A DNA stretch of 64,000 bases from Patescibacteria group bacterium. Its GTDB lineage: Bacteria > Patescibacteriota > Patescibacteriia > JAHJFT01. The notes below the pieces were generated by a model, which was not told the origin of the DNA, made no database searches, and saw nothing but the letters and a program-made list of their open reading frames with translations. This document shows positions 1 to 64,000 of this stretch, piece by piece. A program made the position numbers and the translations under genes. The stretch spans positions 523,014 through 587,013 of the forward strand of contig JAQTTB010000001.1 of NCBI GenBank assembly GCA_028710985.1, in the 5' to 3' direction. How positions within the stretch are numbered: the stretch's first letter is position 1; each line of letters starts with the position of its first letter.

Positions 1-276
1 TACATCGTTATCGCGTTCTGCGTTCTTTGGGTGACGATTTTTCTCTGCTGGGTTATTTATTATGTCGCCATGATCTTGCGCCAGGCCCATAGCTTAATGA
101 ACGAGCTCAAAGAAAAAATGCAGGCCATTGACGACGCAATTCGCGGCGTCCGTGAAAAGATTGAGCATTCTTCGGTGCATCTCGCTCTGATTGCCGACGG
201 CGCACGCTATCTTGTTAAATATTTTACCGAGAATAAAGAATCTAAAAGAACAAAAAAGACAAAGATAGAAATATAA
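1..276 (+). CDS. hypothetical membrane protein, 5'-partial
   Basis: Track ORF 31..276. The same frame stays open back to nt 1 (YIVIAFCVLW...). Hydrophobic N-terminal stretch, then a charged Lys-rich tail. No family recognised. Confidence 0.5.
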   Translation, partial: YIVIAFCVLWVTIFLCWVIYYVAMILRQAHSLMNELKEKMQAIDDAIRGVREKIEHSSVHLALIADGARYLVKYFTENKESKRTKKTKIEI

Positions 277-301
277 TAGGAGGGTCCGATGAAAAATAAT
301 T

Positions 302-3300
302 ATGAAATTCGTACACCTGCACACGCACTCCCATTATTCTCTTCTTGACGGTCTTGGAAAAATTCCCGCTTTGGTTAGTCGGGCCAAGGAGCTTGGTATG
401 CCGGCACTCGCACTAACCGATCATGGCGCCATGTACGGCGCTATTGAATTTTATACGACCTGCCGGAAAGAGGGAATTAAGCCGATTATCGGCGTCGAGG
501 CTTATGTTGCGCCGAACCGCCGCTTTGATAAGCGGCCCAGAATTGATGACGGCGCGTTCCATCTCGTTCTGCTTGCCGAAACGCTTGAGGGATACAAAAA
601 TCTTCTGCGGCTAACCTCAAAGGCATATCTTGAGGGATTTTATTATCGGCCGCGCATGGACAAAGAAATTTTGCGGGAGTATTCACGCGGAATAATTGCG
701 TCAACCGCTTGTCTGGGCGGTCAGATACCGCGCGCTCTTATGGCCGAACGCTTTGAAGACGCGGAGAACCTGGTTACCGAATATAAATCAATTTTCGGGG
801 CAGATAATTTTTTTCTTGAGCTTCAGGACCACCCCGAATTGCCGGAATACGAAATTTTAAATCCGCGCATCATGGATCTCGCCAAAGCGACCGGCACCCC
901 ACTTATCGCCACTAAAGACATTCATTACGTTTATCCCGACGATCGCCAGGCACAGGATCTGCTGACTTGCGTGCAGACCGGTAAGACCGTAAATGACACG
1001 GACCGCCTCAACATGGCCAACCATGACGCCTCGATGACATCGCCCGAGCACATGGCCGAGGCCTTTGCTCACGTTCCCGAAGCGATTGAGAATACCGTGA
1101 AAATCGCCGAGCGCTGCAATGTGGAAATTCCGCTCGGCGGCAACATTCTTCCGGTTTTTCACGTGCCGACCGGCGAATCCGACAACGCCTATCTGCGCCG
1201 TCTTTGCGAAAAGGGACTTGGGGATCGCTTTCCCGTCGCCGGACCGGAAATCCGCGAACGGCTTGAGTACGAGCTTAGCACTATTGAACGAATGGGTTTT
1301 GCCTCGTATTTCCTGATTGTTTCGGATTTTGTGAACTGGGCCAAGGATCGAGGCATTATGGTCGGCCCGGGCCGCGGCTCGGCCGCCGGTTCGATCGTAT
1401 CGTATGTTTTAAAAATTACCGACATCGATCCATTGCGCTACGGCCTGCTGTTTGAAAGATTTTTGAATCCGGACCGCATTTCCATGCCGGATATCGACCT
1501 TGATTTTGCCGATGACCGCCGCGGCGAGGTGATTGAGTACGTCGTGAAAAAATACGGCAGCGACAATGTCGCTGGAATCATTACCTTCGGGACAATGGCC
1601 TCGCGCGCTGCGGTGCGCGATGTTGGCCGCGTCCTCGGCTGGCCGTACGGAGAAGTTGATCGCATTGCCAAACTCATCCCGCCGCCGATTCAGGGTAAGC
1701 ATATTCCGCTCGTGAAATCAGTCAAGGAAAATCCCGAGCTCCGCGCTGTCTACGAGGGAGACGCGCGTGTCAAAGAGCTTCTCGATCTCTCCATGAAACT
1801 CGAGGGGACCGTGCGCCACGCGTCCCAGCACGCCTGCGGCATCGTTATTTCCGACAAGCCGCTCACTGAATATGTGCCTCTCCAGGCGGTGCCGGATGGC
1901 GACATTGATCGGGTTACTCAGTATTCGCTCCATCCGATTGAGGATATCGGTCTTCTGAAGATGGACTTCTTGGGGCTCGCGAACCTGACCATCATTCAGA
2001 ACGCGTTGGATATCATCGGCGCGGTTTATCACGAAAAAATTGATATCGAAAAAATTCCTCTGGATGATAAGAAGGCATTCGAACTTCTCGGTCGCGGCGA
2101 AACGACGGGTGTGTTTCAGCTTGAGTCAGACGGCATGAAACGCTACATCAAAGAGCTTAAACCCACGGAAATGGAAGATATTATCGCCATGGTTGCGCTC
2201 TACCGCCCGGGCCCGATGCAATGGATTGACAGTTTCATCCGGCGCAAGCACGGTAAGGAGCGGATTGAATATGAGCATCCGCTGATGGAGAACGCGCTCA
2301 AGAACACATACGGCATTCCGGTTTATCAAGAACAGGTCATGCAGGTTTCAAAAGATATGGCCGGGTTTACCGGCGGCGAGGCCGATACTCTGCGCAAGGC
2401 CATGGGAAAGAAGATTGCCGCGCTCATGAAGGAGATGAAGGATAAATTTATCAAGGGCGCGGTCAAGCAGGGCGTGGCGCGTGACAAAGCCGACAAGGTA
2501 TTTACGCGTCTTGAAGACTTCGCGGCATACGGTTTTAACAAGTCGCACGCCACCTGCTATGCCATGATCGCTTATCGCACCGCGTTTCTCAAGGCGCGTT
2601 ATCCCAATTGTTTTATGGCCGCGCTCATGAATTCCGATTCCCAGAATATCGACCGCATCACCATTGAAGTCGATGAGTGTCGCAAGATGGGGCTGGAGGT
2701 CCTGCCGCCGGATGTTAATGAGTCATTTGGAAAATTTGCCATTGTGCCTAATACCAATAAAATTCGCTGGGGCCTTTCGGCAATCAAAAATCTCGGTGAA
2801 GATATCGTTAAGACAATTGTTCACGAAAGAAAAGCGAACGGCAATTTCCGCGACCTTGAAGATTTTATTTCACGCATCAATACAAAGAATTTTAACAAAA
2901 AATCCCTGGAATCGCTTATCCGCTCCGGCGCGCTTGATTTGTTCGGCGAGCGGAACCAGCTTTTGCAGAATATCGAAATACTTTTGGAATTTCATCGTGG
3001 CATTCAGAAAGAGATTGAAAGCGGCCAGTCCAGTCTCTTTGCCGGGTCGCCCGAGGTCGGCCGGTCAAGGCTCACCCTGCGTCCTGTCCCCGCCGCGCCA
3101 AAGAGAGAGCGTCTGCAGTGGGAGAGAGAACTATTGGGCCTTTACGTCACTGAACATCCGTTTCGCGAGCTCGAGGAGGCGCTCGGTGATGCGATTACAA
3201 GGCTTTCTGAGCTTGCGCACCGGCGCGAGGGATTCGTGAAAATTGGCGGCGTGCTTACAACGATGAAAAAAATCCTGACGAGAAAAAATGAAACCATGCT

Positions 3301-3769
3301 GTTTGCAAGAATTGAGGACACATCCGGAGATATTGAACTTATTATTTTTCCCAATACCTACCGTGATTTTAGCGCCGTTTGGCAGGCGGATAACACGATA
3401 ATCGTTTCCGGAAAAATTTCGGACAAAGATGGGGAACCGAAAGTAATAGTGAACAGCGCCTGCTCCGCGGATAAGGAAAATTGCATGCAGGCGCTTTCCA
3501 TTCTGGAAAACGGCGCCGGCTGGGCGCCGTCCGCGGCTTCTCTTTCGCGCGCGGTGCAGATCGAGATCCCGGGGAGTGCCGCTGGCGAAACTATGGCCCG
3601 GCTCAAGGAGGTACTTCTTGCGTATCCGGGCGGAGAGCGGGTGCGGCTCATAATTGGCAGCGGATACGCGGCCAAAAAAATCGAGCCCGATATTCGCGTG
3701 GATTATTCCGCCGGGCTTGTCGAGGCGGTTGGCGGCCTGCTCGGGCCCGAGAGTATTCGCATGGCGTAG
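302..3769 (+). CDS. dnaE: DNA polymerase III alpha subunit
   Basis: 1155 aa. N-terminal PHP signature HLHTHSHYSLLDG, polymerase core (PDIDLDF, LLKMDFLGL), C-terminal OB-like region. Confidence 0.97.
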   Translation: MKFVHLHTHSHYSLLDGLGKIPALVSRAKELGMPALALTDHGAMYGAIEFYTTCRKEGIKPIIGVEAYVAPNRRFDKRPRIDDGAFHLVLLAETLEGYKNLLRLTSKAYLEGFYYRPRMDKEILREYSRGIIASTACLGGQIPRALMAERFEDAENLVTEYKSIFGADNFFLELQDHPELPEYEILNPRIMDLAKATGTPLIATKDIHYVYPDDRQAQDLLTCVQTGKTVNDTDRLNMANHDASMTSPEHMAEAFAHVPEAIENTVKIAERCNVEIPLGGNILPVFHVPTGESDNAYLRRLCEKGLGDRFPVAGPEIRERLEYELSTIERMGFASYFLIVSDFVNWAKDRGIMVGPGRGSAAGSIVSYVLKITDIDPLRYGLLFERFLNPDRISMPDIDLDFADDRRGEVIEYVVKKYGSDNVAGIITFGTMASRAAVRDVGRVLGWPYGEVDRIAKLIPPPIQGKHIPLVKSVKENPELRAVYEGDARVKELLDLSMKLEGTVRHASQHACGIVISDKPLTEYVPLQAVPDGDIDRVTQYSLHPIEDIGLLKMDFLGLANLTIIQNALDIIGAVYHEKIDIEKIPLDDKKAFELLGRGETTGVFQLESDGMKRYIKELKPTEMEDIIAMVALYRPGPMQWIDSFIRRKHGKERIEYEHPLMENALKNTYGIPVYQEQVMQVSKDMAGFTGGEADTLRKAMGKKIAALMKEMKDKFIKGAVKQGVARDKADKVFTRLEDFAAYGFNKSHATCYAMIAYRTAFLKARYPNCFMAALMNSDSQNIDRITIEVDECRKMGLEVLPPDVNESFGKFAIVPNTNKIRWGLSAIKNLGEDIVKTIVHERKANGNFRDLEDFISRINTKNFNKKSLESLIRSGALDLFGERNQLLQNIEILLEFHRGIQKEIESGQSSLFAGSPEVGRSRLTLRPVPAAPKRERLQWERELLGLYVTEHPFRELEEALGDAITRLSELAHRREGFVKIGGVLTTMKKILTRKNETMLFARIEDTSGDIELIIFPNTYRDFSAVWQADNTIIVSGKISDKDGEPKVIVNSACSADKENCMQALSILENGAGWAPSAASLSRAVQIEIPGSAAGETMARLKEVLLAYPGGERVRLIIGSGYAAKKIEPDIRVDYSAGLVEAVGGLLGPESIRMA

Positions 3770-3825
3770 GTGTTTTTTTAATGTAAAAATGGTATAATAT
3801 TACACACAAATAAAAACACAATTTT

Positions 3826-5019
3826 ATGATACAAGACACTCAAAAACGCCAGGTGACGCGTAAGCCAGTCGCCCATATCGTAAAACAGCGTCCGCCCGCG
3901 GTACGCCTGTACCGCCGGATTGCTATCAGTTTTTTGATTCTGACAATTTTATTACTCGCCTTGGTGGCCTATCTTTCATTCTCTAGCGCCCATATTAAGA
4001 TATTCACGGCCGCCGAAACTGCAAGCGCTGAGTTTGTGGCCGACATCGTCAAGGTGGCGAGCGCGCCTAATCAGGTTGAGGGTAGGATCGTTGAGCGAAT
4101 ATTTGAAAAATCAAAAGAATTTACGCCGTCGGGCGAAGGCAAGACAACGCCAGCCAAGGCCGGCGGGGAAGTAACCATTATTAATAAATATAATAAAGAT
4201 CAGGCGCTCATTGCGACGACGCGTCTTCAGGCGACGGACGGAAAAATTTTTCGTATCGATAAGAGCGTCGTTGTACCGGCCGGCGGCGAGATAAAGGCGA
4301 CTGCTCATGCCGACAAAGAGGGCGCGGAATATGAAATCGGGCCGTCTCATTTCATTATCCCCGGGCTCTGGGAAGGGTTGCGTGACAAGATCTATGCCGA
4401 ATCCGCTTCTCCGATGACCGGCGGAACCGTAACTTTGAAAGTAGTGAGCGCCGACGATCTCACTCGCGCCGAGTCGGAGCTTGCAAGTGAAATATTAGAG
4501 CAGGTCAAGGCCGATTTAATCAGCGAGAACGCGGATCCGCGTTTCTCCAAACCGGTTTTTTCAATTGAAACGTTGGAAAAAGTTTCAGACACAATTCCTG
4601 GGCAGGAGGCTGACAAATTCACAATCAAGCTTAAGGTCAAGGTTATTGCGGTTTTCTATAATGCCGAACAAATGGACGGCGTGATGGCGTCCAAACTAGA
4701 GGAGGCCATGGATAGTGATCACACGCTCGGTGACATCATGGAAGACAGTATTATCTTCACGATTGGCCGCTATGATTCATCAACCGGAATTGTTAATCTC
4801 GCAGTGAGCGCGTTCGGCGAGGCGCGCCTCAAAGAGAACAGCCGGCTTTTGGACAAGCGGAAAATTACCGGCCTTGGCGTGGATGACGCTAAAAAGTATC
4901 TTATGAGTTCGCCGTCAATTGAGAATGTCGAAATTTCCTCAAGCCCGTTCTGGCTCAAGCGCGTCCCGAATTTGGAAGATCATATTGAATATGAAATAAT
5001 TTATGGAGGGACTGAATAA
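3826..5019 (+). CDS. hypothetical N-terminally membrane-anchored protein
   Basis: 397 aa. Single N-terminal TM helix (ISFLILTILLLALVAYLSF) followed by a soluble domain. Extended -10 (TGGTATAAT, 3790..3798) upstream. No family recognised. Confidence 0.7.
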   Translation: MIQDTQKRQVTRKPVAHIVKQRPPAVRLYRRIAISFLILTILLLALVAYLSFSSAHIKIFTAAETASAEFVADIVKVASAPNQVEGRIVERIFEKSKEFTPSGEGKTTPAKAGGEVTIINKYNKDQALIATTRLQATDGKIFRIDKSVVVPAGGEIKATAHADKEGAEYEIGPSHFIIPGLWEGLRDKIYAESASPMTGGTVTLKVVSADDLTRAESELASEILEQVKADLISENADPRFSKPVFSIETLEKVSDTIPGQEADKFTIKLKVKVIAVFYNAEQMDGVMASKLEEAMDSDHTLGDIMEDSIIFTIGRYDSSTGIVNLAVSAFGEARLKENSRLLDKRKITGLGVDDAKKYLMSSPSIENVEISSSPFWLKRVPNLEDHIEYEIIYGGTE

Positions 5020-5024
5020 AAATT

Positions 5025-6818
5025 ATGGAAAAACATGACAAATTAGAAATCATGCGCCATTCGGCCGCCCATGTCATGGCCGCGGCCGTACAAAAACTTT
5101 TTCCGGATGCCAAGTTCGGCATCGGTCCGGTAATTGAGTGCGGTTTTTATTATGATTTTGACATCAGAGAGAATCTCACGCCCGAACATTTGGAGAAGAT
5201 AGAGAAAGAGATGGAGAAGATTATTAAAGAAAAAATTGAGTTTGAGCGCGAGGAAATGGATATCGAATCAGCTATCAATCTGTTCAAAAAACTTGGCCAG
5301 GATTACAAAGTTGAGCTTCTCCGCGATATCAAAGAGAAGGGCACTACGAAATTCAAATCCAGCGAAGAGCAGGAGCTCGTGCAGGAAGGAGAAAAAATTT
5401 CAATTTACCGCACCGGCGATTTCGTTGATCTCTGCCGCGGCCCTCATGTCAAAAATACTGGTGAAATAAAAGTCTTCAAACTTCTGAATCTTGCCGGAGC
5501 CTATTGGCGCGGTTCGGAAAAGAACCCCATGCTCCAGCGCATTTACGCCACGGCCTGGGAAAAACAGAAAGATCTGGACGAGTATCTTCGCGTCCAGGAA
5601 GAGGCCACCAAGCGCGACCACCGCAAGCTCGGCAAAGAGCTGGATATTTTCATATTCAACGAAAACATCGGCAAGGGCCTGCCTCTCTTATTGCCGAACG
5701 GCCGCGTTCTACGCGATGAGATTCTTAAGCTCGAGCGCGAGATTGAAGACACAGTCGGCTTTGAAAGGGTCTGGACTCCGCAAATCGCGAAAAGTGATCT
5801 CTACAAGCTCACTGGTCACTGGGACCATTATCAAGACACCATGTTTCCAGCTTTCGGCATGGAGGACGAAACCTACGTGCTCCGGCCGATGAACTGCCCG
5901 CATCACTACATGATTTATAAAAACAAGCCGCACAGCTACCGCGAACTGCCGCTGCGCATCACCGAAGACGGAACCTGCTATCGTTTTGAAAAATCCGGTG
6001 AACTCGGCGGACTCGCGCGCGTGCGCTGCCTTACAATTGATGACGCCCACATTTTTATTATGCCGAGCCAGATTGAAGAAGAATACCCGCGCCTCATCGG
6101 CATGGCGAAAAAGATGTTTGATGCGTTCCAACTCAAAGACTATTATGTCCGGCTTTCCACGCACGATCCGGAGAACACGGAAAAATATATTTCCGACCAG
6201 AATACCTGGAACAAGGCCGAAGCCCTGCTGGAAAAAATCGTCAAAGCGAATAACATCAAGTATGTTATCGGCAAGGGCGAAGCCGCCTTCTACGGGCCAA
6301 AGCTCGATTTCATCGTTCACGACGCCATCGGCCGCGAATGGCAGATGTCCACGCTTCAGATCGATTTCTTCATGGCCGAGCGGCTTGGCATGACTTATAT
6401 TGATGATAAGGGACAAGACGCTTATCCCATCATCATTCACCGTGGGTTCACCGGTTCACTTGAGCGCACCATCGCCATGCTGATTGAGCATTTCAGCGGC
6501 GCTTTTCCGGTCTGGCTCGCACCGGTTCAGGTGAAACTCATACCGGTCGGAGCCGGGCACATTGATTTTTGCGCCGCTTTGCACAAAGAATTTTTATCCC
6601 TGGGCATTCGTTCGCGCGTTGATGATGCCAATGAAACCGTGGGCAATAAAATCCGCAAGGCGGAAAAAGAAAAAGTACCCTACATGCTCGTGGTCGGGGA
6701 TAAAGAAATGAGCGGAGAAGAAATGACCGTCCGCGTTCGGGGAGAAAAGGACCAGATCAAGATGGCCAAGCCGGAATTTACAGAAAAAATCCTCGGCGAG
6801 ATAAAGAACCGGACATAA
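5025..6818 (+). CDS. thrS: threonyl-tRNA synthetase
   Basis: 597 aa. HSAAHVMAAAV editing-domain motif, class II core (RPMNCPHH, FYGPKLDF), anticodon-binding C-terminus. Confidence 0.96.
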   Translation: MEKHDKLEIMRHSAAHVMAAAVQKLFPDAKFGIGPVIECGFYYDFDIRENLTPEHLEKIEKEMEKIIKEKIEFEREEMDIESAINLFKKLGQDYKVELLRDIKEKGTTKFKSSEEQELVQEGEKISIYRTGDFVDLCRGPHVKNTGEIKVFKLLNLAGAYWRGSEKNPMLQRIYATAWEKQKDLDEYLRVQEEATKRDHRKLGKELDIFIFNENIGKGLPLLLPNGRVLRDEILKLEREIEDTVGFERVWTPQIAKSDLYKLTGHWDHYQDTMFPAFGMEDETYVLRPMNCPHHYMIYKNKPHSYRELPLRITEDGTCYRFEKSGELGGLARVRCLTIDDAHIFIMPSQIEEEYPRLIGMAKKMFDAFQLKDYYVRLSTHDPENTEKYISDQNTWNKAEALLEKIVKANNIKYVIGKGEAAFYGPKLDFIVHDAIGREWQMSTLQIDFFMAERLGMTYIDDKGQDAYPIIIHRGFTGSLERTIAMLIEHFSGAFPVWLAPVQVKLIPVGAGHIDFCAALHKEFLSLGIRSRVDDANETVGNKIRKAEKEKVPYMLVVGDKEMSGEEMTVRVRGEKDQIKMAKPEFTEKILGEIKNRT

Positions 6819-6840
6819 ATTATAAGCGTGTAAAAATATT

Positions 6841-6915
6841 CTGTAGGGGCAGGCCTTGTGCCTGCCCTGTTTTAATGCCGTCTAAAATAGGCGACCGCAA
6901 GGGTCGCCCCTACAG
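6841..6915. repeat. composite GTAGGGG...CCCCTAC palindromic element (also the thrS terminator region)
   Basis: Outer arms CTGTAGGGG / CCCCTACAG enclose two inner hairpins (GGCAGGC..GCCTGCC and GGCGACC..GGTCGCC). Confidence 0.8.
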
Positions 6916-6919
6916 CCTC

Positions 6920-6948
6920 TTGACATTTTGGCTAAATTATGGTAAATT
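6920..6948 (+). promoter_or_regulatory. sigma70-like promoter
   Basis: TTGACA (6920..6925), 17-nt spacer, TAAATT (6943..6948), upstream of CDS 6974. Confidence 0.55.
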
Positions 6949-6973
6949 GGCCTGTTCCGAATAGGAGGACGCC

Positions 6974-7381
6974 ATGGATTCTGTCAACTCGCCTCCGGTC
7001 GTGGATTCCGTATCTCCGGCTGATTTAGAAGACGGCATTGCCGAAGCCTCGCTCACCATAGTGCCCAAGACCGTGCCGGTCGCGGACCGCAAGCTCATTC
7101 TGGTGATTGACCGCGGCTTGGACAGTCTGCCGGTTTCCGAGCTTTCCAAGCTCGAGATCACGTTTGAGTTCCGGAGCCAGGTCCAGGATTTCCGCGTTAA
7201 GGAAGTCTGGGACGGCCTGCCCTACTACCTCGAGCTTGAACCCGTAGATGCGCCGCTTTACACGGCGCTGCTCGAGGATCCCAACTCAACCACCATGGTT
7301 CCGGAGATAATCTTCTCCCACCAGTGCGGGGAAATGTTCACCAAACCCAACAGCCGCTGTCATCGCGAACTTCTTGACTGA
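6974..7381 (+). CDS. hypothetical acidic protein
   Basis: 135 aa. AGGAGG upstream of the ATG, sigma70-like promoter 6920..6948, hairpin plus T-run terminator 7380..7407. Confidence 0.65.
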   Translation: MDSVNSPPVVDSVSPADLEDGIAEASLTIVPKTVPVADRKLILVIDRGLDSLPVSELSKLEITFEFRSQVQDFRVKEVWDGLPYYLELEPVDAPLYTALLEDPNSTTMVPEIIFSHQCGEMFTKPNSRCHRELLD

Positions 7382-7407
7382 ACCCACTCCGGGTTCGTCT
7401 TTTTTTA
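7380..7407 (+). terminator. intrinsic terminator
   Basis: GAACCC-loop-GGGTTC followed by GTCTTTTTTT. Confidence 0.75.
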
Positions 7408-7410
7408 ATC

Positions 7411-7445
7411 AAAAAACGCCCCGAGCTTATCGAGGGGCGTTTTTC
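7411..7445. terminator. bidirectional terminator, conserved-loop family member 1
   Basis: AAAAAACGCCCC-GAGCTTATCGA-GGGGCGTTTTT. Confidence 0.75.
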
Positions 7446-7454
7446 AATTTATAA

Positions 7455-8744
7455 TTAATGTACCAGCATCGCTCCGGCCGTGGAATCATCCTGCTTGGCC
7501 CGTTCCTGTGCCAGCTTGTCGGTCCGCACAATATTTTTAAGTTCCGGATACTGGTCCAGGCTCATTTTGCCCATGCGGATTTTTGATGCAACCACCAGCA
7601 TCTGGCTCATGCGGTTCGGATCGTCGGCGAATTTTTTGGCAATTTTCTCAATTTCGTCATCGAAAAGATTGTCATGAATGCCGTCGCTTGTTTCAAAAAA
7701 TACATCGCCTTTTTTCGCGTCTACGGTAAAGATTTGGGCCGCGGATTCAATGTCGGCCGCGCTCTTGGAACTGATGCCTGTGGTTTTTTCGCGGATCTCG
7801 TTGATGCTAAAGGTTGCTTTTTTTGCTCCGCCCTCTTCTGAAAAATACCCCTGCTTGATCACTCTTGGACCTTTCTCTAAGATGTCGCCAAGCACCATTT
7901 TTTTAATCGCGCCGGCCGATGGTTCAGGAAATTTTTGAGAAATAATATTATCCAGTTCTTCCAGGGTGTAGCGCGTGTCGGTTGACTGGTCATCCGGAAA
8001 AATTCCCTCGTCAATCAGAAACTGCGCCGGCGAACTGTCGCGGGTCAGGCGCTCCATCTTTCCGCCGCGGAGCCGCATCACCCGGCTGTCGCCCATGTGC
8101 GCGACTGTCACTTTTTCCTGGGGTTCTTTTTTACCAAAGCCCAGGATTCCTTTTTCGCCCGGCTGGGTCCAGCGGTGCATCATGCTGAAGGTCGCACCCA
8201 TCGCTTCAGCGCCGCGGCTTTTATCGGCCCTTAAGTCATCGCCGTGTAAGGCGGCAAAGGTCGCCATTTCTTTCTGTGAAGTAAACATGAGATTGCGCAG
8301 GCTTTCTTCAATGGTTTTTTGGTCGCCCTTGGCCGCGCTGTCGCGGAGTAGCGCGTCATGGCGCTTATAAAAATCTTTCACCGTGTCGCGGATAGTGTGC
8401 GAGGCTTCATAACCGCCCATTTGCCCGCCCATGCCGTCGGCCACCAGAACATAATTATCGCCGGCCGCGAGCGCGTCTTCGTTTTTTTCATGGTCGCCTT
8501 TCAAAGAATAAGCCGTGGCTTCGGCGGATTTTTCAATCTCCGGCGAGTTTTCGGCAATGCCAATGTCCTCGCGGATTTCTTCAATCTGCGCTTCTTCGGC
8601 CGCTCGGGCTTTGGCGCGCGCCGCTTCGGGCAGCGGGGGAGGCATTCTCCTCTTCGCGGCTTCGGGAATCGGCGGCGGGCCTTTCTTTTCAGCTTTAAAT
8701 TCCTGCGGACTATAGGATTCGAATTGTGCTCCGGTTTCCGGCAT
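7455..8744 (-). CDS. PP2C-family Ser/Thr protein phosphatase with proline-rich N-terminus
   Basis: 429 aa. PP2C signature LVADGMGGQMGG and C-terminal metal-site region TSDGIHDN. N-terminal duplicated PPP[IL]PEAA[KR] motif. Confidence 0.8.
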   Translation of the reverse strand: MPETGAQFESYSPQEFKAEKKGPPPIPEAAKRRMPPPLPEAARAKARAAEEAQIEEIREDIGIAENSPEIEKSAEATAYSLKGDHEKNEDALAAGDNYVLVADGMGGQMGGYEASHTIRDTVKDFYKRHDALLRDSAAKGDQKTIEESLRNLMFTSQKEMATFAALHGDDLRADKSRGAEAMGATFSMMHRWTQPGEKGILGFGKKEPQEKVTVAHMGDSRVMRLRGGKMERLTRDSSPAQFLIDEGIFPDDQSTDTRYTLEELDNIISQKFPEPSAGAIKKMVLGDILEKGPRVIKQGYFSEEGGAKKATFSINEIREKTTGISSKSAADIESAAQIFTVDAKKGDVFFETSDGIHDNLFDDEIEKIAKKFADDPNRMSQMLVVASKIRMGKMSLDQYPELKNIVRTDKLAQERAKQDDSTAGAMLVH

Positions 8745-8805
8745 ATTGAAAATATATATTGATTATTACTACAATTTTAGCATATTTTAGGCAAAAAGTC
8801 AAGTC

Positions 8806-8834
8806 TTGAATTTTCTTTATTCCGGGGTTATAAT
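8806..8834 (+). promoter_or_regulatory. sigma70-like promoter of miaB (near-leaderless)
   Basis: TTGAAT (8806..8811), 17-nt spacer, TATAAT (8829..8834). The ATG lies only 9 nt downstream and has no SD. Confidence 0.5.
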
Positions 8835-8842
8835 CAAAATCC

Positions 8843-10180
8843 ATGACTAAACATTATCATCTCATTGCCCTGGGCTGTCAGATGAATAAATCCGATTCCG
8901 AGCGCGCTGCCGCGTTACTCGATAGTCTCGGCCTGACTCAAACTCTTCGTCCCGAAGAGGCGGATTTTATTTTGATAAATACCTGCTCGGTGCGCCAGTC
9001 GGCCGAAGACCGCGTTTATGGGCAGGTGAAGAAATTTAATAAATTAAAAATCAAAAAGCCGGGGCTCATCATTGGCGTTACCGGTTGTATGCCCGGCCGT
9101 GACAAAAGAGGGGAATTTTTTAAAAAAATGCCCGGTCTTGATTTGTATTTCCCAATTAGCGACTTGCCGCATCTTCCGGCCATGCTCCGTGCCCGGAATC
9201 CGGAAATCGGCATTCTGGAAGTTGATCCCGATTATCTCAAAATCGCGCCAAAGCATCAAAACAAGTTTAAAGCATTCATTACAATCGAGACCGGCTGTGA
9301 TAAGTACTGCGCTTACTGCGTCGTGCCGTTCGCGCGCGGCCCGGTGCGCCATCGGCTACTCAGTGACATTCTGGTTGAGGCGCGCGCTCTCGCCGCCGGC
9401 GGTTGTCTGGAAATCACCCTGCTCGGCCAGACCGTGAATAATTACATAGCCGCGGATGCGGAAAATTTTAATTCAAAAAATCCGTTCAAAGACAACTTTG
9501 CCGCTCTGCTTTGGGAGCTTAATCAAATTTCCGGGATTGAACGCATCCACTTTACCGCGGCGCATCCGAGCCACATGACCGATGAGGTGATTGCCGCGCT
9601 CGCGCTGCCGCGCCAGGCCAATTATCTCCATCTCCCGGTCCAGTCGGGGAGCAATTCGGTACTCGCGAGGATGAATCGACCATATACGCGCGAAGAGTAT
9701 ATAGAAATTATCAAAAAAGTCCGCAGCGCGCGGCCGGGGATTGCCATCGGTACGGATATCATTGTCGGATTTCCGGGCGAAACAGCCGAGGAATTTGAGG
9801 AGACTCTGAGTCTCTACCGTGAAATTGAGTTTGATATATCATACAACGCGATTTATTCGCCGCGGTCCGGCACGGCCGCGGTTAAAGCCTATGGAGACGA
9901 TGTCCCGCGCGAGGAAAAAGAGTGGCGTTGGCAGGAGCTGGAAAACACCATGCGCGAAATCACTCTGCGGAAGAATCAGGCATACGCCGGCCGCGAGGTT
10001 TCCGTGCTTGTGGATTCATGCGCCGCCGGCATTTGCCGCGGCAATTCAGCAGAAATGAAGCTGGTGAATTTTTCACACCTCGGGGATTTGACAGGCCAAA
10101 TCCGGCCTGTTATTATTGAAGTCCCTAAACTGTGGATTTTGGAAGGTAAATTGGCCCTCATTAATGATAAAAAAGAGTAA
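8843..10180 (+). CDS. miaB: tRNA-i6A37 methylthiotransferase
   Basis: 445 aa. MTTase N-domain (GCQMNKSDSE), radical-SAM CDKYCAYC, TRAM-like C-terminus. Confidence 0.93.
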   Translation: MTKHYHLIALGCQMNKSDSERAAALLDSLGLTQTLRPEEADFILINTCSVRQSAEDRVYGQVKKFNKLKIKKPGLIIGVTGCMPGRDKRGEFFKKMPGLDLYFPISDLPHLPAMLRARNPEIGILEVDPDYLKIAPKHQNKFKAFITIETGCDKYCAYCVVPFARGPVRHRLLSDILVEARALAAGGCLEITLLGQTVNNYIAADAENFNSKNPFKDNFAALLWELNQISGIERIHFTAAHPSHMTDEVIAALALPRQANYLHLPVQSGSNSVLARMNRPYTREEYIEIIKKVRSARPGIAIGTDIIVGFPGETAEEFEETLSLYREIEFDISYNAIYSPRSGTAAVKAYGDDVPREEKEWRWQELENTMREITLRKNQAYAGREVSVLVDSCAAGICRGNSAEMKLVNFSHLGDLTGQIRPVIIEVPKLWILEGKLALINDKKE

Positions 10181-11096
10181 TAAACTCGTTGCCGTGGTTG
10201 GCCCGACGGCCGGCGGCAAGACGACCTGGAGCCTTGAATTAGCCAAAAAATTCAACGGCGAGATTGTTAATGCTGACTCGCGGCAGATTTACCGTTGGAT
10301 GGACGTCGGCACGGCCAAGGAGCCGGGCCGCTGGCGCCGGGTCGGCGGGCGGCGCTTTTATGAGGTTCAGGGCGTGCCGCATTATCTGATTGATTTTCTT
10401 GAACCGAACCGCGACTTTAGCGTCGCCGAATTCCAGCGCCGCGCCATCCGCCGCATCCGCGAAATCCAGTCGCGCGGCAAACTCCCGATTTTGGTTGGCG
10501 GTACCGGTCTCTACATTAAAGCGGTAATTGACAACATGAAGATTCCCAAGGTTAAAGCGAACCAGAATCTGCGCAAAAGCCTTGAGACCAAAAGCAATGA
10601 AGAGCTTTGGAGCCTTCTCGGTCGCATGGATCCCGGCGCCCTTAAGGTGGTTGATCCACAGAACAAACGCCGCATCATCCGCGCGCTTGAAGTCTGCATT
10701 TTGACGGGCAAGCCCTTTTCCGAACAGCGGGCCATGGGTAATCCGATTTTTGATGCATTGCAAATCGGCGTGCGCGTTCCGCGGCCGCTGCTTTACGAAA
10801 GAATTGACCGGAGAGTTGACCGGATGGTTAGAGAAGGCCTGGTTCAGGAAATTCAAAACTTGCTCTCCCGCAATTTTAAATGGGGGGACCCCGGGCTTTC
10901 GGGTATCGGCTACCGGCAGATGGGATGCTACTTGCGGGGCGAATGCGAGCTCAGGGATGCGATCGGATTTCTGAAAAAAGATACCCGTCGATATTCAAAG
11001 CGTCAGGAGACCTGGTTCAAGCGCGATTCGCGCGTGAACTGGCTGGATAATTATAATCAGGCCAAAAAATTAGTCCAGGAATTTTTACAAAAATAA
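10164..11096 (+). CDS. miaA: tRNA dimethylallyltransferase
   Basis: P-loop GPTAGGKT, IPP-transferase family. ATG 10164 chosen because the track start 10116 lies inside miaB. 17-nt overlap with miaB. Confidence 0.92.
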   Translation: MIKKSNKLVAVVGPTAGGKTTWSLELAKKFNGEIVNADSRQIYRWMDVGTAKEPGRWRRVGGRRFYEVQGVPHYLIDFLEPNRDFSVAEFQRRAIRRIREIQSRGKLPILVGGTGLYIKAVIDNMKIPKVKANQNLRKSLETKSNEELWSLLGRMDPGALKVVDPQNKRRIIRALEVCILTGKPFSEQRAMGNPIFDALQIGVRVPRPLLYERIDRRVDRMVREGLVQEIQNLLSRNFKWGDPGLSGIGYRQMGCYLRGECELRDAIGFLKKDTRRYSKRQETWFKRDSRVNWLDNYNQAKKLVQEFLQK

Positions 11097-11100
11097 AAAT

Positions 11101-11127
11101 ATCGCCCGGTACGGGCGATATTTTTTT
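11101..11127. terminator. terminator hairpin after miaA
   Basis: ATCGCCCG-GTAC-CGGGCGAT followed by a T-run. Confidence 0.75.
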
Positions 11128-11155
11128 GTAGAGGTCGCATATATGTGACCTCTAC
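11128..11155. repeat. GCATATATG-core hairpin, family member 1
   Basis: GTAGAGGTC GCATATATG TGACCTCTAC, between convergent miaA and gatB. Confidence 0.75.
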
Positions 11156-11156
11156 A

Positions 11157-12665
11157 TTATTTTTGTAAAAATTTTTCAAGCAGAACCTTCGTGATATTCG
11201 GATCCGCGGTTCCTTCGGATTTTATCATCACCTGGCCGACAAAAAATTGGATGAGCGCGGTTTTTCCGGCGCGGTAGGCCTCGGCCTTGTCCGGATTATC
11301 TTCAACTACCTGGCGGACGATTTGTTCAATTTCCGCTACGTCGCTCATCTGCCCGAGTTCGCGGTCCTCCATAATCTGGCTCGGATCCTGGCCGGTTTCA
11401 AGCATGGCTGCAAGAATTTTTTGCCCGGCGGCGCTGCCGACCTTATTCGCGTAAATTAGGCTCACGAATTCGGCGAAATTTTCCGGCGTGATTTTCAGAT
11501 TCTTGATGTCAATATTTTTATCCGCCATGGCGCCCGCGAGCTTGGAGCAGAGCCATCCGCCGACAAGTTTCGCGAGTTTATTCTTGTTCTTTTCGTAAAT
11601 TTCTTCGGACGTGCCGTCCAGGTCCGGAACCGACGCCAGCCATTCCTTGAGTTCGCTCACGGTGTTTTCCGCGTATTCGGCCCAGTCGAGGTCGCTCGTA
11701 AGAAACCGCGCGTTCTCGCCCGAAAATCCGTATTCATCCATGAATCTTTTTCTCTTGGCGGCCGGAAGCTCCGGCAGGGCGGATTTTGCGCGGGTAATCA
11801 TGTCGCCCAAATCAAGCGGGGGAATATCCGGTTCGGGAAAATAGCGGTAATCTTGCTCGGCTTCCTTGACGCGTTGTTCCACGGTTTCGCCCGCATCTTC
11901 GTCCCAGCCGCGGGTTGACTGCTGGCTCGGCGGCTTCCCCTGTCCCCAGAGTTTTTCCTGGCGCATGATTTCATATTCCAGTGCGCGTTCAACGGCCTTG
12001 AATGAATTCAGGTTTTTGATTTCGGTTTTCGGAAACAGAGTCTGCGTATCGGCCGGCCGCAAGCTTACATTGGCGTCGCAGCGCAGCTCGCCGCGCTCCA
12101 TGTCGGCGTTGGAAACTCCGAGATAGCGCATAATTGTGCGCAGCTCTTGCAAAAAAATTTTGGCTTCAAACGGAGTCGCGATGTCCGGCGCGGTCACGAT
12201 TTCAATGAGCGGGGTGCCGCCGCGGTTGTAATCAACCAGCGTGGCGTCTTTTTCATCGTGAAAAGATTTAGCCGCGTCTTCTTCAAGATGCACCCGGATG
12301 ATATTTATGCGGGCATAGTTGCGCGGTCCCTTCGGAATTTCGATTTCAAGATAGCCGTCCTTGGCGATCGGCATGTCGTATTGCGATATCTGGTAGCCTT
12401 TCGGCAGATCCGGATAGAAATAATTCTTGCGGTCGAATTTTGAACGTTCCTGGATCGTGCAGCCCAGGGCCGCCGCGGCGCGAATGCCGAATTCAATGGC
12501 CGTGGAATTCACCACCGGCAAAGCGCCCGGCTGGCCGGTGCAAACCGAACAGACCGCCGTATTAGCCGGAGTGCCGTCCGGCACATTGGCGCACGGACAG
12601 AACATCTTGGTTTTAGTCTTGAGCTGAACGTGTATTTCCAGCCCGATGACTGGCTGATATTGCAT
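11157..12665 (-). CDS. gatB: Asp/Glu-tRNA amidotransferase subunit B
   Basis: 502 aa. N-terminus MQYQPVIGLEIHVQL, GatB catalytic core and YqeY-like tail. Confidence 0.96.
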   Translation of the reverse strand: MQYQPVIGLEIHVQLKTKTKMFCPCANVPDGTPANTAVCSVCTGQPGALPVVNSTAIEFGIRAAAALGCTIQERSKFDRKNYFYPDLPKGYQISQYDMPIAKDGYLEIEIPKGPRNYARINIIRVHLEEDAAKSFHDEKDATLVDYNRGGTPLIEIVTAPDIATPFEAKIFLQELRTIMRYLGVSNADMERGELRCDANVSLRPADTQTLFPKTEIKNLNSFKAVERALEYEIMRQEKLWGQGKPPSQQSTRGWDEDAGETVEQRVKEAEQDYRYFPEPDIPPLDLGDMITRAKSALPELPAAKRKRFMDEYGFSGENARFLTSDLDWAEYAENTVSELKEWLASVPDLDGTSEEIYEKNKNKLAKLVGGWLCSKLAGAMADKNIDIKNLKITPENFAEFVSLIYANKVGSAAGQKILAAMLETGQDPSQIMEDRELGQMSDVAEIEQIVRQVVEDNPDKAEAYRAGKTALIQFFVGQVMIKSEGTADPNITKVLLEKFLQK

Positions 12666-12703
12666 AAATCTTAATTCAGTTGATTCTGGTCCATTCGGCA
12701 GGC

Positions 12704-13435
12704 TCAGGGCATGCTTTTGAATTTCTTTAGTTCGATGTATAGAATAACGGAAATCGCGCCGGCGAGCGGCATTGCCGCCACATTAACTATTTGCGATATG
12801 AGATTACTGAGCCACGGTAGATACTGTCCCGAAGCAAATGCCTCCCATTGGCCGGTCGCCAGACCGACGAGCAGAAACAGGATCGCCGTCACGATGTAGA
12901 ATATAATCCCGTACACAAAGTAGCACGCCACGAGTCTCCAGAGCACGGCCCACCACTTGCCGGTGACGAGCTGTTTACTCTGTTTTAGAGCCGCGGTGCC
13001 GCGTGTTCCTTCCAGAACATTTATCACCGAACTGAAGGTGAACCAAACTGCAAAAATAATACCAGGAATAAGGAAGAGTAGTGTTCCGCCGAAAACCGCG
13101 AATCCGGTGAGGATTGAAACCCAAAGCAGGGGAATGATTTTTGTCCAAGCATTCTGGCTTATTGCCTTTACGTCATACTGCTCGCCGTCGTAAATTTTCG
13201 CGATTATCGCGGTCATGGTTGCAAAAACCCAGAGGCCGACAATCATCGTGCCAATTCCTGCCACGATTGCGAGAAGCATGCTCAAGATCCAGAGCTCCTG
13301 GGGGATAAGTACCACGAGAATCATCGCCACTGCCGGGATTAGGGACCAGACTGCGATTAGAATGAGCGTCTTAAAATTCGCAAAATATATGGACCAGCTT
13401 TTTTTTATAAGTTCGCCCGCGCCAATAAAGTTCAT
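12704..13435 (-). CDS. multi-pass membrane protein, function unknown
   Basis: 243 aa with about six hydrophobic helices. Tightly packed between gatB and the tmk-like gene. Confidence 0.7.
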   Translation of the reverse strand: MNFIGAGELIKKSWSIYFANFKTLILIAVWSLIPAVAMILVVLIPQELWILSMLLAIVAGIGTMIVGLWVFATMTAIIAKIYDGEQYDVKAISQNAWTKIIPLLWVSILTGFAVFGGTLLFLIPGIIFAVWFTFSSVINVLEGTRGTAALKQSKQLVTGKWWAVLWRLVACYFVYGIIFYIVTAILFLLVGLATGQWEAFASGQYLPWLSNLISQIVNVAAMPLAGAISVILYIELKKFKSMP

Positions 13436-13454
13436 AGATTTTGTTATTAAATTA

Positions 13455-14042
13455 TTAATTTATTAAATTATTGATAAGGCGCCAAACTTGTTCATGTATT
13501 TCGTCAATTGAACCGTTGGCGTTGATTTTTTTCCAGCCGTACTCTTCGCCGAGCTCAATATGAATCTGCCGGACCCGCTCCGTGAATTCATCGTCGGATT
13601 CATGCCGATGCTCTTTTTCAACACCCTGTATAAATCGTTCTCCGTTAAAGAGAATTCCCAGGTCTTCGCGCAGGAGATGGGAGTTCAGCCTTTGTAAAAA
13701 AGCCTTATCAACCCCCGCGCCGGCGCCCCAGGCGATACCGGTGCCGATATAGTCTTCAGCCACGATAATTATACCATCTTTGAGTTTCTGGCGCAGAACC
13801 GGTTCGTATTGCGTGCGGTTCAGCACTTGGATAATCTGGAACTCCCGCGACGTCAGCTCGTGCGGATTTCCGTTCCGCAGATAGTTATTCAAAATTCCGC
13901 CTGAGGGTTCAAGGTCGTAAATCGCGTACTTTAAATACTCGGCCGGTCGGCCCTCGGCGTTGAGCCGCTCCACCAGCTTCTTGGCCTGCAGAGTCTTTCC
14001 AAGATTATTGATGCCGTAGAAAACTATGAATTTGCCGGTCAT
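13455..14042 (-). CDS. tmk: thymidylate kinase-like nucleotide kinase
   Basis: 195 aa. P-loop-like FIVFYGINNLGKT with dTMP-kinase size and layout. Last gene of the thyA operon. Confidence 0.65.
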   Translation of the reverse strand: MTGKFIVFYGINNLGKTLQAKKLVERLNAEGRPAEYLKYAIYDLEPSGGILNNYLRNGNPHELTSREFQIIQVLNRTQYEPVLRQKLKDGIIIVAEDYIGTGIAWGAGAGVDKAFLQRLNSHLLREDLGILFNGERFIQGVEKEHRHESDDEFTERVRQIHIELGEEYGWKKINANGSIDEIHEQVWRLINNLIN

Positions 14043-14047
14043 ATTAA

Positions 14048-14557
14048 TTATTTGATTACGGAATATCTCAATTGGATTGCGTTATCATCCAGTTTTTTAA
14101 TTTCCAAAAGCTTCAAGTTTATATCAACGTCCGCGCCGCGAAAAAGCGGCAGTCCCTCGCCGAAGATTTTCGGTTCAATCGTGAGCCAGATCTCGTCAAT
14201 CAGCCCGCTTTTCAAAAAAAGCCCGTTAATGGTCGCACCGCCGCCGATAATGGCGTTTGAAAATCCGCGCTTCTCGAGATCGGTGAGCAGCTCACGCGGT
14301 TCCCGATTGGTAAATTCAAGCGAGTCTGGAATATTTTTCGTGGCGTCGGGTTCGGGATTCATTACCACGTTCAGCCGGCCGGGGAGCGGCCGTCCGATGG
14401 TATCATAAGTCGTCTGCCCCATGATGATGACGCCGGCTTTTTTCGTTTCTTCAACAAAAATCTTTTTGTCCGCTTTGCTCGTCCAGGTCGCGGCATGGGC
14501 CGCGTGCTTGGCGATCTTGCCGTCAAGCGTAATCGCCATGAGGAGTATTGTTTTCAT
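14048..14557 (-). CDS. dihydrofolate reductase-like protein (RibD C-terminal family)
   Basis: 169 aa from ATG 14557 (MKTILLMAITLDGKI...). Starts 4 nt after the thyA stop. The longer track ORF (to 14719) would overlap thyA. Confidence 0.75.
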   Translation of the reverse strand: MKTILLMAITLDGKIAKHAAHAATWTSKADKKIFVEETKKAGVIIMGQTTYDTIGRPLPGRLNVVMNPEPDATKNIPDSLEFTNREPRELLTDLEKRGFSNAIIGGGATINGLFLKSGLIDEIWLTIEPKIFGEGLPLFRGADVDINLKLLEIKKLDDNAIQLRYSVIK

Positions 14558-14561
14558 AAAT

Positions 14562-15434
14562 TCAGACCGCAATTTCAAATTTAATCGCCGGAAAGCTCTG
14601 ATAGTCCGCGAGTTTTGTATCGTCGTATTTCCAGTCAAAGATTGACGTGAAATTATCCGTTGCAATCCGCGGCAAGGGATACTGATTCGGATCGCGGCTG
14701 ATTTGTTCTTTTGCCCCATCCAGGTGGTTTACGTAGATGTGCGTGTCCGCCAAAAATCCCACCAGTTTTCCCTCGGCAAGTCCGGCCTCTTTGGCGAGAA
14801 GGTGCAGGAGCAGGGCATAGCTCGTGATATTAAAGGGCAGGCCGAGCATGGTGTCCACGGACCGCTGATTCCAAAGAAGATTCAGTTTATTATTGATGAC
14901 CGTCACCTGAAAAGAATAATGGCACGGCGGCAGAGCCATCTCGGCGATTTTTGACGGATTCCACGCGGAGACGATCATGCGCCGGTCATTGGGATTTTTT
15001 TTAAGCGTCTCTACGACCTGCTTGAGCTGATCCACTCCCTGGCCGGCATGGTCTTTGTCAAAACCGGCATAGTCGGCGTTAAAATGCCGCCACTGAAAGC
15101 CGTAAATCGGCCCGAGGTCGCGTTCGGCCGCCATCCGCGCCTTGGTTTCCGCGCCATGACCGTATGGCACCTTGGCGGGCGATGCCCATTCGTCCCAGAT
15201 ATGGTTATTGCGCTCCTGCAGCCATTGTTTGTCGGTCAGCCCCTTGATGAAAAATTCCAATTCGCTCGCAATGCACTTGAAGGGCATTTTTTTGGTAGTG
15301 AGCAGGGGAAAGCCCTTGCTCATATCATGTTCAAACATGGCGCCGGCAATGGCAATGGTATCCACGCCGGTGCGATTGGCTTTTCGTTCACCCTGATCAA
15401 GGATTTTTTTTACGATATCAATGTAGGCTTTCAT
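14562..15434 (-). CDS. thyA: thymidylate synthase
   Basis: 290 aa. RTGVDT motif and active-site ALPPCHYSFQ. Confidence 0.96.
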   Translation of the reverse strand: MKAYIDIVKKILDQGERKANRTGVDTIAIAGAMFEHDMSKGFPLLTTKKMPFKCIASELEFFIKGLTDKQWLQERNNHIWDEWASPAKVPYGHGAETKARMAAERDLGPIYGFQWRHFNADYAGFDKDHAGQGVDQLKQVVETLKKNPNDRRMIVSAWNPSKIAEMALPPCHYSFQVTVINNKLNLLWNQRSVDTMLGLPFNITSYALLLHLLAKEAGLAEGKLVGFLADTHIYVNHLDGAKEQISRDPNQYPLPRIATDNFTSIFDWKYDDTKLADYQSFPAIKFEIAV

Positions 15435-15461
15435 ATTTTTCTACAAGCTACAAGCTAATTC

Positions 15462-15908
15462 CTACAAGCTGGTTTTATACCCGCCGGTCGACCCGAAACC
15501 GCCGCGGTTTGCGTTGTTCATTTCGTCGGTTTCCTCGAGCTCGGCCTTCTCGATTTTTACAAGCAGGCCCTGGGCGAGTCTTTCGCCGCGTTCAATTTTG
15601 GCGGTTTGGTTTTTAAAATTATAGAGCAGAACTTTGACCTCGTCTTCGGGTCCCCAATAGTCCTGGTCGAACACGCCGACCGAATTCGGGAGCATCAGGC
15701 CCTTTTTGCCGGGAAGGCTGGAACGGGCGATTATCAAAAATGCATAACCTTCGGGAACCCGGATTATCAGGTTCGCCGGCACCGGCACGATTTCACCCGG
15801 CGCGATTTCCGTATCAACTCGCGCGCATAAATCAAAAGCTACCGCGCCAGCGGTTTGATACTGGGGTAGCGGTAGCTCTTTATCAATTCTTTTTATTTTA
15901 ACTTTCAT
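15462..15908 (-). CDS. dut: dUTP diphosphatase
   Basis: 148 aa from ATG 15908. Trimeric dUTPase motifs AGAVAFDL, RSSLPGKKGL, GGFGSTG. The track ORF's N-terminal extension overlaps the upstream gene. Confidence 0.88.
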   Translation of the reverse strand: MKVKIKRIDKELPLPQYQTAGAVAFDLCARVDTEIAPGEIVPVPANLIIRVPEGYAFLIIARSSLPGKKGLMLPNSVGVFDQDYWGPEDEVKVLLYNFKNQTAKIERGERLAQGLLVKIEKAELEETDEMNNANRGGFGSTGGYKTSL

Positions 15909-16488
15909 TGATTTGGGAAATAATTTTTCGCGCGGCCGCGATGAGTTCTTCCATAGTGCTCTCATTTATGATTGTCCAGTCGGCCATGGCGATCGGCCCG
16001 CCCTTATCCAGATTCTCAATTTCCGCGTAGTCGCGCGACTCAGCGTCGTCGCGGGAGAATGACCGGAAAATCATTTTCGGATCCTCGCCGTGATGAGCGG
16101 CGCGGTTTTCAAGCCGCGCGTATCTTGTCTCCGGAGAAGCGTAAATGGCGATTACCTTGAGCGCTTCGCCGTATTTATTTTTAAACTCTTTGTATTCGGA
16201 CCACGAGTACAGGCCGTCCACGATGACATTGGCCTCCCGAAGAGCTTCATCAATCTTCGGAAAGTTCAAAACCGCGAATGCGGCCATGCCGTGCTTGGCG
16301 CGGAGTTCTTCGCGGATCGGGCGTTCGTTTTGCTCGCTCGGCTCCAGGCCGCGGCGCTTCACTTCGTCCAGTGTAATCTGTCCGAGCCGGACATACGCCC
16401 AGTTTTGTTTTTTAAATTCATCGGCAACCGCGGTTTTGCCCGCGCCGCACATGCCGACAAGTGCGATTATTTTTTTTGTCATATTCAT
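15898..16488 (-). CDS. P-loop nucleotide kinase (dNMP kinase-like)
   Basis: 196 aa. Walker A GMCGAGKT. 4-nt overlap with the dCMP deaminase gene and 11-nt overlap with dut. Confidence 0.65.
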   Translation of the reverse strand: MNMTKKIIALVGMCGAGKTAVADEFKKQNWAYVRLGQITLDEVKRRGLEPSEQNERPIREELRAKHGMAAFAVLNFPKIDEALREANVIVDGLYSWSEYKEFKNKYGEALKVIAIYASPETRYARLENRAAHHGEDPKMIFRSFSRDDAESRDYAEIENLDKGGPIAMADWTIINESTMEELIAAARKIISQINES

Positions 16489-17033
16489 TCCGTGCGCAAT
16501 TGAACGCCGCCCTCTTTGGGATCCATGGTTTCTATCTCTTTCTGGTAAAGGCTTGCCAAAAAATTATTCACCTCTTTTTTCTCTTCATATATATCAACCT
16601 GAAGACCGGCGTCTTTAAGATATTGGATCGCCTGTTCGGCGCGGTAAATTTTCCCCAGAACAACGCGGCTGACGTGGCAGGCGACAATATATTTGCAGCA
16701 ATGCATGCAGGGGCTGTAGGTCGTATAGAGCGTCGTCCCCTCGGTGCTCGCGCCGGGAACAAGGGCGGCCTGAAGCAGGGCATTGTGTTCGCCGTGGATT
16801 GTGCGGATGCAGTGGCCTTCTTCTATGAGATGGCCGTCCGGGCCGTCGCAGTGCGGCAAGCCGGGAGGCGCGCCGTTATAGCCGGTTGAGATAATGCGGT
16901 TATTCTTCACAAGAACGGCGCCGGCGCGCAGCCGGTCGCAGGTGCTCCGGGTCGCGATAATCCGGGCAATTGCCATAAAATAGTCGTCCCATTTGGGCCG
17001 AAAATATTTTTCGTCGTTTTTTTGCTCCTCCAT
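16485..17033 (-). CDS. deoxycytidylate (dCMP) deaminase
   Basis: 182 aa. Zinc motifs HGEHNA and PCMHCC of the cytidine/deoxycytidylate deaminase family. Confidence 0.88.
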   Translation of the reverse strand: MEEQKNDEKYFRPKWDDYFMAIARIIATRSTCDRLRAGAVLVKNNRIISTGYNGAPPGLPHCDGPDGHLIEEGHCIRTIHGEHNALLQAALVPGASTEGTTLYTTYSPCMHCCKYIVACHVSRVVLGKIYRAEQAIQYLKDAGLQVDIYEEKKEVNNFLASLYQKEIETMDPKEGGVQLRTE

Positions 17034-17045
17034 ATTCCGGAAAGT

Positions 17046-17726
17046 TTAAATTTCAAATTTAATGCCCGGGCCCATTGAAGTCGCGATGGTTGCGCTTTTT
17101 ACGTATTCTCCCTTTGAAGAGGGCGGTTTGACGCGCAATACCGCTTCAATGAGAGCGTTCAGGTTTTCAAGAAGCTTGGCCGAATCGAGCGACACCTTGC
17201 CGATGGTCTGATGCACGTTTGCGGTGGCATCGTTTTTGAATGTGATTTTGCCCCTCTTAATTTCTTCAATCATCTTTTTAACATTCGGGCCGACGGTATC
17301 GGTTTTGGGGTTCGGCATCAGGCCCTTGGGGCCGAGAATCTTTGCGATTTTCGCGAGTTTCGGCATCATGTCCGGAGTGGCGACCGCGACGTCAAAATCG
17401 ATCTTTTCGCTTTTTTTGATTTTTTCAATCATATCATCGCCGCCGATAATGTCGGCGCCGGCCGCTTTGGCTTCGGCTTCGCGGTCCGCGGCAACGAACG
17501 CGGCGACGCGGCGCTCCTTGCCGATTGAATGCGGAAAAATAATGGTGGAGCGAATCTGCTGTTCGCCCTTGGCCGGGTCGATGCCCAGCTGGAAGTGGGC
17601 CTCAACAGCAGCGTCGAATTTTACGGTTGAAGTTTTTTTCGCAAGTTCAATCGCCTCCGCTCGCGGATAGACCTTCTTGCGGTCAATTAATTTCTTGGCC
17701 TCCTCGTATCTTTTCGATCTTGGCAT
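17046..17726 (-). CDS. rplA: 50S ribosomal protein L1
   Basis: 226 aa from ATG 17726 (MPRSKRYEEAKK...). The track extension upstream has no support. Confidence 0.95.
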   Translation of the reverse strand: MPRSKRYEEAKKLIDRKKVYPRAEAIELAKKTSTVKFDAAVEAHFQLGIDPAKGEQQIRSTIIFPHSIGKERRVAAFVAADREAEAKAAGADIIGGDDMIEKIKKSEKIDFDVAVATPDMMPKLAKIAKILGPKGLMPNPKTDTVGPNVKKMIEEIKRGKITFKNDATANVHQTIGKVSLDSAKLLENLNALIEAVLRVKPPSSKGEYVKSATIATSMGPGIKFEI

Positions 17727-17806
17727 ATTGTTTTCTCCGTGGTGCAAGCCCCCGATGCTCACTTGCGTTCGATCGGGGTCCCACAATAAGAATTAGTGAT
17801 TAAAAT

Positions 17807-18232
17807 TTATTCCTGGACCGTTACGCCCATCTGGCGCGCGGTGCCTTCGATAATCTTCATTGCCGCGTCAATATCGTGGGCATTGAGATCCGGCATTTTT
17901 TTCTCGGCGATTTCCTTCACTTGGGCGTGCGTGATTTTCCCGACTTTCTCCTGGAGCGGCTTGCCCGAACCCTTTTCGATTCCGGCCGCCTTTTTAATAA
18001 GTTCCGAAGCCGGCGGGGTCTTGGTGACAAAACTGAAAGTCGCGTCCTGGTAGACGGTAATAATCACGGGCACAACTTCGCCCATTTTGTCCTTGGTCGC
18101 GGCATTGAATTTGCTGCAGAAATCCTGGATATTCAAGCCGTGCTGGCCCAAGGCCGGGCCGACCGGCGGCGCCGGGTTTGCCTGGCCGCCCTTGAGCTGC
18201 AGCTTTATCTGCGTTTTTACTTTTTTTGCCAT
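17807..18232 (-). CDS. rplK: 50S ribosomal protein L11
   Basis: 141 aa from ATG 18232 ([32 protein letters not shown]). Confidence 0.96.
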
Positions 18233-18314
18233 ATTAAGATTATTAATTGGATGGCACTTACTAGAAGCTTGCCCTTTGCGCATTGAGCGGTTGGGGCAAT
18301 AAGTGCGGGTTGGT

Positions 18315-18386
18315 CGGTGAATCAGTGAATCAGTGGATCAGGATATTTGTCCCGATTAACCGGTCAACTGATTCACCGATTCACCG
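18315..18386. repeat. large hairpin built from GGTGAATC octamer units, between nusG and rplK
   Basis: Arms CGGTGAATCAGTGAATCAG (18315..18333) and CTGATTCACCGATTCACCG (18368..18386): 19 bp, 1 mismatch, 34-nt loop. Confidence 0.8.
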
Positions 18387-18932
18387 TTATATTTTTTTAA
18401 TCTGCAAAAAGTCCAGTTCCACCGGAGTCTCGCGTCCGAACATATTGACCAGCACTTTGATCTTGCCGCGCGCTTCGTCCAGTTCGCTGACTTTTCCTTC
18501 GAATCCCTTGAACGGCCCGTCGACAATCTTGACCGGCGATCCGGCGGAAACATCAATCTTATACTGCGGCTCCTCAACGCCCATTCTTTTCTGTAGCGAT
18601 TTAACTTCGTCCTCGGAAAGGGGAGTCGGAACCGTGCCCGTGCCGATAAATCCGGTGACATTCGGGGTGTTGCGCACCATGTACCAGGAATCGTCCGTCA
18701 CGATCATCTCGACGAGAACATAGCCCGGAAAGATTTTCTCTTCCACGATGCGGCGCTTGCCGTTCTTGATTTTAATTTTTTTCTCTTTCGGAATCAGTAC
18801 GCCGAAGACCTTGTCTTCCATGTCGTACGACTCGATTCTCTTTTTAAGATTATCCATCACATTTTCTTCATATCCCGAATATGTGTGGATCGCATACCAG
18901 CGGCGTCCCCGCTGCAATACTTGCTTTGGCAT
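18387..18932 (-). CDS. nusG: transcription termination/antitermination factor NusG
   Basis: 181 aa. NGN domain WYAIHTYSGYE and C-terminal KOW. Confidence 0.94.
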   Translation of the reverse strand: MPKQVLQRGRRWYAIHTYSGYEENVMDNLKKRIESYDMEDKVFGVLIPKEKKIKIKNGKRRIVEEKIFPGYVLVEMIVTDDSWYMVRNTPNVTGFIGTGTVPTPLSEDEVKSLQKRMGVEEPQYKIDVSAGSPVKIVDGPFKGFEGKVSELDEARGKIKVLVNMFGRETPVELDFLQIKKI

Positions 18933-18972
18933 ATGATAATATTCCTCCTAAGTTAAAAGAGCGATTTTTTAT

Positions 18973-19167
18973 TTAGCGGACGACCTGTTCCAACCCGAGG
19001 GTCAAAACATAATCGCATGCTCCTAAAAACACGGCAATTGCCAGGCTGATGCCGATCACGAGCATTGAATAGTGCGTAATTTCGGCACGGGTCGGCCAGG
19101 CGACTTTTTTTAGCTCGGCTTTTGAGGAGATGATGTACTCCACGATTTTATTTTCTTTCCAAGACAT
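18973..19167 (-). CDS. secE: preprotein translocase subunit SecE
   Basis: 64 aa, single C-terminal TM helix, canonical position upstream of nusG. Confidence 0.88.
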   Translation of the reverse strand: MSWKENKIVEYIISSKAELKKVAWPTRAEITHYSMLVIGISLAIAVFLGACDYVLTLGLEQVVR

Positions 19168-19177
19168 ATTTTTATCT

Positions 19178-19199
19178 TTAAAAAGCCCTGTTCGGGCTT
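19178..19199 (-). terminator. hairpin plus T-run immediately upstream of the secE start
   Basis: Minus strand: AAGCCC-GAACA-GGGCTT followed by TTTTAAAGA. Confidence 0.55.
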
Positions 19200-19208
19200 A
19201 CGCTCACA

Positions 19209-19237
19209 ATCATACAATATATATACAAATTTGGCAA
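19209..19237 (-). promoter_or_regulatory. candidate sigma70-like promoter for secE-nusG
   Basis: Minus strand: TTGCCA (19237..19232), 17-nt spacer, TATGAT (19214..19209). Confidence 0.4.
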
Positions 19238-19242
19238 GGTTT

Positions 19243-19278
19243 AAACGTAGTGACAAGTCGCGACTTGTCACTACGTTT
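19243..19278. repeat. perfect 36-nt palindrome after gyrB
   Basis: AAACGTAGTGACAAGTCG / CGACTTGTCACTACGTTT, 10 nt after the gyrB stop. Confidence 0.85.
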
Positions 19279-19288
19279 GATTTTGCGA

Positions 19289-21364
<2,076 letters not shown>

Positions 21365-21465
21365 TTAACTTAATTTATGCCAATATTTTATCATTTTTTA
21401 TAGCAATTAGCAAGGTAAAATATCCGCTTGGAACAAGGCGAAAATTCTGATATAATTGACGCATT

Positions 21466-22338
21466 ATGGCAAACACAAATAGTTTTACCGAAGAAGAGCA
21501 GAAGCGCACGAAATTACTCGCCTTGAGCTATTGGTATGTCACGCACAAGGTCAAGCTGCGCCGCGTCGGGCTGGGCATCCTAATCGGCATGGCCGCAATT
21601 TTTTGGCTGTACGCTCTCTGGGGAGTGCTGGATCTTTTTGTAATATCATATTCAAGATATAAGGCCATGATGAATGACCTAACTTCAGGGCCGGCTTATT
21701 CGCAGGAATGGATTCGCGTCAACGCGCCGCGGCCGATCGATGCGGGTACGGCCCGGGTTTTCCCGAGCGGCGAAAAATTTGATTTTTTGGCTAAAATTAG
21801 CAATGAAAGCCCGATATTTTGGGCCGAATTCAACTATAAATTCACCTTCGCGGGCGGCGAAACCACCCGGCGCCACGGCTTTATCCTGCCGACCGAAGAA
21901 AAATGGCTGGCTGAATTGGCTTTTTCCGGCACGGCCCGACCCGAGAGCGCCAAGCTTGTTTTGGAAGACGTCGCTCGGCATCGACTAGATGCGCACGAGG
22001 TTCCGGATTATGGGGAATGGAAAAATGAACGCTTCAATTTCAAAATTACGGATATTGCGCAGGAATCCGCACTTTCGCTCGGAAAAGGTACGGTCATGAA
22101 AACAAAATTTACGGTGCAGAATCTCTCGGCATACGGATACCGGAGCGTGGGGTTTTACGTCATCGCTTACCGTGGCGCTACGCCGTCCGGAGTAAATTTT
22201 GTCGCATTGAGTGATTTTCGCTCCGGGGAAACCCGCGCGGTTGAAGTAAGCTGGTTTGACAGTTTGGCGCAGGTAAGTAAAATGGAGATTGCGCCCGAAG
22301 TCAATATTTTTGACGAGGGCAATTACCTGCCGCTCTAA
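21466..22338 (+). CDS. hypothetical membrane-anchored protein
   Basis: 290 aa. One TM helix near the N-terminus, then a soluble beta-rich domain. Abuts the FtsW/RodA gene (stop and start adjacent). Confidence 0.7.
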   Translation: MANTNSFTEEEQKRTKLLALSYWYVTHKVKLRRVGLGILIGMAAIFWLYALWGVLDLFVISYSRYKAMMNDLTSGPAYSQEWIRVNAPRPIDAGTARVFPSGEKFDFLAKISNESPIFWAEFNYKFTFAGGETTRRHGFILPTEEKWLAELAFSGTARPESAKLVLEDVARHRLDAHEVPDYGEWKNERFNFKITDIAQESALSLGKGTVMKTKFTVQNLSAYGYRSVGFYVIAYRGATPSGVNFVALSDFRSGETRAVEVSWFDSLAQVSKMEIAPEVNIFDEGNYLPL

Positions 22339-23430
22339 ATGTTTGTAAAACTAAAAAATTTCGACTGGATTTTGTTTGCTGCGGTTTTTTTATTGTGCTG
22401 TATCGGCCTCGCGGCTATTTATTCGGTGGCGCTCTCTCAGCAGGAACCGGATTTTTTTAATTTCAAAAAACAACTGGCCGTGCTCGCAGTCGGAGTAATT
22501 GTTATTTTTTTCATCGCCGCGTCCAATTATCGGTTGCTTCGGAATTACCGTCGGTTAATTTATATCGGCGGCCTCGCGCTGCTTGCCGGCGTATTGCTTT
22601 TTGGACAAACCATCCGCGGCACGACCGGCTGGTTCTCAATCGGCCCGCTCAATTTTCAGCCCGTTGAGCTCGCCAAGATTTGTCTCCTCGTGCTCATGGC
22701 GAGTTATTTGAGCGAGCGGAGCGGCATACATTTTGGTTTTAAACAGCTCGTTGCGGTTTCGGCGCTTGGCGGCGCGTATATTCTGCTTGTCATGGGCCAG
22801 CCGGACCTTGGTTCCGCCATGGTGCTTTTTTCACTGTGGTTCGGCCTGCTTTTTTTCGGCAATACCCGGAAAAGATTTATCGCCCTGATACTTGTCGCAA
22901 TTATCATGGTCAGTATCTTTGGATGGTTTTTTGGACTCCAGGATTTTCAGCGCGACCGCGTGCTTACTTTTTTGGACCCGGAGCGCGATCCACTCGGTCA
23001 GGGATATAACGTAACTCAGGCCGTAATTGCAATTGGCGCCGGCGGATTTTTTGGTCGCGGCCTGGGCTTCGGCTCGCAGTCCCAGCTGAAATTCCTGCCT
23101 GAAAGCCAGACTGATTTTATTTTCGCGGTCGTTGCCGAAGAGCTTGGACTCGTCGGGGTCGCTCTCATGATCGGTCTTTTTTCCATCGTACTCTGGCGTC
23201 TCTTTAAAATCTGTGCTAGGTCGGGCGATGATTTCAGCCTTTTTTTGGCGCTCGGCATCATTATTCTGCTCGCGACGCAGATCGGAGTGAACATCGCCAT
23301 GAATCTCGGCTGGTTCCCGGTCACCGGCATCACTCTGCCCTTCTTGAGCTACGGCGCCAGTTCGCTTCTTACTTTTCTCTTGATGATCGGCATTGCCGAA
23401 AGCATCGCGGTGCATGAGGCGCCGCGCTAA
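22339..23430 (+). CDS. SEDS-family peptidoglycan polymerase (FtsW/RodA)
   Basis: 363 aa, about 10 TM helices. Family motifs QPVELAK, QPDLGSAMV, GLGFGSQSQLKFLPE. Confidence 0.92.
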   Translation: MFVKLKNFDWILFAAVFLLCCIGLAAIYSVALSQQEPDFFNFKKQLAVLAVGVIVIFFIAASNYRLLRNYRRLIYIGGLALLAGVLLFGQTIRGTTGWFSIGPLNFQPVELAKICLLVLMASYLSERSGIHFGFKQLVAVSALGGAYILLVMGQPDLGSAMVLFSLWFGLLFFGNTRKRFIALILVAIIMVSIFGWFFGLQDFQRDRVLTFLDPERDPLGQGYNVTQAVIAIGAGGFFGRGLGFGSQSQLKFLPESQTDFIFAVVAEELGLVGVALMIGLFSIVLWRLFKICARSGDDFSLFLALGIIILLATQIGVNIAMNLGWFPVTGITLPFLSYGASSLLTFLLMIGIAESIAVHEAPR

Positions 23431-23468
23431 CCCTGTCGCAATCGTGCGCATTCTGCTATCATATACCT

Positions 23469-23804
23469 ATGTTTAATTTCAACAGCCAATTTTCCCTGCC
23501 GGAGAATCTGAAGATAATGGGCAATTGTCCGCTCTGCGGGAGCTCGACGCAAAAGCTTGAGGCGCGCGTTTTGCGCGAAACGACCGAGAATCAGCTCGTT
23601 CATCTTCATTGCGCCGCGTGCCTTGGATCCGTCATTGCGCTTTTTATGGCCTCCGGAGTCGGGGTTGCCTCGTACGGCCTGATTACGGACTTGAGCTACG
23701 ATGATGTACTTAAATTCCGCAATTCCGACGAGCTCACCCTGGACCATGTGATTCGCGCCCACGAAGAGGTTGATTCTCCGCAATTTTTGGCTAAGATTTC
23801 CTAA
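23469..23804 (+). CDS. hypothetical zinc-ribbon-like small protein
   Basis: 111 aa. CPLCGS ... HLHCAAC cysteine pairs followed by a hydrophobic segment. Confidence 0.6.
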   Translation: MFNFNSQFSLPENLKIMGNCPLCGSSTQKLEARVLRETTENQLVHLHCAACLGSVIALFMASGVGVASYGLITDLSYDDVLKFRNSDELTLDHVIRAHEEVDSPQFLAKIS

Positions 23805-23806
23805 TC

Positions 23807-23835
23807 TTGACAGCCGGAGCGGATTCTGGTTAAAT
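23807..23835 (+). promoter_or_regulatory. sigma70-like promoter of rplY
   Basis: TTGACA (23807..23812), 17-nt spacer, TTAAAT (23830..23835). Confidence 0.5.
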
Positions 23836-23865
23836 ATAGGCACATTTTAAATATTTTTAGAGAAT

Positions 23866-24594
23866 ATGACTGAACTCACTTTAAACGTTAATAAGCGCGC
23901 CGACGGTGCCGACAAGGCCAGGGCCCTGGTCCGCCAGAGTTTGGTTCCGGGCGTTGTCTACGGACACGGCATTGCGAACCAAAATATTGTTTTAGAAAAA
24001 AACGTGCTGGAAAAAATATATAAAGCGGCCGGCGAAGCAAAACTCATTGATCTTAAAATCGGCGATGATAAGCCGGTCAAGGTTTTGATACAGGATATTC
24101 AGAGAGAACCGGTGCATGATATGCCGATTCATGTTGATTTTCGCCAGGTGCGCATGGATGAAAAAATTATTGCCGACATGGTCATCAAATTCATCGGCGA
24201 GTCGGCGGCCGTCAAAGAACTCGGCGGCACGCTGGTTAAAAATTATTACACCCTGCAGGTTGAATGTATGCCGAGCGAGCTTTCCAATGAGATCGTTGTC
24301 GATATTTCAAATCTCAAAAATTTTGAGGACGTAATTCGGGTAAAGGATCTTGCAATACCGCCGTCAATCCATGTTTTGGATGAGCCGGAGCGCAGCATCG
24401 CGGTGGTTAAGCCGCCGATGACCGAAGCCGAGATTGCTGAACTTGAAAAAGCGCCGGCCGCCGGCGTTGATCAGGTTGAAGTTGCCGCCAAGGGCAAGGC
24501 CCCGGAAGAGGGTGAAGAAGGCGCCGAAGAAGCCGCTCCTGCGGCTGGTGCGAAACCCGAAAAAGAAGAGCCAAAAAAAGAGAAAAACAAATGA
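23866..24594 (+). CDS. rplY: 50S ribosomal protein L25/Ctc
   Basis: 242 aa. L25 N-domain plus Ctc domain and an Ala/Glu/Lys-rich tail. Promoter 23807..23835. Confidence 0.9.
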   Translation: MTELTLNVNKRADGADKARALVRQSLVPGVVYGHGIANQNIVLEKNVLEKIYKAAGEAKLIDLKIGDDKPVKVLIQDIQREPVHDMPIHVDFRQVRMDEKIIADMVIKFIGESAAVKELGGTLVKNYYTLQVECMPSELSNEIVVDISNLKNFEDVIRVKDLAIPPSIHVLDEPERSIAVVKPPMTEAEIAELEKAPAAGVDQVEVAAKGKAPEEGEEGAEEAAPAAGAKPEKEEPKKEKNK

Positions 24595-25691
24595 AAATCG
24601 CGATCCGTGAGTTAGCAAACAAAATTTTTAAACACGCCGAAGATTCGGGTGCGGAACGACGAAGAAAGTTACTTCTCGCCGCGCTTGCTCTCGGCGTTGT
24701 TTTAATTTGCGCCGCGTCAGTCGGGACATATCTCACGGTCGCTTCGCGCTATGCCACGCCCGCGGTTTCCGATGAGCCGTCCTCGGCAGTGGCTGCGGAT
24801 ACCGCGCCGAGAACAATTGACGGCGTGATGGCTGCGGCCGGCCGCACGAATCTTGTACCCATTGCCGCGATGATTGAAAACCACATTGAATCGCGGCCGC
24901 CGTCCGGCATCTCGCGCGCGAGCCTGGTATTCGAAGCCCCGGCCGAGGCGGGCATCACGCGGTTCTTGGCGATTTTTGACCAGGATTTTTCAAGCGATGA
25001 AGTCGGCCCGGTCCGTTCGGCGCGCGATTATTATCTTGACTGGGCGGCCGAGTTCGGTGCGCTGTACGCGCATTGCGGCGGCAGTCCGCTTGCTTTGCAG
25101 AAGATTCCGTCATATCCGATTTTTGACCTGAACGAATTTTACAACGGCCGTTTTTTCTGGCGCGATAACGAACGCACGGCGCCGCATAATGTTTATTCAA
25201 ATTCCGATTTGCTCCGCCAGGCGGTTGAGGCCAAAGAGATGGACGCGGTCGCGGCTTACGAATCATGGCGCTTTAAAGACGATCAGCCGTCCGCTGCGCC
25301 GTCAGCGAATGAAATTACAATTAATTTTTCCACGCCCGCATATCTCACGCGCTGGGTCTACGCGTCCGGTACCAATGAATATGTGAGATTCCACGGCGAA
25401 GTTCAGCATATAGAAAAAAACGGCGACGCCATTAAAGCCAAAAATATCGCCATTGTCGTCACCGAAGCCACGGTGATTGATTACGAGGGCCGTCTGAATC
25501 TCCGCACCCTCGGCAAGGGCAAGGCCTGGGTTTTCCGCGACGGCGGCGCGCTTGAGGCGACCTGGCAGAAAGACGATATTCAGGACCGCCTGCGCTTCTA
25601 TGATGTCACCGGCCGGGAGATTGAATTCAACCGCGGCGTGACGTGGGTGGAAGTGGCAACCGACGCCTCTAAAATAAAATACTCAAAATAA
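24591..25691 (+). CDS. DUF3048 domain protein
   Basis: 366 aa. N-terminal TM, then ENHIESRPPSGISRASLVFEAPAEAGITRFLAIF, typical of DUF3048. ATGA overlap with rplY. Confidence 0.8.
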   Translation: MKIAIRELANKIFKHAEDSGAERRRKLLLAALALGVVLICAASVGTYLTVASRYATPAVSDEPSSAVAADTAPRTIDGVMAAAGRTNLVPIAAMIENHIESRPPSGISRASLVFEAPAEAGITRFLAIFDQDFSSDEVGPVRSARDYYLDWAAEFGALYAHCGGSPLALQKIPSYPIFDLNEFYNGRFFWRDNERTAPHNVYSNSDLLRQAVEAKEMDAVAAYESWRFKDDQPSAAPSANEITINFSTPAYLTRWVYASGTNEYVRFHGEVQHIEKNGDAIKAKNIAIVVTEATVIDYEGRLNLRTLGKGKAWVFRDGGALEATWQKDDIQDRLRFYDVTGREIEFNRGVTWVEVATDASKIKYSK

Positions 25692-25697
25692 AAAAAT

Positions 25698-25733
25698 AAA
25701 TGTATGGGTCGCATATATGCGCCCCGTACATTT
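25698..25733. repeat. GCATATATGC-core hairpin, family member 2
   Basis: AAATGTATGGGTC GCATATATGC GCCCCGTACATTT, between the convergent DUF3048 gene and prmC. The right arm overlaps the prmC stop. Confidence 0.8.
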
Positions 25734-26583
25734 ATTTTCCCCACCCAATTACTCTCACCCGTCCGCACATATCGTCATACGGTTTAATCCGGTCGCGCGG
25801 GCCGATAAATTTGATTATTTTTTTGCCCTGCTCGGGATCAATTTCGAAATATGACTGCATGGAGTTGAGATTTGGCAAAATTTTCCGAATCTCGTTGATT
25901 AGCCGTCCGTAATATTTAAGTCCGTCTTTGCCGCCGTCAAGCGCGGCGCGCGGCTCGTATTTTTTCACATCCGCGGGGCACTCGCGCCACACCGCGGTCG
26001 GAAGATAGGGGAGATTGGCCACGATCAAAATATTGGGATTCTTTTTCCAGAATTCAATCGGCAAAGCCTTGAGCAAATCGGATTTTATAAAATCAATCTT
26101 TGCGCCAAGTTTTTTCGCGTTTTGTCGCGCGGTCTTAAGCGCGGCCGCCGAATTATCAATCGCAATGACTTTTACGCGCGGCTTGTTTTTGGCAATCGCA
26201 ATGGCAAGCGCGCCCGAGCCGGTACCTACATCGATTACGGCTGCGCGCGGATGTTTATTCAAATACTTCAACGCCAGGCTCACAAGCATTTCGCTTTCCG
26301 GCCGTGGAATAAGAACCTTTTTATTCACGCCGATCTTGAGTTTGTAAAAATATTTTATGCCCGTGAGATAGGCGACTGGCTCATGCCTGGTGCGGCGCCG
26401 AATTAACTTGGTAAATCGCGCCAGCTCCGGTGCTCGCAATTCTCTGTCCCGGTGCGCGAACAAAAAAACCCGGTCGCGTCCGAGCGCGTGCGCCAATAGA
26501 ATTTCGGCATCGAGATCTGGTGAATCAATATGATTCTGTTGTAAAATTTTCATTGCCCTGGAAAGGGCTTGGGTGATGGTCAT
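25732..26583 (-). CDS. prmC: release-factor glutamine N5-methyltransferase
   Basis: 283 aa. SAM-binding VIDVGTGSGA. The catalytic tetrapeptide reads NLPY rather than NPPY. Confidence 0.88.
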   Translation of the reverse strand: MTITQALSRAMKILQQNHIDSPDLDAEILLAHALGRDRVFLFAHRDRELRAPELARFTKLIRRRTRHEPVAYLTGIKYFYKLKIGVNKKVLIPRPESEMLVSLALKYLNKHPRAAVIDVGTGSGALAIAIAKNKPRVKVIAIDNSAAALKTARQNAKKLGAKIDFIKSDLLKALPIEFWKKNPNILIVANLPYLPTAVWRECPADVKKYEPRAALDGGKDGLKYYGRLINEIRKILPNLNSMQSYFEIDPEQGKKIIKFIGPRDRIKPYDDMCGRVRVIGWGK

Positions 26584-26616
26584 ATCGTTATCATATCATG
26601 TTTATTGCATCATTCG

Positions 26617-26644
26617 GTAGGGGCGTATTGCAATACGCCCCTAC
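26617..26644. repeat. 28-nt hairpin GTAGGGGCGTATTGCAATACGCCCCTAC (left flank of orphan gene)
   Basis: Perfect palindrome; partner copy at 27388..27415. Confidence 0.85.
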
Positions 26645-26658
26645 AAGACGACCGCGCA

Positions 26659-26687
26659 TTGACAACCCGGCGCGATTTTGGTACAAA
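26659..26687 (+). promoter_or_regulatory. sigma70-like promoter of orphan gene 26777..27388
   Basis: TTGACA (26659..26664), 17-nt spacer, TACAAA (26682..26687). Confidence 0.45.
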
Positions 26688-26776
26688 TCAATATCCCGCC
26701 GGAATATTTCCGGCCGGAAAACCATGGGTAAGGCTGGCGTCGCAATGCGGCGTTGGTAGGCCCAAGGAGGAAAGAG

Positions 26777-27388
26777 ATGTCCGAAAAGAAAATGATGAGT
26801 CCGAGGCAACTTCGCGAGCTCATGGCCGTGGTCAGCCGGCACCTGTCTATTCATCTGCCGGCCAAGGTGGCGCAGAGCGTGATCGACAAGCCCGGCGATT
26901 TGGAGTTTGAGCTCTGCGAGCTCTTCTGGCGCATCGCCGAAGCGAACGAGAAGGCAAGAAGGGCGGTGGAAGCGAAGCACATCATCGACTGCGACGCCGA
27001 CCCCTATCTGCTCGGCCTCTTCACCGTGGAAGAGCACCGGAGAAGCGGTCAGTTGGAGTGGGACCCGGACAAGGTCGTTCTTTACCTTTCCGATTTGCAG
27101 AGGGGTCGTAGTGTTGTCCAGGGCCACGCGCTCCGCAAGGAACTCCAAAATCAGTCGGTTCTGAACGCCTGCGTCCTGGATTACCTGCTCGTTCATCCAA
27201 ACCTCATTCCCATCATGTGGATGAGGATGCGGGTCTACTTCTGGGGTACGATTTATTGCGATCGAGAAGGTGACCTCTGCGTTCGCGGCCTCTTCTGGGA
27301 AGACGAAAAAGGGTGGTTCTGGCGCTACAAGCATCTTTCGCACGATTTCTACCGCGACGACACCGCGGCGGTTTCTGCAAGCGTCTAG
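26777..27388 (+). CDS. hypothetical protein (orphan, G+C-rich)
   Basis: 203 aa from ATG 26777, preceded by AAGGAGG. Promoter 26659..26687, terminator 27429..27463. Trp/Cys-rich C-terminus. Bracketed by near-identical 28-nt hairpins. Confidence 0.7.
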   Translation: MSEKKMMSPRQLRELMAVVSRHLSIHLPAKVAQSVIDKPGDLEFELCELFWRIAEANEKARRAVEAKHIIDCDADPYLLGLFTVEEHRRSGQLEWDPDKVVLYLSDLQRGRSVVQGHALRKELQNQSVLNACVLDYLLVHPNLIPIMWMRMRVYFWGTIYCDREGDLCVRGLFWEDEKGWFWRYKHLSHDFYRDDTAAVSASV

Positions 27389-27415
27389 TAGCGGCGCATT
27401 GCAATACGCTGCTAC
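27388..27415. repeat. 28-nt hairpin GTAGCGGCGCATTGCAATACGCTGCTAC (right flank of orphan gene)
   Basis: Same length and same TTGCAA centre as 26617..26644, with substitutions on both arms and one G-U pair. Overlaps the stop codon. Confidence 0.8.
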
Positions 27416-27428
27416 GCGCCGACCCCCT

Positions 27429-27463
27429 GACCCGTTTGCATTAAATTGCAACGGGTCTTTTTT
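27429..27463 (+). terminator. intrinsic terminator
   Basis: GACCCGTT...AACGGGTC followed by TTTTTT. Confidence 0.75.
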
Positions 27464-27475
27464 ATTTAAATGCGA

Positions 27476-27621
27476 GTAGGGGCGGACCCCTGCGTCCGCC
27501 CTGTTCGTCGGGCGTCCGCCCCTACCATTTGTCGTCACCAACAAACGGCCGGTCGTCGATTTTCACCGCGTAGGGGCGAACGGCCGTTCGCCCCTACCGT
27601 TGATCCGTAATACGCCCCTAC
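27476..27621. repeat. cluster of GTAGGGGC-type palindromic units
   Basis: Units at 27476..27525 and 27570..27597 plus a half unit to 27621. The second unit recurs at 28494..28521. Confidence 0.8.
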
Positions 27622-27888
27622 CGGCGCAACCCCAATTCATTCCATTTGATTTTAGGGGGAGGTATGATACAATAATATCAATTTAAAATTAAATTAAAAT
27701 TATGGACAAAATCAACCCATCCATGCCCGGCGAGGCAAAAAATATGTCCGCGGTCTGGATAATCGTCGCCATCGTAATCGTCGCCGTCGCGCTCGGCGGA
27801 TTAATGTATTATTTTCAAACCCTGTCGCAAGAAAAATTCGTTGCGCAGGAACAGGCGATTAATGATTTGCGCGAAGAACTTGGTCAGC
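27567..27888 (+). repeat. tandem duplication, copy 1 (hairpin units, promoter, 5' UTR and first ~60 codons)
   Basis: Aligns with 28491..28817, including GTAGGGGCGAACGGCCGTTCGCCCCTACCGTTGATCCG.AATACGCCCCTACCGGCGCAACCCCAATTCATTCCATTTGATTTTA. Confidence 0.85.
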
Positions 27889-28421
27889 CGACGGTCGTGG
27901 CTGAGGAAGGGGTGGAAGAGGAAGGTTCGGCCGAGGAAGAATATCTTACCTTTGAATCCGAACCAGTTTCTGTTTTACCCGAGATATTCTCGTTTGAATA
28001 TGCCAAAGGTTGGCATATTTATCATGAATATGATCATGGATGGGGCGAGGAAAAAGAAATTAGCAAAATATTAGTTTCGCCTGACCCGCTTCAGATTGCG
28101 CTTGACGCCGAATATTTACCTCAAGTTTATATTCTTGTCGATTTTGACTCCGTGGATACTCTTGATGAGTTCGTCGATCGGAAGTATGGAGATTCGGTGG
28201 AAACGAGTGAGGACGTAATAATTGCCAACTATCCCGGAAAAAAGATACACGTTGTAGATGACAAGATCAGCGGAGAAGATATTGAGGTTTATGCCTTCGT
28301 ATCCCCCAATGCCGCGTATTCTATTTATATTTATTATCCCGGCATAAAACAAGCAAGCATTGACCTCCCGGCAGAATATCAGCGCATCATTGATTCATTC
28401 AAGATTGAGTCAGGCAGTTAA
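27702..28421 (+). CDS. hypothetical membrane-anchored protein, paralog 1
   Basis: 239 aa. The N-terminal ~60 aa (TM plus QTLSQEKFVAQE) are nearly identical to the next gene. Acidic linker, then a divergent C-domain. Confidence 0.75.
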   Translation: MDKINPSMPGEAKNMSAVWIIVAIVIVAVALGGLMYYFQTLSQEKFVAQEQAINDLREELGQPTVVAEEGVEEEGSAEEEYLTFESEPVSVLPEIFSFEYAKGWHIYHEYDHGWGEEKEISKILVSPDPLQIALDAEYLPQVYILVDFDSVDTLDEFVDRKYGDSVETSEDVIIANYPGKKIHVVDDKISGEDIEVYAFVSPNAAYSIYIYYPGIKQASIDLPAEYQRIIDSFKIESGS

Positions 28422-28490
28422 TCGCACGATTCAAAAAAGGCCGCGCGTTTATTGCCGGCCTTTTTGAATATACGCGCAGGGGCGTATTGT

Positions 28491-28817
28491 CGCGTAGGGG
28501 CGAACGGCCGTTCGCCCCTACCGTTGATCCGCAATACGCCCCTACCGGCGCAACCCCAATTCATTCCATTTGATTTTATCCGGGGGGGGGGTGGTATAAT
28601 GCAATCAATAATTAAATCATTAAAATACATATGGACAAACTAAATGCATCCATGCCCGGCGTGGCAAAAAATATGTCCGCGGTCTGGATTATCGTCGCTA
28701 TCATCATCGTTGCCGCAATTCTCGGCGGAATGATGTATTATTTTCAAACCCTGTCGCAAGAAAAATTCGTTGCGCAGGAAGAGGCGATTGAGGCTCTACG
28801 CGCCGAGTTAAGCGAAC
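28491..28817 (+). repeat. tandem duplication, copy 2
   Basis: See 27567..27888. Carries a TGGTATAAT extended -10 before ATG 28631. Confidence 0.85.
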
Positions 28818-29233
28818 CGGCCGCTTCAACTGCGGTAGAAGAAGAGGAGGCGGTTGCGGGAGATCAGGCCAAAGTCGAAGCAATTGATGAGCTTCAATAT
28901 GAAAACGATTATTATGGATTCAGCCTGTCATTCCCAGAGACATGGAGGGGCTATTCCGTTTATCATGAAGCCAATTCAATACATTTTGGTTTCGCGGCGG
29001 AGAAAGATCTCATGGCGATAGAAGTGATGGATTTGGAGGATTGGAAGATAATGAAAAAAGAATTGGATCTTCCGGGCCATGAAGCCGATGCGCTCTATAG
29101 CGCAGCCTACAGGGGCGAGAATGATAATTTCGCATTCTTTGGATGGGCGGCCCAAGACACGGTAAACGATGAGTTTATTCTTTCCAGAAGGATGGAAGTA
29201 GGGTCAATAATTAAAACGTTTAAAGCGAAATAG
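28631..29233 (+). CDS. hypothetical membrane-anchored protein, paralog 2
   Basis: 200 aa. Same N-terminal module and same upstream region as 27702..28421. Confidence 0.75.
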   Translation: MDKLNASMPGVAKNMSAVWIIVAIIIVAAILGGMMYYFQTLSQEKFVAQEEAIEALRAELSEPAASTAVEEEEAVAGDQAKVEAIDELQYENDYYGFSLSFPETWRGYSVYHEANSIHFGFAAEKDLMAIEVMDLEDWKIMKKELDLPGHEADALYSAAYRGENDNFAFFGWAAQDTVNDEFILSRRMEVGSIIKTFKAK

Positions 29234-29239
29234 TTAAAT

Positions 29240-29288
29240 AAAAAATCGCCCCGACGTTCACTTCATTCAGTCGGGACGATTTTTATTT
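29240..29288. terminator. bidirectional terminator between convergent genes
   Basis: ATCGCCCCGAC...GTCGGGACGAT flanked by an A-run and a T-run. Confidence 0.7.
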
Positions 29289-29310
29289 TCTCAGTTCCCG
29301 ATTCACCGAT

Positions 29311-30381
<1,071 letters not shown>

Positions 30382-30401
30382 AAAAATAAATAATGGATAT
30401 C

Positions 30402-30544
30402 CGCTCGTCGTCATTCCGAGCGAAGCCCCGATCGCAATCGGGGCAAAGCCGAGGAATCCCTTTTCTTCAATCCAGCCAGTCTGATTAAAGAGATTCCTCC
30501 GCTCATCCCCCGCGTTGCGGGGGACTCGGTCGGAATGACGAGCG
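30402..30544. mobile_element. 143-bp TIR-bounded, highly structured MITE-like element
   Basis: Terminal inverted repeats CGCTCGTC(GTC)ATTCCGA / TCGGAATGACGAGCG. Internal hairpins GCCCCGAT-CGCA-ATCGGGGC, GAGGAATC...GATTCCTC and CCCCCGC-GT-TGCGGGGG. Confidence 0.6.
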
Positions 30545-30552
30545 TTGTATTT

Positions 30553-30575
30553 AAAAATCCCCGCGCGGGGATTTT
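30553..30575. terminator. terminator hairpin after rpmE
   Basis: AAAATCCCC-GCGC-GGGGATTTT. Confidence 0.7.
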
Positions 30576-30633
30576 GTGGGCGAGTGTAAGGGCGATTCAC
30601 GAATCGCCCAAAAACCGCCCGGCTGTAATTCAG

Positions 30634-30915
30634 CTATTTCTTGGCGGATTTTTTGGCAGTGGCGCGCTTGGCGCGTTTTGCTTTTTTGCCCTGTCGCGCG
30701 GCCGCGCTCGCGGTCTTTGCCTTAACCTTGGCCTGGAATTTTTCCACGCGGCGGGCGGTGTCCACGAGTTTCTGTTTGCCGGTATAAAAAGGATGGCACG
30801 CCGAACAAAGCTCAACATTGATTTCCGGCACGGTCGCGCCGGTTGTAAAGCTGTTGCCGCACGCGCAGGTCACGCGCGCATTCGGATAATAAGTTGGATG
30901 AATATCTTTTTTCAT
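30634..30915 (-). CDS. rpmE: 50S ribosomal protein L31
   Basis: 93 aa. [10 protein letters not shown] and a CxxG...[10 protein letters not shown] zinc motif, with a Lys/Ala-rich C-terminal extension. Confidence 0.93.
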
Positions 30916-30965
30916 AACAGCTCAAGTTTAGCATAAGCTAAATAATCATGCAAGTCTGGGTTTAT

Positions 30966-30993
30966 AAAAAAAATCACCCCAAGAGACGGGGTG
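30966..30993 (-). terminator. intrinsic terminator of CDS 31012..31569
   Basis: Minus strand: CACCCC-loop-GGGGTG followed by an 8-nt T-run. Confidence 0.7.
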
Positions 30994-31011
30994 GAAAAGG
31001 CAGTTGATTGG

Positions 31012-31569
31012 CTAGGGAATAAGGGAGAGCAGCTTGAGCCACTCGGGCTTGATGGTGTCCGCGCCGGTGGGAAACTTGCCGGAGCGGATATTTCCGAGCG
31101 CCTGCTCAAGGCGCGACTTCGTGTTCTCCTCGCTCGCAAGCGTGTGCGTGCTCGGCAGTTTCTTTTTGAAGCCCATGAATTCCTCGTAGGCGGCATATAC
31201 CACGAACTTCGCGCCCTCGGGCTTGGCAACCGGGCTCGGTTCGCTGATCGTCATGCGCACGTAGCCGTACTGGTTATCATCAATGGCCTCGGAATCCATC
31301 CAGTGGCCGCTCCAGAACGGGCCGTCGCCTTCGCGCCGCAGGTAGTAGATGTAGAAATGCGACGATGAGTATATTTTGAAGAAAGCTATGAGGTCGTCTT
31401 CAATGAGCCCCTGGATGACCGAGTCCCCGTAGCGGTCTTTCAGGCCGCCGACGAAATATTTGTCCTCCGTATCGACGTAGAGCTGGCCCGCGAAGTCGAC
31501 GGGCGGATATACTCCTCCGTCATAATTGGCTTCGACGAACTTGCCGCTGACCAAACTTATTTTCAGCAT
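31012..31569 (-). CDS. hypothetical protein (orphan, G+C-rich)
   Basis: 185 aa from ATG 31569 with GAGGAGGAAAAC upstream. Terminator 30966..30993. No family recognised. Confidence 0.65.
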   Translation of the reverse strand: MLKISLVSGKFVEANYDGGVYPPVDFAGQLYVDTEDKYFVGGLKDRYGDSVIQGLIEDDLIAFFKIYSSSHFYIYYLRREGDGPFWSGHWMDSEAIDDNQYGYVRMTISEPSPVAKPEGAKFVVYAAYEEFMGFKKKLPSTHTLASEENTKSRLEQALGNIRSGKFPTGADTIKPEWLKLLSLIP

Positions 31570-31658
31570 GTTTTCCTCCTCGCTGAACAAAGAATATAAT
31601 GCATGAGGCGCGGTGTCAAGCAATTGATTTTTGCCGCGTTTAGTATAAAATACTCAAC

Positions 31659-32675
31659 ATGTTCACCTCTGACTTTAACTACAATCTTCCGCAAGAACTC
31701 ATCGCCCAGTCGCCGGCCCGGCCGCGCGACAGCTCGCGGCTCATGGTTCTCGACCGAAAAACCGGCGCAATCGAGCACCAGCATTTTTATGATTTGCCGG
31801 AATTCCTGAAATCCGGCGATGTTTTGGTATTCAATGAAACCAAAGTTTTCAAGGCGCGGCTCATGGGAAAACTCGGCGGCCGTGAAATTGAAATATTTCT
31901 CTTGCGCGAGCGGGACGGATTATGGCAGGCGCTTGCCCGGCCGGCAAAATTACTTGAAACCGGAGCGGAAATTAATTTTCCGGGTGGTCTCGTCGCCACG
32001 GTCGCGGATAAAGATAGCCAGGGCATCGTGGCAATAAAGTTTAATTTGTCCGAAGACGAACTCATGGCCGCGATTTCGGAGATCGGCAAGGTGCCCACGC
32101 CGCCGTACATAAAAACTTTGGCCGAGCTCGAAGATTATCAGACCGTCTATGCCAAGAATACGGGTTCGGTCGCCGCGCCCACGGCCGGCTTTCATTTCAC
32201 TTCCGAACTTTTGGAAAAATTGAAAACCGCGGGCGTGTCCTTGGAATTTTTGACGCTTCATGTCGGGCTTGGCACATTCCGCCCGGTTCAATCCGAAAAT
32301 CTCGAAGACCACGAAATGCACGCCGAGTTTGTCGAGCTTGACGCCGAAACCGCGGATCGCATCAGCCGGGCGAAGCAGGAGGGGAGGCGAATAATCGCCA
32401 TCGGCACAACCACCACGCGGGCGCTTGAAGGCATTGCCGCTACAAATCACGGCGCGCTTAAAGAATTTCGCGGGGACATAAATATTTTTATCAAACCCGG
32501 TTTTGAATTCAAAATTATTGACGGGCTGATTACCAATTTTCATCTTCCCAAATCAACCCTGCTTGTTTTGGTCTCGGCCTTGGCCGGCCGCGAAAAAATT
32601 CTCGCCGCGTATCAAGAGGCAGTCAATCAAAAATATCGGTTTTATTCTTTCGGCGACGCCATGCTGATTACTTAG
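31659..32675 (+). CDS. queA: S-adenosylmethionine:tRNA ribosyltransferase-isomerase
   Basis: 338 aa. FDYNLPQELIAQ-type N-terminus (FNYNLPQELIAQSPA) and TNFHLPKSTLL near the C-terminus. Confidence 0.94.
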   Translation: MFTSDFNYNLPQELIAQSPARPRDSSRLMVLDRKTGAIEHQHFYDLPEFLKSGDVLVFNETKVFKARLMGKLGGREIEIFLLRERDGLWQALARPAKLLETGAEINFPGGLVATVADKDSQGIVAIKFNLSEDELMAAISEIGKVPTPPYIKTLAELEDYQTVYAKNTGSVAAPTAGFHFTSELLEKLKTAGVSLEFLTLHVGLGTFRPVQSENLEDHEMHAEFVELDAETADRISRAKQEGRRIIAIGTTTTRALEGIAATNHGALKEFRGDINIFIKPGFEFKIIDGLITNFHLPKSTLLVLVSALAGREKILAAYQEAVNQKYRFYSFGDAMLIT

Positions 32676-32723
32676 AGACCATGTCTTGCTAAATTCATCT
32701 TTTTCTGCTAACATTACCTAACT

Positions 32724-33761
32724 ATGCAAACCGTTGAATCCGTAACCATGGGCCATCCGGACAAGATCTGCGACCAGATTGCCGATTCAATTTTGGATGA
32801 ATATCTGCGTCGCGATCCGGACGCGCGCGTGGCGATTGAAGTTTTTGGCGGCCATGGCGCGTTGTTTATCGGCGGCGAGGTAACGAGCCGCGAATCTTTT
32901 GATATTTCAAATCTGGCGCTCTCGGTTTACCGCGACATCGGCTACCGCGACGCACTTGAACCGTTCGTAAATATCGAATCCCAGTCTCCGGAAATCGCGT
33001 CCGCGGTTGACGATGGCGGCGCCGGCGACCAGGGCATCATGTACGGTTATGCCACGCTCGAGACTCCGGAGTTTCTTCCGGCCGCCCTGGTCCATGCGCG
33101 CAACCTGACCCGCCGGCTTACCGACCTTTCGCGCAATCACCAGGATTTTTACTGGCTCGGGCCGGACGGCAAGTCGCAGGTCACGGTTCAGGCCGGCCGC
33201 GTTTCCCACGTGGTTGTTTCATCCCAGCACGCCGAGGACATGGAGCTCGCTGAAGTGCGTTCACAAATCAAACAACATGTCGTTACGCCGGTCATCGGAA
33301 ACATTGACGGCGCGGAAATTATCATTAACCCGGCCGGTCCGTTTACCCGCGCCGGATTCTCGGCCGACGCCGGACTCACTGGCCGCAAAATCATGGTTGA
33401 TACCTACGGCGGACTTTTGCCCGCCGGCGGCGGAGCTTTTTCCGGCAAGGACCCTTCCAAGGTTGATCGTTCGGCCGCGTATATGGCGCGTTTTGCCGCC
33501 AAGAACCTGGTGGCCAATGGTTTTGCCAAAAACTGCCTGGTTTCCGTGGCTTATGCCATCGGCCGGGCAGAGCCGGTCATGCTCGCGGCGCGCGACGGCA
33601 AAGGCAGGGACCTCACTGCGGTTCTCAAGGAAAAATTTGACTTCCGGCCAAAGGCAATTATTGAGCGCCTGGATCTCAAGCGCCCGATTTACCGCGACAC
33701 CGCGGCCAACGGCCATTTTGGCCGCGAAGGTTTGTCGTGGGAAGAGGTAGTTAATATTTAA
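32724..33761 (+). CDS. metK: S-adenosylmethionine synthetase
   Basis: 345 aa. GHPDKICDQIAD and GGGAFSGKDPSKVDRSAAY motifs. Confidence 0.93.
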   Translation: MQTVESVTMGHPDKICDQIADSILDEYLRRDPDARVAIEVFGGHGALFIGGEVTSRESFDISNLALSVYRDIGYRDALEPFVNIESQSPEIASAVDDGGAGDQGIMYGYATLETPEFLPAALVHARNLTRRLTDLSRNHQDFYWLGPDGKSQVTVQAGRVSHVVVSSQHAEDMELAEVRSQIKQHVVTPVIGNIDGAEIIINPAGPFTRAGFSADAGLTGRKIMVDTYGGLLPAGGGAFSGKDPSKVDRSAAYMARFAAKNLVANGFAKNCLVSVAYAIGRAEPVMLAARDGKGRDLTAVLKEKFDFRPKAIIERLDLKRPIYRDTAANGHFGREGLSWEEVVNI

Positions 33762-33770
33762 TTTATATTT

Positions 33771-34388
33771 ATGCAAAAAGCTGCTATAATTTTTTTGATA
33801 TTCGGCGCCCTCGCGCTTTCCGGCTGCGGCGAGCCGGTTGAGTATAATATTCCAGAAAATAATAACGACACAACTATGCAAAATGCGCAGACGTATTTTT
33901 TTCCCGGCCGGCTCGCGGACGAAGAGATTAAAAACAAAGTCGTGGTTATCGGAACCGCCAAGGGCGACATCGCGTTCGAGCTTTATGCCGACGAAGCGCC
34001 GCTTACGGTTTCCAACTTTATTTATCTCGCCAAGGCGGGGTTTTATAACGATCTGACATTTCATCGCGTTGAGCCCGGATTCGTGGTCCAGGGCGGCGAT
34101 CCGTCCGGCAACGGCACCGGCGGCCCGGGCTACACCGTGCCCGCGGAAATCGTGCCGACCCTGAAACACGTGAAGGGCGCGGTCGCCATGGCGCGGCTTC
34201 CTGACCAGGTTAATCCGGAGAAAGCCTCAAGCGGCAGCCAATTTTACATAACTCTCGATGAAACGTCATTTCTCGACGGCCAGTATACGATTTTCGGTAA
34301 GGTGATTGACGGCATGGCCGTTGTTGAAAAAATTCAAATTGGCGACAAAATAACTTCGATTAAAATCCAGGACAAAGAATCTAATTAA
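33771..34388 (+). CDS. cyclophilin-type peptidyl-prolyl isomerase, lipoprotein
   Basis: 205 aa. Lipobox ALALSGC and cyclophilin core FHRVEPGFVVQGGDP. Confidence 0.9.
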   Translation: MQKAAIIFLIFGALALSGCGEPVEYNIPENNNDTTMQNAQTYFFPGRLADEEIKNKVVVIGTAKGDIAFELYADEAPLTVSNFIYLAKAGFYNDLTFHRVEPGFVVQGGDPSGNGTGGPGYTVPAEIVPTLKHVKGAVAMARLPDQVNPEKASSGSQFYITLDETSFLDGQYTIFGKVIDGMAVVEKIQIGDKITSIKIQDKESN

Positions 34389-34397
34389 TTTTGCCCG

Positions 34398-34419
34398 ACC
34401 TGCCTGCCGGCAGGCAGGT
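34398..34419. repeat. perfect 22-nt palindrome ACCTGCCTGCCGGCAGGCAGGT
   Basis: Intergenic, between the PPIase stop and ATG 34427. Shares its CCTGCCT...AGGCAGG ends with the ~48-nt intragenic element. Confidence 0.85.
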
Positions 34420-34426
34420 TCACCGT

Positions 34427-35572
34427 ATGACCAAGAGGCCGCCATTTTTTAGCAAACCATCCAGGATCATTCTCTGGGTTGCGATTTGCGCGACTGTAAT
34501 TTTTTCAATTTATATTCTTGTCATGCCCAAGGGAAGTACGAAGCAGATCGAGCTCGTGAGCCTCCCAAAGAGAATGCCCACGCCCGAAGAGGTGCGTGGG
34601 ATTTATGTTACTTCGTTCATCGCCGCCCAGCCCGAATTGCGCCAGGAGCTCGTAAATCTCGTTGACCGTACCGACCTCAATACAATGGTTATTGATATCA
34701 AAGATGCCTTAGGCAACCTTGCGTTTGAACCGCGCCGGCCGACTTTCCGCGATATCGGACGCTCCGATATGCAGATAACCGATTTTAGCGAATGGCTTGC
34801 GGACTTGCATGACCGCGGCATCTATACGGTGGCGCGCATGCCGGTTTTTCAGGACGAGGCGCTGGCCCAGGTGCATCCCGAGTGGGCGATTCGCCGGCAG
34901 AGCGGCGGGGTCTGGCATGACTGGCAAGGCAAGGCCTGGATCGATCCGGGCTCCCAGGAAGCCTGGGAGTACATCGCCGACACGGCGCGTGAGGCCTATG
35001 ACCTTGGTTTTGATGAAGTGAATTTTGACTATATCCGCTTTCCTTCGGACGGGGATCTCTCGCAGATTGTATATACCTATCACCGCAACGATGAAAGACG
35101 CAAATATGTCACCATGGAGGAATTCTATGAATGGCTGGACTCGGAGTTGAACTATCTGCCGATCCCGTTGTCTGTCGATCTTTTCGGGCTAACGTATGTC
35201 AAACAGAATCAGGAAGACGATATGAATATCGGCCAGCGCATCGCCGATGCGATTGAACATTTTGAATATATCTGCCCCATGGTTTACGCGAGCCATTATC
35301 CGGCTGGATTTTTGGGATATGAAAACCCGGCGGAACATCCGTACGAAATCGTGAAAGACAGTCTGACTATCGGCGCGGAAATCATCCAGGAATACGGCGG
35401 CGATCCGCATCAGTCGCGGCCGTGGATTCAGGATTTTAACATGGGTGCGGATTACACGCCGGAAATGGTGCGCGGTCAGATTAATGCCGAGCGTGAAGTT
35501 GGTGCAAGTGGTTTCGTCGCCTGGAACGCGCGCAACATTTACTCCGAAGAGGCTTTTAAAAATCTTGAATAA
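34427..35572 (+). CDS. putative glycoside hydrolase-like TIM-barrel protein (DUF4015-like)
   Basis: 381 aa from ATG 34427. N-terminal TM, then RGIYVTSF...LNTMVIDIKD, typical of the family. The TTG at 34391 would translate a palindromic repeat. Confidence 0.7.
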   Translation: MTKRPPFFSKPSRIILWVAICATVIFSIYILVMPKGSTKQIELVSLPKRMPTPEEVRGIYVTSFIAAQPELRQELVNLVDRTDLNTMVIDIKDALGNLAFEPRRPTFRDIGRSDMQITDFSEWLADLHDRGIYTVARMPVFQDEALAQVHPEWAIRRQSGGVWHDWQGKAWIDPGSQEAWEYIADTAREAYDLGFDEVNFDYIRFPSDGDLSQIVYTYHRNDERRKYVTMEEFYEWLDSELNYLPIPLSVDLFGLTYVKQNQEDDMNIGQRIADAIEHFEYICPMVYASHYPAGFLGYENPAEHPYEIVKDSLTIGAEIIQEYGGDPHQSRPWIQDFNMGADYTPEMVRGQINAEREVGASGFVAWNARNIYSEEAFKNLE

Positions 35573-35576
35573 AAAA

Positions 35577-35606
35577 AGTACGGGTAGCATATATGCGACC
35601 CGTACT
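35577..35606. repeat. GCATATATGC-core hairpin, family member 3
   Basis: AGTACGGGTA GCATATATGC GACCCGTACT flanked by an A-run and a T-run, between convergent genes. Confidence 0.8.
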
Positions 35607-35610
35607 TTTT

Positions 35611-37233
35611 TTAATATAATTCTTCTTTTTTCTCTTTGAAGAAATTCACAAAATCTTCAAGCGATTCAATGAGCGCCTTGAACGGCGCTTCAATTATAAC
35701 GTCAAAGATAAATATAAAGAAGTTGATTTTTACGGATTTGAGCGACAGCCATCGGCCGAGCCGGACAATCGGCAAAAAGAGCAGGTCAAAAATCAAAGTT
35801 ATGATATTGCCGCTCGAGCGAATGACGATAAGTTCGTGCGCACTTTGCCGGATTCTGACCCCGAAAAAGCTGATTAAGCTCAGGAACACAATGAATATCG
35901 CGCCGCTCGCGATATTGAATTCAAGTCGGCGCAACCCGTAAATGATAAGTCCAAGGACTCCGACAAAAACCACGGCGTAGATAATATTAAAAATGAAAGT
36001 TACAATCGGGCTGCGGCGCACCACGGTTTGCATGACGATTTTCCCCTGCTCTTCGGGGCTCTTAAAAATTATTTCGCGTAAACCGTCAACGATTTTTTCC
36101 GTGTTCTTTTTGGAAGGAACACGCACCGTCGCGCCGAGGAAGAACATGAGGAGCGGCGGGAAGAGTACGTTTATAGTAACCGGAATGTAGCGGAATTCAT
36201 GGGCGATATAAATATCAAACGGTACCTCGAGGAGAACCGCAAGCACCATTTTTGTGAGAAAAATATAGATCACACTGCGCACCATGCTGCGGCGCAGTTT
36301 GCTCCGGGATTCGTGATAACGGCTGTCGCAGGATTTCCGTATTTCTGAAAAAAACGCTTCTTCCGGACGGAAGGCTGTGCGCGCGAGTTCCGGCTTCTCG
36401 AGGAGTACATCCCGCAGAATGTCGAAAAACACCGTATGCTGCCGGAAGATGCGCAACATTTTTTCGCCGACCGGTTTAACGGCGATGGATTCAATCATTT
36501 TTATTATTTTTTCAAATTCGCGTGCGTAATTTTCTAAATTCTGCTCGCTTGGGGATGACCATTCGGGCCACATCTTTCTTATCATTTCGTAGCGGATGAT
36601 GCCCATGTCGGCTTTCCAGAGAGAACGGAGGTTTGCCACAAAAAGGAGGTAGTCTTTTTCCAGCTCACTCACGCGCAGATCCACGAAATGAACTTTATTG
36701 CTGACCGTCTGCAGCATGAACTGGAGAAGCGCGCGTTCGCGGTCCTTGGGCAGGAGAAGATCCTCAATTTCCGCGGCCGCGGCGCTCCAGAGCCAGTCGA
36801 TATTGCTCCGGTTGTAGGCGCGCGGGTCGGTTTCATTGATTTTTTCTAAAAGAAAAAAATACTTGGAGAGCACCTGCTCTATTTCAAGTATCTTTGTTTC
36901 CGGCACCGTATTATTTTTAAGATATCCGCCGCGGATAAGTTCGTAGGTCAGCGGCCGCGCGATTTCCTGGGATTCAACCCCCGGATAGATGCGGCGTTTG
37001 AGTATCCTCTGGATTGCATTTTTCCGGAGCAGATGGTCGTCCTTATAGTCAACAATGTTGCGGAATCTTTCGTAGACATAGGCAAGCGCGCCGATGATTA
37101 CGTTCACCTGAATCTTTGCGGCACTGGGAGCCGATTCGCCGGCGTGCATTGCCCGTACGTATGAGCTTAAAAATTTTTCCACCAGGGGATATAACTTTAT
37201 GGCCGAGGTGTTTTGCTGATTTGGAATCATCAT
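35611..37233 (-). CDS. large multi-pass membrane protein, function unknown
   Basis: 540 aa. Soluble helical N-terminal half, then about six TM helices in the C-terminal half. Confidence 0.7.
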   Translation of the reverse strand: MMIPNQQNTSAIKLYPLVEKFLSSYVRAMHAGESAPSAAKIQVNVIIGALAYVYERFRNIVDYKDDHLLRKNAIQRILKRRIYPGVESQEIARPLTYELIRGGYLKNNTVPETKILEIEQVLSKYFFLLEKINETDPRAYNRSNIDWLWSAAAAEIEDLLLPKDRERALLQFMLQTVSNKVHFVDLRVSELEKDYLLFVANLRSLWKADMGIIRYEMIRKMWPEWSSPSEQNLENYAREFEKIIKMIESIAVKPVGEKMLRIFRQHTVFFDILRDVLLEKPELARTAFRPEEAFFSEIRKSCDSRYHESRSKLRRSMVRSVIYIFLTKMVLAVLLEVPFDIYIAHEFRYIPVTINVLFPPLLMFFLGATVRVPSKKNTEKIVDGLREIIFKSPEEQGKIVMQTVVRRSPIVTFIFNIIYAVVFVGVLGLIIYGLRRLEFNIASGAIFIVFLSLISFFGVRIRQSAHELIVIRSSGNIITLIFDLLFLPIVRLGRWLSLKSVKINFFIFIFDVIIEAPFKALIESLEDFVNFFKEKKEELY

Positions 37234-37357
37234 ATTTTGCTTAAAATATAATCCAAATCCGGTCTTTTGTCAATTTAAGTTTTTAGCAGGTGACGATTTT
37301 GCCTTCGGTTAAAATATGTGATAAAATACATTCATAAAAAAATAATTTATTAATAAT

Positions 37358-37654
37358 ATGAGAAAGTTATTTGCATTGTTCACGGTATTCGCGCTCGTTG
37401 CTCTGATGGGCGCCGGCTGCGCTCTCTCAATTTCTCCGGAAGAGAAACCGGTGACCGTGCCGAGCGAAGAGGTGCCCGTGCCCACGGCCGATGAGATTGG
37501 CGAGGTAGATGTTGTCGAAGAAGGCGAGGCCGAAAGCGAGAAGAGCATCGACGAATTGATCGGGGAAGCAGATGGCTTAGAGGAAGAAGCCGCCGGTACT
37601 CTAAATGATCTGCAAAATATTGACGACTCGCAGGATAATAAAGTGAATTTATAA
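37358..37654 (+). CDS. small acidic lipoprotein
   Basis: 98 aa. Signal peptide with lipobox LMGAGC, followed by a Glu/Asp-rich sequence. Confidence 0.7.
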   Translation: MRKLFALFTVFALVALMGAGCALSISPEEKPVTVPSEEVPVPTADEIGEVDVVEEGEAESEKSIDELIGEADGLEEEAAGTLNDLQNIDDSQDNKVNL

Positions 37655-37658
37655 ATAT

Positions 37659-38345
37659 ATGAAAAATAAAATTATTTTCGGTTTCGCGCTCGCGGCCCTT
37701 TCCGCGACGATCGGTTTTTCCGCATTGGCGCTCACTCCGCTGGTCGATGAGCAGACCAAGCTCGACAGCTGGCGTACGCTCGGTCTTAATATGATTGAGA
37801 ATCGCCTCAGCGTTCTTTCTACGGCGGACACTCTTTTGTCTCAGGCCGCGCTTGTTTCCGACCGGGTAAAAGCCGACCTCTCGACCGAGATTCAAAATAA
37901 CGAAGCCAGCCTTAGTGCGCTCAAGGACGAGATCAGCGCCGAAACCGCACTTGACGCCATGAAGCAGAAAGTCGCTTCCATTGTTGAGCAATACCGAATT
38001 TACATCGTCGTGCTTCCCAAAACATATGGTTTCGCCACGGCGAGCCGTTTCCGCTCCCTTGAGGCCAAGGTGGATGTCTTAGCCGACAAGATTGAAGAAG
38101 AATCCGTGGATGACTCAAGTGAGGCAAAGTCGCTGATCGAGCAGGCGCGGAATCTCTTGGTTTTGGCTGAACAGAAAATTGATTTAGCGGAACAGAAATA
38201 CAGCGCCATGAGCGTGGAAAATTATCTGCAGGCCGCGGCATTGAATTTTGAAGCGCGTGCTTATCTCATTGAAGTAAAGGGCTATCTGCACGATGCCCTT
38301 GCCAAGGTAAAGCAGGCTGTGGACATACTAAAATCCGGCGAATAA
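37659..38345 (+). CDS. secreted helical/coiled-coil protein
   Basis: 228 aa. Signal peptide (ALAALSATIGFSALA), then heptad-like helical sequence. Confidence 0.7.
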   Translation: MKNKIIFGFALAALSATIGFSALALTPLVDEQTKLDSWRTLGLNMIENRLSVLSTADTLLSQAALVSDRVKADLSTEIQNNEASLSALKDEISAETALDAMKQKVASIVEQYRIYIVVLPKTYGFATASRFRSLEAKVDVLADKIEEESVDDSSEAKSLIEQARNLLVLAEQKIDLAEQKYSAMSVENYLQAAALNFEARAYLIEVKGYLHDALAKVKQAVDILKSGE

Positions 38346-38352
38346 TTAAATG

Positions 38353-38386
38353 AAAAATGCCCCGAGTCTATCGCGGGCATTTTTTT
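38353..38386. terminator. bidirectional terminator, conserved-loop family member 2
   Basis: AAAAATGCCC-CGAGTCTATCGC-GGGCATTTTTTT. Confidence 0.75.
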
Positions 38387-38460
38387 GTCGGCCGGGTGAT
38401 TGACATTTTTCCGCCGTTATGGTTAGGTTTAATCAGCACTTTGAGAAGGAGGGACGTTTC

Positions 38461-38946
38461 ATGGATCCGACAGAAAATCCGAAAAAGAATCCGGCAACCT
38501 GTCCGCACGCTTCGATGCATGAAATCACTTTCGGCAATATTTGCGACGATTGCGGTCTCGTCTTTCCGGGCGACGTGTTTCTCGACGAACTCCGTTGGGC
38601 CGTGGAAAATAATGCCACGCCGCCCTGCCCGGTTTGCGGCCAAGACCTTTCGCTGGTCGAGGATCAGGGAGGAGTCTTCGTCTGTGGCCACTGCAATAAT
38701 CGGACCGAATATCCCAAAGATATTGGCAAGATAATCCTCGCAATTAAAGACCCGTCTTTCAAAAGTCGCACATTCTACCCCCTCGTCGACCGCGTTCGCT
38801 TGCTCGCGAGGTGTCCCTATTGTGAGAAGGACAGGCTGGGACGCATCGCCGAGCTCGCGGTCAAGTGCTTGGATTGCGGACTGACGATCCGCCGTTGTCC
38901 AGACGGGGACGATCTAGTATTCGAGTTCTTCTTCTCCAGGAAATAA
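38461..38946 (+). CDS. multi-zinc-ribbon protein, function unknown
   Basis: 161 aa from ATG 38461 with GAAGGAGGG upstream. CxxC pairs: CDDCG, CPVCG, CGHC, CPYCEK, CLDCG. Confidence 0.65.
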   Translation: MDPTENPKKNPATCPHASMHEITFGNICDDCGLVFPGDVFLDELRWAVENNATPPCPVCGQDLSLVEDQGGVFVCGHCNNRTEYPKDIGKIILAIKDPSFKSRTFYPLVDRVRLLARCPYCEKDRLGRIAELAVKCLDCGLTIRRCPDGDDLVFEFFFSRK

Positions 38947-39046
38947 TCGAACAGCCGAACGGTCACCCCGATCGGCTGATTTTTTTTGCTAATAATGCCG
39001 AAAGTTGGTATAATATAATCAAATTAATTCAATAATAATCCACCTT

Positions 39047-39301
39047 ATGACGCAAAACATTCTTGATATTACATCCGGCGATTGGCTCGCTTTCAGCGGG
39101 GCATCCGTCCTGATGATTGTTCTCATCATCTGGGCTCTTTTCTGGAAGGGCTGGGCGCTTTGGCGCGCCGCGCGCAACGGGCACAAGATCTGGTACATCG
39201 CGCTATTAATTCTTAACACAGTCGGCATCCTGGAGATACTCTATATTTTTATCTGGGGAAAGTCCAAGAGCGAAAAGCCGGGCATTCCGCCGGCCGCATA
39301 A
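39047..39301 (+). CDS. small two-TM membrane protein
   Basis: 84 aa. Extended -10 (TGGTATAAT) at 39006..39014, terminator 39312..39343. Confidence 0.65.
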   Translation: MTQNILDITSGDWLAFSGASVLMIVLIIWALFWKGWALWRAARNGHKIWYIALLILNTVGILEILYIFIWGKSKSEKPGIPPAA

Positions 39302-39311
39302 ATTAATAAAT

Positions 39312-39343
39312 AAAATACCCTGAGTTTATCGAAGGGTATTTTT
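39312..39343. terminator. bidirectional terminator, conserved-loop family member 3
   Basis: AAAATACCCT-GAGTTTATCGA-AGGGTATTTTT. Confidence 0.75.
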
Positions 39344-39385
39344 ATTAAAAAAAGGCCGTCCCAAGGAGGGAGCGGCAGAGCGCGG

Positions 39386-39598
39386 TTAGCTGTGGATTCT
39401 TATCGCGATGTGCGACGGAATCGCCATGGCTAACCCGACGAGCATGACAAGGATCAGGAACCAGCGCGCTGTTTCCGGATCCACGAAGATGTAGGCGATA
39501 AATCCGCCGAATGTTGCGAAGATGCCTACAAACCGGATGGCATGGAGCAGTGCAGTCCGAGTACCTTCACTTCGCGACCTCGCATCCAGGTTGTTCAT
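39386..39598 (-). CDS. small two-TM membrane protein
   Basis: 70 aa, with AAGGAGG upstream of ATG 39598. Confidence 0.6.
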   Translation of the reverse strand: MNNLDARSRSEGTRTALLHAIRFVGIFATFGGFIAYIFVDPETARWFLILVMLVGLAMAIPSHIAIRIHS

Positions 39599-39684
39599 TC
39601 CTACCTCCTTTTCTCGGACAAGGATAGAGGATACACTATTTTCGTATTTTTGTCAATCCTCCGGACAAATGGTAGAATTAAACC

Positions 39685-40551
39685 ATGTTTATTTATCTTA
39701 TCCAAATAGTCTGTTTCGTGCTCTTCGGCGTTCTGGCAGTAATCGCGCTGCGCCGCCGTGAGCTTTGGACTTTGTTCGTGGCGACGATTTACGCCGCTTT
39801 TTTTGAAAATCTCGACATCATCATTTCCCGCGGAGAGTTTGGCAGTTACACCTATGATCCCCATCTTATCCTCATCGTCATTCAAACCCCGCTTTTTGTC
39901 ATTCTGTCCTGGGGCATAATTTTTTACTCATCATTCCTGCTTGCGAAAGGGCTGACCCGAAAGTTTTGGATTCAGGCGCTCTCCGTGCCTCTTCTCGCAA
40001 CAATTATAGATTTGACCATGGATCCGGTGGCCACACGGCTTGGGTTGTGGTCATGGCAGGGCTATGGCGCGCACGACGGCATTCTCGGCGTGCCGCTCGC
40101 GAATTTCATGGGCTGGTATCTCGTAGTGTTTGCACTCATGATCACCTTGCGCCTTATCGGTCACATTGATTTTTTGGGACGAACGGGCCGCAATGTCATC
40201 ATGCCAATTTTTTCCTGCGGGCTTTTTTTTATTTTTTTCGCTGCGTTCAGTTTTACGGCCAATGCGTTCGGCCTGAATATTTCAAATCAGTTTAATTTTA
40301 TCCAATTTTTCTTTCCGCCGGTTGCGGCGGCTTGCATTATCGGTTGGATATTATTTCCGGGAAAAATCAGCATCAGTCGTAGCCATCTTTTTTGGATGTA
40401 TGCATCGCGTGGGCTTTTCTACATATTTTCGGTTTACGGATTAATCGCTCTGGGCTTCTGGAAAGAGCCGGTGTTCATTATTCTGCTGGTCTTCTCGCTG
40501 GTTATCGAAATCATTGCAGGTATAAAATTTAAAATAAATGCCAAGACTTAG
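39685..40551 (+). CDS. multi-pass membrane protein (weak resemblance to DUF422/carotenoid-biosynthesis-protein family)
   Basis: 288 aa, about 8 TM helices. The motif DPVATRLGLWSW...GVPLANFMGWYLV resembles that family. Overlaps the next gene by 14 nt. Confidence 0.6.
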   Translation: MFIYLIQIVCFVLFGVLAVIALRRRELWTLFVATIYAAFFENLDIIISRGEFGSYTYDPHLILIVIQTPLFVILSWGIIFYSSFLLAKGLTRKFWIQALSVPLLATIIDLTMDPVATRLGLWSWQGYGAHDGILGVPLANFMGWYLVVFALMITLRLIGHIDFLGRTGRNVIMPIFSCGLFFIFFAAFSFTANAFGLNISNQFNFIQFFFPPVAAACIIGWILFPGKISISRSHLFWMYASRGLFYIFSVYGLIALGFWKEPVFIILLVFSLVIEIIAGIKFKINAKT

Positions 40552-41917
40552 CGCTTCACAGCTTTACAATTTTTCTCAGTGCCCCTACCGCGTCCACCTT
40601 GATATTTTCGGAGATGAGAAAGAGAAATCGCCGGAATCGGATTTCCTCGCCATGCTGATCGAGGAGGGCGTGCGTCATGAAAAAGACGCCATCGCTGAAA
40701 TGCCATTCTTAGAGGTGGAGGCGCGCGGCACGCTTACGGCACGAGCCGAAGTTACACGCGACCTGATGAAAAAGAAAACGCCCTGGATTTATCAGGGCGT
40801 GCTTCTGACTCGCACCATGGTCGGCATTCCTGATATTTTGGAATATACGGGCGGCCGGTATATCCCCGTGGAAATCAAGTCCGGTGCCGGTCTTAAGGAA
40901 GCGTATATCCAGCAAATCTGTTTTTACGATGAGTTGCTCGGCGAGCTTTTTGGACGTCGTTCGGGTCGCGGTAAAATAATAAATATCAAGAAAGAAATTT
41001 TGGAAGTGGACTGCAATGCCTCGCGTCGCGCCTTTCTTGATAACCTTGCCGCCCTTAAGAAAATCGCCTCGGGTGAAGAAGAGAGTGAGCTGGCCATCGG
41101 TTCGGATTGCAATAACTGCCACTGGAGAAAATTCTGCGAAGAAAAAGCGCGCGCCGAAGATGATCTTACTCTGATCCACGGTCTCGGCCGAGCGTTCAAA
41201 GAGGGGCTGAGGCAGGCCGGGATCAAAACCCAGGGCCAAGCCGCTAAGGTCGATCCGTCGCTCGCGCGCGAAATCCGGCGCCTCGGTCCGGCAAAGCTTG
41301 AAAAATTCCGCGAACAGGCTAAGGTGAACATTGCCGGCAAGATGATGGTTTTCGCGAGGCCCACGATGCGCTGCGCGCCCCTCGAGATATTCATCGATCT
41401 CGAAGGGGATCCGATGCTCGGGATAGACTACCTTATTGGTATGATCGTCCGAAAAAAGGGTAAGGAGCAGTATGTCAGCTTCGTTGCCCGCCGGCCCGAA
41501 GATGAGGCCGCGATGTGGGAGGAGTTCCTTAATTTCATGGCCGGCATCTCGGAAGATTACATTCTTTATCATTATCATAATTATGAAAAAGTGCATTTCA
41601 AGATGCTGTTCGAAAAATATGGCGGCGACGGAGAGCTTTATCATGAAATCGACTATGCGCTCGAGGATCTGAAGAGAACGATCGATAAATCAATGTATCT
41701 TCCGCTTACGCGCTATAGCCTCAAGTGCGTTGCGCGCCATTTGGGTTTTGAATGGCGCGCGGGAGAAGAGGCCGGAGGCGCAAATTCCATTATCTGGTAC
41801 GAGAAATATCTTGGGGATACTGAAAAGAATGCAGATTTGATGCAAAAAATTATTGACTACAATGCCGATGACTGCCGCGCGACCCGTGTGGTCAAAGACT
41901 GGCTTGAGAAAATTTGA
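40538..41917 (+). CDS. RecB/Cas4-like PD-(D/E)xK nuclease with C-terminal RNase H-like domain (TM0106-type)
   Basis: 459 aa. N-terminal Cys (SQCPY) plus CNNCHWRKFC cluster, nuclease motif IPDILEY...IPVEIKSG. C-terminal IFIDLEGDP ... YNADDCRAT exonuclease-like fold. Confidence 0.75.
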   Translation: MPRLSASQLYNFSQCPYRVHLDIFGDEKEKSPESDFLAMLIEEGVRHEKDAIAEMPFLEVEARGTLTARAEVTRDLMKKKTPWIYQGVLLTRTMVGIPDILEYTGGRYIPVEIKSGAGLKEAYIQQICFYDELLGELFGRRSGRGKIINIKKEILEVDCNASRRAFLDNLAALKKIASGEEESELAIGSDCNNCHWRKFCEEKARAEDDLTLIHGLGRAFKEGLRQAGIKTQGQAAKVDPSLAREIRRLGPAKLEKFREQAKVNIAGKMMVFARPTMRCAPLEIFIDLEGDPMLGIDYLIGMIVRKKGKEQYVSFVARRPEDEAAMWEEFLNFMAGISEDYILYHYHNYEKVHFKMLFEKYGGDGELYHEIDYALEDLKRTIDKSMYLPLTRYSLKCVARHLGFEWRAGEEAGGANSIIWYEKYLGDTEKNADLMQKIIDYNADDCRATRVVKDWLEKI

Positions 41918-41919
41918 AT

Positions 41920-42705
41920 ATGAAAAAAATCGTTATTGCAATTTTTGCCGTATTCCTGCTCTCGGTTGCTTTCTTGTACCGCGTGGAAATCCGGCAATGG
42001 TATGAAAATCGGACTCGGGAAGTCGTGCCGTCTCCGCGTTCGGCCGAGGAATTCTCTTACCCGGAAGAGAACGGCGCTTTTGCCAATGTTCTGCCCGACG
42101 CGGCATCCATGACCGCGAGCGGCGGTTTGCCGGATGAATTCAATCTCGACGTGCCGTTTACATCCCAGGCGCCGCTCAAGGAGTGGGATGAAACCCATGA
42201 GGAGTCCTGCGAAGAAGCGTCGGTTATTATGGTTGATTATTTTTATAAAAATAATCAATTCACCAGTCCGGAACAGGCGGATGAAGCAATATTGAAATTC
42301 ATTGATTACGAAAAAACATTTCTGGGATTTTTTGAGAGCACCACGGCTGACGAACTGGCGCGCGTCGTTGAATCGTACTATGATTATGATGTCGATTTGA
42401 TTTATGATTTTTCGGTGGACAATGTAAAACAGGCGGTGCGCCGCGGCTATCCGGTGATTGTTCCGGCCGCTGGCCGGGTTTTGGATAATCCGCACTTTCA
42501 GGATCCGGGTCCCATTTACCACATGCTGGTTATCAAGGGCTGGAAAGGGGATTCCTTCATCACAAATGATCCTGGAACCCAGTTCGGCGCCGATTGGCTT
42601 TACACCTTCGATCATCTGATGGAATCGGCCCATGATTGGAACGGAGGAAATGTGGAACAAGGGAAGAGAGTCATGCTCATCGTAAAACCGCGTGTAAACA
42701 ATTAA
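41920..42705 (+). CDS. peptidase C39-like domain protein
   Basis: 261 aa from ATG 41920 (the track uses TTG 41914). Signal/TM, then VPFTSQAPLKEWDETHEESCEEASVIM, typical of the C39_2 family. Confidence 0.72.
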   Translation: MKKIVIAIFAVFLLSVAFLYRVEIRQWYENRTREVVPSPRSAEEFSYPEENGAFANVLPDAASMTASGGLPDEFNLDVPFTSQAPLKEWDETHEESCEEASVIMVDYFYKNNQFTSPEQADEAILKFIDYEKTFLGFFESTTADELARVVESYYDYDVDLIYDFSVDNVKQAVRRGYPVIVPAAGRVLDNPHFQDPGPIYHMLVIKGWKGDSFITNDPGTQFGADWLYTFDHLMESAHDWNGGNVEQGKRVMLIVKPRVNN

Positions 42706-42715
42706 TAGAATATAT

Positions 42716-43150
42716 ATGATATCACTTTCTTACGGATTTATTGCCGGTGGCATCGGCGGCATTGTCATGGCCATACTAATTCATCTTGCACCGCTTATTG
42801 CAAGCAAAAAATATTTACCCGATATTGATAAGTACTTTTTTCTCGGCCGTCATTTTTCGGCTCGCGAAGTCCATCTCTTTGGAATTTTTATTCAGCTCGC
42901 CTTGAGTGTAATTTTCGGCGGGATATATATTCTACTCGTTGATCAAAAAATAATATTTCATGATTTTCACTATGTGTCCATTCTTTTTTACGGCGTACTT
43001 GTCTGGCTCGCCAAGGGGGCGATTCTCACCCCGCTCCTCGGGGCCGGGTTCTTCGGCGCCAAGCAGGGAAAATACGTCTGGCTGGAAATGTTTATAATCC
43101 ATCAAATTTACGCCCTGGTTTTCTGGCTGGCGGTCAATTTATACGTCTGA
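42716..43150 (+). CDS. small four-TM membrane protein
   Basis: 144 aa, hydrophobic throughout. Confidence 0.65.
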   Translation: MISLSYGFIAGGIGGIVMAILIHLAPLIASKKYLPDIDKYFFLGRHFSAREVHLFGIFIQLALSVIFGGIYILLVDQKIIFHDFHYVSILFYGVLVWLAKGAILTPLLGAGFFGAKQGKYVWLEMFIIHQIYALVFWLAVNLYV

Positions 43151-43172
43151 GTTATCCACAGAACCCGGTCCC

Positions 43173-43201
43173 TTTACTTGGAAAATATAGGCTGGTATAA
43201 T
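43173..43201 (+). promoter_or_regulatory. extended -10 promoter of an orphan ~80-nt transcription unit
   Basis: TTTACT (43173..43178), 17-nt spacer ending in TGG, TATAAT (43196..43201). Confidence 0.45.
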
Positions 43202-43259
43202 ATATTTAGCCGTAAGGAGTGGTGATACGCTCTCTATGGCGATAGTTCGGGAAAACAAA

Positions 43260-43287
43260 ATCTCACCATCCGGTGAGATTTTGCTTT
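43260..43287 (+). terminator. intrinsic terminator of the orphan ~80-nt unit
   Basis: ATCTCACC-ATCC-GGTGAGAT followed by TTTGCTTT. Confidence 0.65.
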
Positions 43288-43302
43288 CTAGAGTGTCGTC
43301 GC

Positions 43303-43331
43303 TTGACAGTTTTTCGCTTGTATTGTAATAT
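43303..43331 (+). promoter_or_regulatory. sigma70-like promoter of the rplJ-rplL operon
   Basis: TTGACA (43303..43308), 17-nt spacer, TAATAT (43326..43331). Confidence 0.6.
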
Positions 43332-43337
43332 ATTGTT

Positions 43338-43508
43338 ATCAATTTAATTTTTGCCGAAGATAACGGGGGTTTCAGCCAGAGGCTGAGGCTTAAAACCACA
43401 CCCCGTCGAGGTGAAATTCCGGCCTGACACTACTTTTAGGTCATGGACTCGGACCTCGTTATCTGCGGCAAAACCGCAGTTTATTTTTTACCCAAAGGTC
43501 GCAACTAT
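43338..43508 (+). ncRNA. candidate ribosomal protein L10 (rplJ) leader with terminator/antiterminator switch
   Basis: Promoter 43303..43331. Long-range helix 43353..43365 / 43457..43469 (13 bp, 1 mismatch) competes with terminator stem 43463..43468 / 43474..43479, which is followed by a T-run at 43480..43489, just before the rplJ ATG. Confidence 0.45.
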
Positions 43509-44033
43509 ATGCCAAAAACAAGAGTACAGAAAGAAAATACCGTTTCCGACTTGGTCGACAAATTCAGCCGCACCAAGTCAGTGGTTTTTGCCGATTTTCA
43601 GGGGCTCAAAATGCCGGAAATCGACGAATTGCGCAACCAATGCCTAAAGCAGGGCATTTCTTACTCAGTCGCCAAAAAGACCCTGGTGCGCATCGCGCTT
43701 GAGAAAGCGGGCGTCAAAGAGATTGATCCAAAGTCAATTGAAGGTTCGCTCGCCACGGTTTTTGGATTTGAGGATGAGGTCGCGCCTGCAAAATTGCTCG
43801 CCACCTTCTCCAGAGCGCACGAGGCGCTCAAGATTAAAGCCGGCATACTTGAAGGCCGGCTCATTCCGTTCGAAGAAGTAATGAAGCTTTCTAAGATACC
43901 GTCAAGGCTTGAGCTTTATGCCATGCTCGTTCGTACCATGAATGGACCGGTTTCCGGATTCGCCAATGTTCTTGCTGGAAATCTGCGGAAATTTATGTAC
44001 GCATTAAACGCAATCAAAGAATCTAAATCATAA
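43509..44033 (+). CDS. rplJ: 50S ribosomal protein L10
   Basis: 174 aa from ATG 43509 ([19 protein letters not shown]...). The track ORF's N-terminal extension covers the leader RNA. Confidence 0.94.
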
Positions 44034-44047
44034 ATAATTTTAAAAAT

Positions 44048-44452
44048 ATGGCAGAAGAGAAAAAAGACGTCGTGGTTCCGGAAAAATTCAAGAAGCTCGT
44101 TGAGGAAGTTGAAAAAATGAGCGTACTTGATCTCTCGGAACTCGTTAGCATTCTTGAGGATAAATTCGGCGTTTCGGCCGCCGCTCCGGCAGTTGCCGTT
44201 GCCGCCGCCGCTCCAGTCGCCGCCGAAGCCGCCGATGAAAAGACCGAGTTCAATCTTGAACTCCTTGAAGCCGGCGCCAACAAGATCAACGTGATTAAGG
44301 TGGTTCGTGAAGTCACGGGTTTAGGCCTCGCCGATGCCAAGGCCATCGTTGACAGCGCACCGAAGATAGTGAAAGAAGCCATGCCAAAGGCTGATGCCGA
44401 AGCCGCCAAAAAGAAGATTGAGGAAGCCGGCGGAAAAGCAGCTCTCAAATAA
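44048..44452 (+). CDS. rplL: 50S ribosomal protein L7/L12
   Basis: 134 aa. Ala-rich hinge and C-terminal domain [24 protein letters not shown]. Confidence 0.96.
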
Positions 44453-44459
44453 TTGGTTA

Positions 44460-44504
44460 CAAAATAAAAAAAGAACGGCCGTGTAATTATGCGGCCGTTC
44501 TTTT
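44460..44504. repeat. left copy of the duplicated terminator hairpin flanking the RT island
   Basis: CAAAATAAAAAAAGAACGGCCG (22/22 identical to 46293..46314), then a variable loop and GGCCGTTCTTTT. Serves as the rplL terminator. Confidence 0.85.
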
Positions 44505-44513
44505 GATTTTTTT

Positions 44514-44542
44514 AAAAAAAGAGGCATCGCGTTTGCGATGCC
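44514..44542 (-). terminator. intrinsic terminator of the RT gene
   Basis: Stem GGCATCGC / GCGATGCC (44523..44530 / 44535..44542) followed on the minus strand by a T-run (plus-strand A-run 44514..44520). Lies 13 nt after the RT stop. Confidence 0.7.
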
Positions 44543-44554
44543 CGAGCGGCGTAG

Positions 44555-45460
44555 TTAAATACCGAGTTTTCTTAATGCCCTCAGTCCGTTAAAGCGGTCG
44601 ACGAGCTTGGTTTCAGTGCGGTTGTGCGGAGCACAGTATTCGGTCGCCCCCCAGAAAGCGCCCATCATGCCAGCGGCCTGGGCAAAATTTGCACGGCCGC
44701 GTTTGACCGAGTACAGGCGGCCGCGTATCTTGCGCAGATAGTGCCGCGGGATAAAGATGCGGCTGGTCTTATCCATGGCAATGCCGTTGATGACCACCGG
44801 AGCCTTTTGGATGTCGCGGACAATGGATTTCTTATGGTTGATCTGGAATCCAGCCGCGAGAATGATGCGCCGTATCATCTGCCGCTTTCTTTTGCCGATC
44901 GGTTCAGTCGCCGAAAAGGTCAGGTCGTCGAGATAGCGCGTATAGATGATGCCGTGGCGCCGGCAGAATTCGCCGAGCGGCCGGTCAAGAAGTTCGCCGG
45001 CATAGCGGTTGGCAAGATCCGGCGAAGCCGGCGCGCCGGTTGCGAGCCCACCCTCGTCTGCTATGCAGTACTTATTAAGAAAGGCGAGAAGCCCTGTCTC
45101 GTCCTCCATCAGCCGTTCGTCAAGATTCATGAGTATCCCGGCGAGCCGCTCGGCGTCCACGCTCGGATAGAAATTGTGGATGTCGGTGAGGTAGAAAAAG
45201 CGGTTGCCGCGGTGCCGGAGCACATTTTTCTTGGGGGATGAGCCGCGCATCGCGCCGGTGGCGTGCGGCAGGGGATGGTGCTCGAGAAGGTGGCGCCGCA
45301 AGTAAAAGATTAGCCCGCGGTGGACCTGGCGCATCGCGTTATTTGGCGCGTAGAGCGTGCGCATTTTTACGGTCTTCGCTACCGGATTTACGTCTCTGTA
45401 GGTAAATTTGTTGAACCCCGGAGTCCCATCTATGTTTTTCAGAATTATATCAAAGAGCAT
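44555..45460 (-). CDS. retron-type reverse transcriptase (stand-alone, 301 aa)
   Basis: ATG 45460 with AAGGAGG 6 nt upstream. RT motifs in order: RTLYAPNNAMRQVHRGL (1), ATGAMRGSSPKKNVLRH (2, NAxxH-like NVLRH), FFYLTDIHNFYPSV (A), GLATGAPASPDLANRY (B), YTRYLDDLTFS (C), GFQINHKKS (D/E), VVINGIAMD (retron VTG position). Confidence 0.88.
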   Translation of the reverse strand: MLFDIILKNIDGTPGFNKFTYRDVNPVAKTVKMRTLYAPNNAMRQVHRGLIFYLRRHLLEHHPLPHATGAMRGSSPKKNVLRHRGNRFFYLTDIHNFYPSVDAERLAGILMNLDERLMEDETGLLAFLNKYCIADEGGLATGAPASPDLANRYAGELLDRPLGEFCRRHGIIYTRYLDDLTFSATEPIGKRKRQMIRRIILAAGFQINHKKSIVRDIQKAPVVINGIAMDKTSRIFIPRHYLRKIRGRLYSVKRGRANFAQAAGMMGAFWGATEYCAPHNRTETKLVDRFNGLRALRKLGI

Positions 45461-45492
45461 GGCGCCCTCCTTATAGATTTTTGTGTAGGTTG

Positions 45493-45521
45493 ATTTTAGT
45501 ACAGCGCCGAATAAAATGCAA
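45493..45521 (-). promoter_or_regulatory. sigma70-like promoter of the RT gene
   Basis: Minus strand: TTGCAT (45521..45516), 17-nt spacer, TAAAAT (45498..45493). Located between the copy-A terminator and the RT RBS. Confidence 0.55.
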
Positions 45522-45538
45522 GTAAATTTTTTTGGTAT

Positions 45539-45569
45539 AAAAAACGCATCAAACCAGGGGTTTGACGCG
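45539..45569 (-). terminator. intrinsic terminator ending ncRNA copy A
   Basis: 11-bp stem (45545..45555 / 45559..45569) plus U-run (plus-strand A-run 45539..45544). The one non-Watson-Crick position is G-U on the minus strand but A-C on the plus strand. Confidence 0.75.
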
Positions 45570-45914
45570 AAGGGAGAAACCCGATTTTCATCGGGCAGTG
45601 AATTCACAGCGGCGGGTTGGCCAAGTTCGTTGCCCGATTCTGGGTTCTGCGGACAACGATCAAGAGAACAGACTTTGCCGCTGAGGCTTCGATGCAGGGC
45701 CGAAACGGCAGCGCCGAGGCCGCAGGCCGGGGCGCCCTCTGTGCCGAAAGAAGAAGAGAAGGGGCGGATACTATGGCAATTTCCGTTTCCGGAAATCCCG
45801 CTGGCGCACCTTGATGCGCCAACCCTCGTGGGCAAGAGCACTTTGGCGTCCAGCCAGAACCAGGAAACCGTCTTGGCCAACCCGGACTGGACTTGGCTTT
45901 ATCCTATCATAAAC
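45539..45914 (-). ncRNA. RT-associated structured RNA, copy A (RT-proximal)
   Basis: Ends in hairpin plus U-run (45539..45569). Shares helices with copy B. 13-bp long-range helix 45613..45625 / 45872..45884. The 5' end is not determined. Confidence 0.6.
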
Positions 45915-45947
45915 AAAAAAACGCATCAAACCAGGGGGTTTGATGCG
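45915..45947 (-). terminator. intrinsic terminator ending ncRNA copy B
   Basis: Perfect 11-bp stem CGCATCAAACC / GGTTTGATGCG (45922..45932 / 45937..45947) plus a 7-nt U-run on the minus strand. Confidence 0.8.
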
Positions 45948-46292
45948 AAGAGAGAGAGTCCCGACTCGGTCGGGAAGAAAGTGCAGCGGCGGGTTTGAGT
46001 CATTGTCCGCAAGGGACTTTCCGGGCATGGGAGCTTGCCGCTGAAGATACCCGTGGCGTCCGAGGGCACTGAACAACGGGCCGAATCAGCCACTGCGGCC
46101 GCTGATCCGCCTCATGCAGATACCAACGGGAGCGCTTCGGGTTGCCCAGGGGCGATGGGGTACTGTTCAAAGCCCTGGTTTAACCCTTTGGCGCACCTGA
46201 AATGCGCCAAGACGATGAGCACCGAGGATCTCACCCGGAATGAACTAGCTCAAACCCAGCCAAGGTGGCTATGAAGAGGGTAGCATAAAATT
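45915..46292 (-). ncRNA. RT-associated structured RNA, copy B (RT-distal)
   Basis: Ends in hairpin plus U-run (45915..45947). 9-bp long-range helix 45991..45999 / 46249..46257, at the position equivalent to copy A's helix but with a different sequence. The 5' end is not determined. Confidence 0.6.
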
Positions 46293-46336
46293 CAAAATAA
46301 AAAAAGAACGGCCGCGATATCGTGGGCCGTTCTTTT
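46293..46336. repeat. right copy of the duplicated terminator hairpin flanking the RT island
   Basis: Same 22-mer and same 3' arm as 44460..44504. Serves as terminator of the 745-aa gene on the minus strand. Confidence 0.85.
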
Positions 46337-48574
46337 TTATTCGCTGAATCCGAAATTCCAGACGCCGTTGTCGGCCAGCACCCAGATTTGGCGTGCCGTG
46401 CGATCGATGTAAAAACTTTTTATATTCTGCAGGTCGTTCAGGAGGTATTGAGTTTTGAGTTTACCGTCCTTGGCCAGTACTACAACACGTTTTCCGGCCG
46501 GGTCAAGAATAAATATATTGTCCGTACCCTCGGTCGTCCAAATTTGCGTCGCGCCCGTCAGCGCGGGATCAATGGTCGTAGCCGACCAGGATTGTTTTTC
46601 ACCGGTATAGAATTTATAAATTTCACCATTTGATTTCAGGGCGTAAATCGAGCCGTCAATCGTAATGGCGACTGCGTCCGAAAGATTGACATTCGCAGTT
46701 TTAATCCAGGCCGCGCCGGCCGCGAGCCCGGAATCGGGCGAGCGGTGCTGCTTAAATATTTGGTTCGCCGTGGTGTCCAAGACATAAATATTTGAATTCC
46801 AGCCGGCCGCGTCAATAAAGCTCTTTTGTTCGGCCGCGGCGGCGAGGGGAACGTCCCTCCACGAAAGTCCGGCCACGTCAATTTCCGAAGCCCCTGGGCG
46901 CTGGTCGAAAACCAAATATGAATTATCGCCGGATTTGTAAATCGCGGTAATGCTTTGTATATCCGCATTTTCCCAGTCAACTTCCTGCCAGGCATTCGCG
47001 TCGTCGCGCCAGACATAAAGTTCTTTTGCCCCGGAAAGAATCAAAGTTTTATCGGCGTTTCGCAGGAGATAACGAAAGTTAATCGTCTGGCCTTCGGCGC
47101 TGAGCGGCATGTCGGCGACTTTCTCTAAATCGTTTGGAATGACTTCATGGCGGAGCTCTTGGCGTAAAATATCAATTTGGGCGAGAAGTCCCTGTTTGAT
47201 TTCGCGCTGATCGCGCTTTGCTTCCGGTAGCGACTGGATTGCGGATAGCGCTTGGCTCACAAGCTCACGCGTGCGTTCCTCGTCGCCGTAGATCAGGGTA
47301 CTCTCGGCCTCGTCTTTTATTTGAGTGATCTCAATCACTTTATTATTATAAACCGCCTCGTCTTCGCGTGCATGTTTCCGATAGTTGAGATAAATCAGGC
47401 TCCATGCAAAAAGTAGCACCAGGATAAGGGCGATGATAAAAACCGATTTATTTTTCTTGCCGAGATGGCTGAACCAGCCGACCGAGCGGTCTCCGGTTTC
47501 CTGGGCATCGCTCTTATAGCTCGCGATGGTTTCGGCGCGTTTGCCGTGGAAGTTCGTAATGATAAAAAATAAGTTTTTGAAGAAGCGGCCGGTGATGCCG
47601 ATTGCGCGGAGCGTGATGGCACCGATCCAAATAAAGAATTTGGCAATGCTCCGGGGGAGTTCGCGCGGGGTTGGAGCGATTTTTTCCTCATATTTCGGGC
47701 CGCGTATTGGTATCAGTCGTGAAATTACCGCAGTGAGCCCAGCCCAAATCTTTGAGGCAAACCCAGTGCCGCCGCCTAAAAGATATCGGTCGGTTTCCGC
47801 GGTAGTCGCCTTAAGATGCTCAAGCGAACCTCGGAAATTCTTCGGTGCCGCCGCTTCGGTGCCGACCGGGATAAGTTCTTCATAATGCTGGATGATAATG
47901 GCCGTATATCCGCCGCGCAGACTGCCGTGCAAAAGTTCATTGCGCAGATATTCGACGGATTCGACCGGTTTTTTCGCGGTTACAATCGGCAACAGCCGTT
48001 CTTCGGGGAAGGCTTCGGCCAGTTCGGAGTTTGAGATTATTATGGCATCCCCGCTTTGGATGGAGCCGTACATTACATTTTCAAAAATTTTAACGGGATT
48101 AAAATTATCCGGATCGGATTGAACGTTCTTCGTAAGATCAAAAACGCGGTAACCTTTGCCATCCTGCTTCTGGAAAAACATCATTTTATTCTGGCCGATC
48201 GCGGAGAACGAAAGGTCCGTGCCGGAGCAAGCGGCGATTAAGATATTCAATTTCTTAAGATCCACCGGATTGGATTCTTTGGAGATAAAATCCGTGATAT
48301 TTTTATTGGTCGCCTGTAGGGATTTTTCAAACTCCGCGCCAAAGTCAATGCCATGCTCTTCCTGATAAAATTTTTCAATGCCGTCGATAAAGTTTTCGGT
48401 CAAACGTTCGTAGGCTGGATGGATGGAGTCGATTTTAATAATGCCAAAAATAGATCCGCCTTCATGCGCCGCACCCGGTGGAATTTCAAAATTAAAAACG
48501 CGGTTAATGCATTGGCGGTTCGTTGCGCTTTCTAGGAAAAGCTCGTTTATGAGTATCTCCGGCTTCTTTGACAT
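46337..48574 (-). CDS. large hypothetical membrane protein with C-terminal repeat (beta-propeller-like) domain
   Basis: 745 aa. Cytoplasmic N-domain, two TM helices mid-protein. The C-terminal half has recurring hydrophobic-Y/W-V-L-D type strands (IYVLD, IYALK, IFILD, IWVLAD). Confidence 0.75.
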   Translation of the reverse strand: MSKKPEILINELFLESATNRQCINRVFNFEIPPGAAHEGGSIFGIIKIDSIHPAYERLTENFIDGIEKFYQEEHGIDFGAEFEKSLQATNKNITDFISKESNPVDLKKLNILIAACSGTDLSFSAIGQNKMMFFQKQDGKGYRVFDLTKNVQSDPDNFNPVKIFENVMYGSIQSGDAIIISNSELAEAFPEERLLPIVTAKKPVESVEYLRNELLHGSLRGGYTAIIIQHYEELIPVGTEAAAPKNFRGSLEHLKATTAETDRYLLGGGTGFASKIWAGLTAVISRLIPIRGPKYEEKIAPTPRELPRSIAKFFIWIGAITLRAIGITGRFFKNLFFIITNFHGKRAETIASYKSDAQETGDRSVGWFSHLGKKNKSVFIIALILVLLFAWSLIYLNYRKHAREDEAVYNNKVIEITQIKDEAESTLIYGDEERTRELVSQALSAIQSLPEAKRDQREIKQGLLAQIDILRQELRHEVIPNDLEKVADMPLSAEGQTINFRYLLRNADKTLILSGAKELYVWRDDANAWQEVDWENADIQSITAIYKSGDNSYLVFDQRPGASEIDVAGLSWRDVPLAAAAEQKSFIDAAGWNSNIYVLDTTANQIFKQHRSPDSGLAAGAAWIKTANVNLSDAVAITIDGSIYALKSNGEIYKFYTGEKQSWSATTIDPALTGATQIWTTEGTDNIFILDPAGKRVVVLAKDGKLKTQYLLNDLQNIKSFYIDRTARQIWVLADNGVWNFGFSE

Positions 48575-48638
48575 AGGGATTCGTGAGTATTATACTGTAT
48601 TATACAACAATGGTTATTTTTAGAAAAGGTCAACGAAT

Positions 48639-49232
48639 ATGCTTGAACAACTCTTTGGTTCACATACCCGGGCGCGCCTGCTAAATTTGTTTTTGCGCAA
48701 TTCGGACAAGTCTTTTTTTGTCCGCGAAATTACCCGGAAAATCCAGTCCCAGATCAATTCGGTACGGCGCGAATTGCGCAATCTGGAGGATGTCGGTTTG
48801 CTTACCTCCACCGAGATGCAGGATGCCGAAGGTAGGGCGCTCCCCAAAACCGCCAAGCGATTTTACCGCGTGAATAAAGATTTTGTTCTGTATCAGGAAT
48901 TGCAGGCCTTGATTTTAAAATCCCAACTCCTGCTCCAGCGTGATCTGCAAAGAAAAATTGATGAACTTGGCACGATCAGTTATTTGGCGCTCACCGGTTC
49001 ATTCCTCGGGCGCGAGGATATGCCGATTGACGTGTTTATTGTCGGACGAATCAGCGGTGAAAAGCTCGCCCGCCTCATCAAAAAGTTTGAAAAATCTTTG
49101 GGCGAAGAAATCAATTATACCGCCATGACGCTCAAAGAATTTAATTATCGCCGTCAACTCACGGATAAATTTCTTTTCTCCATACTCGAGGGTCCCAAGA
49201 TTGTTCTCATTGATAAACTGGAAGTTAGCTAA
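48639..49232 (+). CDS. winged-helix DNA-binding protein
   Basis: 197 aa. N-terminal wHTH (TRARLLNLFL...FFVREITRKIQSQINSVRRELRNLEDVGLL). Confidence 0.65.
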   Translation: MLEQLFGSHTRARLLNLFLRNSDKSFFVREITRKIQSQINSVRRELRNLEDVGLLTSTEMQDAEGRALPKTAKRFYRVNKDFVLYQELQALILKSQLLLQRDLQRKIDELGTISYLALTGSFLGREDMPIDVFIVGRISGEKLARLIKKFEKSLGEEINYTAMTLKEFNYRRQLTDKFLFSILEGPKIVLIDKLEVS

Positions 49233-49234
49233 AT

Positions 49235-49651
49235 ATGTTTCTTTTCATTGACATGACACCGGAAAAAGGGTTCGGGCTCGCGCTGGGGAAGCCCGAAGCG
49301 ACAGGACCTCTTTTTTTAATGCGCGAGGGCTTTGATGCACCGGCCGAGGACCTGCTCGGTATCATTGATAAATTTTTTAAAAAAAATAAAGTGCTTGTCG
49401 CGGAACTCGCCGGCATCGCGCTCGCTGGCGGCCGTTCGTTTACTCAAACGCGCACTGCTGCATCGGTTGCGAACACAATCGGATTTTTCATGGATATCCC
49501 GGTCGCGGTTATCACCGCACCGGACGTCACCGAGGGTGTGCGGGCGCTTCGCGGAAAATCGGGATTTGTCCCGGCCCGGCCGGTCTATTCGGCCAAACCG
49601 AATATTACCCGGCCAAAATCCCGCAAACTGAAAATAAAACATCGGCCATGA
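49235..49651 (+). CDS. tsaB: TsaB-like protein (short)
   Basis: 138 aa. GGRSFTQTRTAASVANTIG resembles the GPGSFTGLRIG..ANTLA motif of TsaB/YeaZ. Confidence 0.5.
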   Translation: MFLFIDMTPEKGFGLALGKPEATGPLFLMREGFDAPAEDLLGIIDKFFKKNKVLVAELAGIALAGGRSFTQTRTAASVANTIGFFMDIPVAVITAPDVTEGVRALRGKSGFVPARPVYSAKPNITRPKSRKLKIKHRP

Positions 49652-51126
49652 GCGAAAAAATCGAAAAAAAATTGCTGGAAATGTTTCCCGGCGCGCTCGT
49701 CTGGCTCACTTTGATCTTGGGCCTGATATTTTCCTTTACGCGTCCGCTTTGGGTTATATATTTCATTATTCTTTTTGATTTATTCTGGGTGCTTAGGCTT
49801 TTATATTTCATTTTTTATCTTCTTACCTCATGGAGGCGGTATCGCCGAGATATTAAAATTGACTGGGTCAGCCGGCTTGGTAATAAAGAATCCTGGGATA
49901 AATACTATCATTTTATTTTCTTGCCCACGTATGAAGAGCCGTTGGAGGTTTTGGAAAATACGTTTAGCGCCCTCTGCGAAGTAAATTATCCGCTTGATCG
50001 GTTTGTGGTTATTCTGGGCGGCGAGGCCCGCGAGCGCGAGAATTTTTTGGCGCGCGCGCGGATTATCCAGGAAAAATATGCCGCGAGATTCCACAAGATG
50101 ATTATTACAGTGCATGCGCTCGCGGACGATGAGGTGCCGGGCAAGGGATCGAATCTCAACTGCATGGGTCGCGAGGTTAAGAAGTTCATCGATGATAGCG
50201 GCCTGGCGTACGAGAATATCATCGTTTCGTCATTTGACGTTGATACCGTCACGCATCCGCAGTATTTTGCCTGCCTTACATATTTATATATGACCACGCC
50301 GGCTCCGACCCGTTCGTCATTTCAGCCGGTTGCGCTTTTTGGTAACAATATCTGGGAAGCGCGTTCAATCGTCCGCGTTTCGTCTTTCGGCACGACCTTC
50401 TGGCTCCTGGGCGAGCTTGCGCGGCCGGATCGGCTATGGACGTTCGCGTCGCACAGTATGAGTTTTAAAATGCTTGTGGATGTTGGTTTTTGGCAGAAGG
50501 ATATTGTCACCGAAGATTCGCGTATATTTCTGCAGGGACTCACCCAGTATCATGGCGATTATCGCGTGGTGCCGATTTTTTTGCCGGTTTCCATGGATGC
50601 GGTTTCCGGAGCTAGCTTCTGGGAGGCGCTTGCGAATCTTTATAAACAGCAGCGGCGTTGGGCATGGGGAGTTGAGCATCTGCCATATCTTTTTATGAAA
50701 TTCCGGCGCGACCGGCTCATGCCGCTTCGCACCAAGATTAAATTTCTCTGGAATCACATTGAGGGAATGTATACTTGGGCCGTGGCGCCAATTTTGATTT
50801 TTGTGCTTGGTTATTTGCCGCTCATTGTCGGCCGCGAGCAGGCCGCGACCAGCGCCCTGTTTCAGAACGCGCCGTACACCCTTGAGACCCTGATGCGCAT
50901 CGCTACGATCGGCGTTTTTGTTTCGGCGATTCTTAGCCTGGTCCTGCTTCCGCCACGACCCAAGTTTTATCCGCGCCACCGGTATTTAATCATGATTCTG
51001 CAGTGGGTTCTCCTTCCTATTACTATTACCCTGTTTGGTTCCCTACCAGCGATTGACGCGCAGACGCGACTCATGCTCGGCGGCCGCTTCCGCCTCGGAT
51101 TTAACGTTACTCAGAAAAAAAGATAA
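49648..51126 (+). CDS. membrane-embedded processive family-2 glycosyltransferase
   Basis: 492 aa. N-terminal TMs, GT2 core (LPTYEEP, SFDVD), QQRRWAWG (QxxRW) motif, C-terminal TMs. Confidence 0.85.
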   Translation: MSEKIEKKLLEMFPGALVWLTLILGLIFSFTRPLWVIYFIILFDLFWVLRLLYFIFYLLTSWRRYRRDIKIDWVSRLGNKESWDKYYHFIFLPTYEEPLEVLENTFSALCEVNYPLDRFVVILGGEARERENFLARARIIQEKYAARFHKMIITVHALADDEVPGKGSNLNCMGREVKKFIDDSGLAYENIIVSSFDVDTVTHPQYFACLTYLYMTTPAPTRSSFQPVALFGNNIWEARSIVRVSSFGTTFWLLGELARPDRLWTFASHSMSFKMLVDVGFWQKDIVTEDSRIFLQGLTQYHGDYRVVPIFLPVSMDAVSGASFWEALANLYKQQRRWAWGVEHLPYLFMKFRRDRLMPLRTKIKFLWNHIEGMYTWAVAPILIFVLGYLPLIVGREQAATSALFQNAPYTLETLMRIATIGVFVSAILSLVLLPPRPKFYPRHRYLIMILQWVLLPITITLFGSLPAIDAQTRLMLGGRFRLGFNVTQKKR

Positions 51127-51127
51127 T

Positions 51128-52225
51128 ATGGCTCGAATATCCATAAATATTGTCACCTGGAACGGCATGCGCTATCTTCCCGAGGCGCTTGAGTCGATTT
51201 CTAATCAGACATTCCAGGATATTGAAATAGTGATAATTGATAATGGTTCAACCGACGGCACGGTTGAATATATCCGCGATAATTTTACCGGAATTACGCT
51301 TCTACGGAATATGCGCAACCTCGGTTTCGCGCATGGCCACAATCAGGGAATCCGCTTGGTGCTGAACCGATGGCAGAATCAGGATTTGGAAAATAGTTTC
51401 ATTCTCGTTACTAATCAAGATATTATTTTGCGTAAGGATTTTTTGGAAAAAATGATTTCCGTCGCCGAGACGGCGCCGCGCGCGGCGAGTTTTGGCGGAA
51501 AGTTGTTTAAGGCGTTTTTTGCTACAGCTGAAGATAATATCGAAGACAGCATCAAGTCGGATACGCTCGATTCCACTGGCCTCCGGTGCTTTAGATCGCA
51601 CCGTTTCGTGGACAGGGGGGCTGGTGAGCGCGATCAGGGGCAGTATGATGCCGAGAGGGAGGTTTTCGGTGTATCCGGGGCGATTATGATGCTGCGCGCT
51701 TCGGCACTCGCGAGTGTGAGATATAAAGATGAGTTTTTTGATGAAAATTATTTTGCGTATAAAGAGGATGTCGATCTTGCCTGGCGTTTGCGCTTGGCGG
51801 GATGGGGGAGCCTGTATGTTCCCGAAGCGATCGCTCATCATTACCGCGGCGCCTACTCGGCCGAACGCGCCGGATGGATGGAGACCTGGCGCAGCCGTAA
51901 GAGCCGCTCGATGATTGTCAAATTAAATTCGTACGTCAATCATTACCTGACGATTATAAAAAACGCGCATATCCGCAATATCATCCTGCGCCTCCCGTGG
52001 ATTATTGCCTACGAGCTTAAAAAAAATATTTATTTATTTTTTCTTGAGCCTCGGGTTTTCTGGAAAGGGCTTTTTAAACTTTCCGTGAAGCTTCCGGACG
52101 CGCTCCGTAAGAGAAAATTCATCCTTTCCCGCGCCATGCCTACCGGCCCGCTTCGCCATAGCTTCAGCGAGGCGAGCAGGCAGGCCGCGGCGCGCCCGGC
52201 GGAGATAAGAAAATGGTTCAAGTAA
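51128..52225 (+). CDS. family-2 glycosyltransferase
   Basis: 365 aa from ATG 51128 (ISINIVTWNGMRYL...IIDNGSTDGT). The C-terminal 30 aa include an in-frame palindromic repeat. Confidence 0.88.
   Translation: MARISINIVTWNGMRYLPEALESISNQTFQDIEIVIIDNGSTDGTVEYIRDNFTGITLLRNMRNLGFAHGHNQGIRLVLNRWQNQDLENSFILVTNQDIILRKDFLEKMISVAETAPRAASFGGKLFKAFFATAEDNIEDSIKSDTLDSTGLRCFRSHRFVDRGAGERDQGQYDAEREVFGVSGAIMMLRASALASVRYKDEFFDENYFAYKEDVDLAWRLRLAGWGSLYVPEAIAHHYRGAYSAERAGWMETWRSRKSRSMIVKLNSYVNHYLTIIKNAHIRNIILRLPWIIAYELKKNIYLFFLEPRVFWKGLFKLSVKLPDALRKRKFILSRAMPTGPLRHSFSEASRQAAARPAEIRKWFK
52136..52184. repeat. ~48-nt palindromic element inserted in frame in the GT2 gene
   Basis: TGCCTACCGGCCCGCTTCGCCATAGCTTCAGCGAGGCGAGCAGGCAGG. 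Its reverse complement matches 59836..59885 with one internal mismatch. Translated as PTGPLRHSFSEASRQA. Confidence 0.85.
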
Positions 52226-52229
52226 AAAT

Positions 52230-53021
52230 ATGGACGTCAGTATAATCATCCTAAATTACAAAAGTTCCGGTTTGGCGCGCCAGTGCATTAAAAGCATTGT
52301 TGCAGCTGCGCCGAAACTTGAGTATGAAATTATTGTCGTTGATAACAATTCTCACGACGGCATTGGGAGAATGCTTCGCGAGCAGTTCCCGCAAGTAAAA
52401 TTTATTCAGTCCAGCCGCAACGCCGGCTTTGCCGCGGGCAATAACATCGGCCTGCGCGTCGCCACCGGACGCTATGCCATGATCGTGAATCCGGACATTA
52501 TTGTGAATCCCGGAACCCTGGAGGAAATGGTAAAAGAAATGGATGCCCATCCCGAAATCGGCTTGCTCGCGCCGCAGCTCCTAAATCCCGACAAAACAAT
52601 TCAGTATTCATGCTATCGTCTTCCGACATTCGGCATACCGTTTTATCGCCGCACGCCGCTCGGTCTCACACCTCGCGGTAAGCGCATGATCCGCTCGTAT
52701 CTTATGGCCGAATGGGACCATGCCGCTCCGCGCGAGATTGATTGGTGCGTCGCCGCCTGCATCATGGTTCGGCGAAGCGCCGTTGAGTGCGTTGGTTATT
52801 TTGACGAAAGATATTTTATGTATTTTGAAGACGCCGACTGGTGCCGTCGGTTTCATCAAGCCGGATTCAGGGTAGTATATTTTCCACGTGCAAAAATGTT
52901 TCATTATCACATCCGTCAGTCCGCTGATGTGCCGTGGTTCATGGGATTATTTCAAAAAATAAGCCGCATCCATATGGCAAGCGCGTTAAAATATTTCTGG
53001 AAGTGGAAGGGCAAGGAATAA
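52230..53021 (+). CDS. family-2 glycosyltransferase
   Basis: 263 aa. VSIIILNYKS...VVDNNSHDG and the DxD region YFEDADWC. Confidence 0.88.
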   Translation: MDVSIIILNYKSSGLARQCIKSIVAAAPKLEYEIIVVDNNSHDGIGRMLREQFPQVKFIQSSRNAGFAAGNNIGLRVATGRYAMIVNPDIIVNPGTLEEMVKEMDAHPEIGLLAPQLLNPDKTIQYSCYRLPTFGIPFYRRTPLGLTPRGKRMIRSYLMAEWDHAAPREIDWCVAACIMVRRSAVECVGYFDERYFMYFEDADWCRRFHQAGFRVVYFPRAKMFHYHIRQSADVPWFMGLFQKISRIHMASALKYFWKWKGKE

Positions 53022-53038
53022 ATATTTAAAATAAAAAA

Positions 53039-55078
53039 ATGTACGAGTATCCAACAAATTTTGTCGCGCAGGCTCCGAGTGAAGTTCGTAATGTCCGGGT
53101 CGGCCGGCCGAAGTGGCCGTATATCGGAGCGGTGCTTTTGATTATTATCGTTGTATTGGTAATCGCCGCCGTGCCCTACGCCCTGCTTGCCAACAATATT
53201 TACAACGAGGCTCTTGCCGGAAAGGCAAATTTAGAAGAAGCGCAGAATTACGCCGTGGCGCTTAAATTTGACGGCGCCCGCGAGCAGATCGACGACGCGG
53301 TTGGGCACTTTATATCGGCGCGCCGGAGCTTTATTCCGTTCAAAATTTTTATTTGGATGCCGTGGATCGGAAGGCAGATTAAAGCCGTGGACAGTCTTTT
53401 GGAAACCGGAGTTGAAACATCCGAAGCGGTCGGCGACCTTCTCGAGGTCGGTGAAGAAATTTATAAAGTTTTTGAATTGTCCGAAGAAATCAAGGCGGAC
53501 ATTAAGCCCGAAATATCCGGCGGCGTCCGGTTCATTGATCTTGACCGCGAAACAAAAAGAGAAATTTTGAAAAAATTATACGAGTCGGGTCCGCGCATCC
53601 AGGAAGCGCTCGTCCGCATCGACCTCGCCATATCGAGCTTCAGCCGTATTCCGCAGGACGATTTGGCCAAGCCGCTCCGCGACGCCATCGCGCCGTTTGC
53701 CGACAAGCTTCCGGAATTCAAGAAACAGCTGACGCTCGCCGTGCCGCTCGTAAAGATTCTGCCCGAACTCGCCGGTTATCCCGAACCGAAAAATTATCTT
53801 ATACTATTATCCAACAACGCCGAGCTCCGGCCGGCTGGCGGATTTCTTGGCACTTATGGAATATTTAAGGTCGCGGACGGTGAAATTCTGGACCTCTCGA
53901 CCCACGATGTGTACGCGCTTGACCGCCAGGCCGAATCTTTTTTGCGCGTGGATCCGCCGCCGCCGCTCGTGAAATATCTCAAGGTGAACAACTGGTATAT
54001 GCGCGACGCCAACTGGTCGCCGGATTTTGCTGCGTCGGCGCAGAAGGTTCTTTGGTTTTATTCCGAAGAGGCGCGCGGGGTTGCCACCCGCCGCGGTTCG
54101 CCGCTCCCCGAAGCGCCGCTTATAAATTTTAACGGCGTGATTTCCGTGAACCCGACCGTAGTTGCGGACATTCTTTCTATCATCGGCCCGATTACGATTG
54201 AAAATCAAACATTTAATTCTGAGAATTTTATTGATTCGCTCGAGTATCAGGTTGAAGTTGCTTTTCTTTCCGACGGCACCCCGCGCAGTCAGCGAAAAGA
54301 AATTATTAGCCTGCTTTCGGCGGAGATAATTGATAAATTATTTTCACTCCCGGCTGTGAAATGGATAGATGTTCTACGCGAGGCAGAACGTGGGCTGGAA
54401 GAGCGGGAAATTATTGTTTATGAAAACGACCCCGATATTCAGGAATCGCTTGAATTCCAAAATTGGGCCGGACGCGTCCGGTCGACTGACGGAGATTTCC
54501 TGAAAGTCGTTGACGCCAATCTCGCGAGTCTTAAAACCGATCCGTACGTTGAGCGTCAAATCAAATACGAATCTTGGTTTGAGGAGGACGGCGCTCTCAT
54601 GGCCCGGGTGAATATTCATTATAAAAACACAGCCGGCTTCAGCTGGAAGACGACGCGTTATCGCACTTATACCCGCGTCTACGCGCCCGAGGGAAGTGAG
54701 TTGGTTTCCGTTACCGGCAGTCTCAGGGATGATAAACTCGCCAATCCCGGTCTTGAGCCCGGCACGCCGGACGAATATAACGAGCTCGGCAAAACGGTTT
54801 TTGGCGCCTTCACCGCCATTGAGCCCGGAGCCCAGGGCGATCTTGTCTTCACCTACAAACTGCCCGAGTCGGTCAGCGCAATGATAAAGAACGGAGATTA
54901 TAATCTTTACGTTGAAAAACAGGCCGGAGCGGTGGCTTATGGCTTGACTTTGTCCCTGAATTTTGATAAAAACTTAAAGCAAGCCGAACCGGCAGAGCTT
55001 GAATCGCACTGGGGAGACCGGAGTTATAATCTTGAGACCGACCTTAGGGTCGATCGCACCGTCAATATAAAATTCTAA
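53039..55078 (+). CDS. DUF4012 domain protein
   Basis: 679 aa. N-terminal TM and the hallmark LLSNNAELRPAGGFLGTYG. Confidence 0.82.
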   Translation: MYEYPTNFVAQAPSEVRNVRVGRPKWPYIGAVLLIIIVVLVIAAVPYALLANNIYNEALAGKANLEEAQNYAVALKFDGAREQIDDAVGHFISARRSFIPFKIFIWMPWIGRQIKAVDSLLETGVETSEAVGDLLEVGEEIYKVFELSEEIKADIKPEISGGVRFIDLDRETKREILKKLYESGPRIQEALVRIDLAISSFSRIPQDDLAKPLRDAIAPFADKLPEFKKQLTLAVPLVKILPELAGYPEPKNYLILLSNNAELRPAGGFLGTYGIFKVADGEILDLSTHDVYALDRQAESFLRVDPPPPLVKYLKVNNWYMRDANWSPDFAASAQKVLWFYSEEARGVATRRGSPLPEAPLINFNGVISVNPTVVADILSIIGPITIENQTFNSENFIDSLEYQVEVAFLSDGTPRSQRKEIISLLSAEIIDKLFSLPAVKWIDVLREAERGLEEREIIVYENDPDIQESLEFQNWAGRVRSTDGDFLKVVDANLASLKTDPYVERQIKYESWFEEDGALMARVNIHYKNTAGFSWKTTRYRTYTRVYAPEGSELVSVTGSLRDDKLANPGLEPGTPDEYNELGKTVFGAFTAIEPGAQGDLVFTYKLPESVSAMIKNGDYNLYVEKQAGAVAYGLTLSLNFDKNLKQAEPAELESHWGDRSYNLETDLRVDRTVNIKF

Positions 55079-55081
55079 ATT

Positions 55082-56086
55082 ATGTGGGTTAAAAAAATCG
55101 GCATTGATCTCGGAACAGCAACCGTGCTTGTCTACGTTCCAAAACGCGGCATCATTTTGAATGAGCCGTCGGTTGTTGCGATTTCCACGATTGATAAAAA
55201 AGTTCTGGCCGTGGGTCGCGAAGCGAAAGACATGCTCGGCCGCACGCCGGATTCAATCATTGCGCGCCGTCCCTTGAAAGACGGCGTAATTGCCGATTAT
55301 CGCACTACCGAAGCGATGCTTAAATATTTCATTAACAAGGCGCTGGGTGGCATGCGTCTTTTTCGTCCCGAGGTTATGGTCGCGGTTCCGGGCGGCATTA
55401 CCTCAACCGAGCGCCGCGCCGTGATTGACGCGGCCATCGCCGCCGGCGCCAAAGCGGCCTACATCATCAAAGAACCGATTGTCGCGGCCATCGGCGCCGA
55501 TATTCCGATTGGCAGCGCGTCCGGCCACATGGTTGTTGACATCGGCGGCGGCACCGCCGAGATTGCCGTAATCTCTTTGGGCGGAATCGTGGCTTCTGAA
55601 TCGGTGCGCATCGGCGGCACGAAGTTCGATCTCGCCATCATGGAGCACGTACGCCGCAAATACGGTCTCGCCATCGGCGAGCGCACGGCCGAAGAAGTAA
55701 AAATCAATATTGGCTCGGCCATGTATATGGAAAATAAATTGACCATGGAAGTAAAAGGCCGCGACATGATGACCGGATTGCCGCGCATCATCACCATCAC
55801 TTCGGACGATATTACCGATGCGATTCAAAATGAACTTGACGGTATCATTGACGCCATCAAAGACGTTTTGCAAAAAACCCCGCCCGAACTTTCGGCCGAT
55901 GTCATGGACAAGGGCATGATTTTGACCGGCGGTTCAGCCCTGCTTCGCAATCTTGGCCAACTTTTCCGCGAAGCAACCGGCGTGTCCGCCTACGTAGCGG
56001 ATGAGCCCCAGCTCTGCGTGGCAAAGGGCACCGGCATCGCGCTTGAAAATCTTGAATCCTACAAGCGTTCTATTTTTTCCGGATAA
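55082..56086 (+). CDS. mreB: rod shape-determining protein MreB
   Basis: 334 aa. Actin-fold motifs IGIDLGTATVLVYV and VVDIGGGTAEIAV. Confidence 0.95.
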   Translation: MWVKKIGIDLGTATVLVYVPKRGIILNEPSVVAISTIDKKVLAVGREAKDMLGRTPDSIIARRPLKDGVIADYRTTEAMLKYFINKALGGMRLFRPEVMVAVPGGITSTERRAVIDAAIAAGAKAAYIIKEPIVAAIGADIPIGSASGHMVVDIGGGTAEIAVISLGGIVASESVRIGGTKFDLAIMEHVRRKYGLAIGERTAEEVKINIGSAMYMENKLTMEVKGRDMMTGLPRIITITSDDITDAIQNELDGIIDAIKDVLQKTPPELSADVMDKGMILTGGSALLRNLGQLFREATGVSAYVADEPQLCVAKGTGIALENLESYKRSIFSG

Positions 56087-56095
56087 AAATTTATT

Positions 56096-57223
56096 ATGAT
56101 CATTGGGATTGAGGCGGCTCGTCCGAACCGGCCGCAAAAAACCGGCACCGAATGGTACGGTTACCACGTGATTCAGGAAATTAAAAAAATCGCCGATCCT
56201 TCGGATCGGTTTATTTTATATACAAATGATCCTCTCCGTTCCGGCCTTGAGATAATGCCCAATGCGAACTGGCGCGAGAAGCGGCTCGGCTGGCCGATTC
56301 CGAAGTTTTGGACCCAGGGCCGCCTGTCGCTCGAGATGCTCGTAAATTCGCCGGATGCGGTTTTTATACCCGCGCATGCCATGCCAATTATTCATGTCAA
56401 GAATACGGTGGTCACTCTGCATGACGTTGGTTTTGAAAGATTTCCCGAGCTTTATTCCCGCGCCGATCTCTGGTACCACCGTTGGTCCGCGAAATTCATC
56501 ATCCGCCATGCCGCGAAAATTATCACGGTTTCAAATTTTTCAAAAAACGAACTCGTTGAGCTTTATGGCGCTCCGGCGGAAAAAATCTTTGTTACGCATC
56601 TGGGCTACGATGCCGAACGCTATCGGGTTATTGAGCCGGCCGAGGTGGAAAAAGTTTTACTGAAGCATAGAATCAAAACGCCGTATATTTTTTATATCGG
56701 CCGCCTGGAGCGCAAAAAAAATATTCCGCTGCTTATTGAAGCCTTCGGACGCTTTAAGCAAAAGAATCAAAACGACTCGCACTCGCTCGTTCTGGTCGGT
56801 CGGCCGGGATTTGATTATGAAAAAATTCAGGAAAATATAAAAAAATTCAATCTTGAACAATGGGTAATCCAAACCGGCTGGGTGGGGGAGGATAGTATCC
56901 CGTATTTTTACAACGGCGCGGCGGCGTTTGTTTTTCCGAGCCGTTACGAAGGCTTCGGCATCCCGCTCATTGAAGCAATGGCCTGCGGCACGCCGATTCT
57001 CGCGTCGCGCGCCGGGTCCATTCCCGAAGTTGCGGCCGATGCGGCGTTGTATTTTGAAACCGAGAGTGCGGATTCGCTCATCGCGGGCATGGAAAATATT
57101 CTGAACAATCAGGAGTTGCGCGGCTGTCTCCGCGCCGCCGGCTTGGCCCGCTGCCAAAATTTTTCCTGGGCTCGTACCGCCCGTCAGACTTTGGAAATTT
57201 TGAAATCAAATTCTAGATTCTAG
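56096..57223 (+). CDS. family-4 (GT-B) glycosyltransferase
   Basis: 375 aa. EGFGIPLIEAMACGTPILASRAGSIPEV motif. Confidence 0.9.
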   Translation: MIIGIEAARPNRPQKTGTEWYGYHVIQEIKKIADPSDRFILYTNDPLRSGLEIMPNANWREKRLGWPIPKFWTQGRLSLEMLVNSPDAVFIPAHAMPIIHVKNTVVTLHDVGFERFPELYSRADLWYHRWSAKFIIRHAAKIITVSNFSKNELVELYGAPAEKIFVTHLGYDAERYRVIEPAEVEKVLLKHRIKTPYIFYIGRLERKKNIPLLIEAFGRFKQKNQNDSHSLVLVGRPGFDYEKIQENIKKFNLEQWVIQTGWVGEDSIPYFYNGAAAFVFPSRYEGFGIPLIEAMACGTPILASRAGSIPEVAADAALYFETESADSLIAGMENILNNQELRGCLRAAGLARCQNFSWARTARQTLEILKSNSRF

Positions 57224-57245
57224 CTTCTAGATTCTAGATTCTCCG
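57211..57245. repeat. heptamer tandem array TTCTAGA/TTCTAGC (4 to 5 units)
   Basis: TTCTAGA TTCTAGC TTCTAGA TTCTAGA TTCTCCG. Spans the GT4 stop codon, upstream of the TrmB paralog 1 promoter. Confidence 0.85.
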
Positions 57246-57250
57246 CCGCC

Positions 57251-57270
57251 TCCCCGCAAGGGGATTTTTT
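57251..57270 (+). terminator. intrinsic terminator after the GT4 gene
   Basis: TCCCC-GCAA-GGGGA followed by TTTTTT. Confidence 0.7.
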
Positions 57271-57297
57271 GTGTTATAATGTTGACATAATTTCAAT

Positions 57298-58065
57298 ATG
57301 ATTGAACAGGAGTTGCAAAAATTTGGCTTAAGCCAAAAAGAAATTAAGGTCTACCTTTCTTCGCTCCAGAGCGGTCCGCGCTCGGCGCAGGAGATTTCGC
57401 GCGTTGCCGGCGTCAACCGTGTCACGTGCTATGTCATCCTTGAATCCCTAAAGGGATACGGCTTGGTTACCCAGGTGGACGGGGAACGGGGCCGGCTTTT
57501 TGCCGCGGAAAATCCGGCGAATATCATAAGATTTTTGGAATCCCGCGAAAGAGAAATCCAGGATGTGAAGGCCAGGGTGCACCGCGCTATGCCTGAACTC
57601 ATGGCGATATTCAACGGCTTAGGCGATAAGCCGCTCATCCGTTTCCTTGACGGCATTGAAGGCATTGAGGTTATCCAGCGGGAGGTTTTTGAAAAAGATG
57701 TCAAAAACATTGACAGCATCGCCTGCCTGGATGCGGCGTTTGAACATATTGATCCCTACGAGTTCACCGAATATCGTGAGAACATGATCGCCAAGAAAAT
57801 TACCGGACGGACAATCTACACTTCAAAAAAATATACAACCGAATATCTGCCCGACGGATATGAAAAATGCCAGGAATTGCGCCGCCTGCCGTTTGAAAAA
57901 TTTAATTTTCCCGCCGAAATCTGGATTGCGGATAATTTCGCCGCCATTTTCAGCTTTCAGGGCAAGCCGGCGGTTATCGCGATTGAGCATCCTGCCATTA
58001 TTGCCGCAATGAAAACCTGGTTTGAGCTCGCGTGGGAAGCGGCCGCGCACCACGCCCAGCAATAA
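57298..58065 (+). CDS. TrmB-family transcriptional regulator, paralog 1
   Basis: 255 aa. N-terminal wHTH LQKFGLSQKEIKVYLSSLQSGPRSAQEISRVAGVNRVTCYVILESL. Confidence 0.8.
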   Translation: MIEQELQKFGLSQKEIKVYLSSLQSGPRSAQEISRVAGVNRVTCYVILESLKGYGLVTQVDGERGRLFAAENPANIIRFLESREREIQDVKARVHRAMPELMAIFNGLGDKPLIRFLDGIEGIEVIQREVFEKDVKNIDSIACLDAAFEHIDPYEFTEYRENMIAKKITGRTIYTSKKYTTEYLPDGYEKCQELRRLPFEKFNFPAEIWIADNFAAIFSFQGKPAVIAIEHPAIIAAMKTWFELAWEAAAHHAQQ

Positions 58066-58087
58066 ATTAAAGAAAACATTTTTAAAT

Positions 58088-60067
58088 ATGGCGTTTAAAA
58101 ATCTTTTTGAGCCGATAATGATCGGCTCGCTCAAATTAAAAAATCGTTTGGTCCTGCCACCCATGGTGCGAAACTGGGCAACCGAACGCGGCGAGGTGAC
58201 CGACCGATTGGTGGATCATTATGCCGCCCTCGCTCGCGGCGGTACGGCCATGCTGATTCTTGAGGCGATCTATGTTTCGCCCGAGGGTCGCGGCTTTACT
58301 TATCAGATGGGCATCGATAATGATGCCTTGGTTCCGGGACTAAAAAAATTAGTTGATGCCGCGCATCAATATGGCGCGGCAATCGGGCCGCAGCTATATC
58401 ATGCCGGCCGCCAGACAAACTCAAAAACTATCAGCCAGCCGCCGGTCGCGCCTTCGCCCATCCCGTGCCCGGTTCAGCGGGAAATGCCGCGCGAACTCTC
58501 GGCCGAGGAAATTTCCGAAATTGAAAACGCCTTCGCCGCGGCCGCCCTGCGCGCCAAGGGAGCGGGATTTGATTTTGTTGAAGTGCACGGTGCGCACGGT
58601 TATCTCATTACGCAATTTTTATCCGCGTATTCAAACAAAAGAAAAGACGCGTACGGCGGCGATCTTGAAGGCCGCATGGCATTTTTAAAAAATATCATTA
58701 AAAAAATTAGAGCTGCGGTTGGCCCGGATTATCCCGTGACCGTGCGGCTTTCGGGTGAGGAGCGCGTTCCCGGCGGTCTCACCATTGACGACACGAAAAA
58801 AATCGTCAAAGAGCTGGAAAAACTCGGCATTGACGCGGTGCACATTTCCGTCGGCAATTACGGAAGCTTTGCCGAGGGACTCATGATTCCGACCATGGCC
58901 GCGCCGACCGGAGCGCTGGTATATCTCGCCGAACAGGTGAAGAAATCAACCAGGCTGCCGGTAATCGCGGTCGGAAAAATCAACACCCCCGAACTCGCTG
59001 AAGAAATTATTGCGAACGGCCAGGCCGATATGGTTGCCCTCGGCCGGGAGCTTATGGCCGATCCGGAATGGCCGAACAAGGTGCGCGATGGCCGCGCCGA
59101 TGAGATTCAGCGGTGCATTGCCTGCAACCAGGGATGCATTGACCGGCTGTTTGCCGGGCTTGATACTCAGTGCGTGGTCAATCCGCTTTTCGGGCGCGAA
59201 CGCGAATTCGCGGTTACCCCGGCGGCTGATTTAAAAAAAATCATGGTGATCGGCGGCGGTCCGGCGGGCATGCAGGCCGCGATTGTCGCCAAGAAACGCG
59301 GACATGGAGTTGCGATTTATGAACAAGGAAGCGAACTTGGCGGCGCTTTGCTTTTTGCGCAGAAACCGCCGCATCGCGAGGGCATCGCCTGGCTGGTTAA
59401 GGATTTTATCGCTCAAATACACGAACTCGGCATTGAGGAAAATTTCAATACCGAAGTGACGCCCGAACTTGTCGCCGAGGTCAAACCCGACGCGATTATT
59501 ATCGCCACCGGCTCGGAGTGTGCCCTTCCTCCGATTCCGGGAGTAAATCTGCCGAACGTGATGTCGCCGCGCGATGTTCTTTCCGGCCAGGTCAGAGTTG
59601 GAAATAGTGTTATCGTCGCTGGCGGCGGCTGTGTCGGCGCCGAGGTAGCCGAATATTTGGTCGAGCGCGGACATAAAGTGAAAATTGTGGAAATGAGAGA
59701 GGCGATTGTCAGCGATCTTGGATTTGCGGACGGCGTTCAGCTGCGCGCCCGTTTGGAAAAACTTGGCGTTGAAATTTTTACAAAAACAAAAATTCTTGAA
59801 ATAAAAAAAGACGGTATTGTGATTGAGCGCGAAGGCCTGCCTGCTCGCCTCGCTGAAGCTGTGGCGAAGCGGGCCGGTAGGCAGGGCAAACGCGATGAAA
59901 TCGGTGGCGAGAGTCTGGTGCTTTGCCTCGGCTCAAAATCGGTTAATGATCTCGAAAAATTGCTCGTCGGAGCCGCGTCCGAAATCGTGGTTGTCGGCGA
60001 CGCCGTGGAACCGCGGCGTATTCTTGAAGCGGTCTACGAAGGCTATGCCGCCGGATTAAATATTTAA
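58088..60067 (+). CDS. NADH:flavin oxidoreductase (OYE domain plus FAD/NAD(P)-binding domain, 2,4-dienoyl-CoA-reductase-like)
   Basis: 659 aa from ATG 58088. OYE TIM-barrel (HGAHGYLITQFLS), 4Fe-4S Cys motif (CIACNQGC), Rossmann GGGPAGM. A 17-aa in-frame repeat-derived insert lies near the C-terminus. Confidence 0.88.
   Translation: MAFKNLFEPIMIGSLKLKNRLVLPPMVRNWATERGEVTDRLVDHYAALARGGTAMLILEAIYVSPEGRGFTYQMGIDNDALVPGLKKLVDAAHQYGAAIGPQLYHAGRQTNSKTISQPPVAPSPIPCPVQREMPRELSAEEISEIENAFAAAALRAKGAGFDFVEVHGAHGYLITQFLSAYSNKRKDAYGGDLEGRMAFLKNIIKKIRAAVGPDYPVTVRLSGEERVPGGLTIDDTKKIVKELEKLGIDAVHISVGNYGSFAEGLMIPTMAAPTGALVYLAEQVKKSTRLPVIAVGKINTPELAEEIIANGQADMVALGRELMADPEWPNKVRDGRADEIQRCIACNQGCIDRLFAGLDTQCVVNPLFGREREFAVTPAADLKKIMVIGGGPAGMQAAIVAKKRGHGVAIYEQGSELGGALLFAQKPPHREGIAWLVKDFIAQIHELGIEENFNTEVTPELVAEVKPDAIIIATGSECALPPIPGVNLPNVMSPRDVLSGQVRVGNSVIVAGGGCVGAEVAEYLVERGHKVKIVEMREAIVSDLGFADGVQLRARLEKLGVEIFTKTKILEIKKDGIVIEREGLPARLAEAVAKRAGRQGKRDEIGGESLVLCLGSKSVNDLEKLLVGAASEIVVVGDAVEPRRILEAVYEGYAAGLNI
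59836..59885. repeat. ~50-nt palindromic element inserted in frame in the OYE oxidoreductase gene (opposite orientation)
   Basis: CCTGCCTGCTCGCCTCGCTGAAGCTGTGGCGAAGCGGGCCGGTAGGCAGG, translated as LPARLAEAVAKRAGRQG. Confidence 0.85.
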
Positions 60068-60071
60068 AAAT

Positions 60072-60836
60072 ATGAAACTTGAAAAAACATTGAACAAGCT
60101 CGGACTCTCGGACAAGGAAGCGCGCGTCTACCTCGCCGCGCTTGAACTCGGGCCCGAGGCCGTGCAGGAGATTGCCAAAAAATCCGGCGTCAACCGCGCC
60201 ACCACTTACGTGATGATTGAGTCGCTCATCCGGCGCGGGCTCATGAGCTCATACGAGCAGGGGAAAAAACGGCTTTTCGCGCCAGAAGAACCCAACCGGC
60301 TTTTTAACTCTCTGAAATCCGCGGAGCAGGAAATTGAAGAAAGACAAAGCGCGCTTAAGTCAATCATGCCCGATCTTCTCGCCATTTGCGCTGGCGCCGA
60401 AAACAAGCCGCGCATCAGATTATTTGAGGGCTACGAAGGCATCATCTCCATAAAACAAGATATTCAGGAATCGGGAACTGATTATATGGATAACATACTT
60501 GATATGGATGAATTCAAAAGAATATTTTCTGGCCATGAGTTTGATGAGCAGAATAAAAAATTTTTTAAAAGTAAATTAAACTATCGCTGCATTTTAACCT
60601 CCGGTCCGCTGGAACAAGAAATATTAGAAAAGTTTAAAGTGTTTTCTGGCATCAGATTCTTGGAAAGAGGAAAATTTTTTTTCCCGGGAGAGATCGGGAT
60701 GTACGCAAACAAGTCCGCGTTCCTAACTTATCGCGGCACCATGATCGGCGTAATAATTGAAAGTGCGGAAATCAATCAAATGCTTCGGGCCATGTTCAGC
60801 ATGCTTTGGGAGATGAATATTGGCGAAAAATTATAA
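60072..60836 (+). CDS. TrmB-family transcriptional regulator, paralog 2
   Basis: 254 aa. LNKLGLSDKEARVYLAALELGPEAVQEIAKKSGVNRATTYVMIESL. Same architecture as 57298..58065. Confidence 0.8.
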   Translation: MKLEKTLNKLGLSDKEARVYLAALELGPEAVQEIAKKSGVNRATTYVMIESLIRRGLMSSYEQGKKRLFAPEEPNRLFNSLKSAEQEIEERQSALKSIMPDLLAICAGAENKPRIRLFEGYEGIISIKQDIQESGTDYMDNILDMDEFKRIFSGHEFDEQNKKFFKSKLNYRCILTSGPLEQEILEKFKVFSGIRFLERGKFFFPGEIGMYANKSAFLTYRGTMIGVIIESAEINQMLRAMFSMLWEMNIGEKL

Positions 60837-60965
60837 AAAAAGACACCGACCGAGTACCGGTGGTGCCGTGCATATCCCCCAATTTATTGAGATTCCTCCC
60901 GAATTTTTCTTCTGAACTTTATGTTAAGGCTTGAAAGCTTGCCGTTTACGTTATATGCGGCATCG

Positions 60966-61343
60966 TTAGCCACCCCAGCCGCAATTGCAGTGCCGGACCG
61001 CGGACTTGCGCCAGCGGCGCATGTATGGCGTCTTCCAGCCCTTGAGGACCGGATCGTCCGCCGCCTGAAACGCGCTCTCCATGAGCGCGATTTTGTTTAC
61101 TTCGGTCGCAGAGGCACCGCGTGCCCTGCCCGGCATGTTGTTTGCATTCTCCCTTGGGAGAGCGGCAAACTCCGGACAAAGCAGTACGTCATCGCACTTA
61201 CTCGCCAGCCGCTCTCCCTCGGATCCGTGTGGAACCCTGGAAAGTGACTTTGCTTCTCGGAAAAACTCGCTGATTGGCTGCTTCAGTACGCTTGCCATCA
61301 TTCTGTTTTCCGTGAGCACGAGTTTGCGCGATAGACTTGGCAT
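60966..61343 (-). CDS. hypothetical protein (G+C-rich orphan)
   Basis: 125 aa, with AAGGAGGAATATC upstream of ATG 61343. No family recognised. Confidence 0.55.
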   Translation of the reverse strand: MPSLSRKLVLTENRMMASVLKQPISEFFREAKSLSRVPHGSEGERLASKCDDVLLCPEFAALPRENANNMPGRARGASATEVNKIALMESAFQAADDPVLKGWKTPYMRRWRKSAVRHCNCGWGG

Positions 61344-61514
61344 GATATTCCTCCTTGAGCACGGTTTAGAATTAACTGGCCTGCATTGATGATTTGGACC
61401 TTATAATTGGTTTTGTTCTTGGCCGCGAATCGCCAATATCCGGTTTACCCCACAAGGGGAACCGGCCACTATATCACAAGATTTCACGCTTGTCAATGGA
61501 GGGGGGGATGTGTT

Positions 61515-61544
61515 AAAAAAGCGGACATCTTGTCCGCATTTTTT
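61515..61544. terminator. bidirectional terminator
   Basis: AAAAAA-GCGGACA-TCT-TGTCCGC-ATTTTTT. Confidence 0.7.
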
Positions 61545-61596
61545 GTTCGTAAATCGGTAAATTGATTTGAATTTTAGATAATTCTGTCAGCAACTC

Positions 61597-61625
61597 TTGA
61601 CAAATTCCGCAGAGCGTACTAATGT
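61597..61625 (+). promoter_or_regulatory. sigma70-like promoter firing into the ORF-free region (plus strand)
   Basis: TTGACA (61597..61602), 17-nt spacer, TAATGT (61620..61625). Confidence 0.45.
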
Positions 61626-62134
61626 TCAAGGTTCGTTGCGAAAATAATATTTTCAGGGTTGTGTAAATAAGTTTGAAGTAAAAATATTACGGGAGGGGAT
61701 TGAGGGCCAATCTCGCAAATCCTACTTATCTACACCATTGTGAAAATTTTGTCAAGCGATTGACAGATTAATCACGCGTAGAGGAGAAAGATAAGAATGC
61801 CTTGGTATATCTCGTAGTGCCGGGGCGTTTTTGTATTGTAGTAGATGATTGTGGACTTGTATAAAACGAAAACAGACCCAGAAGGGATCTGTCAGGAAAT
61901 TAAGCACTTGAAATGATTTATTGGTTCATTTCAGACCAGGACAGCTTTCCGCCTCACCACTTGTCTTCCCACGGCATGGAAAGACACCAGGTGACTGATG
62001 GGGGCTTGATCGTGTCTAGATCGTGTTTTGTGGCTCCTTAGGCCACGCCTTTTACCTGAATCCGCTCATGTCCTCTTGTCCTCCTTGGCTGATCGAAGTC
62101 CGAGAGCATCGTAGCACTAGCACAACATGCCCAT

Positions 62135-62163
62135 ATAATATCACATTTTGGCACTTTTGTCAA
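62135..62163 (-). promoter_or_regulatory. sigma70-like promoter firing into the ORF-free region (minus strand)
   Basis: Minus strand: TTGACA (62163..62158), 17-nt spacer, TATTAT (62140..62135). Confidence 0.5.
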
Positions 62164-62173
62164 GAGACTGCCA

Positions 62174-62200
62174 GCCCGCAGCAAAGCTGCGGGCAATTTT
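62174..62200 (+). terminator. hairpin terminator at the right end of the ORF-free region
   Basis: GCCCGCAGC-AAA-GCTGCGGGC followed by AATTTT. Confidence 0.55.
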
Positions 62201-62324
62201 AAGTTGTAAATTTTAAATTTTAATTCAAGCCCCAATTTCTAAATTTTTAATAACAAAATGTCGCGTCGCTGCTTGTTTGAAGAATTTTGAATTTATAATT
62301 TAAAATTGAATTATAATTTAAAAT

Positions 62325-62362
62325 TAAAAAAGTCCTCATTTTGCATTACGCGCAAAAGAGGA
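62325..62362 (-). terminator. intrinsic terminator of the Cys-rich lipoprotein gene
   Basis: 12-bp stem (one bulge) GTCCTC(A)TTTTGC / GCAAAAGAGGAC followed on the minus strand by TTTTTT. Confidence 0.7.
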
Positions 62363-62464
62363 CCGGCACCCAATTCTTATATTAACAAACAATTTATTAG
62401 CATAAGGATTGTGAGCGCTTTTTGACAGAATGTCGAGGCGCGCTCGAGAATACCTCGGAAGGAG

Positions 62465-63682
62465 CTAGTGAACGAACGGGTCCCAGTCGTTGTCATCGCT
62501 GCCGCCGCACCAATCTGCCTCATAATCGTCTCGATCGTGATCCGGGCAGACCGAGAAGTAATGGGGGCCGAGTTGGGGTTCGGGCGTGCAGCGTTCCGAG
62601 GTTGTGGTCTTGCCTGCGACCCGCAAGTCGTTGAGGTTCAGAAGCCCGAACTGGACTTCGCCGCTATAAAGACCTATATAGATCCTTACCTTCAGGTATG
62701 GATTGTCGATTTCCGGCATCGTTATATTCTCGAAAACGAAACCGCCATCATCTTCTTGGGCTACGTTTCCGAGAAAGGCATCTACCGACATGCCGTCTCT
62801 GACGCCATGCGCCCAAAGGATTGCGACAATTCCTGCGGGGCCTCCGCTTATCGGGATCGGTGTTTCGCCGCGCGTCTGATGCACGGCCAACCGTTCGATC
62901 GTATCACCCGGTTCCAGATTGGTTGTGGCAAAGGAAAGCAAGTATTCATCCGGACTCTCCATATACCACAGCGTGGGGGATTCGGGAACGCATGAGTAGA
63001 TCAGCTCGAGGCCGATCGCCACCTGGCCTTCGGGAACCCCGTCCTCGAATGGGCAAAAGCCCGATTCGCCTGGGCAGTTGTGTTCGCACACACCCTCGTC
63101 GATCTCGCCGTCACAGTCGTTGTCGTGGATGAGGTCGCATACTTCTTCAGCGCCCGGATGGATGTCGGCGCGATGATCGTTGCAGTCGTCGCCATTCGTC
63201 ACGTACCCCGGGGGCATCTCGGTGGCCGGACAGTGTAGAGAAGTGCTGGTGCTGTCCACTCCGCCGAACCCGTCGCCGTCTTCGTCAAAGAATATCAGGA
63301 CGCGGTCGATCTGGTCATGGACGCACGCGCCGTCGAAGCCGCACACGTCCATGGTGCACAGATCGCCGTCGTCGCAGTCCAGGTGACTCTCGCAGGACGG
63401 GGAGCAGAGGGGGTCCTCGCTCGGTGTCTGTACGCACGCGCCGCTCTCGCAGCTACCTATAGTGCACGGATCTTCGTCCATGCAGTCCGAGTCTTCGTCG
63501 CATTCCAGACAATCCGGAATCGCGAAGTGCTGGCACTCGGCCACGGAGTCGCACACATCGCTGGTGCACGGGTCACCGTCGTCGCAGTCGGTTGAGCACT
63601 CGATCGGATCGCCGTCGACCCTATCCGTTCCGTAGCATCCCATGAGCATCGCGGCCACGAACAGTATTACGATATTCCTCAT
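62465..63682 (-). CDS. Cys/Asp-rich secreted lipoprotein with MopE-like metal-binding repeat and myxo-type disulfide repeats
   Basis: 405 aa. Lipobox LMGC, repeated CDDGDPCT.D.C modules, and DEDGDGFG...DCND...HPGAEEVCD..DNDCDGEIDEG. GGGAGGATGAG upstream of the ATG. Terminator 62325..62362. Confidence 0.75.
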   Translation of the reverse strand: MRNIVILFVAAMLMGCYGTDRVDGDPIECSTDCDDGDPCTSDVCDSVAECQHFAIPDCLECDEDSDCMDEDPCTIGSCESGACVQTPSEDPLCSPSCESHLDCDDGDLCTMDVCGFDGACVHDQIDRVLIFFDEDGDGFGGVDSTSTSLHCPATEMPPGYVTNGDDCNDHRADIHPGAEEVCDLIHDNDCDGEIDEGVCEHNCPGESGFCPFEDGVPEGQVAIGLELIYSCVPESPTLWYMESPDEYLLSFATTNLEPGDTIERLAVHQTRGETPIPISGGPAGIVAILWAHGVRDGMSVDAFLGNVAQEDDGGFVFENITMPEIDNPYLKVRIYIGLYSGEVQFGLLNLNDLRVAGKTTTSERCTPEPQLGPHYFSVCPDHDRDDYEADWCGGSDDNDWDPFVH

Positions 63683-63814
63683 CTCATCCTCCCGCCTCCG
63701 ACACCGTCGGAGGACTTGTTGCGTTGTTTAGGAACACCTGGACCGACAAATTTTTTATCAGCTCGGGTGTTGGCTGAATTAGATTCAGCCAAGAAAATGT
63801 TGAAGGAGCATCTC

Positions 63815-64000
63815 TCACCATGCCGACGGGGTGATGACGATGTAGCTGACGAACTTGCCGTCGTACTCCTTGGCCAGGTAGGCCGTTAGAGCACTCGCCA
63901 CATTCCCATCGGGCTGGAACTGCACATCCAGCGCTATGTGTCTCTTCGTTCCGTCGAGTTCTACGTAGTTAGCGATCACTTTTATCTCTCGAGCGTTGAG
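63815..64000 (-). CDS. hypothetical protein, 5'-partial (C-terminal 61 aa)
   Basis: The frame is open from the window edge to TGA at 63815..63817 (…YLAKEYDGKFVSYIVITPSAW*). G+C-rich like its neighbour. Not in the track because no start codon lies in the window. Confidence 0.45.
   Translation of the reverse strand, partial: LNAREIKVIANYVELDGTKRHIALDVQFQPDGNVASALTAYLAKEYDGKFVSYIVITPSAW

What the first reader, a model, noticed from the sequence alone, without database searches (positions are those of the whole stretch)
44460..46340. Self-contained reverse transcriptase plus dual-ncRNA island with no effector gene
Seen: rplL (+, ends 44452) and a convergent 745-aa gene (-, ends 46337) are separated by 1.8 kb that holds a single credible CDS, a 301-aa reverse transcriptase (44555..45460, minus). 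It has a strong RBS, its own promoter (45493..45521) and its own terminator (44514..44542). Its motif series is RTLYAP..MRQVH, ATGAMRGSSPKKNVLRH, FYLTDIHNFYPSV, GLATGAPASPDLANRY, YTRYLDDLTFS, GFQINHKKS, VVINGIAMD. Established knowledge: this matches the order and wording of retron-clade RTs (about 300 aa, RYADD[IL]TFS, GFxINxxK, VTG region, NAxxH). It lacks the DGR-type [ILV]GxxxSQ motif and any group II intron maturase or endonuclease domain. Retrons and most defence-associated RTs come with an effector protein or a fused effector domain. Here the rest of the island is non-coding and is filled by two structured RNAs on the RT strand. Inference: this is either a minimal RT-plus-ncRNA system whose reverse-transcription product is itself the functional output, or a new retron-like type. 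Either would be notable in what looks like a reduced genome.
Basis: partly seen in the sequence, partly recalled or inferred. Interest (0 to 1): 0.9.

Follow-up and report, generated by a model that had tools for sequence, protein, structure and literature searches.

The report
Effector-less retron-like RT with duplicated ncRNA
A small retron-type reverse transcriptase sits beside two copies of a previously uncatalogued structured RNA, with no partner toxin gene here or in about 90 related loci from ultra-small (CPR) bacteria, so it adds a large lineage to the poorly understood stand-alone retrons.

Summary
Window 44555-45460(-) encodes a 301-aa reverse transcriptase (RT) with an AAGGAGG ribosome-binding site and its own terminator. 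The 0.8 kb upstream holds two structured RNAs on the RT strand, each ending in an intrinsic terminator.

- The RT belongs to the retron clade. Its best PADLOC, NCBIfam and PDB matches are all retron RTs, and it carries retron-type region X and region Y motifs in variant form. It is not a DGR or group II intron RT, and probably not UG/Abi.
- The two RNAs are diverged paralogues of one RNA family that Rfam does not contain.
- The unit layout is: long 5' arm X, two covarying hairpins (P2, P3), a polypyrimidine tract, a long hairpin (P4), an invariant CCUCAGCG, arm X' (pairs with X), then CGCUGA. This mirrors the retron a1 / msr / msd / a2 plan.
- A covariance model built without any window sequence finds unit B. 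It also finds the RNA next to homologous RTs in 52 of 99 other loci, almost always on the RT strand, in 1-4 copies, upstream or downstream of the RT.
- The RT family is large (about 500 clusters at 50% identity), nearly all from CPR/Patescibacteria, chromosomal, and has no conserved neighbouring gene.

Stand-alone retron cassettes are already documented, so this is a new variant of a known kind. Its function is untested.

The parts
44555..45460 (-). 301-aa retron-type reverse transcriptase (stop codon included)
   Evidence: ORF and motifs. Pfam RVT_1 1.6e-10. Best PADLOC matches are retron RT models at 1e-34 to 1e-30. NCBIfam retron_St85_RT 1.9e-33, below its cut-off. Family profile against PDB: Ec83 4.9e-30, Ec86 1.9e-28. 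YLDD is invariant in 40 homologues.
45466..45472 (-). Ribosome-binding site AAGGAGG, 5 nt before the ATG
   Evidence: Read directly from the sequence.
45493..45521 (-). Possible RT promoter, TTGCAT-17-TAAAAT (weak -35)
   Evidence: Sequence. Not called on the minus strand by the consensus scan.
44515..44543 (-). Intrinsic terminator of the RT gene
   Evidence: 9-bp stem, 6 GC pairs, T run.
45604..45888 (-). ncRNA unit B core. X 45884-45854; P2-P3 45827-45768; polypyrimidine tract 45764-45746; P4 about 45745-45690; UCAGCG 45684-45679; X' 45643-45613; CGCUG 45611-45607.
   Evidence: Fold z -4.4. Inverted repeat I1, 31 nt. X:X' duplex -54.9 kcal/mol, z -4.1. Covariance model R1, built only from other genomes, hits 45769-45827(-) at 18.2 bits, E 2.8e-4. 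R2 hit. Polypyrimidine tract.
45539..45603 (-). 3' tail of unit B: small hairpin 45595-45580 and intrinsic terminator 45569-45539
   Evidence: The 40-nt terminator module is 92.5% identical to that of unit A.
45981..46264 (-). ncRNA unit A core, a diverged copy. X 46262-46249; P2 46210-46188; P3 with an insertion about 46186-46139; UCAGCG 46044-46039; X' outer part 45999-45988; CGCUG 45988-45984. It has no polypyrimidine tract.
   Evidence: Fold z -3.4. Aligns with unit B. Same motif order. Not detected by R1 or R2. Lacks the polypyrimidine tract.
45916..45980 (-). 3' tail of unit A: small hairpin 45974-45960 and intrinsic terminator 45947-45916
44460..44508 (.). Bidirectional terminator hairpin after rplL; left copy of the 49-nt direct repeat that brackets the island
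   Evidence: Repeat D1, 76% identity. The core AAAGAACGGCCG occurs without mismatch only at the two island borders in 64 kb.
46293..46341 (.). Bidirectional terminator hairpin after the 745-aa gene; right copy of the bracketing repeat

Best explanation
This is a stand-alone retron-like cassette from a CPR-specific clade: a minimal retron-type RT plus its cognate primer-template RNA, here duplicated in tandem.

Shown by the analysis:
- The RT class.
- The RNA family, its strand and its linkage to the RT.
- The RNA architecture: X, P2, P3, polypyrimidine tract, P4, CCUCAGCG, X', CGCUGA.
- The absence of any conserved partner gene.
- A chromosomal, housekeeping genomic context.

Inferred mechanism:
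- X:X' acts as the retron a1/a2 helix. P2 and P3 act as the msr hairpins that the RT recognises.
- The RT primes from the 2'-OH of a conserved G in the 5' junction. The candidate is the UGAGG motif, which can pair with CCUCA.
- The RT copies P4 back to the polypyrimidine tract. This would yield a roughly 60-130-nt hairpin ssDNA joined to the RNA (about 86 nt for unit B).
- The invariant CCUCAGCG can pair either with the 5' junction or with the 3' CGCUGA. This suggests a conformational switch at the initiation site.

With no effector in cis, the output would be either the RT-RNA-DNA particle itself or a complex with a partner encoded elsewhere.
For: RT class:
- PADLOC's top 25 hits are all retron RT models.
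- NCBIfam gives retron_St85_RT at 1.9e-33, against Drt2 at 5.4e-6 and group II at 5.8e-5.
- PDB retron RTs cover positions 31-291 of the 300-position profile.
- Region X reads N79-V-L-R-H83 and region Y reads I-N-G226, and the key residues are conserved across the family. The motif definitions come from PMC7736814.

RNA:
- P2 and P3 show changes on both sides in 18 of 18 pairs, with 92.5% of cells paired.
- 65 hits lie on the RT strand and 2 on the opposite strand.
- X:X' beats shuffled X' with a median z of -3.8. In 27 of 42 units none of 40 shuffles did as well, and the X sequences are unrelated between loci.
- A polypyrimidine tract of 10 nt or more follows P3 in 40 of 57 units, against 5% of control windows.
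- The 5' and 3' hexamers show compensatory variants: UCAGCU/AGCUGA, UCAGCA/UGCUGA, UCAACA/UGUUGA and UCAACG/CGUUGA.

No effector.

Family size: 506 representative clusters at E <= 1e-30. The 150 listed are mostly 290-350 aa.

Not phage-borne.

Synteny: the cassette sits at the same site as in L014, where RT identity is 45% but rplJ is only 33% and the 745-aa protein only 25%.
Against: - No cDNA or transcript data exist for any family member.
- No single branching G could be pinned down. The UGAGG:CCUCA pairing is perfect in only 18 of 38 units.
- The UCAGCG:CGCUGA pairing cannot coexist sterically with a full 30-bp X:X' helix, so the folding model is incomplete.
- Canonical retrons have one ncRNA upstream of the RT. 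Here there are 1-4 copies, and about 15 loci have it downstream.
- Unit A lacks the polypyrimidine tract and is not detected by the covariance models, so it may be decaying.
- The RT scores below NCBIfam's curated cut-offs for named retron families.
- The pair counts were made on an alignment fitted to the model.
Confidence: 0.55

Rival explanations
1. This is a tripartite retron whose effector is encoded in trans. The RT-ncRNA-msDNA complex would guard or sequester a toxin located elsewhere in the genome, and the system would act in abortive-infection defence like classical retrons.
For: All experimentally characterised defensive retrons use an effector. Mestre et al. raise exactly this possibility for orphan retrons (PMC7736814). 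Only 64 kb of a 744-kb contig could be inspected.
Against: No conserved partner lies within +-4 kb in 33 loci or +-1.5 kb in 92 loci. No retron-effector family appears among 57 window proteins scanned with PADLOC. The context is housekeeping rather than a defence island: the rplKAJL region, dnaE, mreB and gatB. The position is conserved across deep divergence.
Confidence: 0.2
2. The system works by a non-retron, product-based mechanism like DRT2 or DRT9. The RT would use the ncRNA to make a repetitive or homopolymeric cDNA, for example from the polypyrimidine tract or by template jumping between the CUGAG-like repeats. That cDNA would itself be the effector.
For: The architecture is RT plus ncRNA only. 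A conserved polypyrimidine tract is present. Similar short sequences occur at the 5' junction and the 3' tail, both complementary to CCUCAGCG. There is weak similarity to Drt2 and Drt3a.
Against: The RT is far closer to retron RTs (1e-30) than to Drt2/Drt3a (1e-6). No consistent stop-free circular reading frame exists: none in 22 of 41 units in sense and 33 of 41 in antisense. The pyrimidine tracts are mixed U/C and differ in sequence between loci, not homopolymers. X:X' does not bring the two repeats together.
Confidence: 0.12
3. This is a decaying retron remnant. The effector was lost, and the RT and RNAs are non-functional relics.
For: Unit A is degenerate. CPR genomes are reduced. The RT branch of Ec107 is thought to have lost its partner (PMC7736814).
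Against: The RT ORF is intact. The catalytic YLDD and 19 other columns are invariant in 40 sequences at 40-50% identity. There are hundreds of clusters, mostly close to 300 aa. The RNA helices are maintained by compensatory changes. The cassette is kept at the same site across deep divergence.
Confidence: 0.05
4. The family belongs to the UG/Abi class 2 group UG38, a small CPR-restricted group of RTs without extra domains, rather than to retrons.
For: UG38 is reported from Parcubacteria, Nealsonbacteria and Atribacteria and has no associated domain (PMC9226505). Class 2 UG RTs often pair with ncRNAs.
Against: No UG38 sequences were available, so no direct comparison was possible. All the best profile and PDB matches are retron RTs, with UG-type Drt2/Drt3a about 20 orders of magnitude weaker. 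The retron region X and Y signatures are present.
Confidence: 0.08

Closest known systems
Stand-alone ('orphan') retron cassettes: Retron-Eco5 (Ec107) branch of RT clade 2 and the Actinobacteria-restricted clade 11 (Mestre et al. 2020, PMC7736814)
   Same: A retron-type RT of about 300 aa plus an adjacent ncRNA, with no associated effector gene. Vertical inheritance is suspected for some. PADLOC RT_Ec107-like scores 1.3e-29.
   Different: The taxon is different (CPR). No single retron type is clearly closest: types II-A, III-A, VI, X, XI and XII all score about 1e-30 to 1e-34. The ncRNA is much larger (about 200-290 nt plus tail), occurs in 1-4 copies, can lie downstream of the RT, and carries the CCUCAGCG/CGCUGA pair and a polypyrimidine tract.
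Canonical retrons such as Ec86 (Eco1), Ec83, Ec78 and St85
   Same: Same RT fold and family by sequence. Region X and region Y motifs are present. The ncRNA plan matches: terminal inverted repeats enclose short hairpins and then a long hairpin.
   Different: There is no effector. The closing helix is very long (about 30 bp or more). The AGC-type branching G is not identifiable. Two mutually exclusive pairings involve the invariant octamer. The RNA units are tandem and, in this window, have their own terminators.
DRT2 (UG2) and DRT9 (UG28): RT plus ncRNA defence systems without a protein effector
   Same: A two-component RT plus structured ncRNA system in which the cDNA product is the functional output.
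   Different: The RT clade is different (Drt2 5.4e-6, far below its cut-off). No never-ending ORF was found. There is no homopolymeric template tract.

Membership tests
Retron | RT groups with retron/retron-like RTs by sequence | tested here: met
   PADLOC retron RT models at 1.6e-34 to 1e-23 occupy all top 25 ranks. NCBIfam retron_St85_RT 1.9e-33. PDB retron RTs Ec83, Ec86, Ec78, St85, Ec67, Kva2 and Eco8 are the best hits. No full phylogeny was run.
Retron | Region X NAxxH between RT2 and RT3, and region Y VTG in RT7 (PMC7736814) | tested here: met
   Both occur in variant form. Region X is K-N79-V-L-R-H83 (H invariant, N at least 90%). Region Y is V-I-N-G226, or I-T-G in some relatives (G invariant).
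Retron | Adjacent same-strand ncRNA whose ends pair (a1/a2) and enclose 1-3 short hairpins plus a long hairpin | tested here: met
   X:X' duplexes. P2 and P3 covariation. P4 long hairpin in minimum-free-energy folds. Strand bias of 65 to 2.
Retron | Conserved branching guanosine at the inner end of a1/a2 | tested here: inconclusive
   A conserved UGAGG lies in the 5' junction and a CAGCy motif occurs in a subfamily. The pairing with CCUCA is perfect in only 18 of 38 units. No unique G could be assigned.
Retron | Single ncRNA immediately upstream of the RT | tested here: not met
   Copy number is 1-4. About 15 loci have the RNA downstream of the RT.
Retron | Associated effector gene or fused effector domain (tripartite system) | tested here: not met
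   No conserved neighbour. The RT is about 300 aa with no extra domain. Stand-alone exceptions are known.
Retron | Production of branched multicopy ssDNA (msDNA) | not testable with these tools
   This needs an experiment.
Diversity-generating retroelement | Template repeat with a near-identical variable repeat in a target gene; DGR-type RT motif | tested here: not met
   No copy of any island segment occurs elsewhere in 64 kb beyond chance 10-17-mers. RT motif 4 is GAPASPDL, not GxxxSQ. The likely DGR-type RT entry in PDB (8ub7, labelled only 'Reverse transcriptase') scores just 1.8e-4.
Group II intron | RT with maturase/X domain inside a ribozyme with domains I-VI | tested here: not met
   TIGR04416 scores 5.8e-5 against a cut-off of 300 bits. 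No intron RNA family appears even at E <= 10. A 301-aa protein has no room for a maturase domain.
UG/Abi class 2 (DRT2, DRT9, UG38) | RT groups with UG/Abi RTs | tested here: not met
   Drt2 5.4e-6 and Drt3a 9.2e-8, both far below cut-offs. PDB Drt2 scores 3.7e-7 against 1e-30 for retron RTs. UG38 itself could not be compared.

The most novel reading that the evidence does not exclude
A CPR-wide, vertically retained RT-ncRNA module works without any protein effector. The RT would turn each RNA unit of a 1-4-unit array into a distinct ssDNA, and that RNA-DNA-RT particle would itself be the functional product. It could serve a domesticated, non-defence role such as nucleic-acid sequestration or regulation, or a role linked to DNA uptake and recombination in these episymbionts. 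It could alternatively give product-based immunity. A CCUCAGCG conformational switch would gate initiation.
Probability: 0.3. Interest if true: 0.85.

Novelty: new variant of a known kind. Interest (0 to 1): 0.6.

Why it matters
What effector-less retrons do is an open question. This family offers a large, diverse and compact test set: about 500 clusters at 50% identity, a 300-aa RT, and an RNA with clear covariation. The organisms have tiny genomes in which useless genes are rarely kept.

The RNA class is absent from Rfam, and its features are unlike canonical msr-msd. These include tandem arrays, placement downstream of the RT in some loci, a polypyrimidine tract, and two mutually exclusive pairings of an invariant octamer.

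If the RT makes ssDNA, it is also one of the smallest retron-type RTs with a well-defined cognate RNA. That could interest people building retron-based editing tools.

Tried and rejected
- **Rfam:** no family reached gathering score anywhere in the 64 kb. Between 44400 and 46400 only terminator-like chance hits appeared.
- **nhmmer with the two window units against 33 loci:** nothing found. Conservation lies in structure and short motifs, not primary sequence.
- **DGR:** rejected. No VR-like copy exists.
- **Group II intron:** rejected.
- **DRT2-like 'never-ending ORF':** stop-free circular frames are inconsistent and are explained by pyrimidine-rich composition.
- **The 441-aa extended ORF through unit B:** rejected as the true gene, because homologues start at the ATG.
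- **Conserved effector, including small ORFs of 30 aa or more:** none found. One recurring 'ORF' cluster is simply the antisense of the downstream ncRNA.
- **Phage or plasmid-like origin:** no family member in IMG/VR or in GenBank phages.
- **tRNA adjacency as an integration site:** not consistent across loci.
- **Foreign-X' control for X:X':** it was confounded by length differences, so it was replaced by shuffling each unit's own X'.
- **Literature searches** for retrons in CPR, effector-less retrons and RT-CHC2 fusions: nothing describes this family.
- **UG38 sequences:** not obtainable.

Full report
**1. What is in the window**

The 1.8-kb gap lies between rplL (44048-44452, +; Pfam L7/L12, with rplJ upstream) and a 745-aa minus-strand gene with no Pfam domain (46337-48574). 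It contains one credible gene.
- The gene is a 301-aa ORF at 44555-45460(-).
- An AAGGAGG ribosome-binding site sits 5 nt before the ATG.
- An intrinsic terminator follows the gene at 44543-44522 plus a T run.
- The reading frame stays open upstream to a TTG at 45880, and NCBI annotated 350 aa. Forty homologues align from the ATG, so 301 aa is the better call.
- The proposed promoter, TTGCAT-17-TAAAAT, has a good -10 element but only 3 of 6 matches at -35. The scan did not call it on the minus strand.

**2. The RT is retron-type**

- Pfam sees only a generic RVT_1 domain.
- PADLOC's top 25 hits are all retron RT models. RT_II-A scores 1.6e-34, and types III-A, XII, XI, VI, X and Ec107-like score about 1e-30. 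No single type stands out.
- NCBIfam gives retron_St85_RT at 1.9e-33, against Drt3a at 9e-8, Drt2 at 5e-6 and group II at 6e-5. All are below the curated cut-offs.
- A family profile searched against PDB hits Ec83 (4.9e-30), Ec86 (1.9e-28), Ec78, St85, Ec67, Kva2 and Eco8 over essentially the full length. Group II, Drt2 and Drt3a score 20 or more orders of magnitude weaker.
- The two signatures that Mestre et al. use for retron RTs are region X (NAxxH) and region Y (VTG) (PMC7736814). Both are present in variant form. Region X is N79-V-L-R-H83, with H invariant. Region Y is I-N-G226, with G invariant and some relatives reading ITG.

**3. The two RNAs are copies of one conserved RNA**

- The upstream 0.8 kb consists of two units of about 380 nt on the RT strand.
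- Each unit ends in a small hairpin and an intrinsic terminator.
- Both fold better than shuffled sequence, with z -3.4 and -4.4.
- Their 40-nt terminator modules are 92.5% identical, although the rest of the units has diverged.

**4. Relatives**

- The protein search found 66 homologues at 40-50% identity. All are about 300 aa, and the named ones are from Patescibacteria. The next hits are ordinary retron RTs at 1e-13.
- An exhaustive profile search found 506 representative clusters (50% identity) at E <= 1e-30. The 150 listed are mostly 290-350 aa.
- I fetched 33 genome loci and 69 metagenome loci. The genome loci, whose records carry organism names, are nearly all CPR: Parcubacteria, Paceibacterota, Saccharibacteria, Kerfeldbacteria and others. 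The metagenome contigs carry no organism names.
- No family member occurs in IMG/VR or in GenBank phages.

**5. RNA architecture from comparison**

Primary sequence is not conserved (nhmmer found nothing), but a fixed plan emerged. The order is 5' arm X, a junction often containing yUGAGG, hairpin P2, hairpin P3, a polypyrimidine tract, long hairpin P4, (rAA)CCUCAGCG, arm X', then CGCUGA.
- X and X' are complementary over about 30 nt or more, yet their sequences are unrelated between loci.
- Each unit's own X' beats shuffled versions of itself, with a median z of -3.8. In 27 of 42 units, none of 40 shuffles did as well.
- P2 and P3 covary. In the 8-sequence seed, 12 of 18 pairs show double changes. 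In 44 sequences, 18 of 18 pairs do, with 92.5% of cells paired against 67.5% when shuffled. That alignment was fitted to the model, which favours the structure.
- A pyrimidine run of 10 nt or more follows P3 in 40 of 57 units, against 5% of control windows.

**6. Independent detection in the window and elsewhere**

- Covariance model R1 was built from eight units of six other genomes, with no window sequence. It hits unit B at 45769-45827(-) with 18.2 bits and E 2.8e-4 in a 3-kb search with filters off.
- The broader model R2 gives 67 hits at E <= 0.1 in 679 kb. Of these, 65 lie on the RT strand and 2 on the opposite strand.
- The RNA is found in 52 of the 99 other loci searched. It lies upstream of the RT in most and downstream in about 15.
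- Copy number is usually one. It is two in L003, L004, L005, L006/L052, L057 and this window, at least three in L011, and four in L008.
- Unit A is not detected. It has an insertion in P3 and no pyrimidine tract, so it looks like the more degenerate copy.

**7. Two mutually exclusive pairings**

- The invariant CCUCAGCG can pair through its CCUCA with the 5' junction UGAGG. UGAAG accompanies CUUCA in some units. The match is perfect in only 18 of 38 units.
- It can also pair through its UCAGCG with the 3' CGCUGA. Compensatory variants support this pairing: UCAGCU/AGCUGA in L005, UCAGCA/UGCUGA in L043 and L056, UCAACA/UGUUGA in L018 and UCAACG/CGUUGA in L006. Three units (L010, L012, L064) have uncompensated changes at the sixth position.
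- The two pairings share the UCA bases. In addition, the second cannot coexist with a full X:X' helix, because the two ends of a 30-bp helix are too far apart. I infer alternative conformers at the likely initiation site. This is inference, not demonstration.

**8. No effector**

- I clustered all ORFs of 80 aa or more within +-4 kb in 33 loci, and all ORFs of 30 aa or more within +-1.5 kb in 92 loci. No partner was shared by more than 7 loci.
- The 7-locus cluster is explained by the zinc-ribbon fusion subfamily described in section 12.
- A 6-locus cluster is the antisense of the downstream RNA.
- In the window, 57 proteins are mostly housekeeping, including dnaE, mreB, gatB, thyA, rodA, gyrB, L1 and L11.
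- PADLOC finds no retron effector family among them.

**9. Inheritance**

- L014 (Parcubacteria SURF_31) carries the cassette at the same place, between the homologue of the 745-aa gene and rplL.
- The flanking proteins are only 25% (745-aa), 33% (rplJ) and 64% (rplL) identical, while the RT is 45% identical.
- That pattern fits long-term vertical retention.
- Other loci have different neighbours, and tRNA adjacency is inconsistent.
- The island here is bracketed by a duplicated 49-nt bidirectional terminator. Its core occurs without mismatch only at the two borders in 64 kb. This suggests insertion into, or duplication of, a terminator.

**10. Interpretation**

The layout of X, P2, P3, P4 and X' mirrors the retron plan of a1, msr hairpins, msd hairpin and a2 (PMC7736814). 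The RT is retron-type. The most economical reading is therefore a stand-alone retron-like cassette that makes an msDNA-like ssDNA from P4.

Departures from canonical retrons:
- Multi-copy arrays of the RNA.
- Placement of the RNA downstream of the RT in some loci.
- A very long closing helix.
- No assignable AGC-type branching G.
- The switch-like octamer.
- No effector.

Stand-alone (msr-msd)-RT cassettes are already recorded for the Ec107 branch and for clade 11, and a non-defence domesticated role has been suggested for them. The absence of an effector is therefore not new in kind.

Rivals considered:
- An effector encoded in trans.
- A DRT2/DRT9-like product mechanism. There is no consistent never-ending ORF, and the pyrimidine tracts are heterogeneous.
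- Decay. This is contradicted by conservation.
- Identity with UG38, which could not be tested directly.

**11. Verdict**

The finding is a large, CPR-specific, effector-less retron-like RT family with a new ncRNA class. I rate it a new variant of a known kind with moderately high interest. Its function and priming chemistry are untested.

**12. Side observation**

A more distant subfamily (L026, L030, L031, L083-L085) has the RT fused at its C-terminus to a DnaG-type CHC2 zinc ribbon (PF01807, 1e-19 to 1e-29). Those loci lack the R2 RNA. I found no description of such a fusion among retron types.

Noticed in passing
window 44460-44508 and 46293-46341: The RT island is bracketed by two copies (76% identical, 49 nt) of the same bidirectional terminator hairpin. 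Its core AAAGAACGGCCG occurs without mismatch only at these two borders in the 64 kb. This may be a footprint of insertion into, or duplication of, the rplL terminator.
   Followed up: partly
L026:4926-6143, L030:4992-6266, L031:4920-6167, L083:2725-4242, L084:2848-4179: A sister subfamily of these CPR RTs is fused at the C-terminus to a DnaG-type CHC2 zinc ribbon (PF01807, E 1e-19 to 1e-29). L058 and L059 have a weak stand-alone zinc-ribbon ORF 1.6 kb downstream. These loci show no hit to the ncRNA model. The fusion is not among the 13 retron types of Mestre et al.
   Followed up: partly
L008:3860-4957; L011:3686-4853; L006:6077-6436: The ncRNA occurs as tandem arrays: four units in L008 and at least three in L011. 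In about 15 loci (for example L006, L042, L049, L066-L069, L077) it lies downstream of the RT rather than upstream.
   Followed up: partly
window 45539-45577 and 45916-45955: The 40-nt terminator modules of the two RNA units are 92.5% identical, while the unit bodies have diverged strongly. This suggests concerted evolution or a constraint on the 3' hairpin.
   Followed up: no
window 44555-45880 (-): The RT reading frame stays open for 140 codons upstream of the ATG, through all of unit B including its terminator. NCBI annotated a 350-aa product. Homologue N-termini argue for the 301-aa start.
   Followed up: yes
L014:4669-5864 compared with window 44555-46264: The RT cassette sits at the same site, between the large membrane-protein homologue and rplL, in a Parcubacteria genome. 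There rplJ is only 33% identical and the 745-aa protein only 25% identical, while the RT is 45% identical.
   Followed up: partly
window 1-64000: No Rfam family reaches its gathering score anywhere in the 64 kb, so Rfam's tRNA model finds no tRNA either (ARAGORN was not run on the window). PADLOC gives isolated hits among window proteins to Cas4-like, mad2, PDC-M05A and dCTPase models.
   Followed up: no
window 45516-45998 (+) and 45771-46076 (-): ORFs of 160 aa and 101 aa overlap the ncRNA units. No counterpart is conserved in related loci, so they are treated as non-coding.
   Followed up: partly

Follow-up and report, generated by a model that had tools for sequence, protein, structure and literature searches.

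A retron-like reverse transcriptase cassette inserted at a shared terminator hairpin in a Patescibacteria genome, with the terminator duplicated on both sides

Ever since retrons and other RT-based defence-like cassettes were discovered, their means of spread has been unclear: they carry no mobility genes, yet they are patchy in distribution and compositionally foreign. Retrons combine a reverse transcriptase (RT), an msr-msd noncoding RNA (ncRNA) and an effector, and retron RTs carry a VTG motif. In E. coli, retron-Eco5 (Ec107) took the place of a 34-bp intergenic palindrome and has no mobility features around it (Herzer, Inouye & Inouye 1992, summarised in PMC6868368). Group IIC (bacterial class C) introns, which also encode an RT, are found immediately beside intrinsic terminator hairpins (PMC1702495). 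Direct repeats of the target bracket the islands that duplicate att sites, as with a tyrosine integrase at tRNA 3' ends or the Xer-dependent IMEX at dif, and homology-facilitated illegitimate recombination is a defined process in natural transformation (PMC3240628). In published surveys, the RTs of Patescibacteria are mostly DGRs (PMC8632793).

Here we describe an RT cassette between rplL and a 745-aa gene in a 64-kb stretch of Patescibacteria DNA (the window). Like retron-Eco5, it is a minimal cassette of ncRNA and RT without an accessory mobility gene, located at an intergenic palindrome between conserved host genes, with empty sites in relatives and no prophage or transposon features. Unlike retron-Eco5, in which the palindrome was replaced, the palindrome in the window was kept and duplicated on both sides; moreover, the host belongs to the Patescibacteria, there are two ncRNA units, and the RT falls in a distinct clade below the NCBIfam retron cut-offs. 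In the case of group IIC introns, the hairpin stays single and the insertion lies downstream of it. The RT element of the window likewise adjoins an intrinsic terminator hairpin, but here the duplication takes in the whole hairpin, no ribozyme was detected by Rfam, and the RT falls outside the group II maturases. As in the att-duplicating islands, the insert is bracketed by direct repeats of its target, which in such islands can be an inverted-repeat-plus-spacer site, and a sister cassette (L037) is itself such an islet; in contrast to them, no integrase was found in the window, and the target is a gene terminator rather than a tRNA gene or dif. The locus also resembles homology-facilitated illegitimate recombination, a route of naturally transformable bacteria in which foreign DNA is joined although one or both ends have little or no homology, and in which duplications of recipient sequence are possible. 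It differs in that the window shows just the 45-bp hairpin and no evident long anchor of homology.

The features of the locus are listed in Table 1. A sequence-only reading had claimed that direct repeats surround the RT island, and the repeat search confirmed it. The two copies match over 49 nt with 76% identity ungapped. The opening 22 nt (CAAAATAAAAAAAGAACGGCCG) and the 3' arm (GGCCGTTCTTTT, 12-13 nt) are identical in both, and the mismatches are confined to the central ~11 nt; outside the loops, 34 of 34 repeat positions agree, among them 13 unpaired A-tract bases. The loops (TGTAATTATG versus CGATATCGTG) match at 5 of 10 positions, that is, they are unrelated; the copies are thus not near-identical throughout, as those of a recent target-site duplication would be. 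Inversion of the loop as the cause of this dissimilarity was rejected, with only 3 of 10 positions matching in the reverse complement.

Table 1. Features of the rplL/745-aa locus in the window (coordinates are positions in the window)
Feature	Position	Strand	Evidence
rplL (ribosomal protein L7/L12), left host flank	44048..44452	+	Pfam Ribosomal_L12, Ribosomal_L12_N
Left bidirectional terminator copy (predicted)	44460..44508	.	terminator scan: 16-pair stem, loop 4, T-tail; fold -24.0 kcal/mol
Inserted RT-ncRNA segment between repeat copies, 1,788 nt	44505..46292	-	absent from six orthologous empty sites
RT's own intrinsic terminator (predicted), inside insert beside left copy	44543-44522	-	terminator scan: 9-pair stem GGGCATCGC/GCGATGCCT then CTTTTTTT
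Retron-type reverse transcriptase (predicted), 302 aa, YLDD catalytic box	44555..45463	-	Pfam RVT_1
ncRNA unit 1, RT-proximal	45538..45912	-	inverted repeat with 31-nt arms; family HMM match 45815-45749
ncRNA unit 2, distal, diverged paralogue of unit 1	45915..46290	-	direct repeats, terminator scan, sequence reading
Right bidirectional terminator copy (predicted)	46293..46341	.	repeat search; fold -23.4 kcal/mol; sequence reading
745-aa lineage-specific protein, right host flank	46337..48574	-	no Pfam, PADLOC or NCBIfam match

In each copy the hairpin lies between an A-tract and a T-tract, read directly from the sequence, which makes termination possible in both directions. Together with the GC-rich stem-loop and the adjoining convergent stops, the A-tract 5' and T-tract 3' are those of a bidirectional intrinsic (rho-independent) terminator. 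The left copy starts 7 nt past the rplL stop (44452), and the right copy abuts (0 nt) the stop codon of the 745-aa gene (46337-46339), with its T-tract directly upstream of the -10-like TATGCT of ncRNA unit 2. The right copy is predicted to terminate the 745-aa gene on the minus strand, and the left copy would terminate rplL on the plus strand. This agrees with the sequence-only reading, with the qualification that the 745-aa gene, convergent with rplL, is co-directional with the RT and the ncRNAs, and that the RT has its own terminator.

In the 64-kb window, which is part of a genome of at least 744 kb, the hairpin (written as the pattern GAACGGCCG-N(8-12)-GGCCGTTC) has no further copy: exact matches to the 11-nt core AAAGAACGGCC are only the four arms of the two hairpins, no third site for the 22-mer was found in the 64 kb with up to 3 mismatches, and 100 shuffles gave 0 matches. 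The possibility that such hairpins are so abundant that two flanking copies mean little thus found no support within the 64 kb, where the 22-mer occurs at just two sites. Three dispersed terminators in the window (at 11127, 25701 and 35577) are 71-79% alike, and GTAGGGGCG...CGCCCCTAC palindromes occur at 26617-28530. An Rfam search at E<=10 over 44400-46400 gave only terminator-like chance matches on the two hairpins.

Relatives of the host show the locus before insertion. The 745-aa protein has nine homologues (53-61% identity), in Patescibacteria only. In six independent relatives with a homologue of 53-61% identity, rplL and the 745-aa gene are directly convergent with no RT between them. 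All six empty sites carry a single A-tract/hairpin/T-tract, that is, one bidirectional terminator, in a spacer of 54-58 nt in five relatives and of 220 nt in one. The comparison with RT-less relatives, which had been proposed from the sequence alone, therefore came out positive, with one hairpin in each rather than two, and the postulated single ancestral bidirectional terminator is what these relatives have. Direct repeats on either side of an insert, where orthologous empty sites have one copy only, are the footprint of an insertion. Deleting the DNA between the repeats reconstructs a 51-nt empty site in the window with a predicted fold of -23.6 kcal/mol. The hairpin of one empty site (L004) has AAAAAAAGAAC...GTTCTTTTTTATT in common with that of the window, which suggests that the window hairpin is native to the rplL/745-aa locus. 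The closest of these relatives is only 61% identical in the 745-aa protein, below the level of a strain, so that the exact junctions of the insert are not provable. An exact-protein look-up of rplL returned three contigs, all occupied (3/3) and none a strain-level empty site, and that of the RT with an ATG start returned no record.

The insert differs in composition from its surroundings. Its GC content of 0.557 is exceeded by no 1.8-kb interval in the 64 kb, and the GC3 of the RT is 0.70, compared with 0.49-0.58 in ten host genes; both indicate a foreign composition. With its absence from the six empty sites, this establishes the RT/ncRNA module as an insertion, as had been claimed. The RT matched PADLOC retron RT models at up to 1.6e-34, and its best PDB matches are all retron RTs, the top one being Ec86 (2e-19). 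Against NCBIfam retron_St85_RT it scored 116 bits (cut-off 235), with no single retron type prominent, and it reads PVVINGI where retron RTs have VTG. The group II model TIGR04416 (group_II_RT_mat) gave 22 bits against a cut-off of 300. By these matches the RT appears to be of the retron type and the cassette retron-like.

Both ncRNA units are closed by a long stem followed by CCGCTG and end in their own terminator: unit 1 pairs 45884-45854 with 45643-45613 (terminator 45569-45545), and unit 2 pairs 46259-46248 with 46001-45990 (terminator 45947-45922). As in retrons, the RT is closest to retron RTs and is adjacent to a structured ncRNA, on the RT strand, with a long closing stem like a1/a2. 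Unlike retrons, the cassette has no conserved effector in 82 loci of the family, and in the window only the RT and ncRNAs lie between the repeats; the closing stem has a conserved CCGCTGA after its 3' arm, and the units are often doubled and lie on either side of the RT.

We found no recombinase inside the insert, where the RT is the only ORF with family matches; specifically, no tyrosine or serine recombinase lies between the window repeats, as one does in the sister locus L037, and no homologue of the L037 integrase is present in the 64-kb window. No transposase was found by Pfam, the ends have no inverted repeats apart from the hairpin arms, and the bracketing repeats of the family vary from 27 to 49 nt among loci, none of which fits an IS or transposon. 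The core sites R''/R' of attC in integron gene cassettes follow the consensus RYYYAAC/GTTRRRY, with an IntI integrase nearby; the arms AAAGAAC/GTTCTTT do not fit this consensus, and there is no integrase in the window. No Rfam family reached the gathering threshold in the 64 kb, and no group II ribozyme domains were detected, whether in the window at that threshold or in 44400-46400 at E<=10. No second RT or further ncRNA was found elsewhere in the window.

The cassette belongs to a hitherto undescribed retron-like family of Patescibacteria whose members pair an RT with one or two long ncRNAs and lack an effector. For the RT, the closest relative shares ~50% identity, and each window or locus has a single copy. 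Among 82 loci no neighbour gene is conserved, and no neighbour family is common to more than 8 of the 82. The core motif of the family ncRNA was found in 46 loci, every time on the RT strand, and at least 21 loci have closing stems that pair at no fewer than 12 of 13 bp with differing sequences (covariation). The ncRNA units, ~370 nt long, are frequently doubled and lie upstream or downstream of the RT. The many unrelated contexts without a conserved neighbour gene, with the foreign GC, bear out the claim of a horizontally exchanged cassette.

The scar recurs in the RT family. At least three further independent lineages (L032, L056/L058 and L089) have terminator-like hairpins, specific to each locus, that bracket the RT and ncRNA, the pair of L032 with z=10.4. 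Nearly every pair of hairpin repeats found in the 588 kb of flanking DNA touches an RT/ncRNA module. In L058, the redundant hairpin copy has extra changes relative to its orthologue L056, and this decay fits a duplicated target. The copies of L089 differ at the central base only. No bracketing hairpin is common to two loci, and the search for the window 22-mer beside other copies of the RT, which had been put forward with the claim, found none. Since all bracketing hairpins are locus-specific and the 22-mer accompanies no other RT, the sequences support a repeat that was derived from the target rather than carried by the element. For L032, the protein of the flanking gene was found in 13 contigs, all occupied (13/13) with no empty site among them; its sole other relative is 87% identical. 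The proposal that the cassette targets terminator hairpins holds in part: duplicated hairpins recur at L032, L056/L058 and L089, but most of the ~70 non-redundant RT-family loci have no bracketing repeat, and other routes were taken at L037, L028 and L090. L037 encodes a tyrosine integrase (Pfam Phage_integrase, 4e-30), and the tRNA-Ala 3' end is repeated there over 57 nt. In L028, the 5' end of miaA is duplicated as a 105-118-nt repeat with mismatches clustered at one end, and the insertion carries a donor gene fragment (DUF1653), which resembles homology-facilitated illegitimate recombination. In L090/L091, copies of the module's own 145-nt leader lie on both sides of it, and the L090 and L101 cassettes are 84% identical with unrelated flanks.

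Several other repeats were examined as candidate footprints. Those of L011 and L038 proved to be a second ncRNA copy downstream of the RT, and the pair of L010 consists of two paralogous tRNA-Arg genes. The 145-nt repeat of L090/L091/L030 was rejected as a duplication of a host target, since part of the leader also lies upstream of the related L101 RT and is module-derived. The contig ends of L030 share 34 identical nt, and an assembly break within the 145-nt repeat is equally possible there. A 34-nt pair in L084 is ambiguous, being promoter-like, 4 kb apart and beside an IS transposase, and a 19-nt GC hairpin pair in L068 is weak evidence. Hairpin pairs also bracket small non-RT ORFs beside the RT in L094 and in L015, where the pair is inverted, unlike that of the window; the scar may therefore not be specific to the cassette. 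No phage or plasmid vector of the cassette was found in IMG/VR, GenBank phages or PLSDB. IMG/VR gave one weak relative of the RT family (25% identity), and GenBank phages and PLSDB plasmids gave only distant retron-type RTs (up to 30% identity). The 22-mer had no match in JGI metagenomes, and its one exact match in IMG/VR, in a phage tape-measure ORF without the 3' arm, was dismissed as chance.

That the cassette was horizontally acquired and that the terminator was duplicated are both well supported. The explanation we favour, and taken whole regard as likely, is that a foreign cassette inserted at a shared terminator, duplicating it, and that host functions were the likely joiner. The ancestral junction of rplL and the 745-aa gene had one bidirectional intrinsic terminator serving both convergent genes. 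The 1.79-kb cassette entered at this terminator, probably at the DNA level, to be transcribed in the order promoter-ncRNA2-terminator, promoter-ncRNA1-terminator, retron-type RT and RT terminator, and the insertion left a full ~45-bp terminator on each side as a long target duplication. Both copies may have been retained because each has a job. The left copy would prevent rplL transcription from entering the RT antisense and would back up RT termination, and the right copy would stop the 745-aa gene and insulate the ncRNA promoter. Because the cassette has no recombinase, transposase or conserved ends, integration was most likely host-mediated, for example by illegitimate or microhomology-driven joining at the A/T tracts, at a replication-stalling hairpin, or after DNA uptake. 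The RT itself probably did not carry out the integration, and the promoter-like DNA in inserts (upstream of the ncRNA in L056) and the lack of a poly(A)-type end point to insertion of DNA rather than through RNA. The apparent preference for terminators may be partly survivorship, as insertions that keep both terminators would be harmless.

The feature that this favoured explanation accommodates least well is the loops. A simple recent duplication followed by drift does not readily account for identical arms and 13 identical unpaired A-tract bases around unrelated loops; duplication would need either strong selection on all but the loop, or remodelling such as quasi-palindrome template switching. 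Of the two routes offered by the sequence-only reading, the unlike loops seem to fit recombination through the hairpin better than a simple recent duplication. In such an att-like or Campbell-type event, which we consider rather unlikely overall, a circular or linear cassette with its own same-armed hairpin would cross over with the chromosomal hairpin, through RecA, using the 22 identical nt, or through a trans-supplied recombinase for which the inverted repeat plus spacer is the core site. Identical arms around unrelated loops follow directly from this model and from no other, the crossover falling in the arms and one loop each coming from the element and the chromosome. L037, with its integrase and tRNA-Ala repeat, integrates in this way, the one-ended mismatches and DUF1653 fragment of L028 are as in homology-anchored integration, the leader-flanked L090/L091 module and the identical ends of L030 are compatible with a circular or tandem form, and families of similar terminators and palindromes are dispersed in the window. 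However, a GC-richer donor cassette would need a hairpin that matches an AT-rich native terminator exactly over 22+12 nt, no third copy of the hairpin was found in the window, in JGI metagenomes or beside other RTs, no integrase lies in or near the island, and 22 nt is short for RecA-mediated exchange.

We consider it very unlikely that the cassette moved itself, with the RT and ncRNA recognising terminator hairpins as group IIC introns do and the hairpin being duplicated through target-primed reverse transcription between nicks that are staggered across the A- and T-tracts. Long repeats coinciding with A/T-flanked hairpins are found again and again on both sides of an RT cassette that lacks other mobility genes, nearly all the hairpin pairs in the flanking DNA touch such a module, group IIC introns are a precedent for terminator-homing retroelements (PMC1702495), and the insert in the window ends with the RT terminator T7 followed by A7. 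Nevertheless, this is a retron-type RT, and mobility is not known for retrons (PMC6868368); neither a group II ribozyme nor a group II maturase was recognised. The insert of L056 includes promoter DNA, and the hallmarks of retro-insertion (a transcript-limited insert, a poly(A) end and conserved termini) are absent across the window locus, L056, L032 and L089. The ~50% identity of the nearest RT and the single copy per window or locus give no sign of recent transposition bursts, integration in other family members goes through an integrase or gene-end homology, and hairpin pairs also flank non-RT ORFs. It is hardly to be expected that the Patescibacteria retron-like RT-ncRNA cassettes form a self-mobile or RT-assisted class that homes to intrinsic terminator hairpins and duplicates the whole hairpin. 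If true, this would be the first evidence of a retron-type retroelement moving itself, with a target choice convergent with that of group IIC introns, and small neighbour ORFs might be mobilised in trans. Scarcely credible, and already largely refuted, is the idea that there is no footprint, only two terminators alike by chance, from an abundant family or through later gene conversion: the window does hold the other similar-hairpin families given above, but 13 bases of the 22-nt identity lie outside the stem, the 64 kb has no further copy, with none expected by chance, RT-less relatives have one hairpin rather than two, and the pair brackets exactly the compositionally foreign segment.

With six empty sites and one occupied, the locus gives an unusually clean before-and-after picture of the arrival of a retron-like cassette. 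Insertion into a shared terminator would preserve termination for both neighbours through the duplication, and the duplicated terminator offers a practical signature to delimit such cassettes in metagenome bins. The finding raises the question of whether the duplication is made by host repair, by a trans-acting recombinase or by the RT, and it hints that terminator hairpins may be preferred or tolerated entry points in streamlined genomes.

Comparison of the two ends of the RT island confirmed that a terminator hairpin is duplicated around it, as the sequence-only reading had claimed. Hairpin A, the left copy, lies 7 nt past the end of rplL and reads CAAAATAAAAAAAGAACGGCCG-TGTAATTATG-CGGCCGTTCTTTT on the + strand. 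Hairpin B, the right copy, has the same 22-mer and 3' arm with CGATATCGTG as its loop, and adjoins the stop codon (46337-46339, - strand) of the 745-aa gene, which is convergent with rplL and co-directional with the island. A repeat search of the window listed the pair as direct repeat D1. With up to 3 mismatches allowed, the 22-mer was found at 2 sites in the 64 kb and in 0 of 100 shuffles, and exact matches to the 11-nt hairpin core were restricted to the four arms of the two hairpins; the idea of an abundant hairpin family thus fails within the 64 kb. Both copies are predicted to fold strongly (-24.0 and -23.4 kcal/mol), and since each has an A-tract and a T-tract, both are predicted to be bidirectional terminators. 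Their loops are unrelated, yet the copies agree at all 34 remaining positions, 13 of them unpaired bases of the A-tract; the right loop holds a perfect palindrome (CGATATCG).

Features of the island and its borders in the window
Feature	Position	Strand	Remarks
rplL	44048-44452	+	Pfam Ribosomal_L12, L12_N
Hairpin A	44460-44508		left terminator copy
RT's own terminator	44543-44522	-	terminator scan; just inside hairpin A
RT, 302 aa	45463-44555	-	Pfam RVT_1
ncRNA unit 1	45912-45538	-	own terminator 45569-45545
ncRNA unit 2	about 46290-45915	-	own terminator 45947-45922
Hairpin B	46293-46341		right terminator copy

Other repeated hairpins were seen in the window. Three dispersed terminators (11127-11164, 25701-25738, 35577-35614) have the hairpin TGTA.GGGTCGCATATATGCGACCC.TACATTTTTT in common and are 71-79% alike; thus, this genome has related terminators at sites that are not linked. 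Region 26617-28530 has at least 5 copies of a GTAGGGGCG...CGCCCCTAC palindrome family, two of which (26617, 27388) bracket a 211-aa ORF (26753-27388), beside paralogous membrane-anchored genes (27702-28421, 28631-29233) in a ~925-nt tandem repeat. One exact copy of the 22-mer in the IMG/VR contig L141 (4705-4726), within a 760-aa phage tape-measure-like ORF, has no hairpin partner and was rejected as a coincidence.

The window comes from a Patescibacteria MAG. A search with the 745-aa protein gave nine homologues (53-61% identity), and contigs could be assigned to six of them. In all six relatives rplL is directly convergent with the 745-aa homologue, flanking synteny is kept, and the junction carries no RT. 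Each spacer has one A-tract/hairpin/T-tract; it measures 58, 57, 57, 57 and 54 nt in five relatives, and 220 nt in L131, where an extra AT-rich palindrome lies beside the terminator. When the sequence between the repeats is removed from the window, a 51-nt spacer with a predicted fold of -23.6 kcal/mol is left. Because the hairpin of the relative L004 also contains AAAAAAAGAAC...GTTCTTTTTTATT, sequence comparison suggests that the hairpin is native to this locus. The insert itself is compositionally foreign: GC3 of the RT is 0.70 vs 0.49-0.58 in ten host genes, and the insert GC (0.557) is the maximum among all 1.8-kb windows of the 64 kb. Taken together, the six RT-free relatives with one hairpin each bear out a single ancestral bidirectional terminator, and the possibility that such relatives carry two hairpins fails outright. 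The empty-site test proposed in the sequence-only reading thus supports horizontal acquisition and insertion of the RT/ncRNA cassette with duplication of the terminator.

In this lineage (window 44048-48574; L002, L004, L005, L128, L129 and L131), rplJ-rplL is followed by the convergent 745-aa gene, not by rpoB. The conserved 745-aa protein has no detectable domain, and beyond its gene lies a conserved block encoding HTH-like 197-aa, ~135-aa and 492-aa glycosyltransferase-like proteins. In L131 (2428-3938), besides its long palindrome spacer, a methyltransferase gene is inserted between rplJ and rplL; this ribosomal-protein neighbourhood therefore accepts insertions repeatedly. At 40538-41917 the window encodes a 459-aa protein with Cas4/PD-(D/E)XK and RNase_H_2 domains, beside a Peptidase_C39-like gene, also in relatives.

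Read along the - strand, the island runs from hairpin B through ncRNA unit 2, ncRNA unit 1, the RT and the RT terminator to hairpin A. Motifs in common mark the two ncRNA units (together 45538-46290) as diverged paralogues of ~370 nt, and each has a separate promoter-like TATGMT and terminator; no Rfam family matched in the window or the island. The best PADLOC and NCBIfam matches of the RT are retron RTs (1.6e-34; retron_St85_RT at 116 bits, under the model cut-off of 235), and its best PDB matches are all retron RTs, with Ec86 first (2e-19). Group II maturase and DRT models scored far under their cut-offs.

The RT family comprises more than 100 clusters, nearly all from Patescibacteria, of ~300 aa and 40-50% identity to the window RT. 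A review put about 80% of the RTs in Patescibacteria down as DGRs (PMC8632793), and we found no account of a Patescibacteria retron-like family in the literature. We retrieved 48 RT loci from species genomes and 72 from metagenomes, and screened 82 loci (588 kb) for RT-bracketing repeats. A sequence HMM found the ncRNA core in 46 RT loci, in every case on the strand of the RT; which side of the RT it lies on, downstream or upstream, differs between loci (L010, L036, L065, L067, L068, L073, L079, L088, L089, L090, L095 and L101 vs L056, L028, L011 and others). The core is enclosed by a closing stem of 12/13 bp or better in at least 21 loci, and since the stem is kept while its sequence varies by locus, the stem shows covariation. 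A conserved (C)CGCTGA always follows the stem, and no Rfam family matches this ncRNA. Doubled ncRNAs occur in at least 8 other loci (L011, L013, L015, L026, L038, L043, L074, L093), either as a tandem ahead of the RT or with the RT between the copies; the bracketing "repeats" of L011 and L038 are such second copies and were discarded. No conserved neighbour protein family was found in the 82 loci, the commonest occurring in 8. As judged from sequence, the module is therefore a retron-like RT with ncRNA(s) and without an effector.

Terminator-like hairpins bracket the RT and ncRNA in other family members: CTGAGCC..GGCTCTTTTTCTTT in L032 (z=10.4; a stop codon precedes each copy, and the insert also has two small ORFs), AAATAAAAATTGCCCAG.GATGGGC.TTTT in L056 and its orthologue L058 (native role, terminator of a 173-aa gene; the redundant copy in L058 has extra changes), TTTATAGGTTTC.GAAACCTATAAA in L089 (ncRNA downstream of the RT), and a 19-nt GC hairpin in L068, a weak case. 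Since each is locus-specific, these hairpins come from the target; they are no conserved component of the cassette. In two further RT loci, hairpin pairs bracket small ORFs adjoining the RT. In L094 (1969-5438), the RT/ncRNA module and an antisense 193-aa ORF (no Pfam match) separate rplB from rpsS within the S10 ribosomal-protein operon, and the duplicated hairpin (2819-2851, 3487-3519) brackets this ORF, not the RT. In L015 (1567-2156), two copies of CCCCGCCCCGACGTGACATCGGGGCGGGG surround a 152-aa ORF directly downstream of the RT, and are mutually inverted by loop (1 mismatch as reverse complement, 4 as direct repeat).

Most screened RT loci had no detectable bracketing repeat, and some family members integrate by other routes. 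L037 (2958-6226) is a ~3.2-kb minimal integrative islet in tRNA-Ala(tgc), with a 57-nt att repeat of the tRNA 3' end, a 162-aa ORF, a tyrosine integrase (Phage_integrase), the ncRNA and the RT. In L028 (4147-5950; = L086), the RT module lies between two copies of the miaA 5' end (105-118 nt, first ~38 codons). The copy on the left is truncated, a pseudogene joined to a donor-derived DUF1653 gene fragment, and mismatches between the copies cluster at one end (first ~25 nt). This resembles homology-anchored illegitimate integration (PMC3240628). L090/L091 has three copies of a 145-nt unit, and because the leader part of this unit also precedes the L101 RT (84% identical) in unrelated flanks, the repeat is module-derived. 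One cassette is thereby seen in two unlike settings. In L101 (564-3666), the neighbours of the cassette, which is 84% identical to that of L090, include a putative restriction enzyme, a LexA-like/C5-methyltransferase fusion and other small ORFs, a defence-island-like context. The proposal that the cassette targets hairpins has partial support: bracketing hairpins recur (L032, L056/L058, L089), but most loci lack repeats and others took other routes.

The insert is DNA that brings its own promoters and terminators and is enclosed by two complete copies of the native terminator. It has no conserved ends or transcript-shaped boundaries, and no recombinase or transposase was found in it or nearby in the window. 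The nearest precedent is retron-Eco5/Ec107, which replaced a palindromic 34-bp intergenic sequence with no mobility features nearby (PMC6868368), whereas the window palindrome is duplicated. Group IIC introns also adjoin terminators (PMC1702495), but their defining ribozyme and maturase are absent from the island. The most economical reading is that host-mediated DNA insertion at the hairpin would have duplicated a ~45-bp target. The loops differ where the 34 other positions are identical, which is at odds with a duplication that is both simple and recent. Such a pattern would follow if a resident and an incoming copy had recombined through the hairpin. For that, however, the foreign cassette must have had the same arms as the native terminator, and no sign of this was found in JGI metagenomes or the other RT loci. 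Possibly, template switching in quasi-palindromes remodelled the loop; the right one has the palindrome given above. RT-driven homing to the hairpin is possible with little support: the RT is of retron type, for which mobility is not known (PMC6868368); promoter DNA is part of the inserts; no near-identical copies of recent origin were seen; and other family members integrate by other routes. Insertion and terminator duplication are thus supported, whereas targeting of hairpins, and the way in which it would work, has partial support. With host-mediated insertion and target duplication, both terminator copies would then have been kept, as termination and insulation are required by the cassette and by the gene on either side.

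Follow-up and report, generated by a model that had tools for sequence, protein, structure and literature searches.

What do two long, related repeats upstream of a reverse transcriptase (RT) gene of Patescibacteria encode, and do they belong with the enzyme? The repeats lie in the DNA analyzed here (the window), a 64,000-nt stretch of contig JAQTTB010000001.1 (GCA_028710985.1, positions 523,014-587,013, forward strand), to which all coordinates are relative. Within it, the interval 45539-46295 is a pair of head-to-tail units that specify minus-strand RNAs of about 350 nt each, and the RT gene (45460-44555, minus) is located downstream of both.

Two structured RNA genes beside a retron-type reverse transcriptase

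The transcription units and their signals are the following:

45915-46284, minus strand: ncRNA copy B (distal), a diverged paralogue of A, from a −10-like box TGCTACCCT (46284-46276) to the terminator T-run (45921-45915)
45922-45947, minus strand: intrinsic terminator of copy B, 11 bp, perfect, then the T-run
45539-45909, minus strand: ncRNA copy A (RT-proximal), about 350 nt, from a −10-like box TGATAGGAT (45909-45901) to the terminator T-run (45544-45539)
45545-45569, minus strand: intrinsic terminator of copy A, 11 bp including one G·U pair, then the T-run
45498-45493, minus strand: −10-like box TAAAAT of the RT gene, low confidence
45472-45466, minus strand: RT ribosome-binding site AAGGAGG
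44555-45460, minus strand: RT gene, 301 aa, with the catalytic motif YLDD
44522-44543, minus strand: terminator-like hairpin after the RT gene

An earlier, sequence-only reading of this DNA had described a head-to-tail duplication with a 377-nt period, and the repeat families recovered it with a period of 377-378 nt. The two 11-bp minus-strand terminators with U-runs were also found as described (45569-45545 and 45947-45922), together with the single imperfect pair of the copy A terminator, which is G·U on the minus strand and A·C on the plus strand. From this pair a minus-strand RNA had been deduced. In agreement with this, all 54 matches of the family model presented below lie on the RT strand (100 loci), and folding of both units, which had been proposed as a check, was better than that of shuffled sequences on the minus strand (z = −5.3 for A and −3.7 for B; plus strand, −2.3 and −3.0), so that both units are structured. 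The similarity between the copies is weak but significant (nhmmer E = 1e-7, each matching only the other), with an identity of 84% from M3 (see below) to the 3′ end, about 67% of aligned columns upstream of M2 and about 62% overall. No further copy of any part of 45464-46300 was detected elsewhere within the 64 kb window. We conclude that both repeats are genuine genes for structured RNAs, each transcribed separately.

The RT has the fingers-palm core of Pfam RVT_1. Among the best 25 of 62 PADLOC matches, RT_II-A reached E = 1.6e-34 and many other retron RT models about 1e-30. When the profile of the RT family was compared with solved structures, the top 12 matches were all retron RTs, with values of 3.7e-29 for Ec83 and 3e-28 for Ec86, versus 6e-9 for group II and 2e-7 for Drt2. 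The NCBIfam models gave 116 bits for retron_St85 (cut-off 235), 25.8 for Drt2 (cut-off 390) and 22.4 for group II TIGR04416 (cut-off 300); since the retron score is far below the curated cut-off, the RT would form a separate subclade. In retron RTs, region X reads NAXXH and region Y reads VTG, H and G being the most conserved residues (PMC7736814). The alignment of the RT family showed region X as KNVxRH, with N80 nearly invariant, H84 invariant and A replaced by V, and region Y as I-N-G, with G227 invariant and T replaced by N. On the RT side, the retron-like character hinted at by the sequence-only reading is supported by the profile searches, and judged by its sequence the RT belongs to the retron or retron-like clade. 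A group II intron, in which a ribozyme of domains I-VI contains the gene of a maturase-type RT, was rejected on the basis of the TIGR04416 score and of the lack of any intron RNA family in the Rfam scan. A diversity-generating retroelement, whose variable repeat would be part of a target gene, was also rejected: the window contains no template/variable repeat pair, the units are non-coding and the RT best matches retron RTs.

A covarying RNA family with alternative pairings

The structural elements of the two copies, all on the minus strand, are listed in the 5′ to 3′ direction of the RNA.

Copy A:
45872-45884: P1a distal arm CGGGUUGGCCAAG, 5′ arm of the terminal closing helix, 12/12 pairs
45824-45828: M1, CGAGG, pairing with CCUC(A) of M2 according to the covariance-model alignment
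45800-45823: hpA, GUUGGCGCAU-caag-GUGCGCCAGC
45775-45799: hpB, GGGAUUUCCG-GAAA-CGGAAAUUGCC, capped by a GNRA tetraloop
45746-45764: pyrimidine tract CCCCUUCUCUUCUUCUUUC
45687-45745: variable region (hpC), candidate template, with a second M2-like motif GCCUCGGCGCUG inside it (45721-45709)
45678-45686: M2, CCUCAGCGG, with A-G-C at 45682-45680
45613-45625: P1b distal arm CUUGGCCAACCCG, directly adjoining M3
45605-45612: M3, CCGCUGUG, the 3′ partner of M2
45580-45595: small hairpin CCCGA-UGAAAA-UCGGG, between M3 and the terminator, seen in the window copies

Copy B:
46249-46257: P1a distal arm GGGUUUGAG
46188-46210: hpA, UUGGCGCAUU-uca-GGUGCGCCAA
46139-46186: expanded hpB region GGGUU..CCAGGG..CCCUGG..AACCC, read from the sequence
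46038-46046: M2, CUUCAGCGG
45991-45999: P1b distal arm CUCAAACCC
45984-45989: M3, CCGCUG

Four elements shared by the copies had been proposed previously, and all of them were found: the small hairpin CCCGA..TCGGG (hairpin 1; 45580-45595 and 45960-45974), CAGCGGC/GCCGCTG (helix 2, which corresponds to M2:M3) and TGGCGCA..TGCGCCA (hairpin 3, which corresponds to hpA) in both copies, and a closing helix (helix 4) of 13 bp in A, extendable to 31 nt at 81%, and of 9 bp in B. The accompanying claim that these helices covary stands within the window only for helix 4, which is compensatory at 3/12 positions, because the stems of helices 1-3 are identical in A and B. Helices 2, 3 and 4 do covary once 39 units from related loci are compared. 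A point overlooked by the sequence-only reading is that helices 2 and 4 cross (plus-strand order h2a < P1a < h2b < P1b); this crossing represents a pseudoknot or alternative folds.

The search for homologs that the earlier reading had suggested yielded about 100 loci homologous to the RT locus, nearly all of them from Patescibacteria; phage and viral collections contained only distant relatives of the RT family. In many loci, one to three RNA copies precede or follow the RT in its own orientation, tandem arrays reaching three units, and the motif ACCUCAGCG is enriched on the RT strand both upstream and just downstream of the RT. The family RNAs are 230-350 nt long, and their closing helix spans about 40 bp. 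At a fixed distance behind hpB, 32 of the 39 units have a run of 8 or more pyrimidines (tract of 8-23 nt), kept in composition and not in sequence. It is followed by a hypervariable segment that extends to M2, the hpB-M2 spacing ranging from 39 to 223 nt; in the minimal units, the hairpin of this variable stem-loop has only 4-6 bp.

A covariance model of the M1-hpA-hpB-pyrimidine tract-M2 junction (R1), built without the window sequences, matched copy A at 45832-45709 on the minus strand (29.7 bits, E = 2.6e-4 for the 64 kb window). Copy B was not recovered as a full unit in this search, and its membership in the family is given by its homology to A and by the single motifs hpA, M2, M3 and P1. 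Failing the family model and having no pyrimidine tract, copy B may be decaying. A known housekeeping RNA family had been mentioned as a possible outcome of a covariance-model scan; no Rfam family matched, since the Rfam 15 scan of the window gave no match at the gathering threshold and, for 45300-46500, no retron RNA match at E up to 10. The units belong to a previously undescribed RNA family linked to a retron-type RT in Patescibacteria.

To evaluate covariation, we aligned the 39 units as motif-anchored blocks, padded with N and separated by artificial spacers; this block alignment, which is fitted for hpA, hpB and P1a, was adopted because whole-unit MAFFT misaligned the variable arms. Paired cells amounted to 90% in the distal part of P1 (the long helix joining both RNA ends), where 12/12 pairs change on both sides, 94.3% in hpA (9/9 pairs changed on both sides), 85.6% in hpB, 90.8% in M1:M2 (GC in 25 units, AU in 8) and 84% in M2:M3, with compensated variants, these percentages being biased upward because the hpA, hpB and P1a blocks were located through a complementarity search. 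The overall covariation score was 0.83, whereas shuffles gave 0.25 and slid partners no more than 0.23. The P1 arms bind their cognate partners with −49.6 kcal/mol versus −34.0 kcal/mol for non-cognate ones (sd 7.7), and the cognate duplex of copy A (−54.9 kcal/mol) beats all non-cognate partners. The distance from the P1a distal arm to M1 is a constant 35-45 nt, a spacing that was not imposed. We also considered whether the purine-rich spacer between M1 and hpA pairs with the pyrimidine tract, and dropped this idea because the pairing was inconsistent by eye on a handful of units.

This covariation bears on whether the units could be unrelated small RNAs or degenerate repeats that merely adjoin the RT, as the failure of copy B to match the family model might suggest. 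More than 45 loci, from different Patescibacteria classes, have RNA and RT together in the same orientation, and with the strong covariation this reading is effectively refuted.

The alignment also revealed that M2 has two possible partners, UGAGG upstream (M1) and CCGCUGA downstream (M3). M1 and M3 are direct repeats, each complementary to M2, located at opposite ends of P1. The A-G-C of M2 is invariant in 39/39 units, and its G (45681 in copy A, within CAGC) is the sole invariant one; it belongs to the 3′-arm strand, and the M2:M3 fold places it in a base pair. The Gs of M1, at 45827, 45825 and 45824 in copy A, vary among units. No G immediately after the 5′ arm is invariant among the 39 units, the nucleotide following the P1a distal arm being G in 11 of 17 units in a by-eye reading and not a tool count.

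Mutually exclusive pairings are typical of riboswitch-like leaders, and in many loci M3 is situated 5-25 nt upstream of the RT ribosome-binding site. The RNAs could accordingly be cis-regulatory leaders that control RT expression through the M1:M2 and M2:M3 alternatives. We find this very improbable: each window unit ends in a strong terminator, with the RT −10-like box (low confidence) downstream of it, in at least 15 loci the RNA follows the RT and has a promoter-like box and a terminator to itself, and the tandem arrays reach three units. A trans-acting RNA is preferred over a leader because the window units have their own promoter-like boxes and terminators and because in many loci the RNA comes after the RT. 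The sequence-only reading had regarded the two copies and the terminator before the RT as oddities. Both are present, but they are not odd: across the family the RNA is found in the RT 5′UTR or separately transcribed, upstream or downstream, in one to three copies, and hence two copies with terminators fall within normal family variation.

Genomic neighborhood and a proposed retron-like mechanism

An effector gene was sought in 101 loci by all-against-all clustering of the ORFs that lie between about 3.5 kb before and 4.5 kb after the RT start. No conserved effector gene was found in these loci; only the RT is common (99 loci), and the next-largest cluster comprises 7 loci. The neighbors are housekeeping genes. 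A comparison of the RNAs with phage genomes gave no guide-like matches. An RNA and an RT without an apparent effector probably constitute a new kind of RNA-plus-reverse-transcriptase system.

The module is delimited by two copies of a palindromic terminator:

44471-44502, no strand assigned: palindromic bidirectional terminator AAGAACGGCC..GGCCGTTCTT, left module boundary
46304-46334, no strand assigned: second copy, right module boundary

These are its only copies in the window, and they bracket 44503-46303 as if the module had been inserted into a shared terminator. This arrangement, and the different flanking genes found between loci, would suit a selfish or mobile retroelement cassette whose RNA serves its own propagation and not the host. 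Nevertheless, there is a single RT per locus, close relatives share stable neighbors (leuS in L001, L042 and L044; an rplL-like sequence in L018), the module contains no integrase or endonuclease, the family is nearly absent from viral contigs and, unlike in a group II intron, the RT is not enclosed by the RNA. We therefore view a mobile cassette as improbable.

We lean, by a modest degree, toward a reading in which the two paralogous genes encode a structured RNA that acts in trans as partner of the neighboring retron-clade RT, with a retron-like msr-msd layout and partial copying into cDNA. The data support the idea that the covarying, family-wide 5′-3′ closing duplex sits where the a1/a2 inverted repeats of retrons do. 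The resemblance to a1/a2 noted from the sequence only is therefore upheld in that the closing helix is real and covaries, with hairpins and a variable region inside it, but not with respect to an invariant G directly after the 5′ arm. The wider analogy with retrons is sustained by an RNA on the RT strand and a retron-type RT; against it are the missing conserved effector and Rfam match, the short variable stem-loop and the competition of M3 with the closing helix.

In the proposed mechanism, the 5′ and 3′ regions pair as the long imperfect helix P1, extended by M1:M2, and close a junction that contains hpA, hpB with its GNRA tetraloop, the pyrimidine tract and the hypervariable segment. The RT would bind the conserved hairpins and copy part of the RNA into a short cDNA, using as template the variable segment adjoining the 3′ arm or else one P1 arm. 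Priming might start at a conserved guanosine where the closing helix ends on its inner side, the candidates being the invariant G of CAGC in M2 and the G at the M1 end. As a direct repeat of M1 just 3′ of P1, M3 gives M2 a second partner, so the RNA could alternate between two folds, a closed one with P1 and M1:M2 and an open one in which the loop of the M2:M3 hairpin contains the 3′ arm. Copies A and B differ mainly in P1 and the variable region and would thus give two different products. The biological role is probably phage defense.

It could also be envisaged that the RNA is a scaffold and template for non-retron synthesis, as in the effector-less DRT2 and DRT9, the DNA product itself being the effector. 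The pyrimidine tract might be copied over and over into purine-rich DNA, or rolling-circle synthesis might run between the direct repeats M1 and M3. Such a scheme, which we nonetheless consider unlikely, agrees with the absence of a conserved effector gene in the 101 loci, with the pyrimidine-only tract at a fixed position in 32/39 units and with the complementarity of M1 and M3 to M2. The RT is much nearer to retron RTs than to Drt2 or Drt3a, M1 and M3 are at opposite ends of P1 and not side by side, and copy B has no pyrimidine tract. Moreover, the M1-to-M3 length shows no multiple-of-3 bias (remainders 0/1/2 in 15/10/14 units) and concatemers are free of stops, in either strand, in only 5/39 units; these two counts do not support a never-ending ORF as in DRT2.

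A bolder reading can be offered only tentatively: a Patescibacteria-specific effector-less system with a retron-derived RT, a fold-switching RNA of 230-350 nt (M2 with M1 or M3) and a functional DNA product, in which the RNA gene would be duplicated and diversified (one to three copies) for several products. It would be a new class beside retrons, DRT2 and DRT9.

Nearly all descriptions of RTs from candidate-phyla-radiation bacteria concern diversity-generating retroelements (PMC8632793), and within the collection and terms searched we found no publication linking retrons or RT-associated ncRNAs to these bacteria. Here, in organisms with minimal genomes, an RT of the retron clade is accompanied by an RNA that is conserved, covaries and is unusually elaborate, and by no protein effector. 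If the RNA is reverse-transcribed, the family bears on how retron-type enzymes work without an effector and on whether RNA fold-switching controls priming, and RT-RNA pairs as compact as 301 aa and about 250 nt would join the pool for retron-based DNA production.

Comparison with known systems

With group II intron and G2L RTs, the enzyme shares the fingers-palm core (Pfam RVT_1). It differs from group II introns in its score with the maturase model (22.4 bits versus 300), in the absence of intron RNA domains in Rfam and in that the RT is not encoded inside the RNA.

DRT9 consists of an RT and an ncRNA and carries out homopolymer DNA synthesis. The Patescibacteria system resembles it as an effector-less RT plus ncRNA whose low-complexity tract could be a reiterated template; unlike in DRT9, however, the tract is mixed C/U and sequence-variable and not a U-run, and no DRT9/UG28 model was present among the best 25 of 62 PADLOC matches. 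In DRT2, a UG2 RT and its ncRNA produce a rolling-circle cDNA that yields the neo gene. Both systems have two components, an RT and a structured ncRNA, with no effector gene and with direct repeats that flank a possible template. In contrast to DRT2, there is no never-ending reading frame, the repeats are not joined by a stem and the RT is distant (E = 2e-7 versus 1e-29 for retron RTs).

Retrons are tripartite systems that include an effector gene; a conserved unpaired branching G immediately follows the 5′ inverted repeat of their RNA, to which the msDNA is attached through a 2′-5′ linkage. The branching region of Ec86 reads CCUUA-G-CG (a1 plus branching G), which CCUCA-G-CG of the Patescibacteria RNA resembles. 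In the retron ncRNA layout, the ends hybridize and enclose hairpins (one to three in msr) and a variable region (PMC7736814). The family shares with retrons (Ec86, Ec83, Eco11) a retron-clade RT with X- and Y-like motifs, an ncRNA with the orientation of the RT, mostly located shortly before it, and hybridizing terminal inverted repeats that enclose two conserved hairpins (hpA and hpB) and a variable region. Unlike retrons, its loci contain no conserved effector gene (101 loci), and unlike curated retrons its RNA has no Rfam match and its RT scores below the curated cut-offs. The variable stem-loop has 4-6 bp in minimal units, whereas classic msd stems have 10-50 bp (PMC7736814). Further differences from retrons are the size of the RNA (230-350 nt) and of its closing helix (about 40 bp), the pyrimidine tract, the occurrence of one to three tandem copies, of which some possess a promoter-like box and a terminator of their own and some follow the RT, and the position of the invariant G on the 3′-arm side. 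The extra motif M3, which leads to an alternative fold or pseudoknot, is a new feature with respect to retrons.

Reverse transcriptase and its genomic setting

A 301-aa reverse transcriptase (RT) with a YLDD motif is the product of the minus-strand open reading frame at 45460-44555, and an identical protein is annotated on a 744-kb Patescibacteria contig (P0001). We observed that this RT matched the PADLOC retron RT models with a best value of 1.6e-34, scored 116 bits against NCBIfam retron_St85, under the model cut-off of 235, and reached 22-32 bits against the Drt2, Drt3a and group II models. When a profile of 31 family members was compared with solved structures, Ec83 (3.7e-29) and Ec86 (3e-28) were at the top, followed by Ec78 and Ec67; among non-retron structures, group II RTs gave 6e-9 and Drt2 2e-7. 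The family alignment shows KNVxRH in place of the retron motif NAXXH and I-N-G in place of VTG, and both the H and the G, which are the most conserved residues of these motifs in retron RTs (PMC7736814), are retained. The RT is retron-derived.

A protein search returned about 65 RT homologues (40-50% identity), and pattern scans gave 39 loci in genomes and 62 in metagenomes. Almost all RT loci belong to Patescibacteria, including Parcubacteria/Paceibacterota, Kerfeldbacteria, Zambryskibacteria, Vogelbacteria, Campbellbacteria, Harrisonbacteria, Andersenbacteria and genomes labelled Saccharibacteria; in the literature searched, no paper was found tying retrons or RT-associated ncRNAs to this group. 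According to a review, DGR RTs make up about 80% of the RTs of candidate-phyla-radiation bacteria (PMC8632793). Here, a DGR was excluded, because no second repeat occurs in a gene and the RT is of the retron type. A DRT2-like never-ending ORF was not supported either.

In nearly all loci, a non-coding gap of 350-1700 nt adjoins the RT. When the ORFs lying between about 3.5 kb upstream and 4.5 kb downstream of the RT start were all clustered, the RT alone was common to the loci (99), the next-largest cluster covering 7 loci; therefore, the system has no conserved effector gene. The neighbours are housekeeping genes, such as rplJ and rplL in the window and leuS in locus L001. In the window, a 745-aa protein without Pfam or PADLOC match is encoded upstream of the RNA genes (46337-48574, minus strand), and past it, about 2.3 kb from the RNA genes, a 197-aa protein (48639-49232, plus strand) matches the PADLOC candidate defence family PDC-M05A (E = 1.2e-27). 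Neither protein is conserved beside the RT in other loci. Flanking the module at 44503-46303 is a palindromic terminator, AAGAACGGCC..GGCCGTTCTT (44471-44502 and 46304-46334), which is present only twice in the 64-kb window, exactly bracketing the RT and the two RNAs. This suggests that a 1.8-kb cassette was inserted into the bidirectional terminator shared by the convergent genes for rplL and the 745-aa protein, duplicating it. A mobile-cassette origin is therefore plausible, although the same neighbours are kept in close relatives.

Architecture and covariation of the RNA family

On the RT strand, the sequence ACCUCAGCG is over-represented immediately before the RT start and immediately after the RT stop. 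By anchoring the loci on it, we derived a common architecture; the RNA units have no matching Rfam family.

Elements of the RNA family in 5'-3' order
1. P1a: variable arm of the end-joining helix P1, about 40 nt
2. M1: short pairing motif, YUGAGG
3. hpA: hairpin with an 8-10 bp stem and a loop near YCAW
4. hpB: hairpin with a GAAA, GACA, GCAA or UUCG cap
5. GGUUCG-like element and pyrimidine tract
6. Hypervariable segment
7. M2: short pairing motif, CCUCAGCGG
8. P1b: complement of P1a
9. M3: short pairing motif, CCGCUGA
10. 3' end: RT ribosome-binding site, or small hairpin and terminator

In these terms, the hairpin TGGCGCA..TGCGCCA of the sequence-only reading is hpA, its helix CAGCGGC/GCCGCTG is M2:M3, and its closing helix is the distal part of P1.

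Loci carry one to three RNA copies. Three tandem units with their own terminators are found in L011 (Kerfeldbacteria, 3755-5000; T-tails at 4119, 4466 and 4833), where an hpA/hpB-like fragment also lies within the RT 5' leader (about 4906-4950). Two units are present in L005, L006, L007, L015 and the window; in L004 a single unit lies to each side of the RT, and in L009 two lie downstream. Many loci have the RNA on the downstream side of the RT, where it carries a TATAAT-like or TACAAT-like box and a terminator of its own (among them L008, L013, L019, L023, L048, L051, L055, L062, L067, L070-L073, L075 and L081). The view of the RNA as a cis-regulatory leader is contradicted by these downstream RNAs and by those split from the RT by a terminator.

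The GGUUCG element, with its short closing stem, resembles a tRNA T-loop (e.g., CGGG-UUCGAUU-CCCG), as seen in L065 (about 2680-2700), in L011 (about 4330-4345) and just after hpB in many other units. Along with the GNRA loop of hpB, this element suggests a tertiary contact between loops. The pyrimidine tract may be copied repeatedly, as in DRT9. In the RT-downstream units of L062, L070, L055 and L071, an M2-like CCUUCAG or CCUCAG occurs in the first 10-15 nt, counted from the TACAAT or TATAAT box, and could be a further pairing partner for M1 or M3.

Pairs were counted on an alignment of 39 units, composed of motif-anchored blocks with N padding and artificial spacers.

Pairing in the 39-unit alignment (percentages are biased upward because complementarity was used to locate the hpA, hpB and P1a blocks)
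P1 distal (12 bp): 90% of cells paired; changes on both sides in 12/12 pairs
hpA: 94.3% of cells paired; changes on both sides in 9/9 pairs
hpB: 85.6% of cells paired
M1:M2: 90.8% of cells paired; one position is GC in 25 units and AU in 8
M2:M3: 84% of cells paired; A-G-C and G-C-U invariant in 39/39 units

The overall covariation score was 0.83, against 0.25 for shuffles (none of 500 scored as high) and 0.23 or less for slid partners. Compensated variants of M2:M3 occur in L008, L049, L007b, L058, L088 and L011c. P1 was also supported by an alignment-free test, which gave a mean of -49.6 kcal/mol for cognate arms versus -34.0 (sd 7.7) for non-cognate ones, and the cognate partner was the best of its row in 20 of 34 units, including the RT-proximal unit of the window (copy A). 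In most units the distal arm of P1a precedes M1 by 35-45 nt, a spacing that was not imposed. Both hpA and hpB are rich in G.U pairs, which would be A.C mismatches on the opposite strand; this fits transcription from the RT strand.

Tandem units of the window

Features of the RNA units
45539-45909, minus strand: copy A, RT-proximal unit
45569-45545, minus strand: terminator hairpin of copy A, 11 bp, G+C-rich, followed by a T-run
45915-46284, minus strand: copy B, distal unit
45947-45922, minus strand: terminator hairpin of copy B, 11 bp, G+C-rich, followed by a T-run

The sequence-only reading had described a head-to-tail duplication with minus-strand terminators and four elements common to both copies. 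We confirmed the duplication, with a period of 377-378 nt, and the terminators that end both units, and recovered the four elements (hairpin CCCGA..TCGGG in addition to those named) each in its proposed position. It had overlooked that its helix CAGCGGC/GCCGCTG and its closing helix cross, so that both cannot belong to one nested fold. Relative to shuffles, the two units folded more stably as minus-strand RNAs (z = -5.3 and -3.7) than as plus-strand ones (-2.3 and -3.0). A TGnTAnnnT box can tentatively be read ahead of each unit. The stretch from the terminator of copy A to the RT start holds a -10-like TAAAAT and an AAGGAGG ribosome-binding site.

R1, a covariance model that spans the junction from M1 to M2 and was built from 18 units with the window sequence excluded, matched copy A at 45832-45709 on the minus strand (29.7 bits, E = 2.6e-4, 64 kb searched). 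The sole other match in the 64 kb was a local one to the M2 of copy A itself (45695-45676, 9.4 bits, E = 2.2), and none fell outside this copy. Among 100 loci, R1 gave 54 matches at E <= 0.1, all 54 on the RT strand and 36 outside the seed set. Copy B was not recovered by R1, even without filters. The copies are homologous yet diverged (nhmmer E = 1e-7): they are 84% identical from M3 through the 3' end, and upstream of M2 they agree in about two thirds of aligned columns. Copy B retains hpA, M2, M3, P1 and the terminator, but has an expanded hpB, a degenerate M1 and no pyrimidine tract; it is a diverged paralogue, possibly a decaying one.

The variable region of copy A includes a second M2-like motif, GCCUCGGCGCUG (45709-45721, minus strand), which the covariance model favoured over the true CCUCAGCGG at 45686-45678; copy B also has an internal AUGAGG..AUCAGCGGCC (~46118-46090). 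Two 12-nt segments in P1b of copies A and B (45648-45659 and 46000-46011) are mutual reverse complements (11/12); either a strand swap of part of P1 took place between the copies, or the two RNAs could pair in trans.

Comparison with retrons

Retron ncRNAs have hybridised ends, with hairpins and a variable region within (PMC7736814). The RNA family has this layout: P1 and M1:M2 occupy the place of a1/a2, hpA and hpB stand where the msr hairpins do, and the variable segment is in the msd place. Thus, the analogy that had been drawn between the closing duplex and a1/a2 is reasonable. Unlike in retrons, M2 has two possible partners, M1, which extends P1, or M3, which gives a hairpin with P1b as its loop. 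Since M1 and M3 form a direct repeat, with one copy at each end of P1, and share M2, full-length P1 and M2:M3 would be mutually exclusive; M2:M3 would be sterically compatible only with distal P1, as a pseudoknot. The family also differs from retrons in that its only invariant G is in the CAGC of M2 rather than behind the 5' arm, minimal units have just a short variable hairpin, an effector gene is lacking, and the RNA copies are tandem and independently transcribed. The partner of this retron-derived RT is an RNA family that is itself new, shows new features and comes with no effector gene, and its mechanism has a fair chance of being different enough to constitute a new class.
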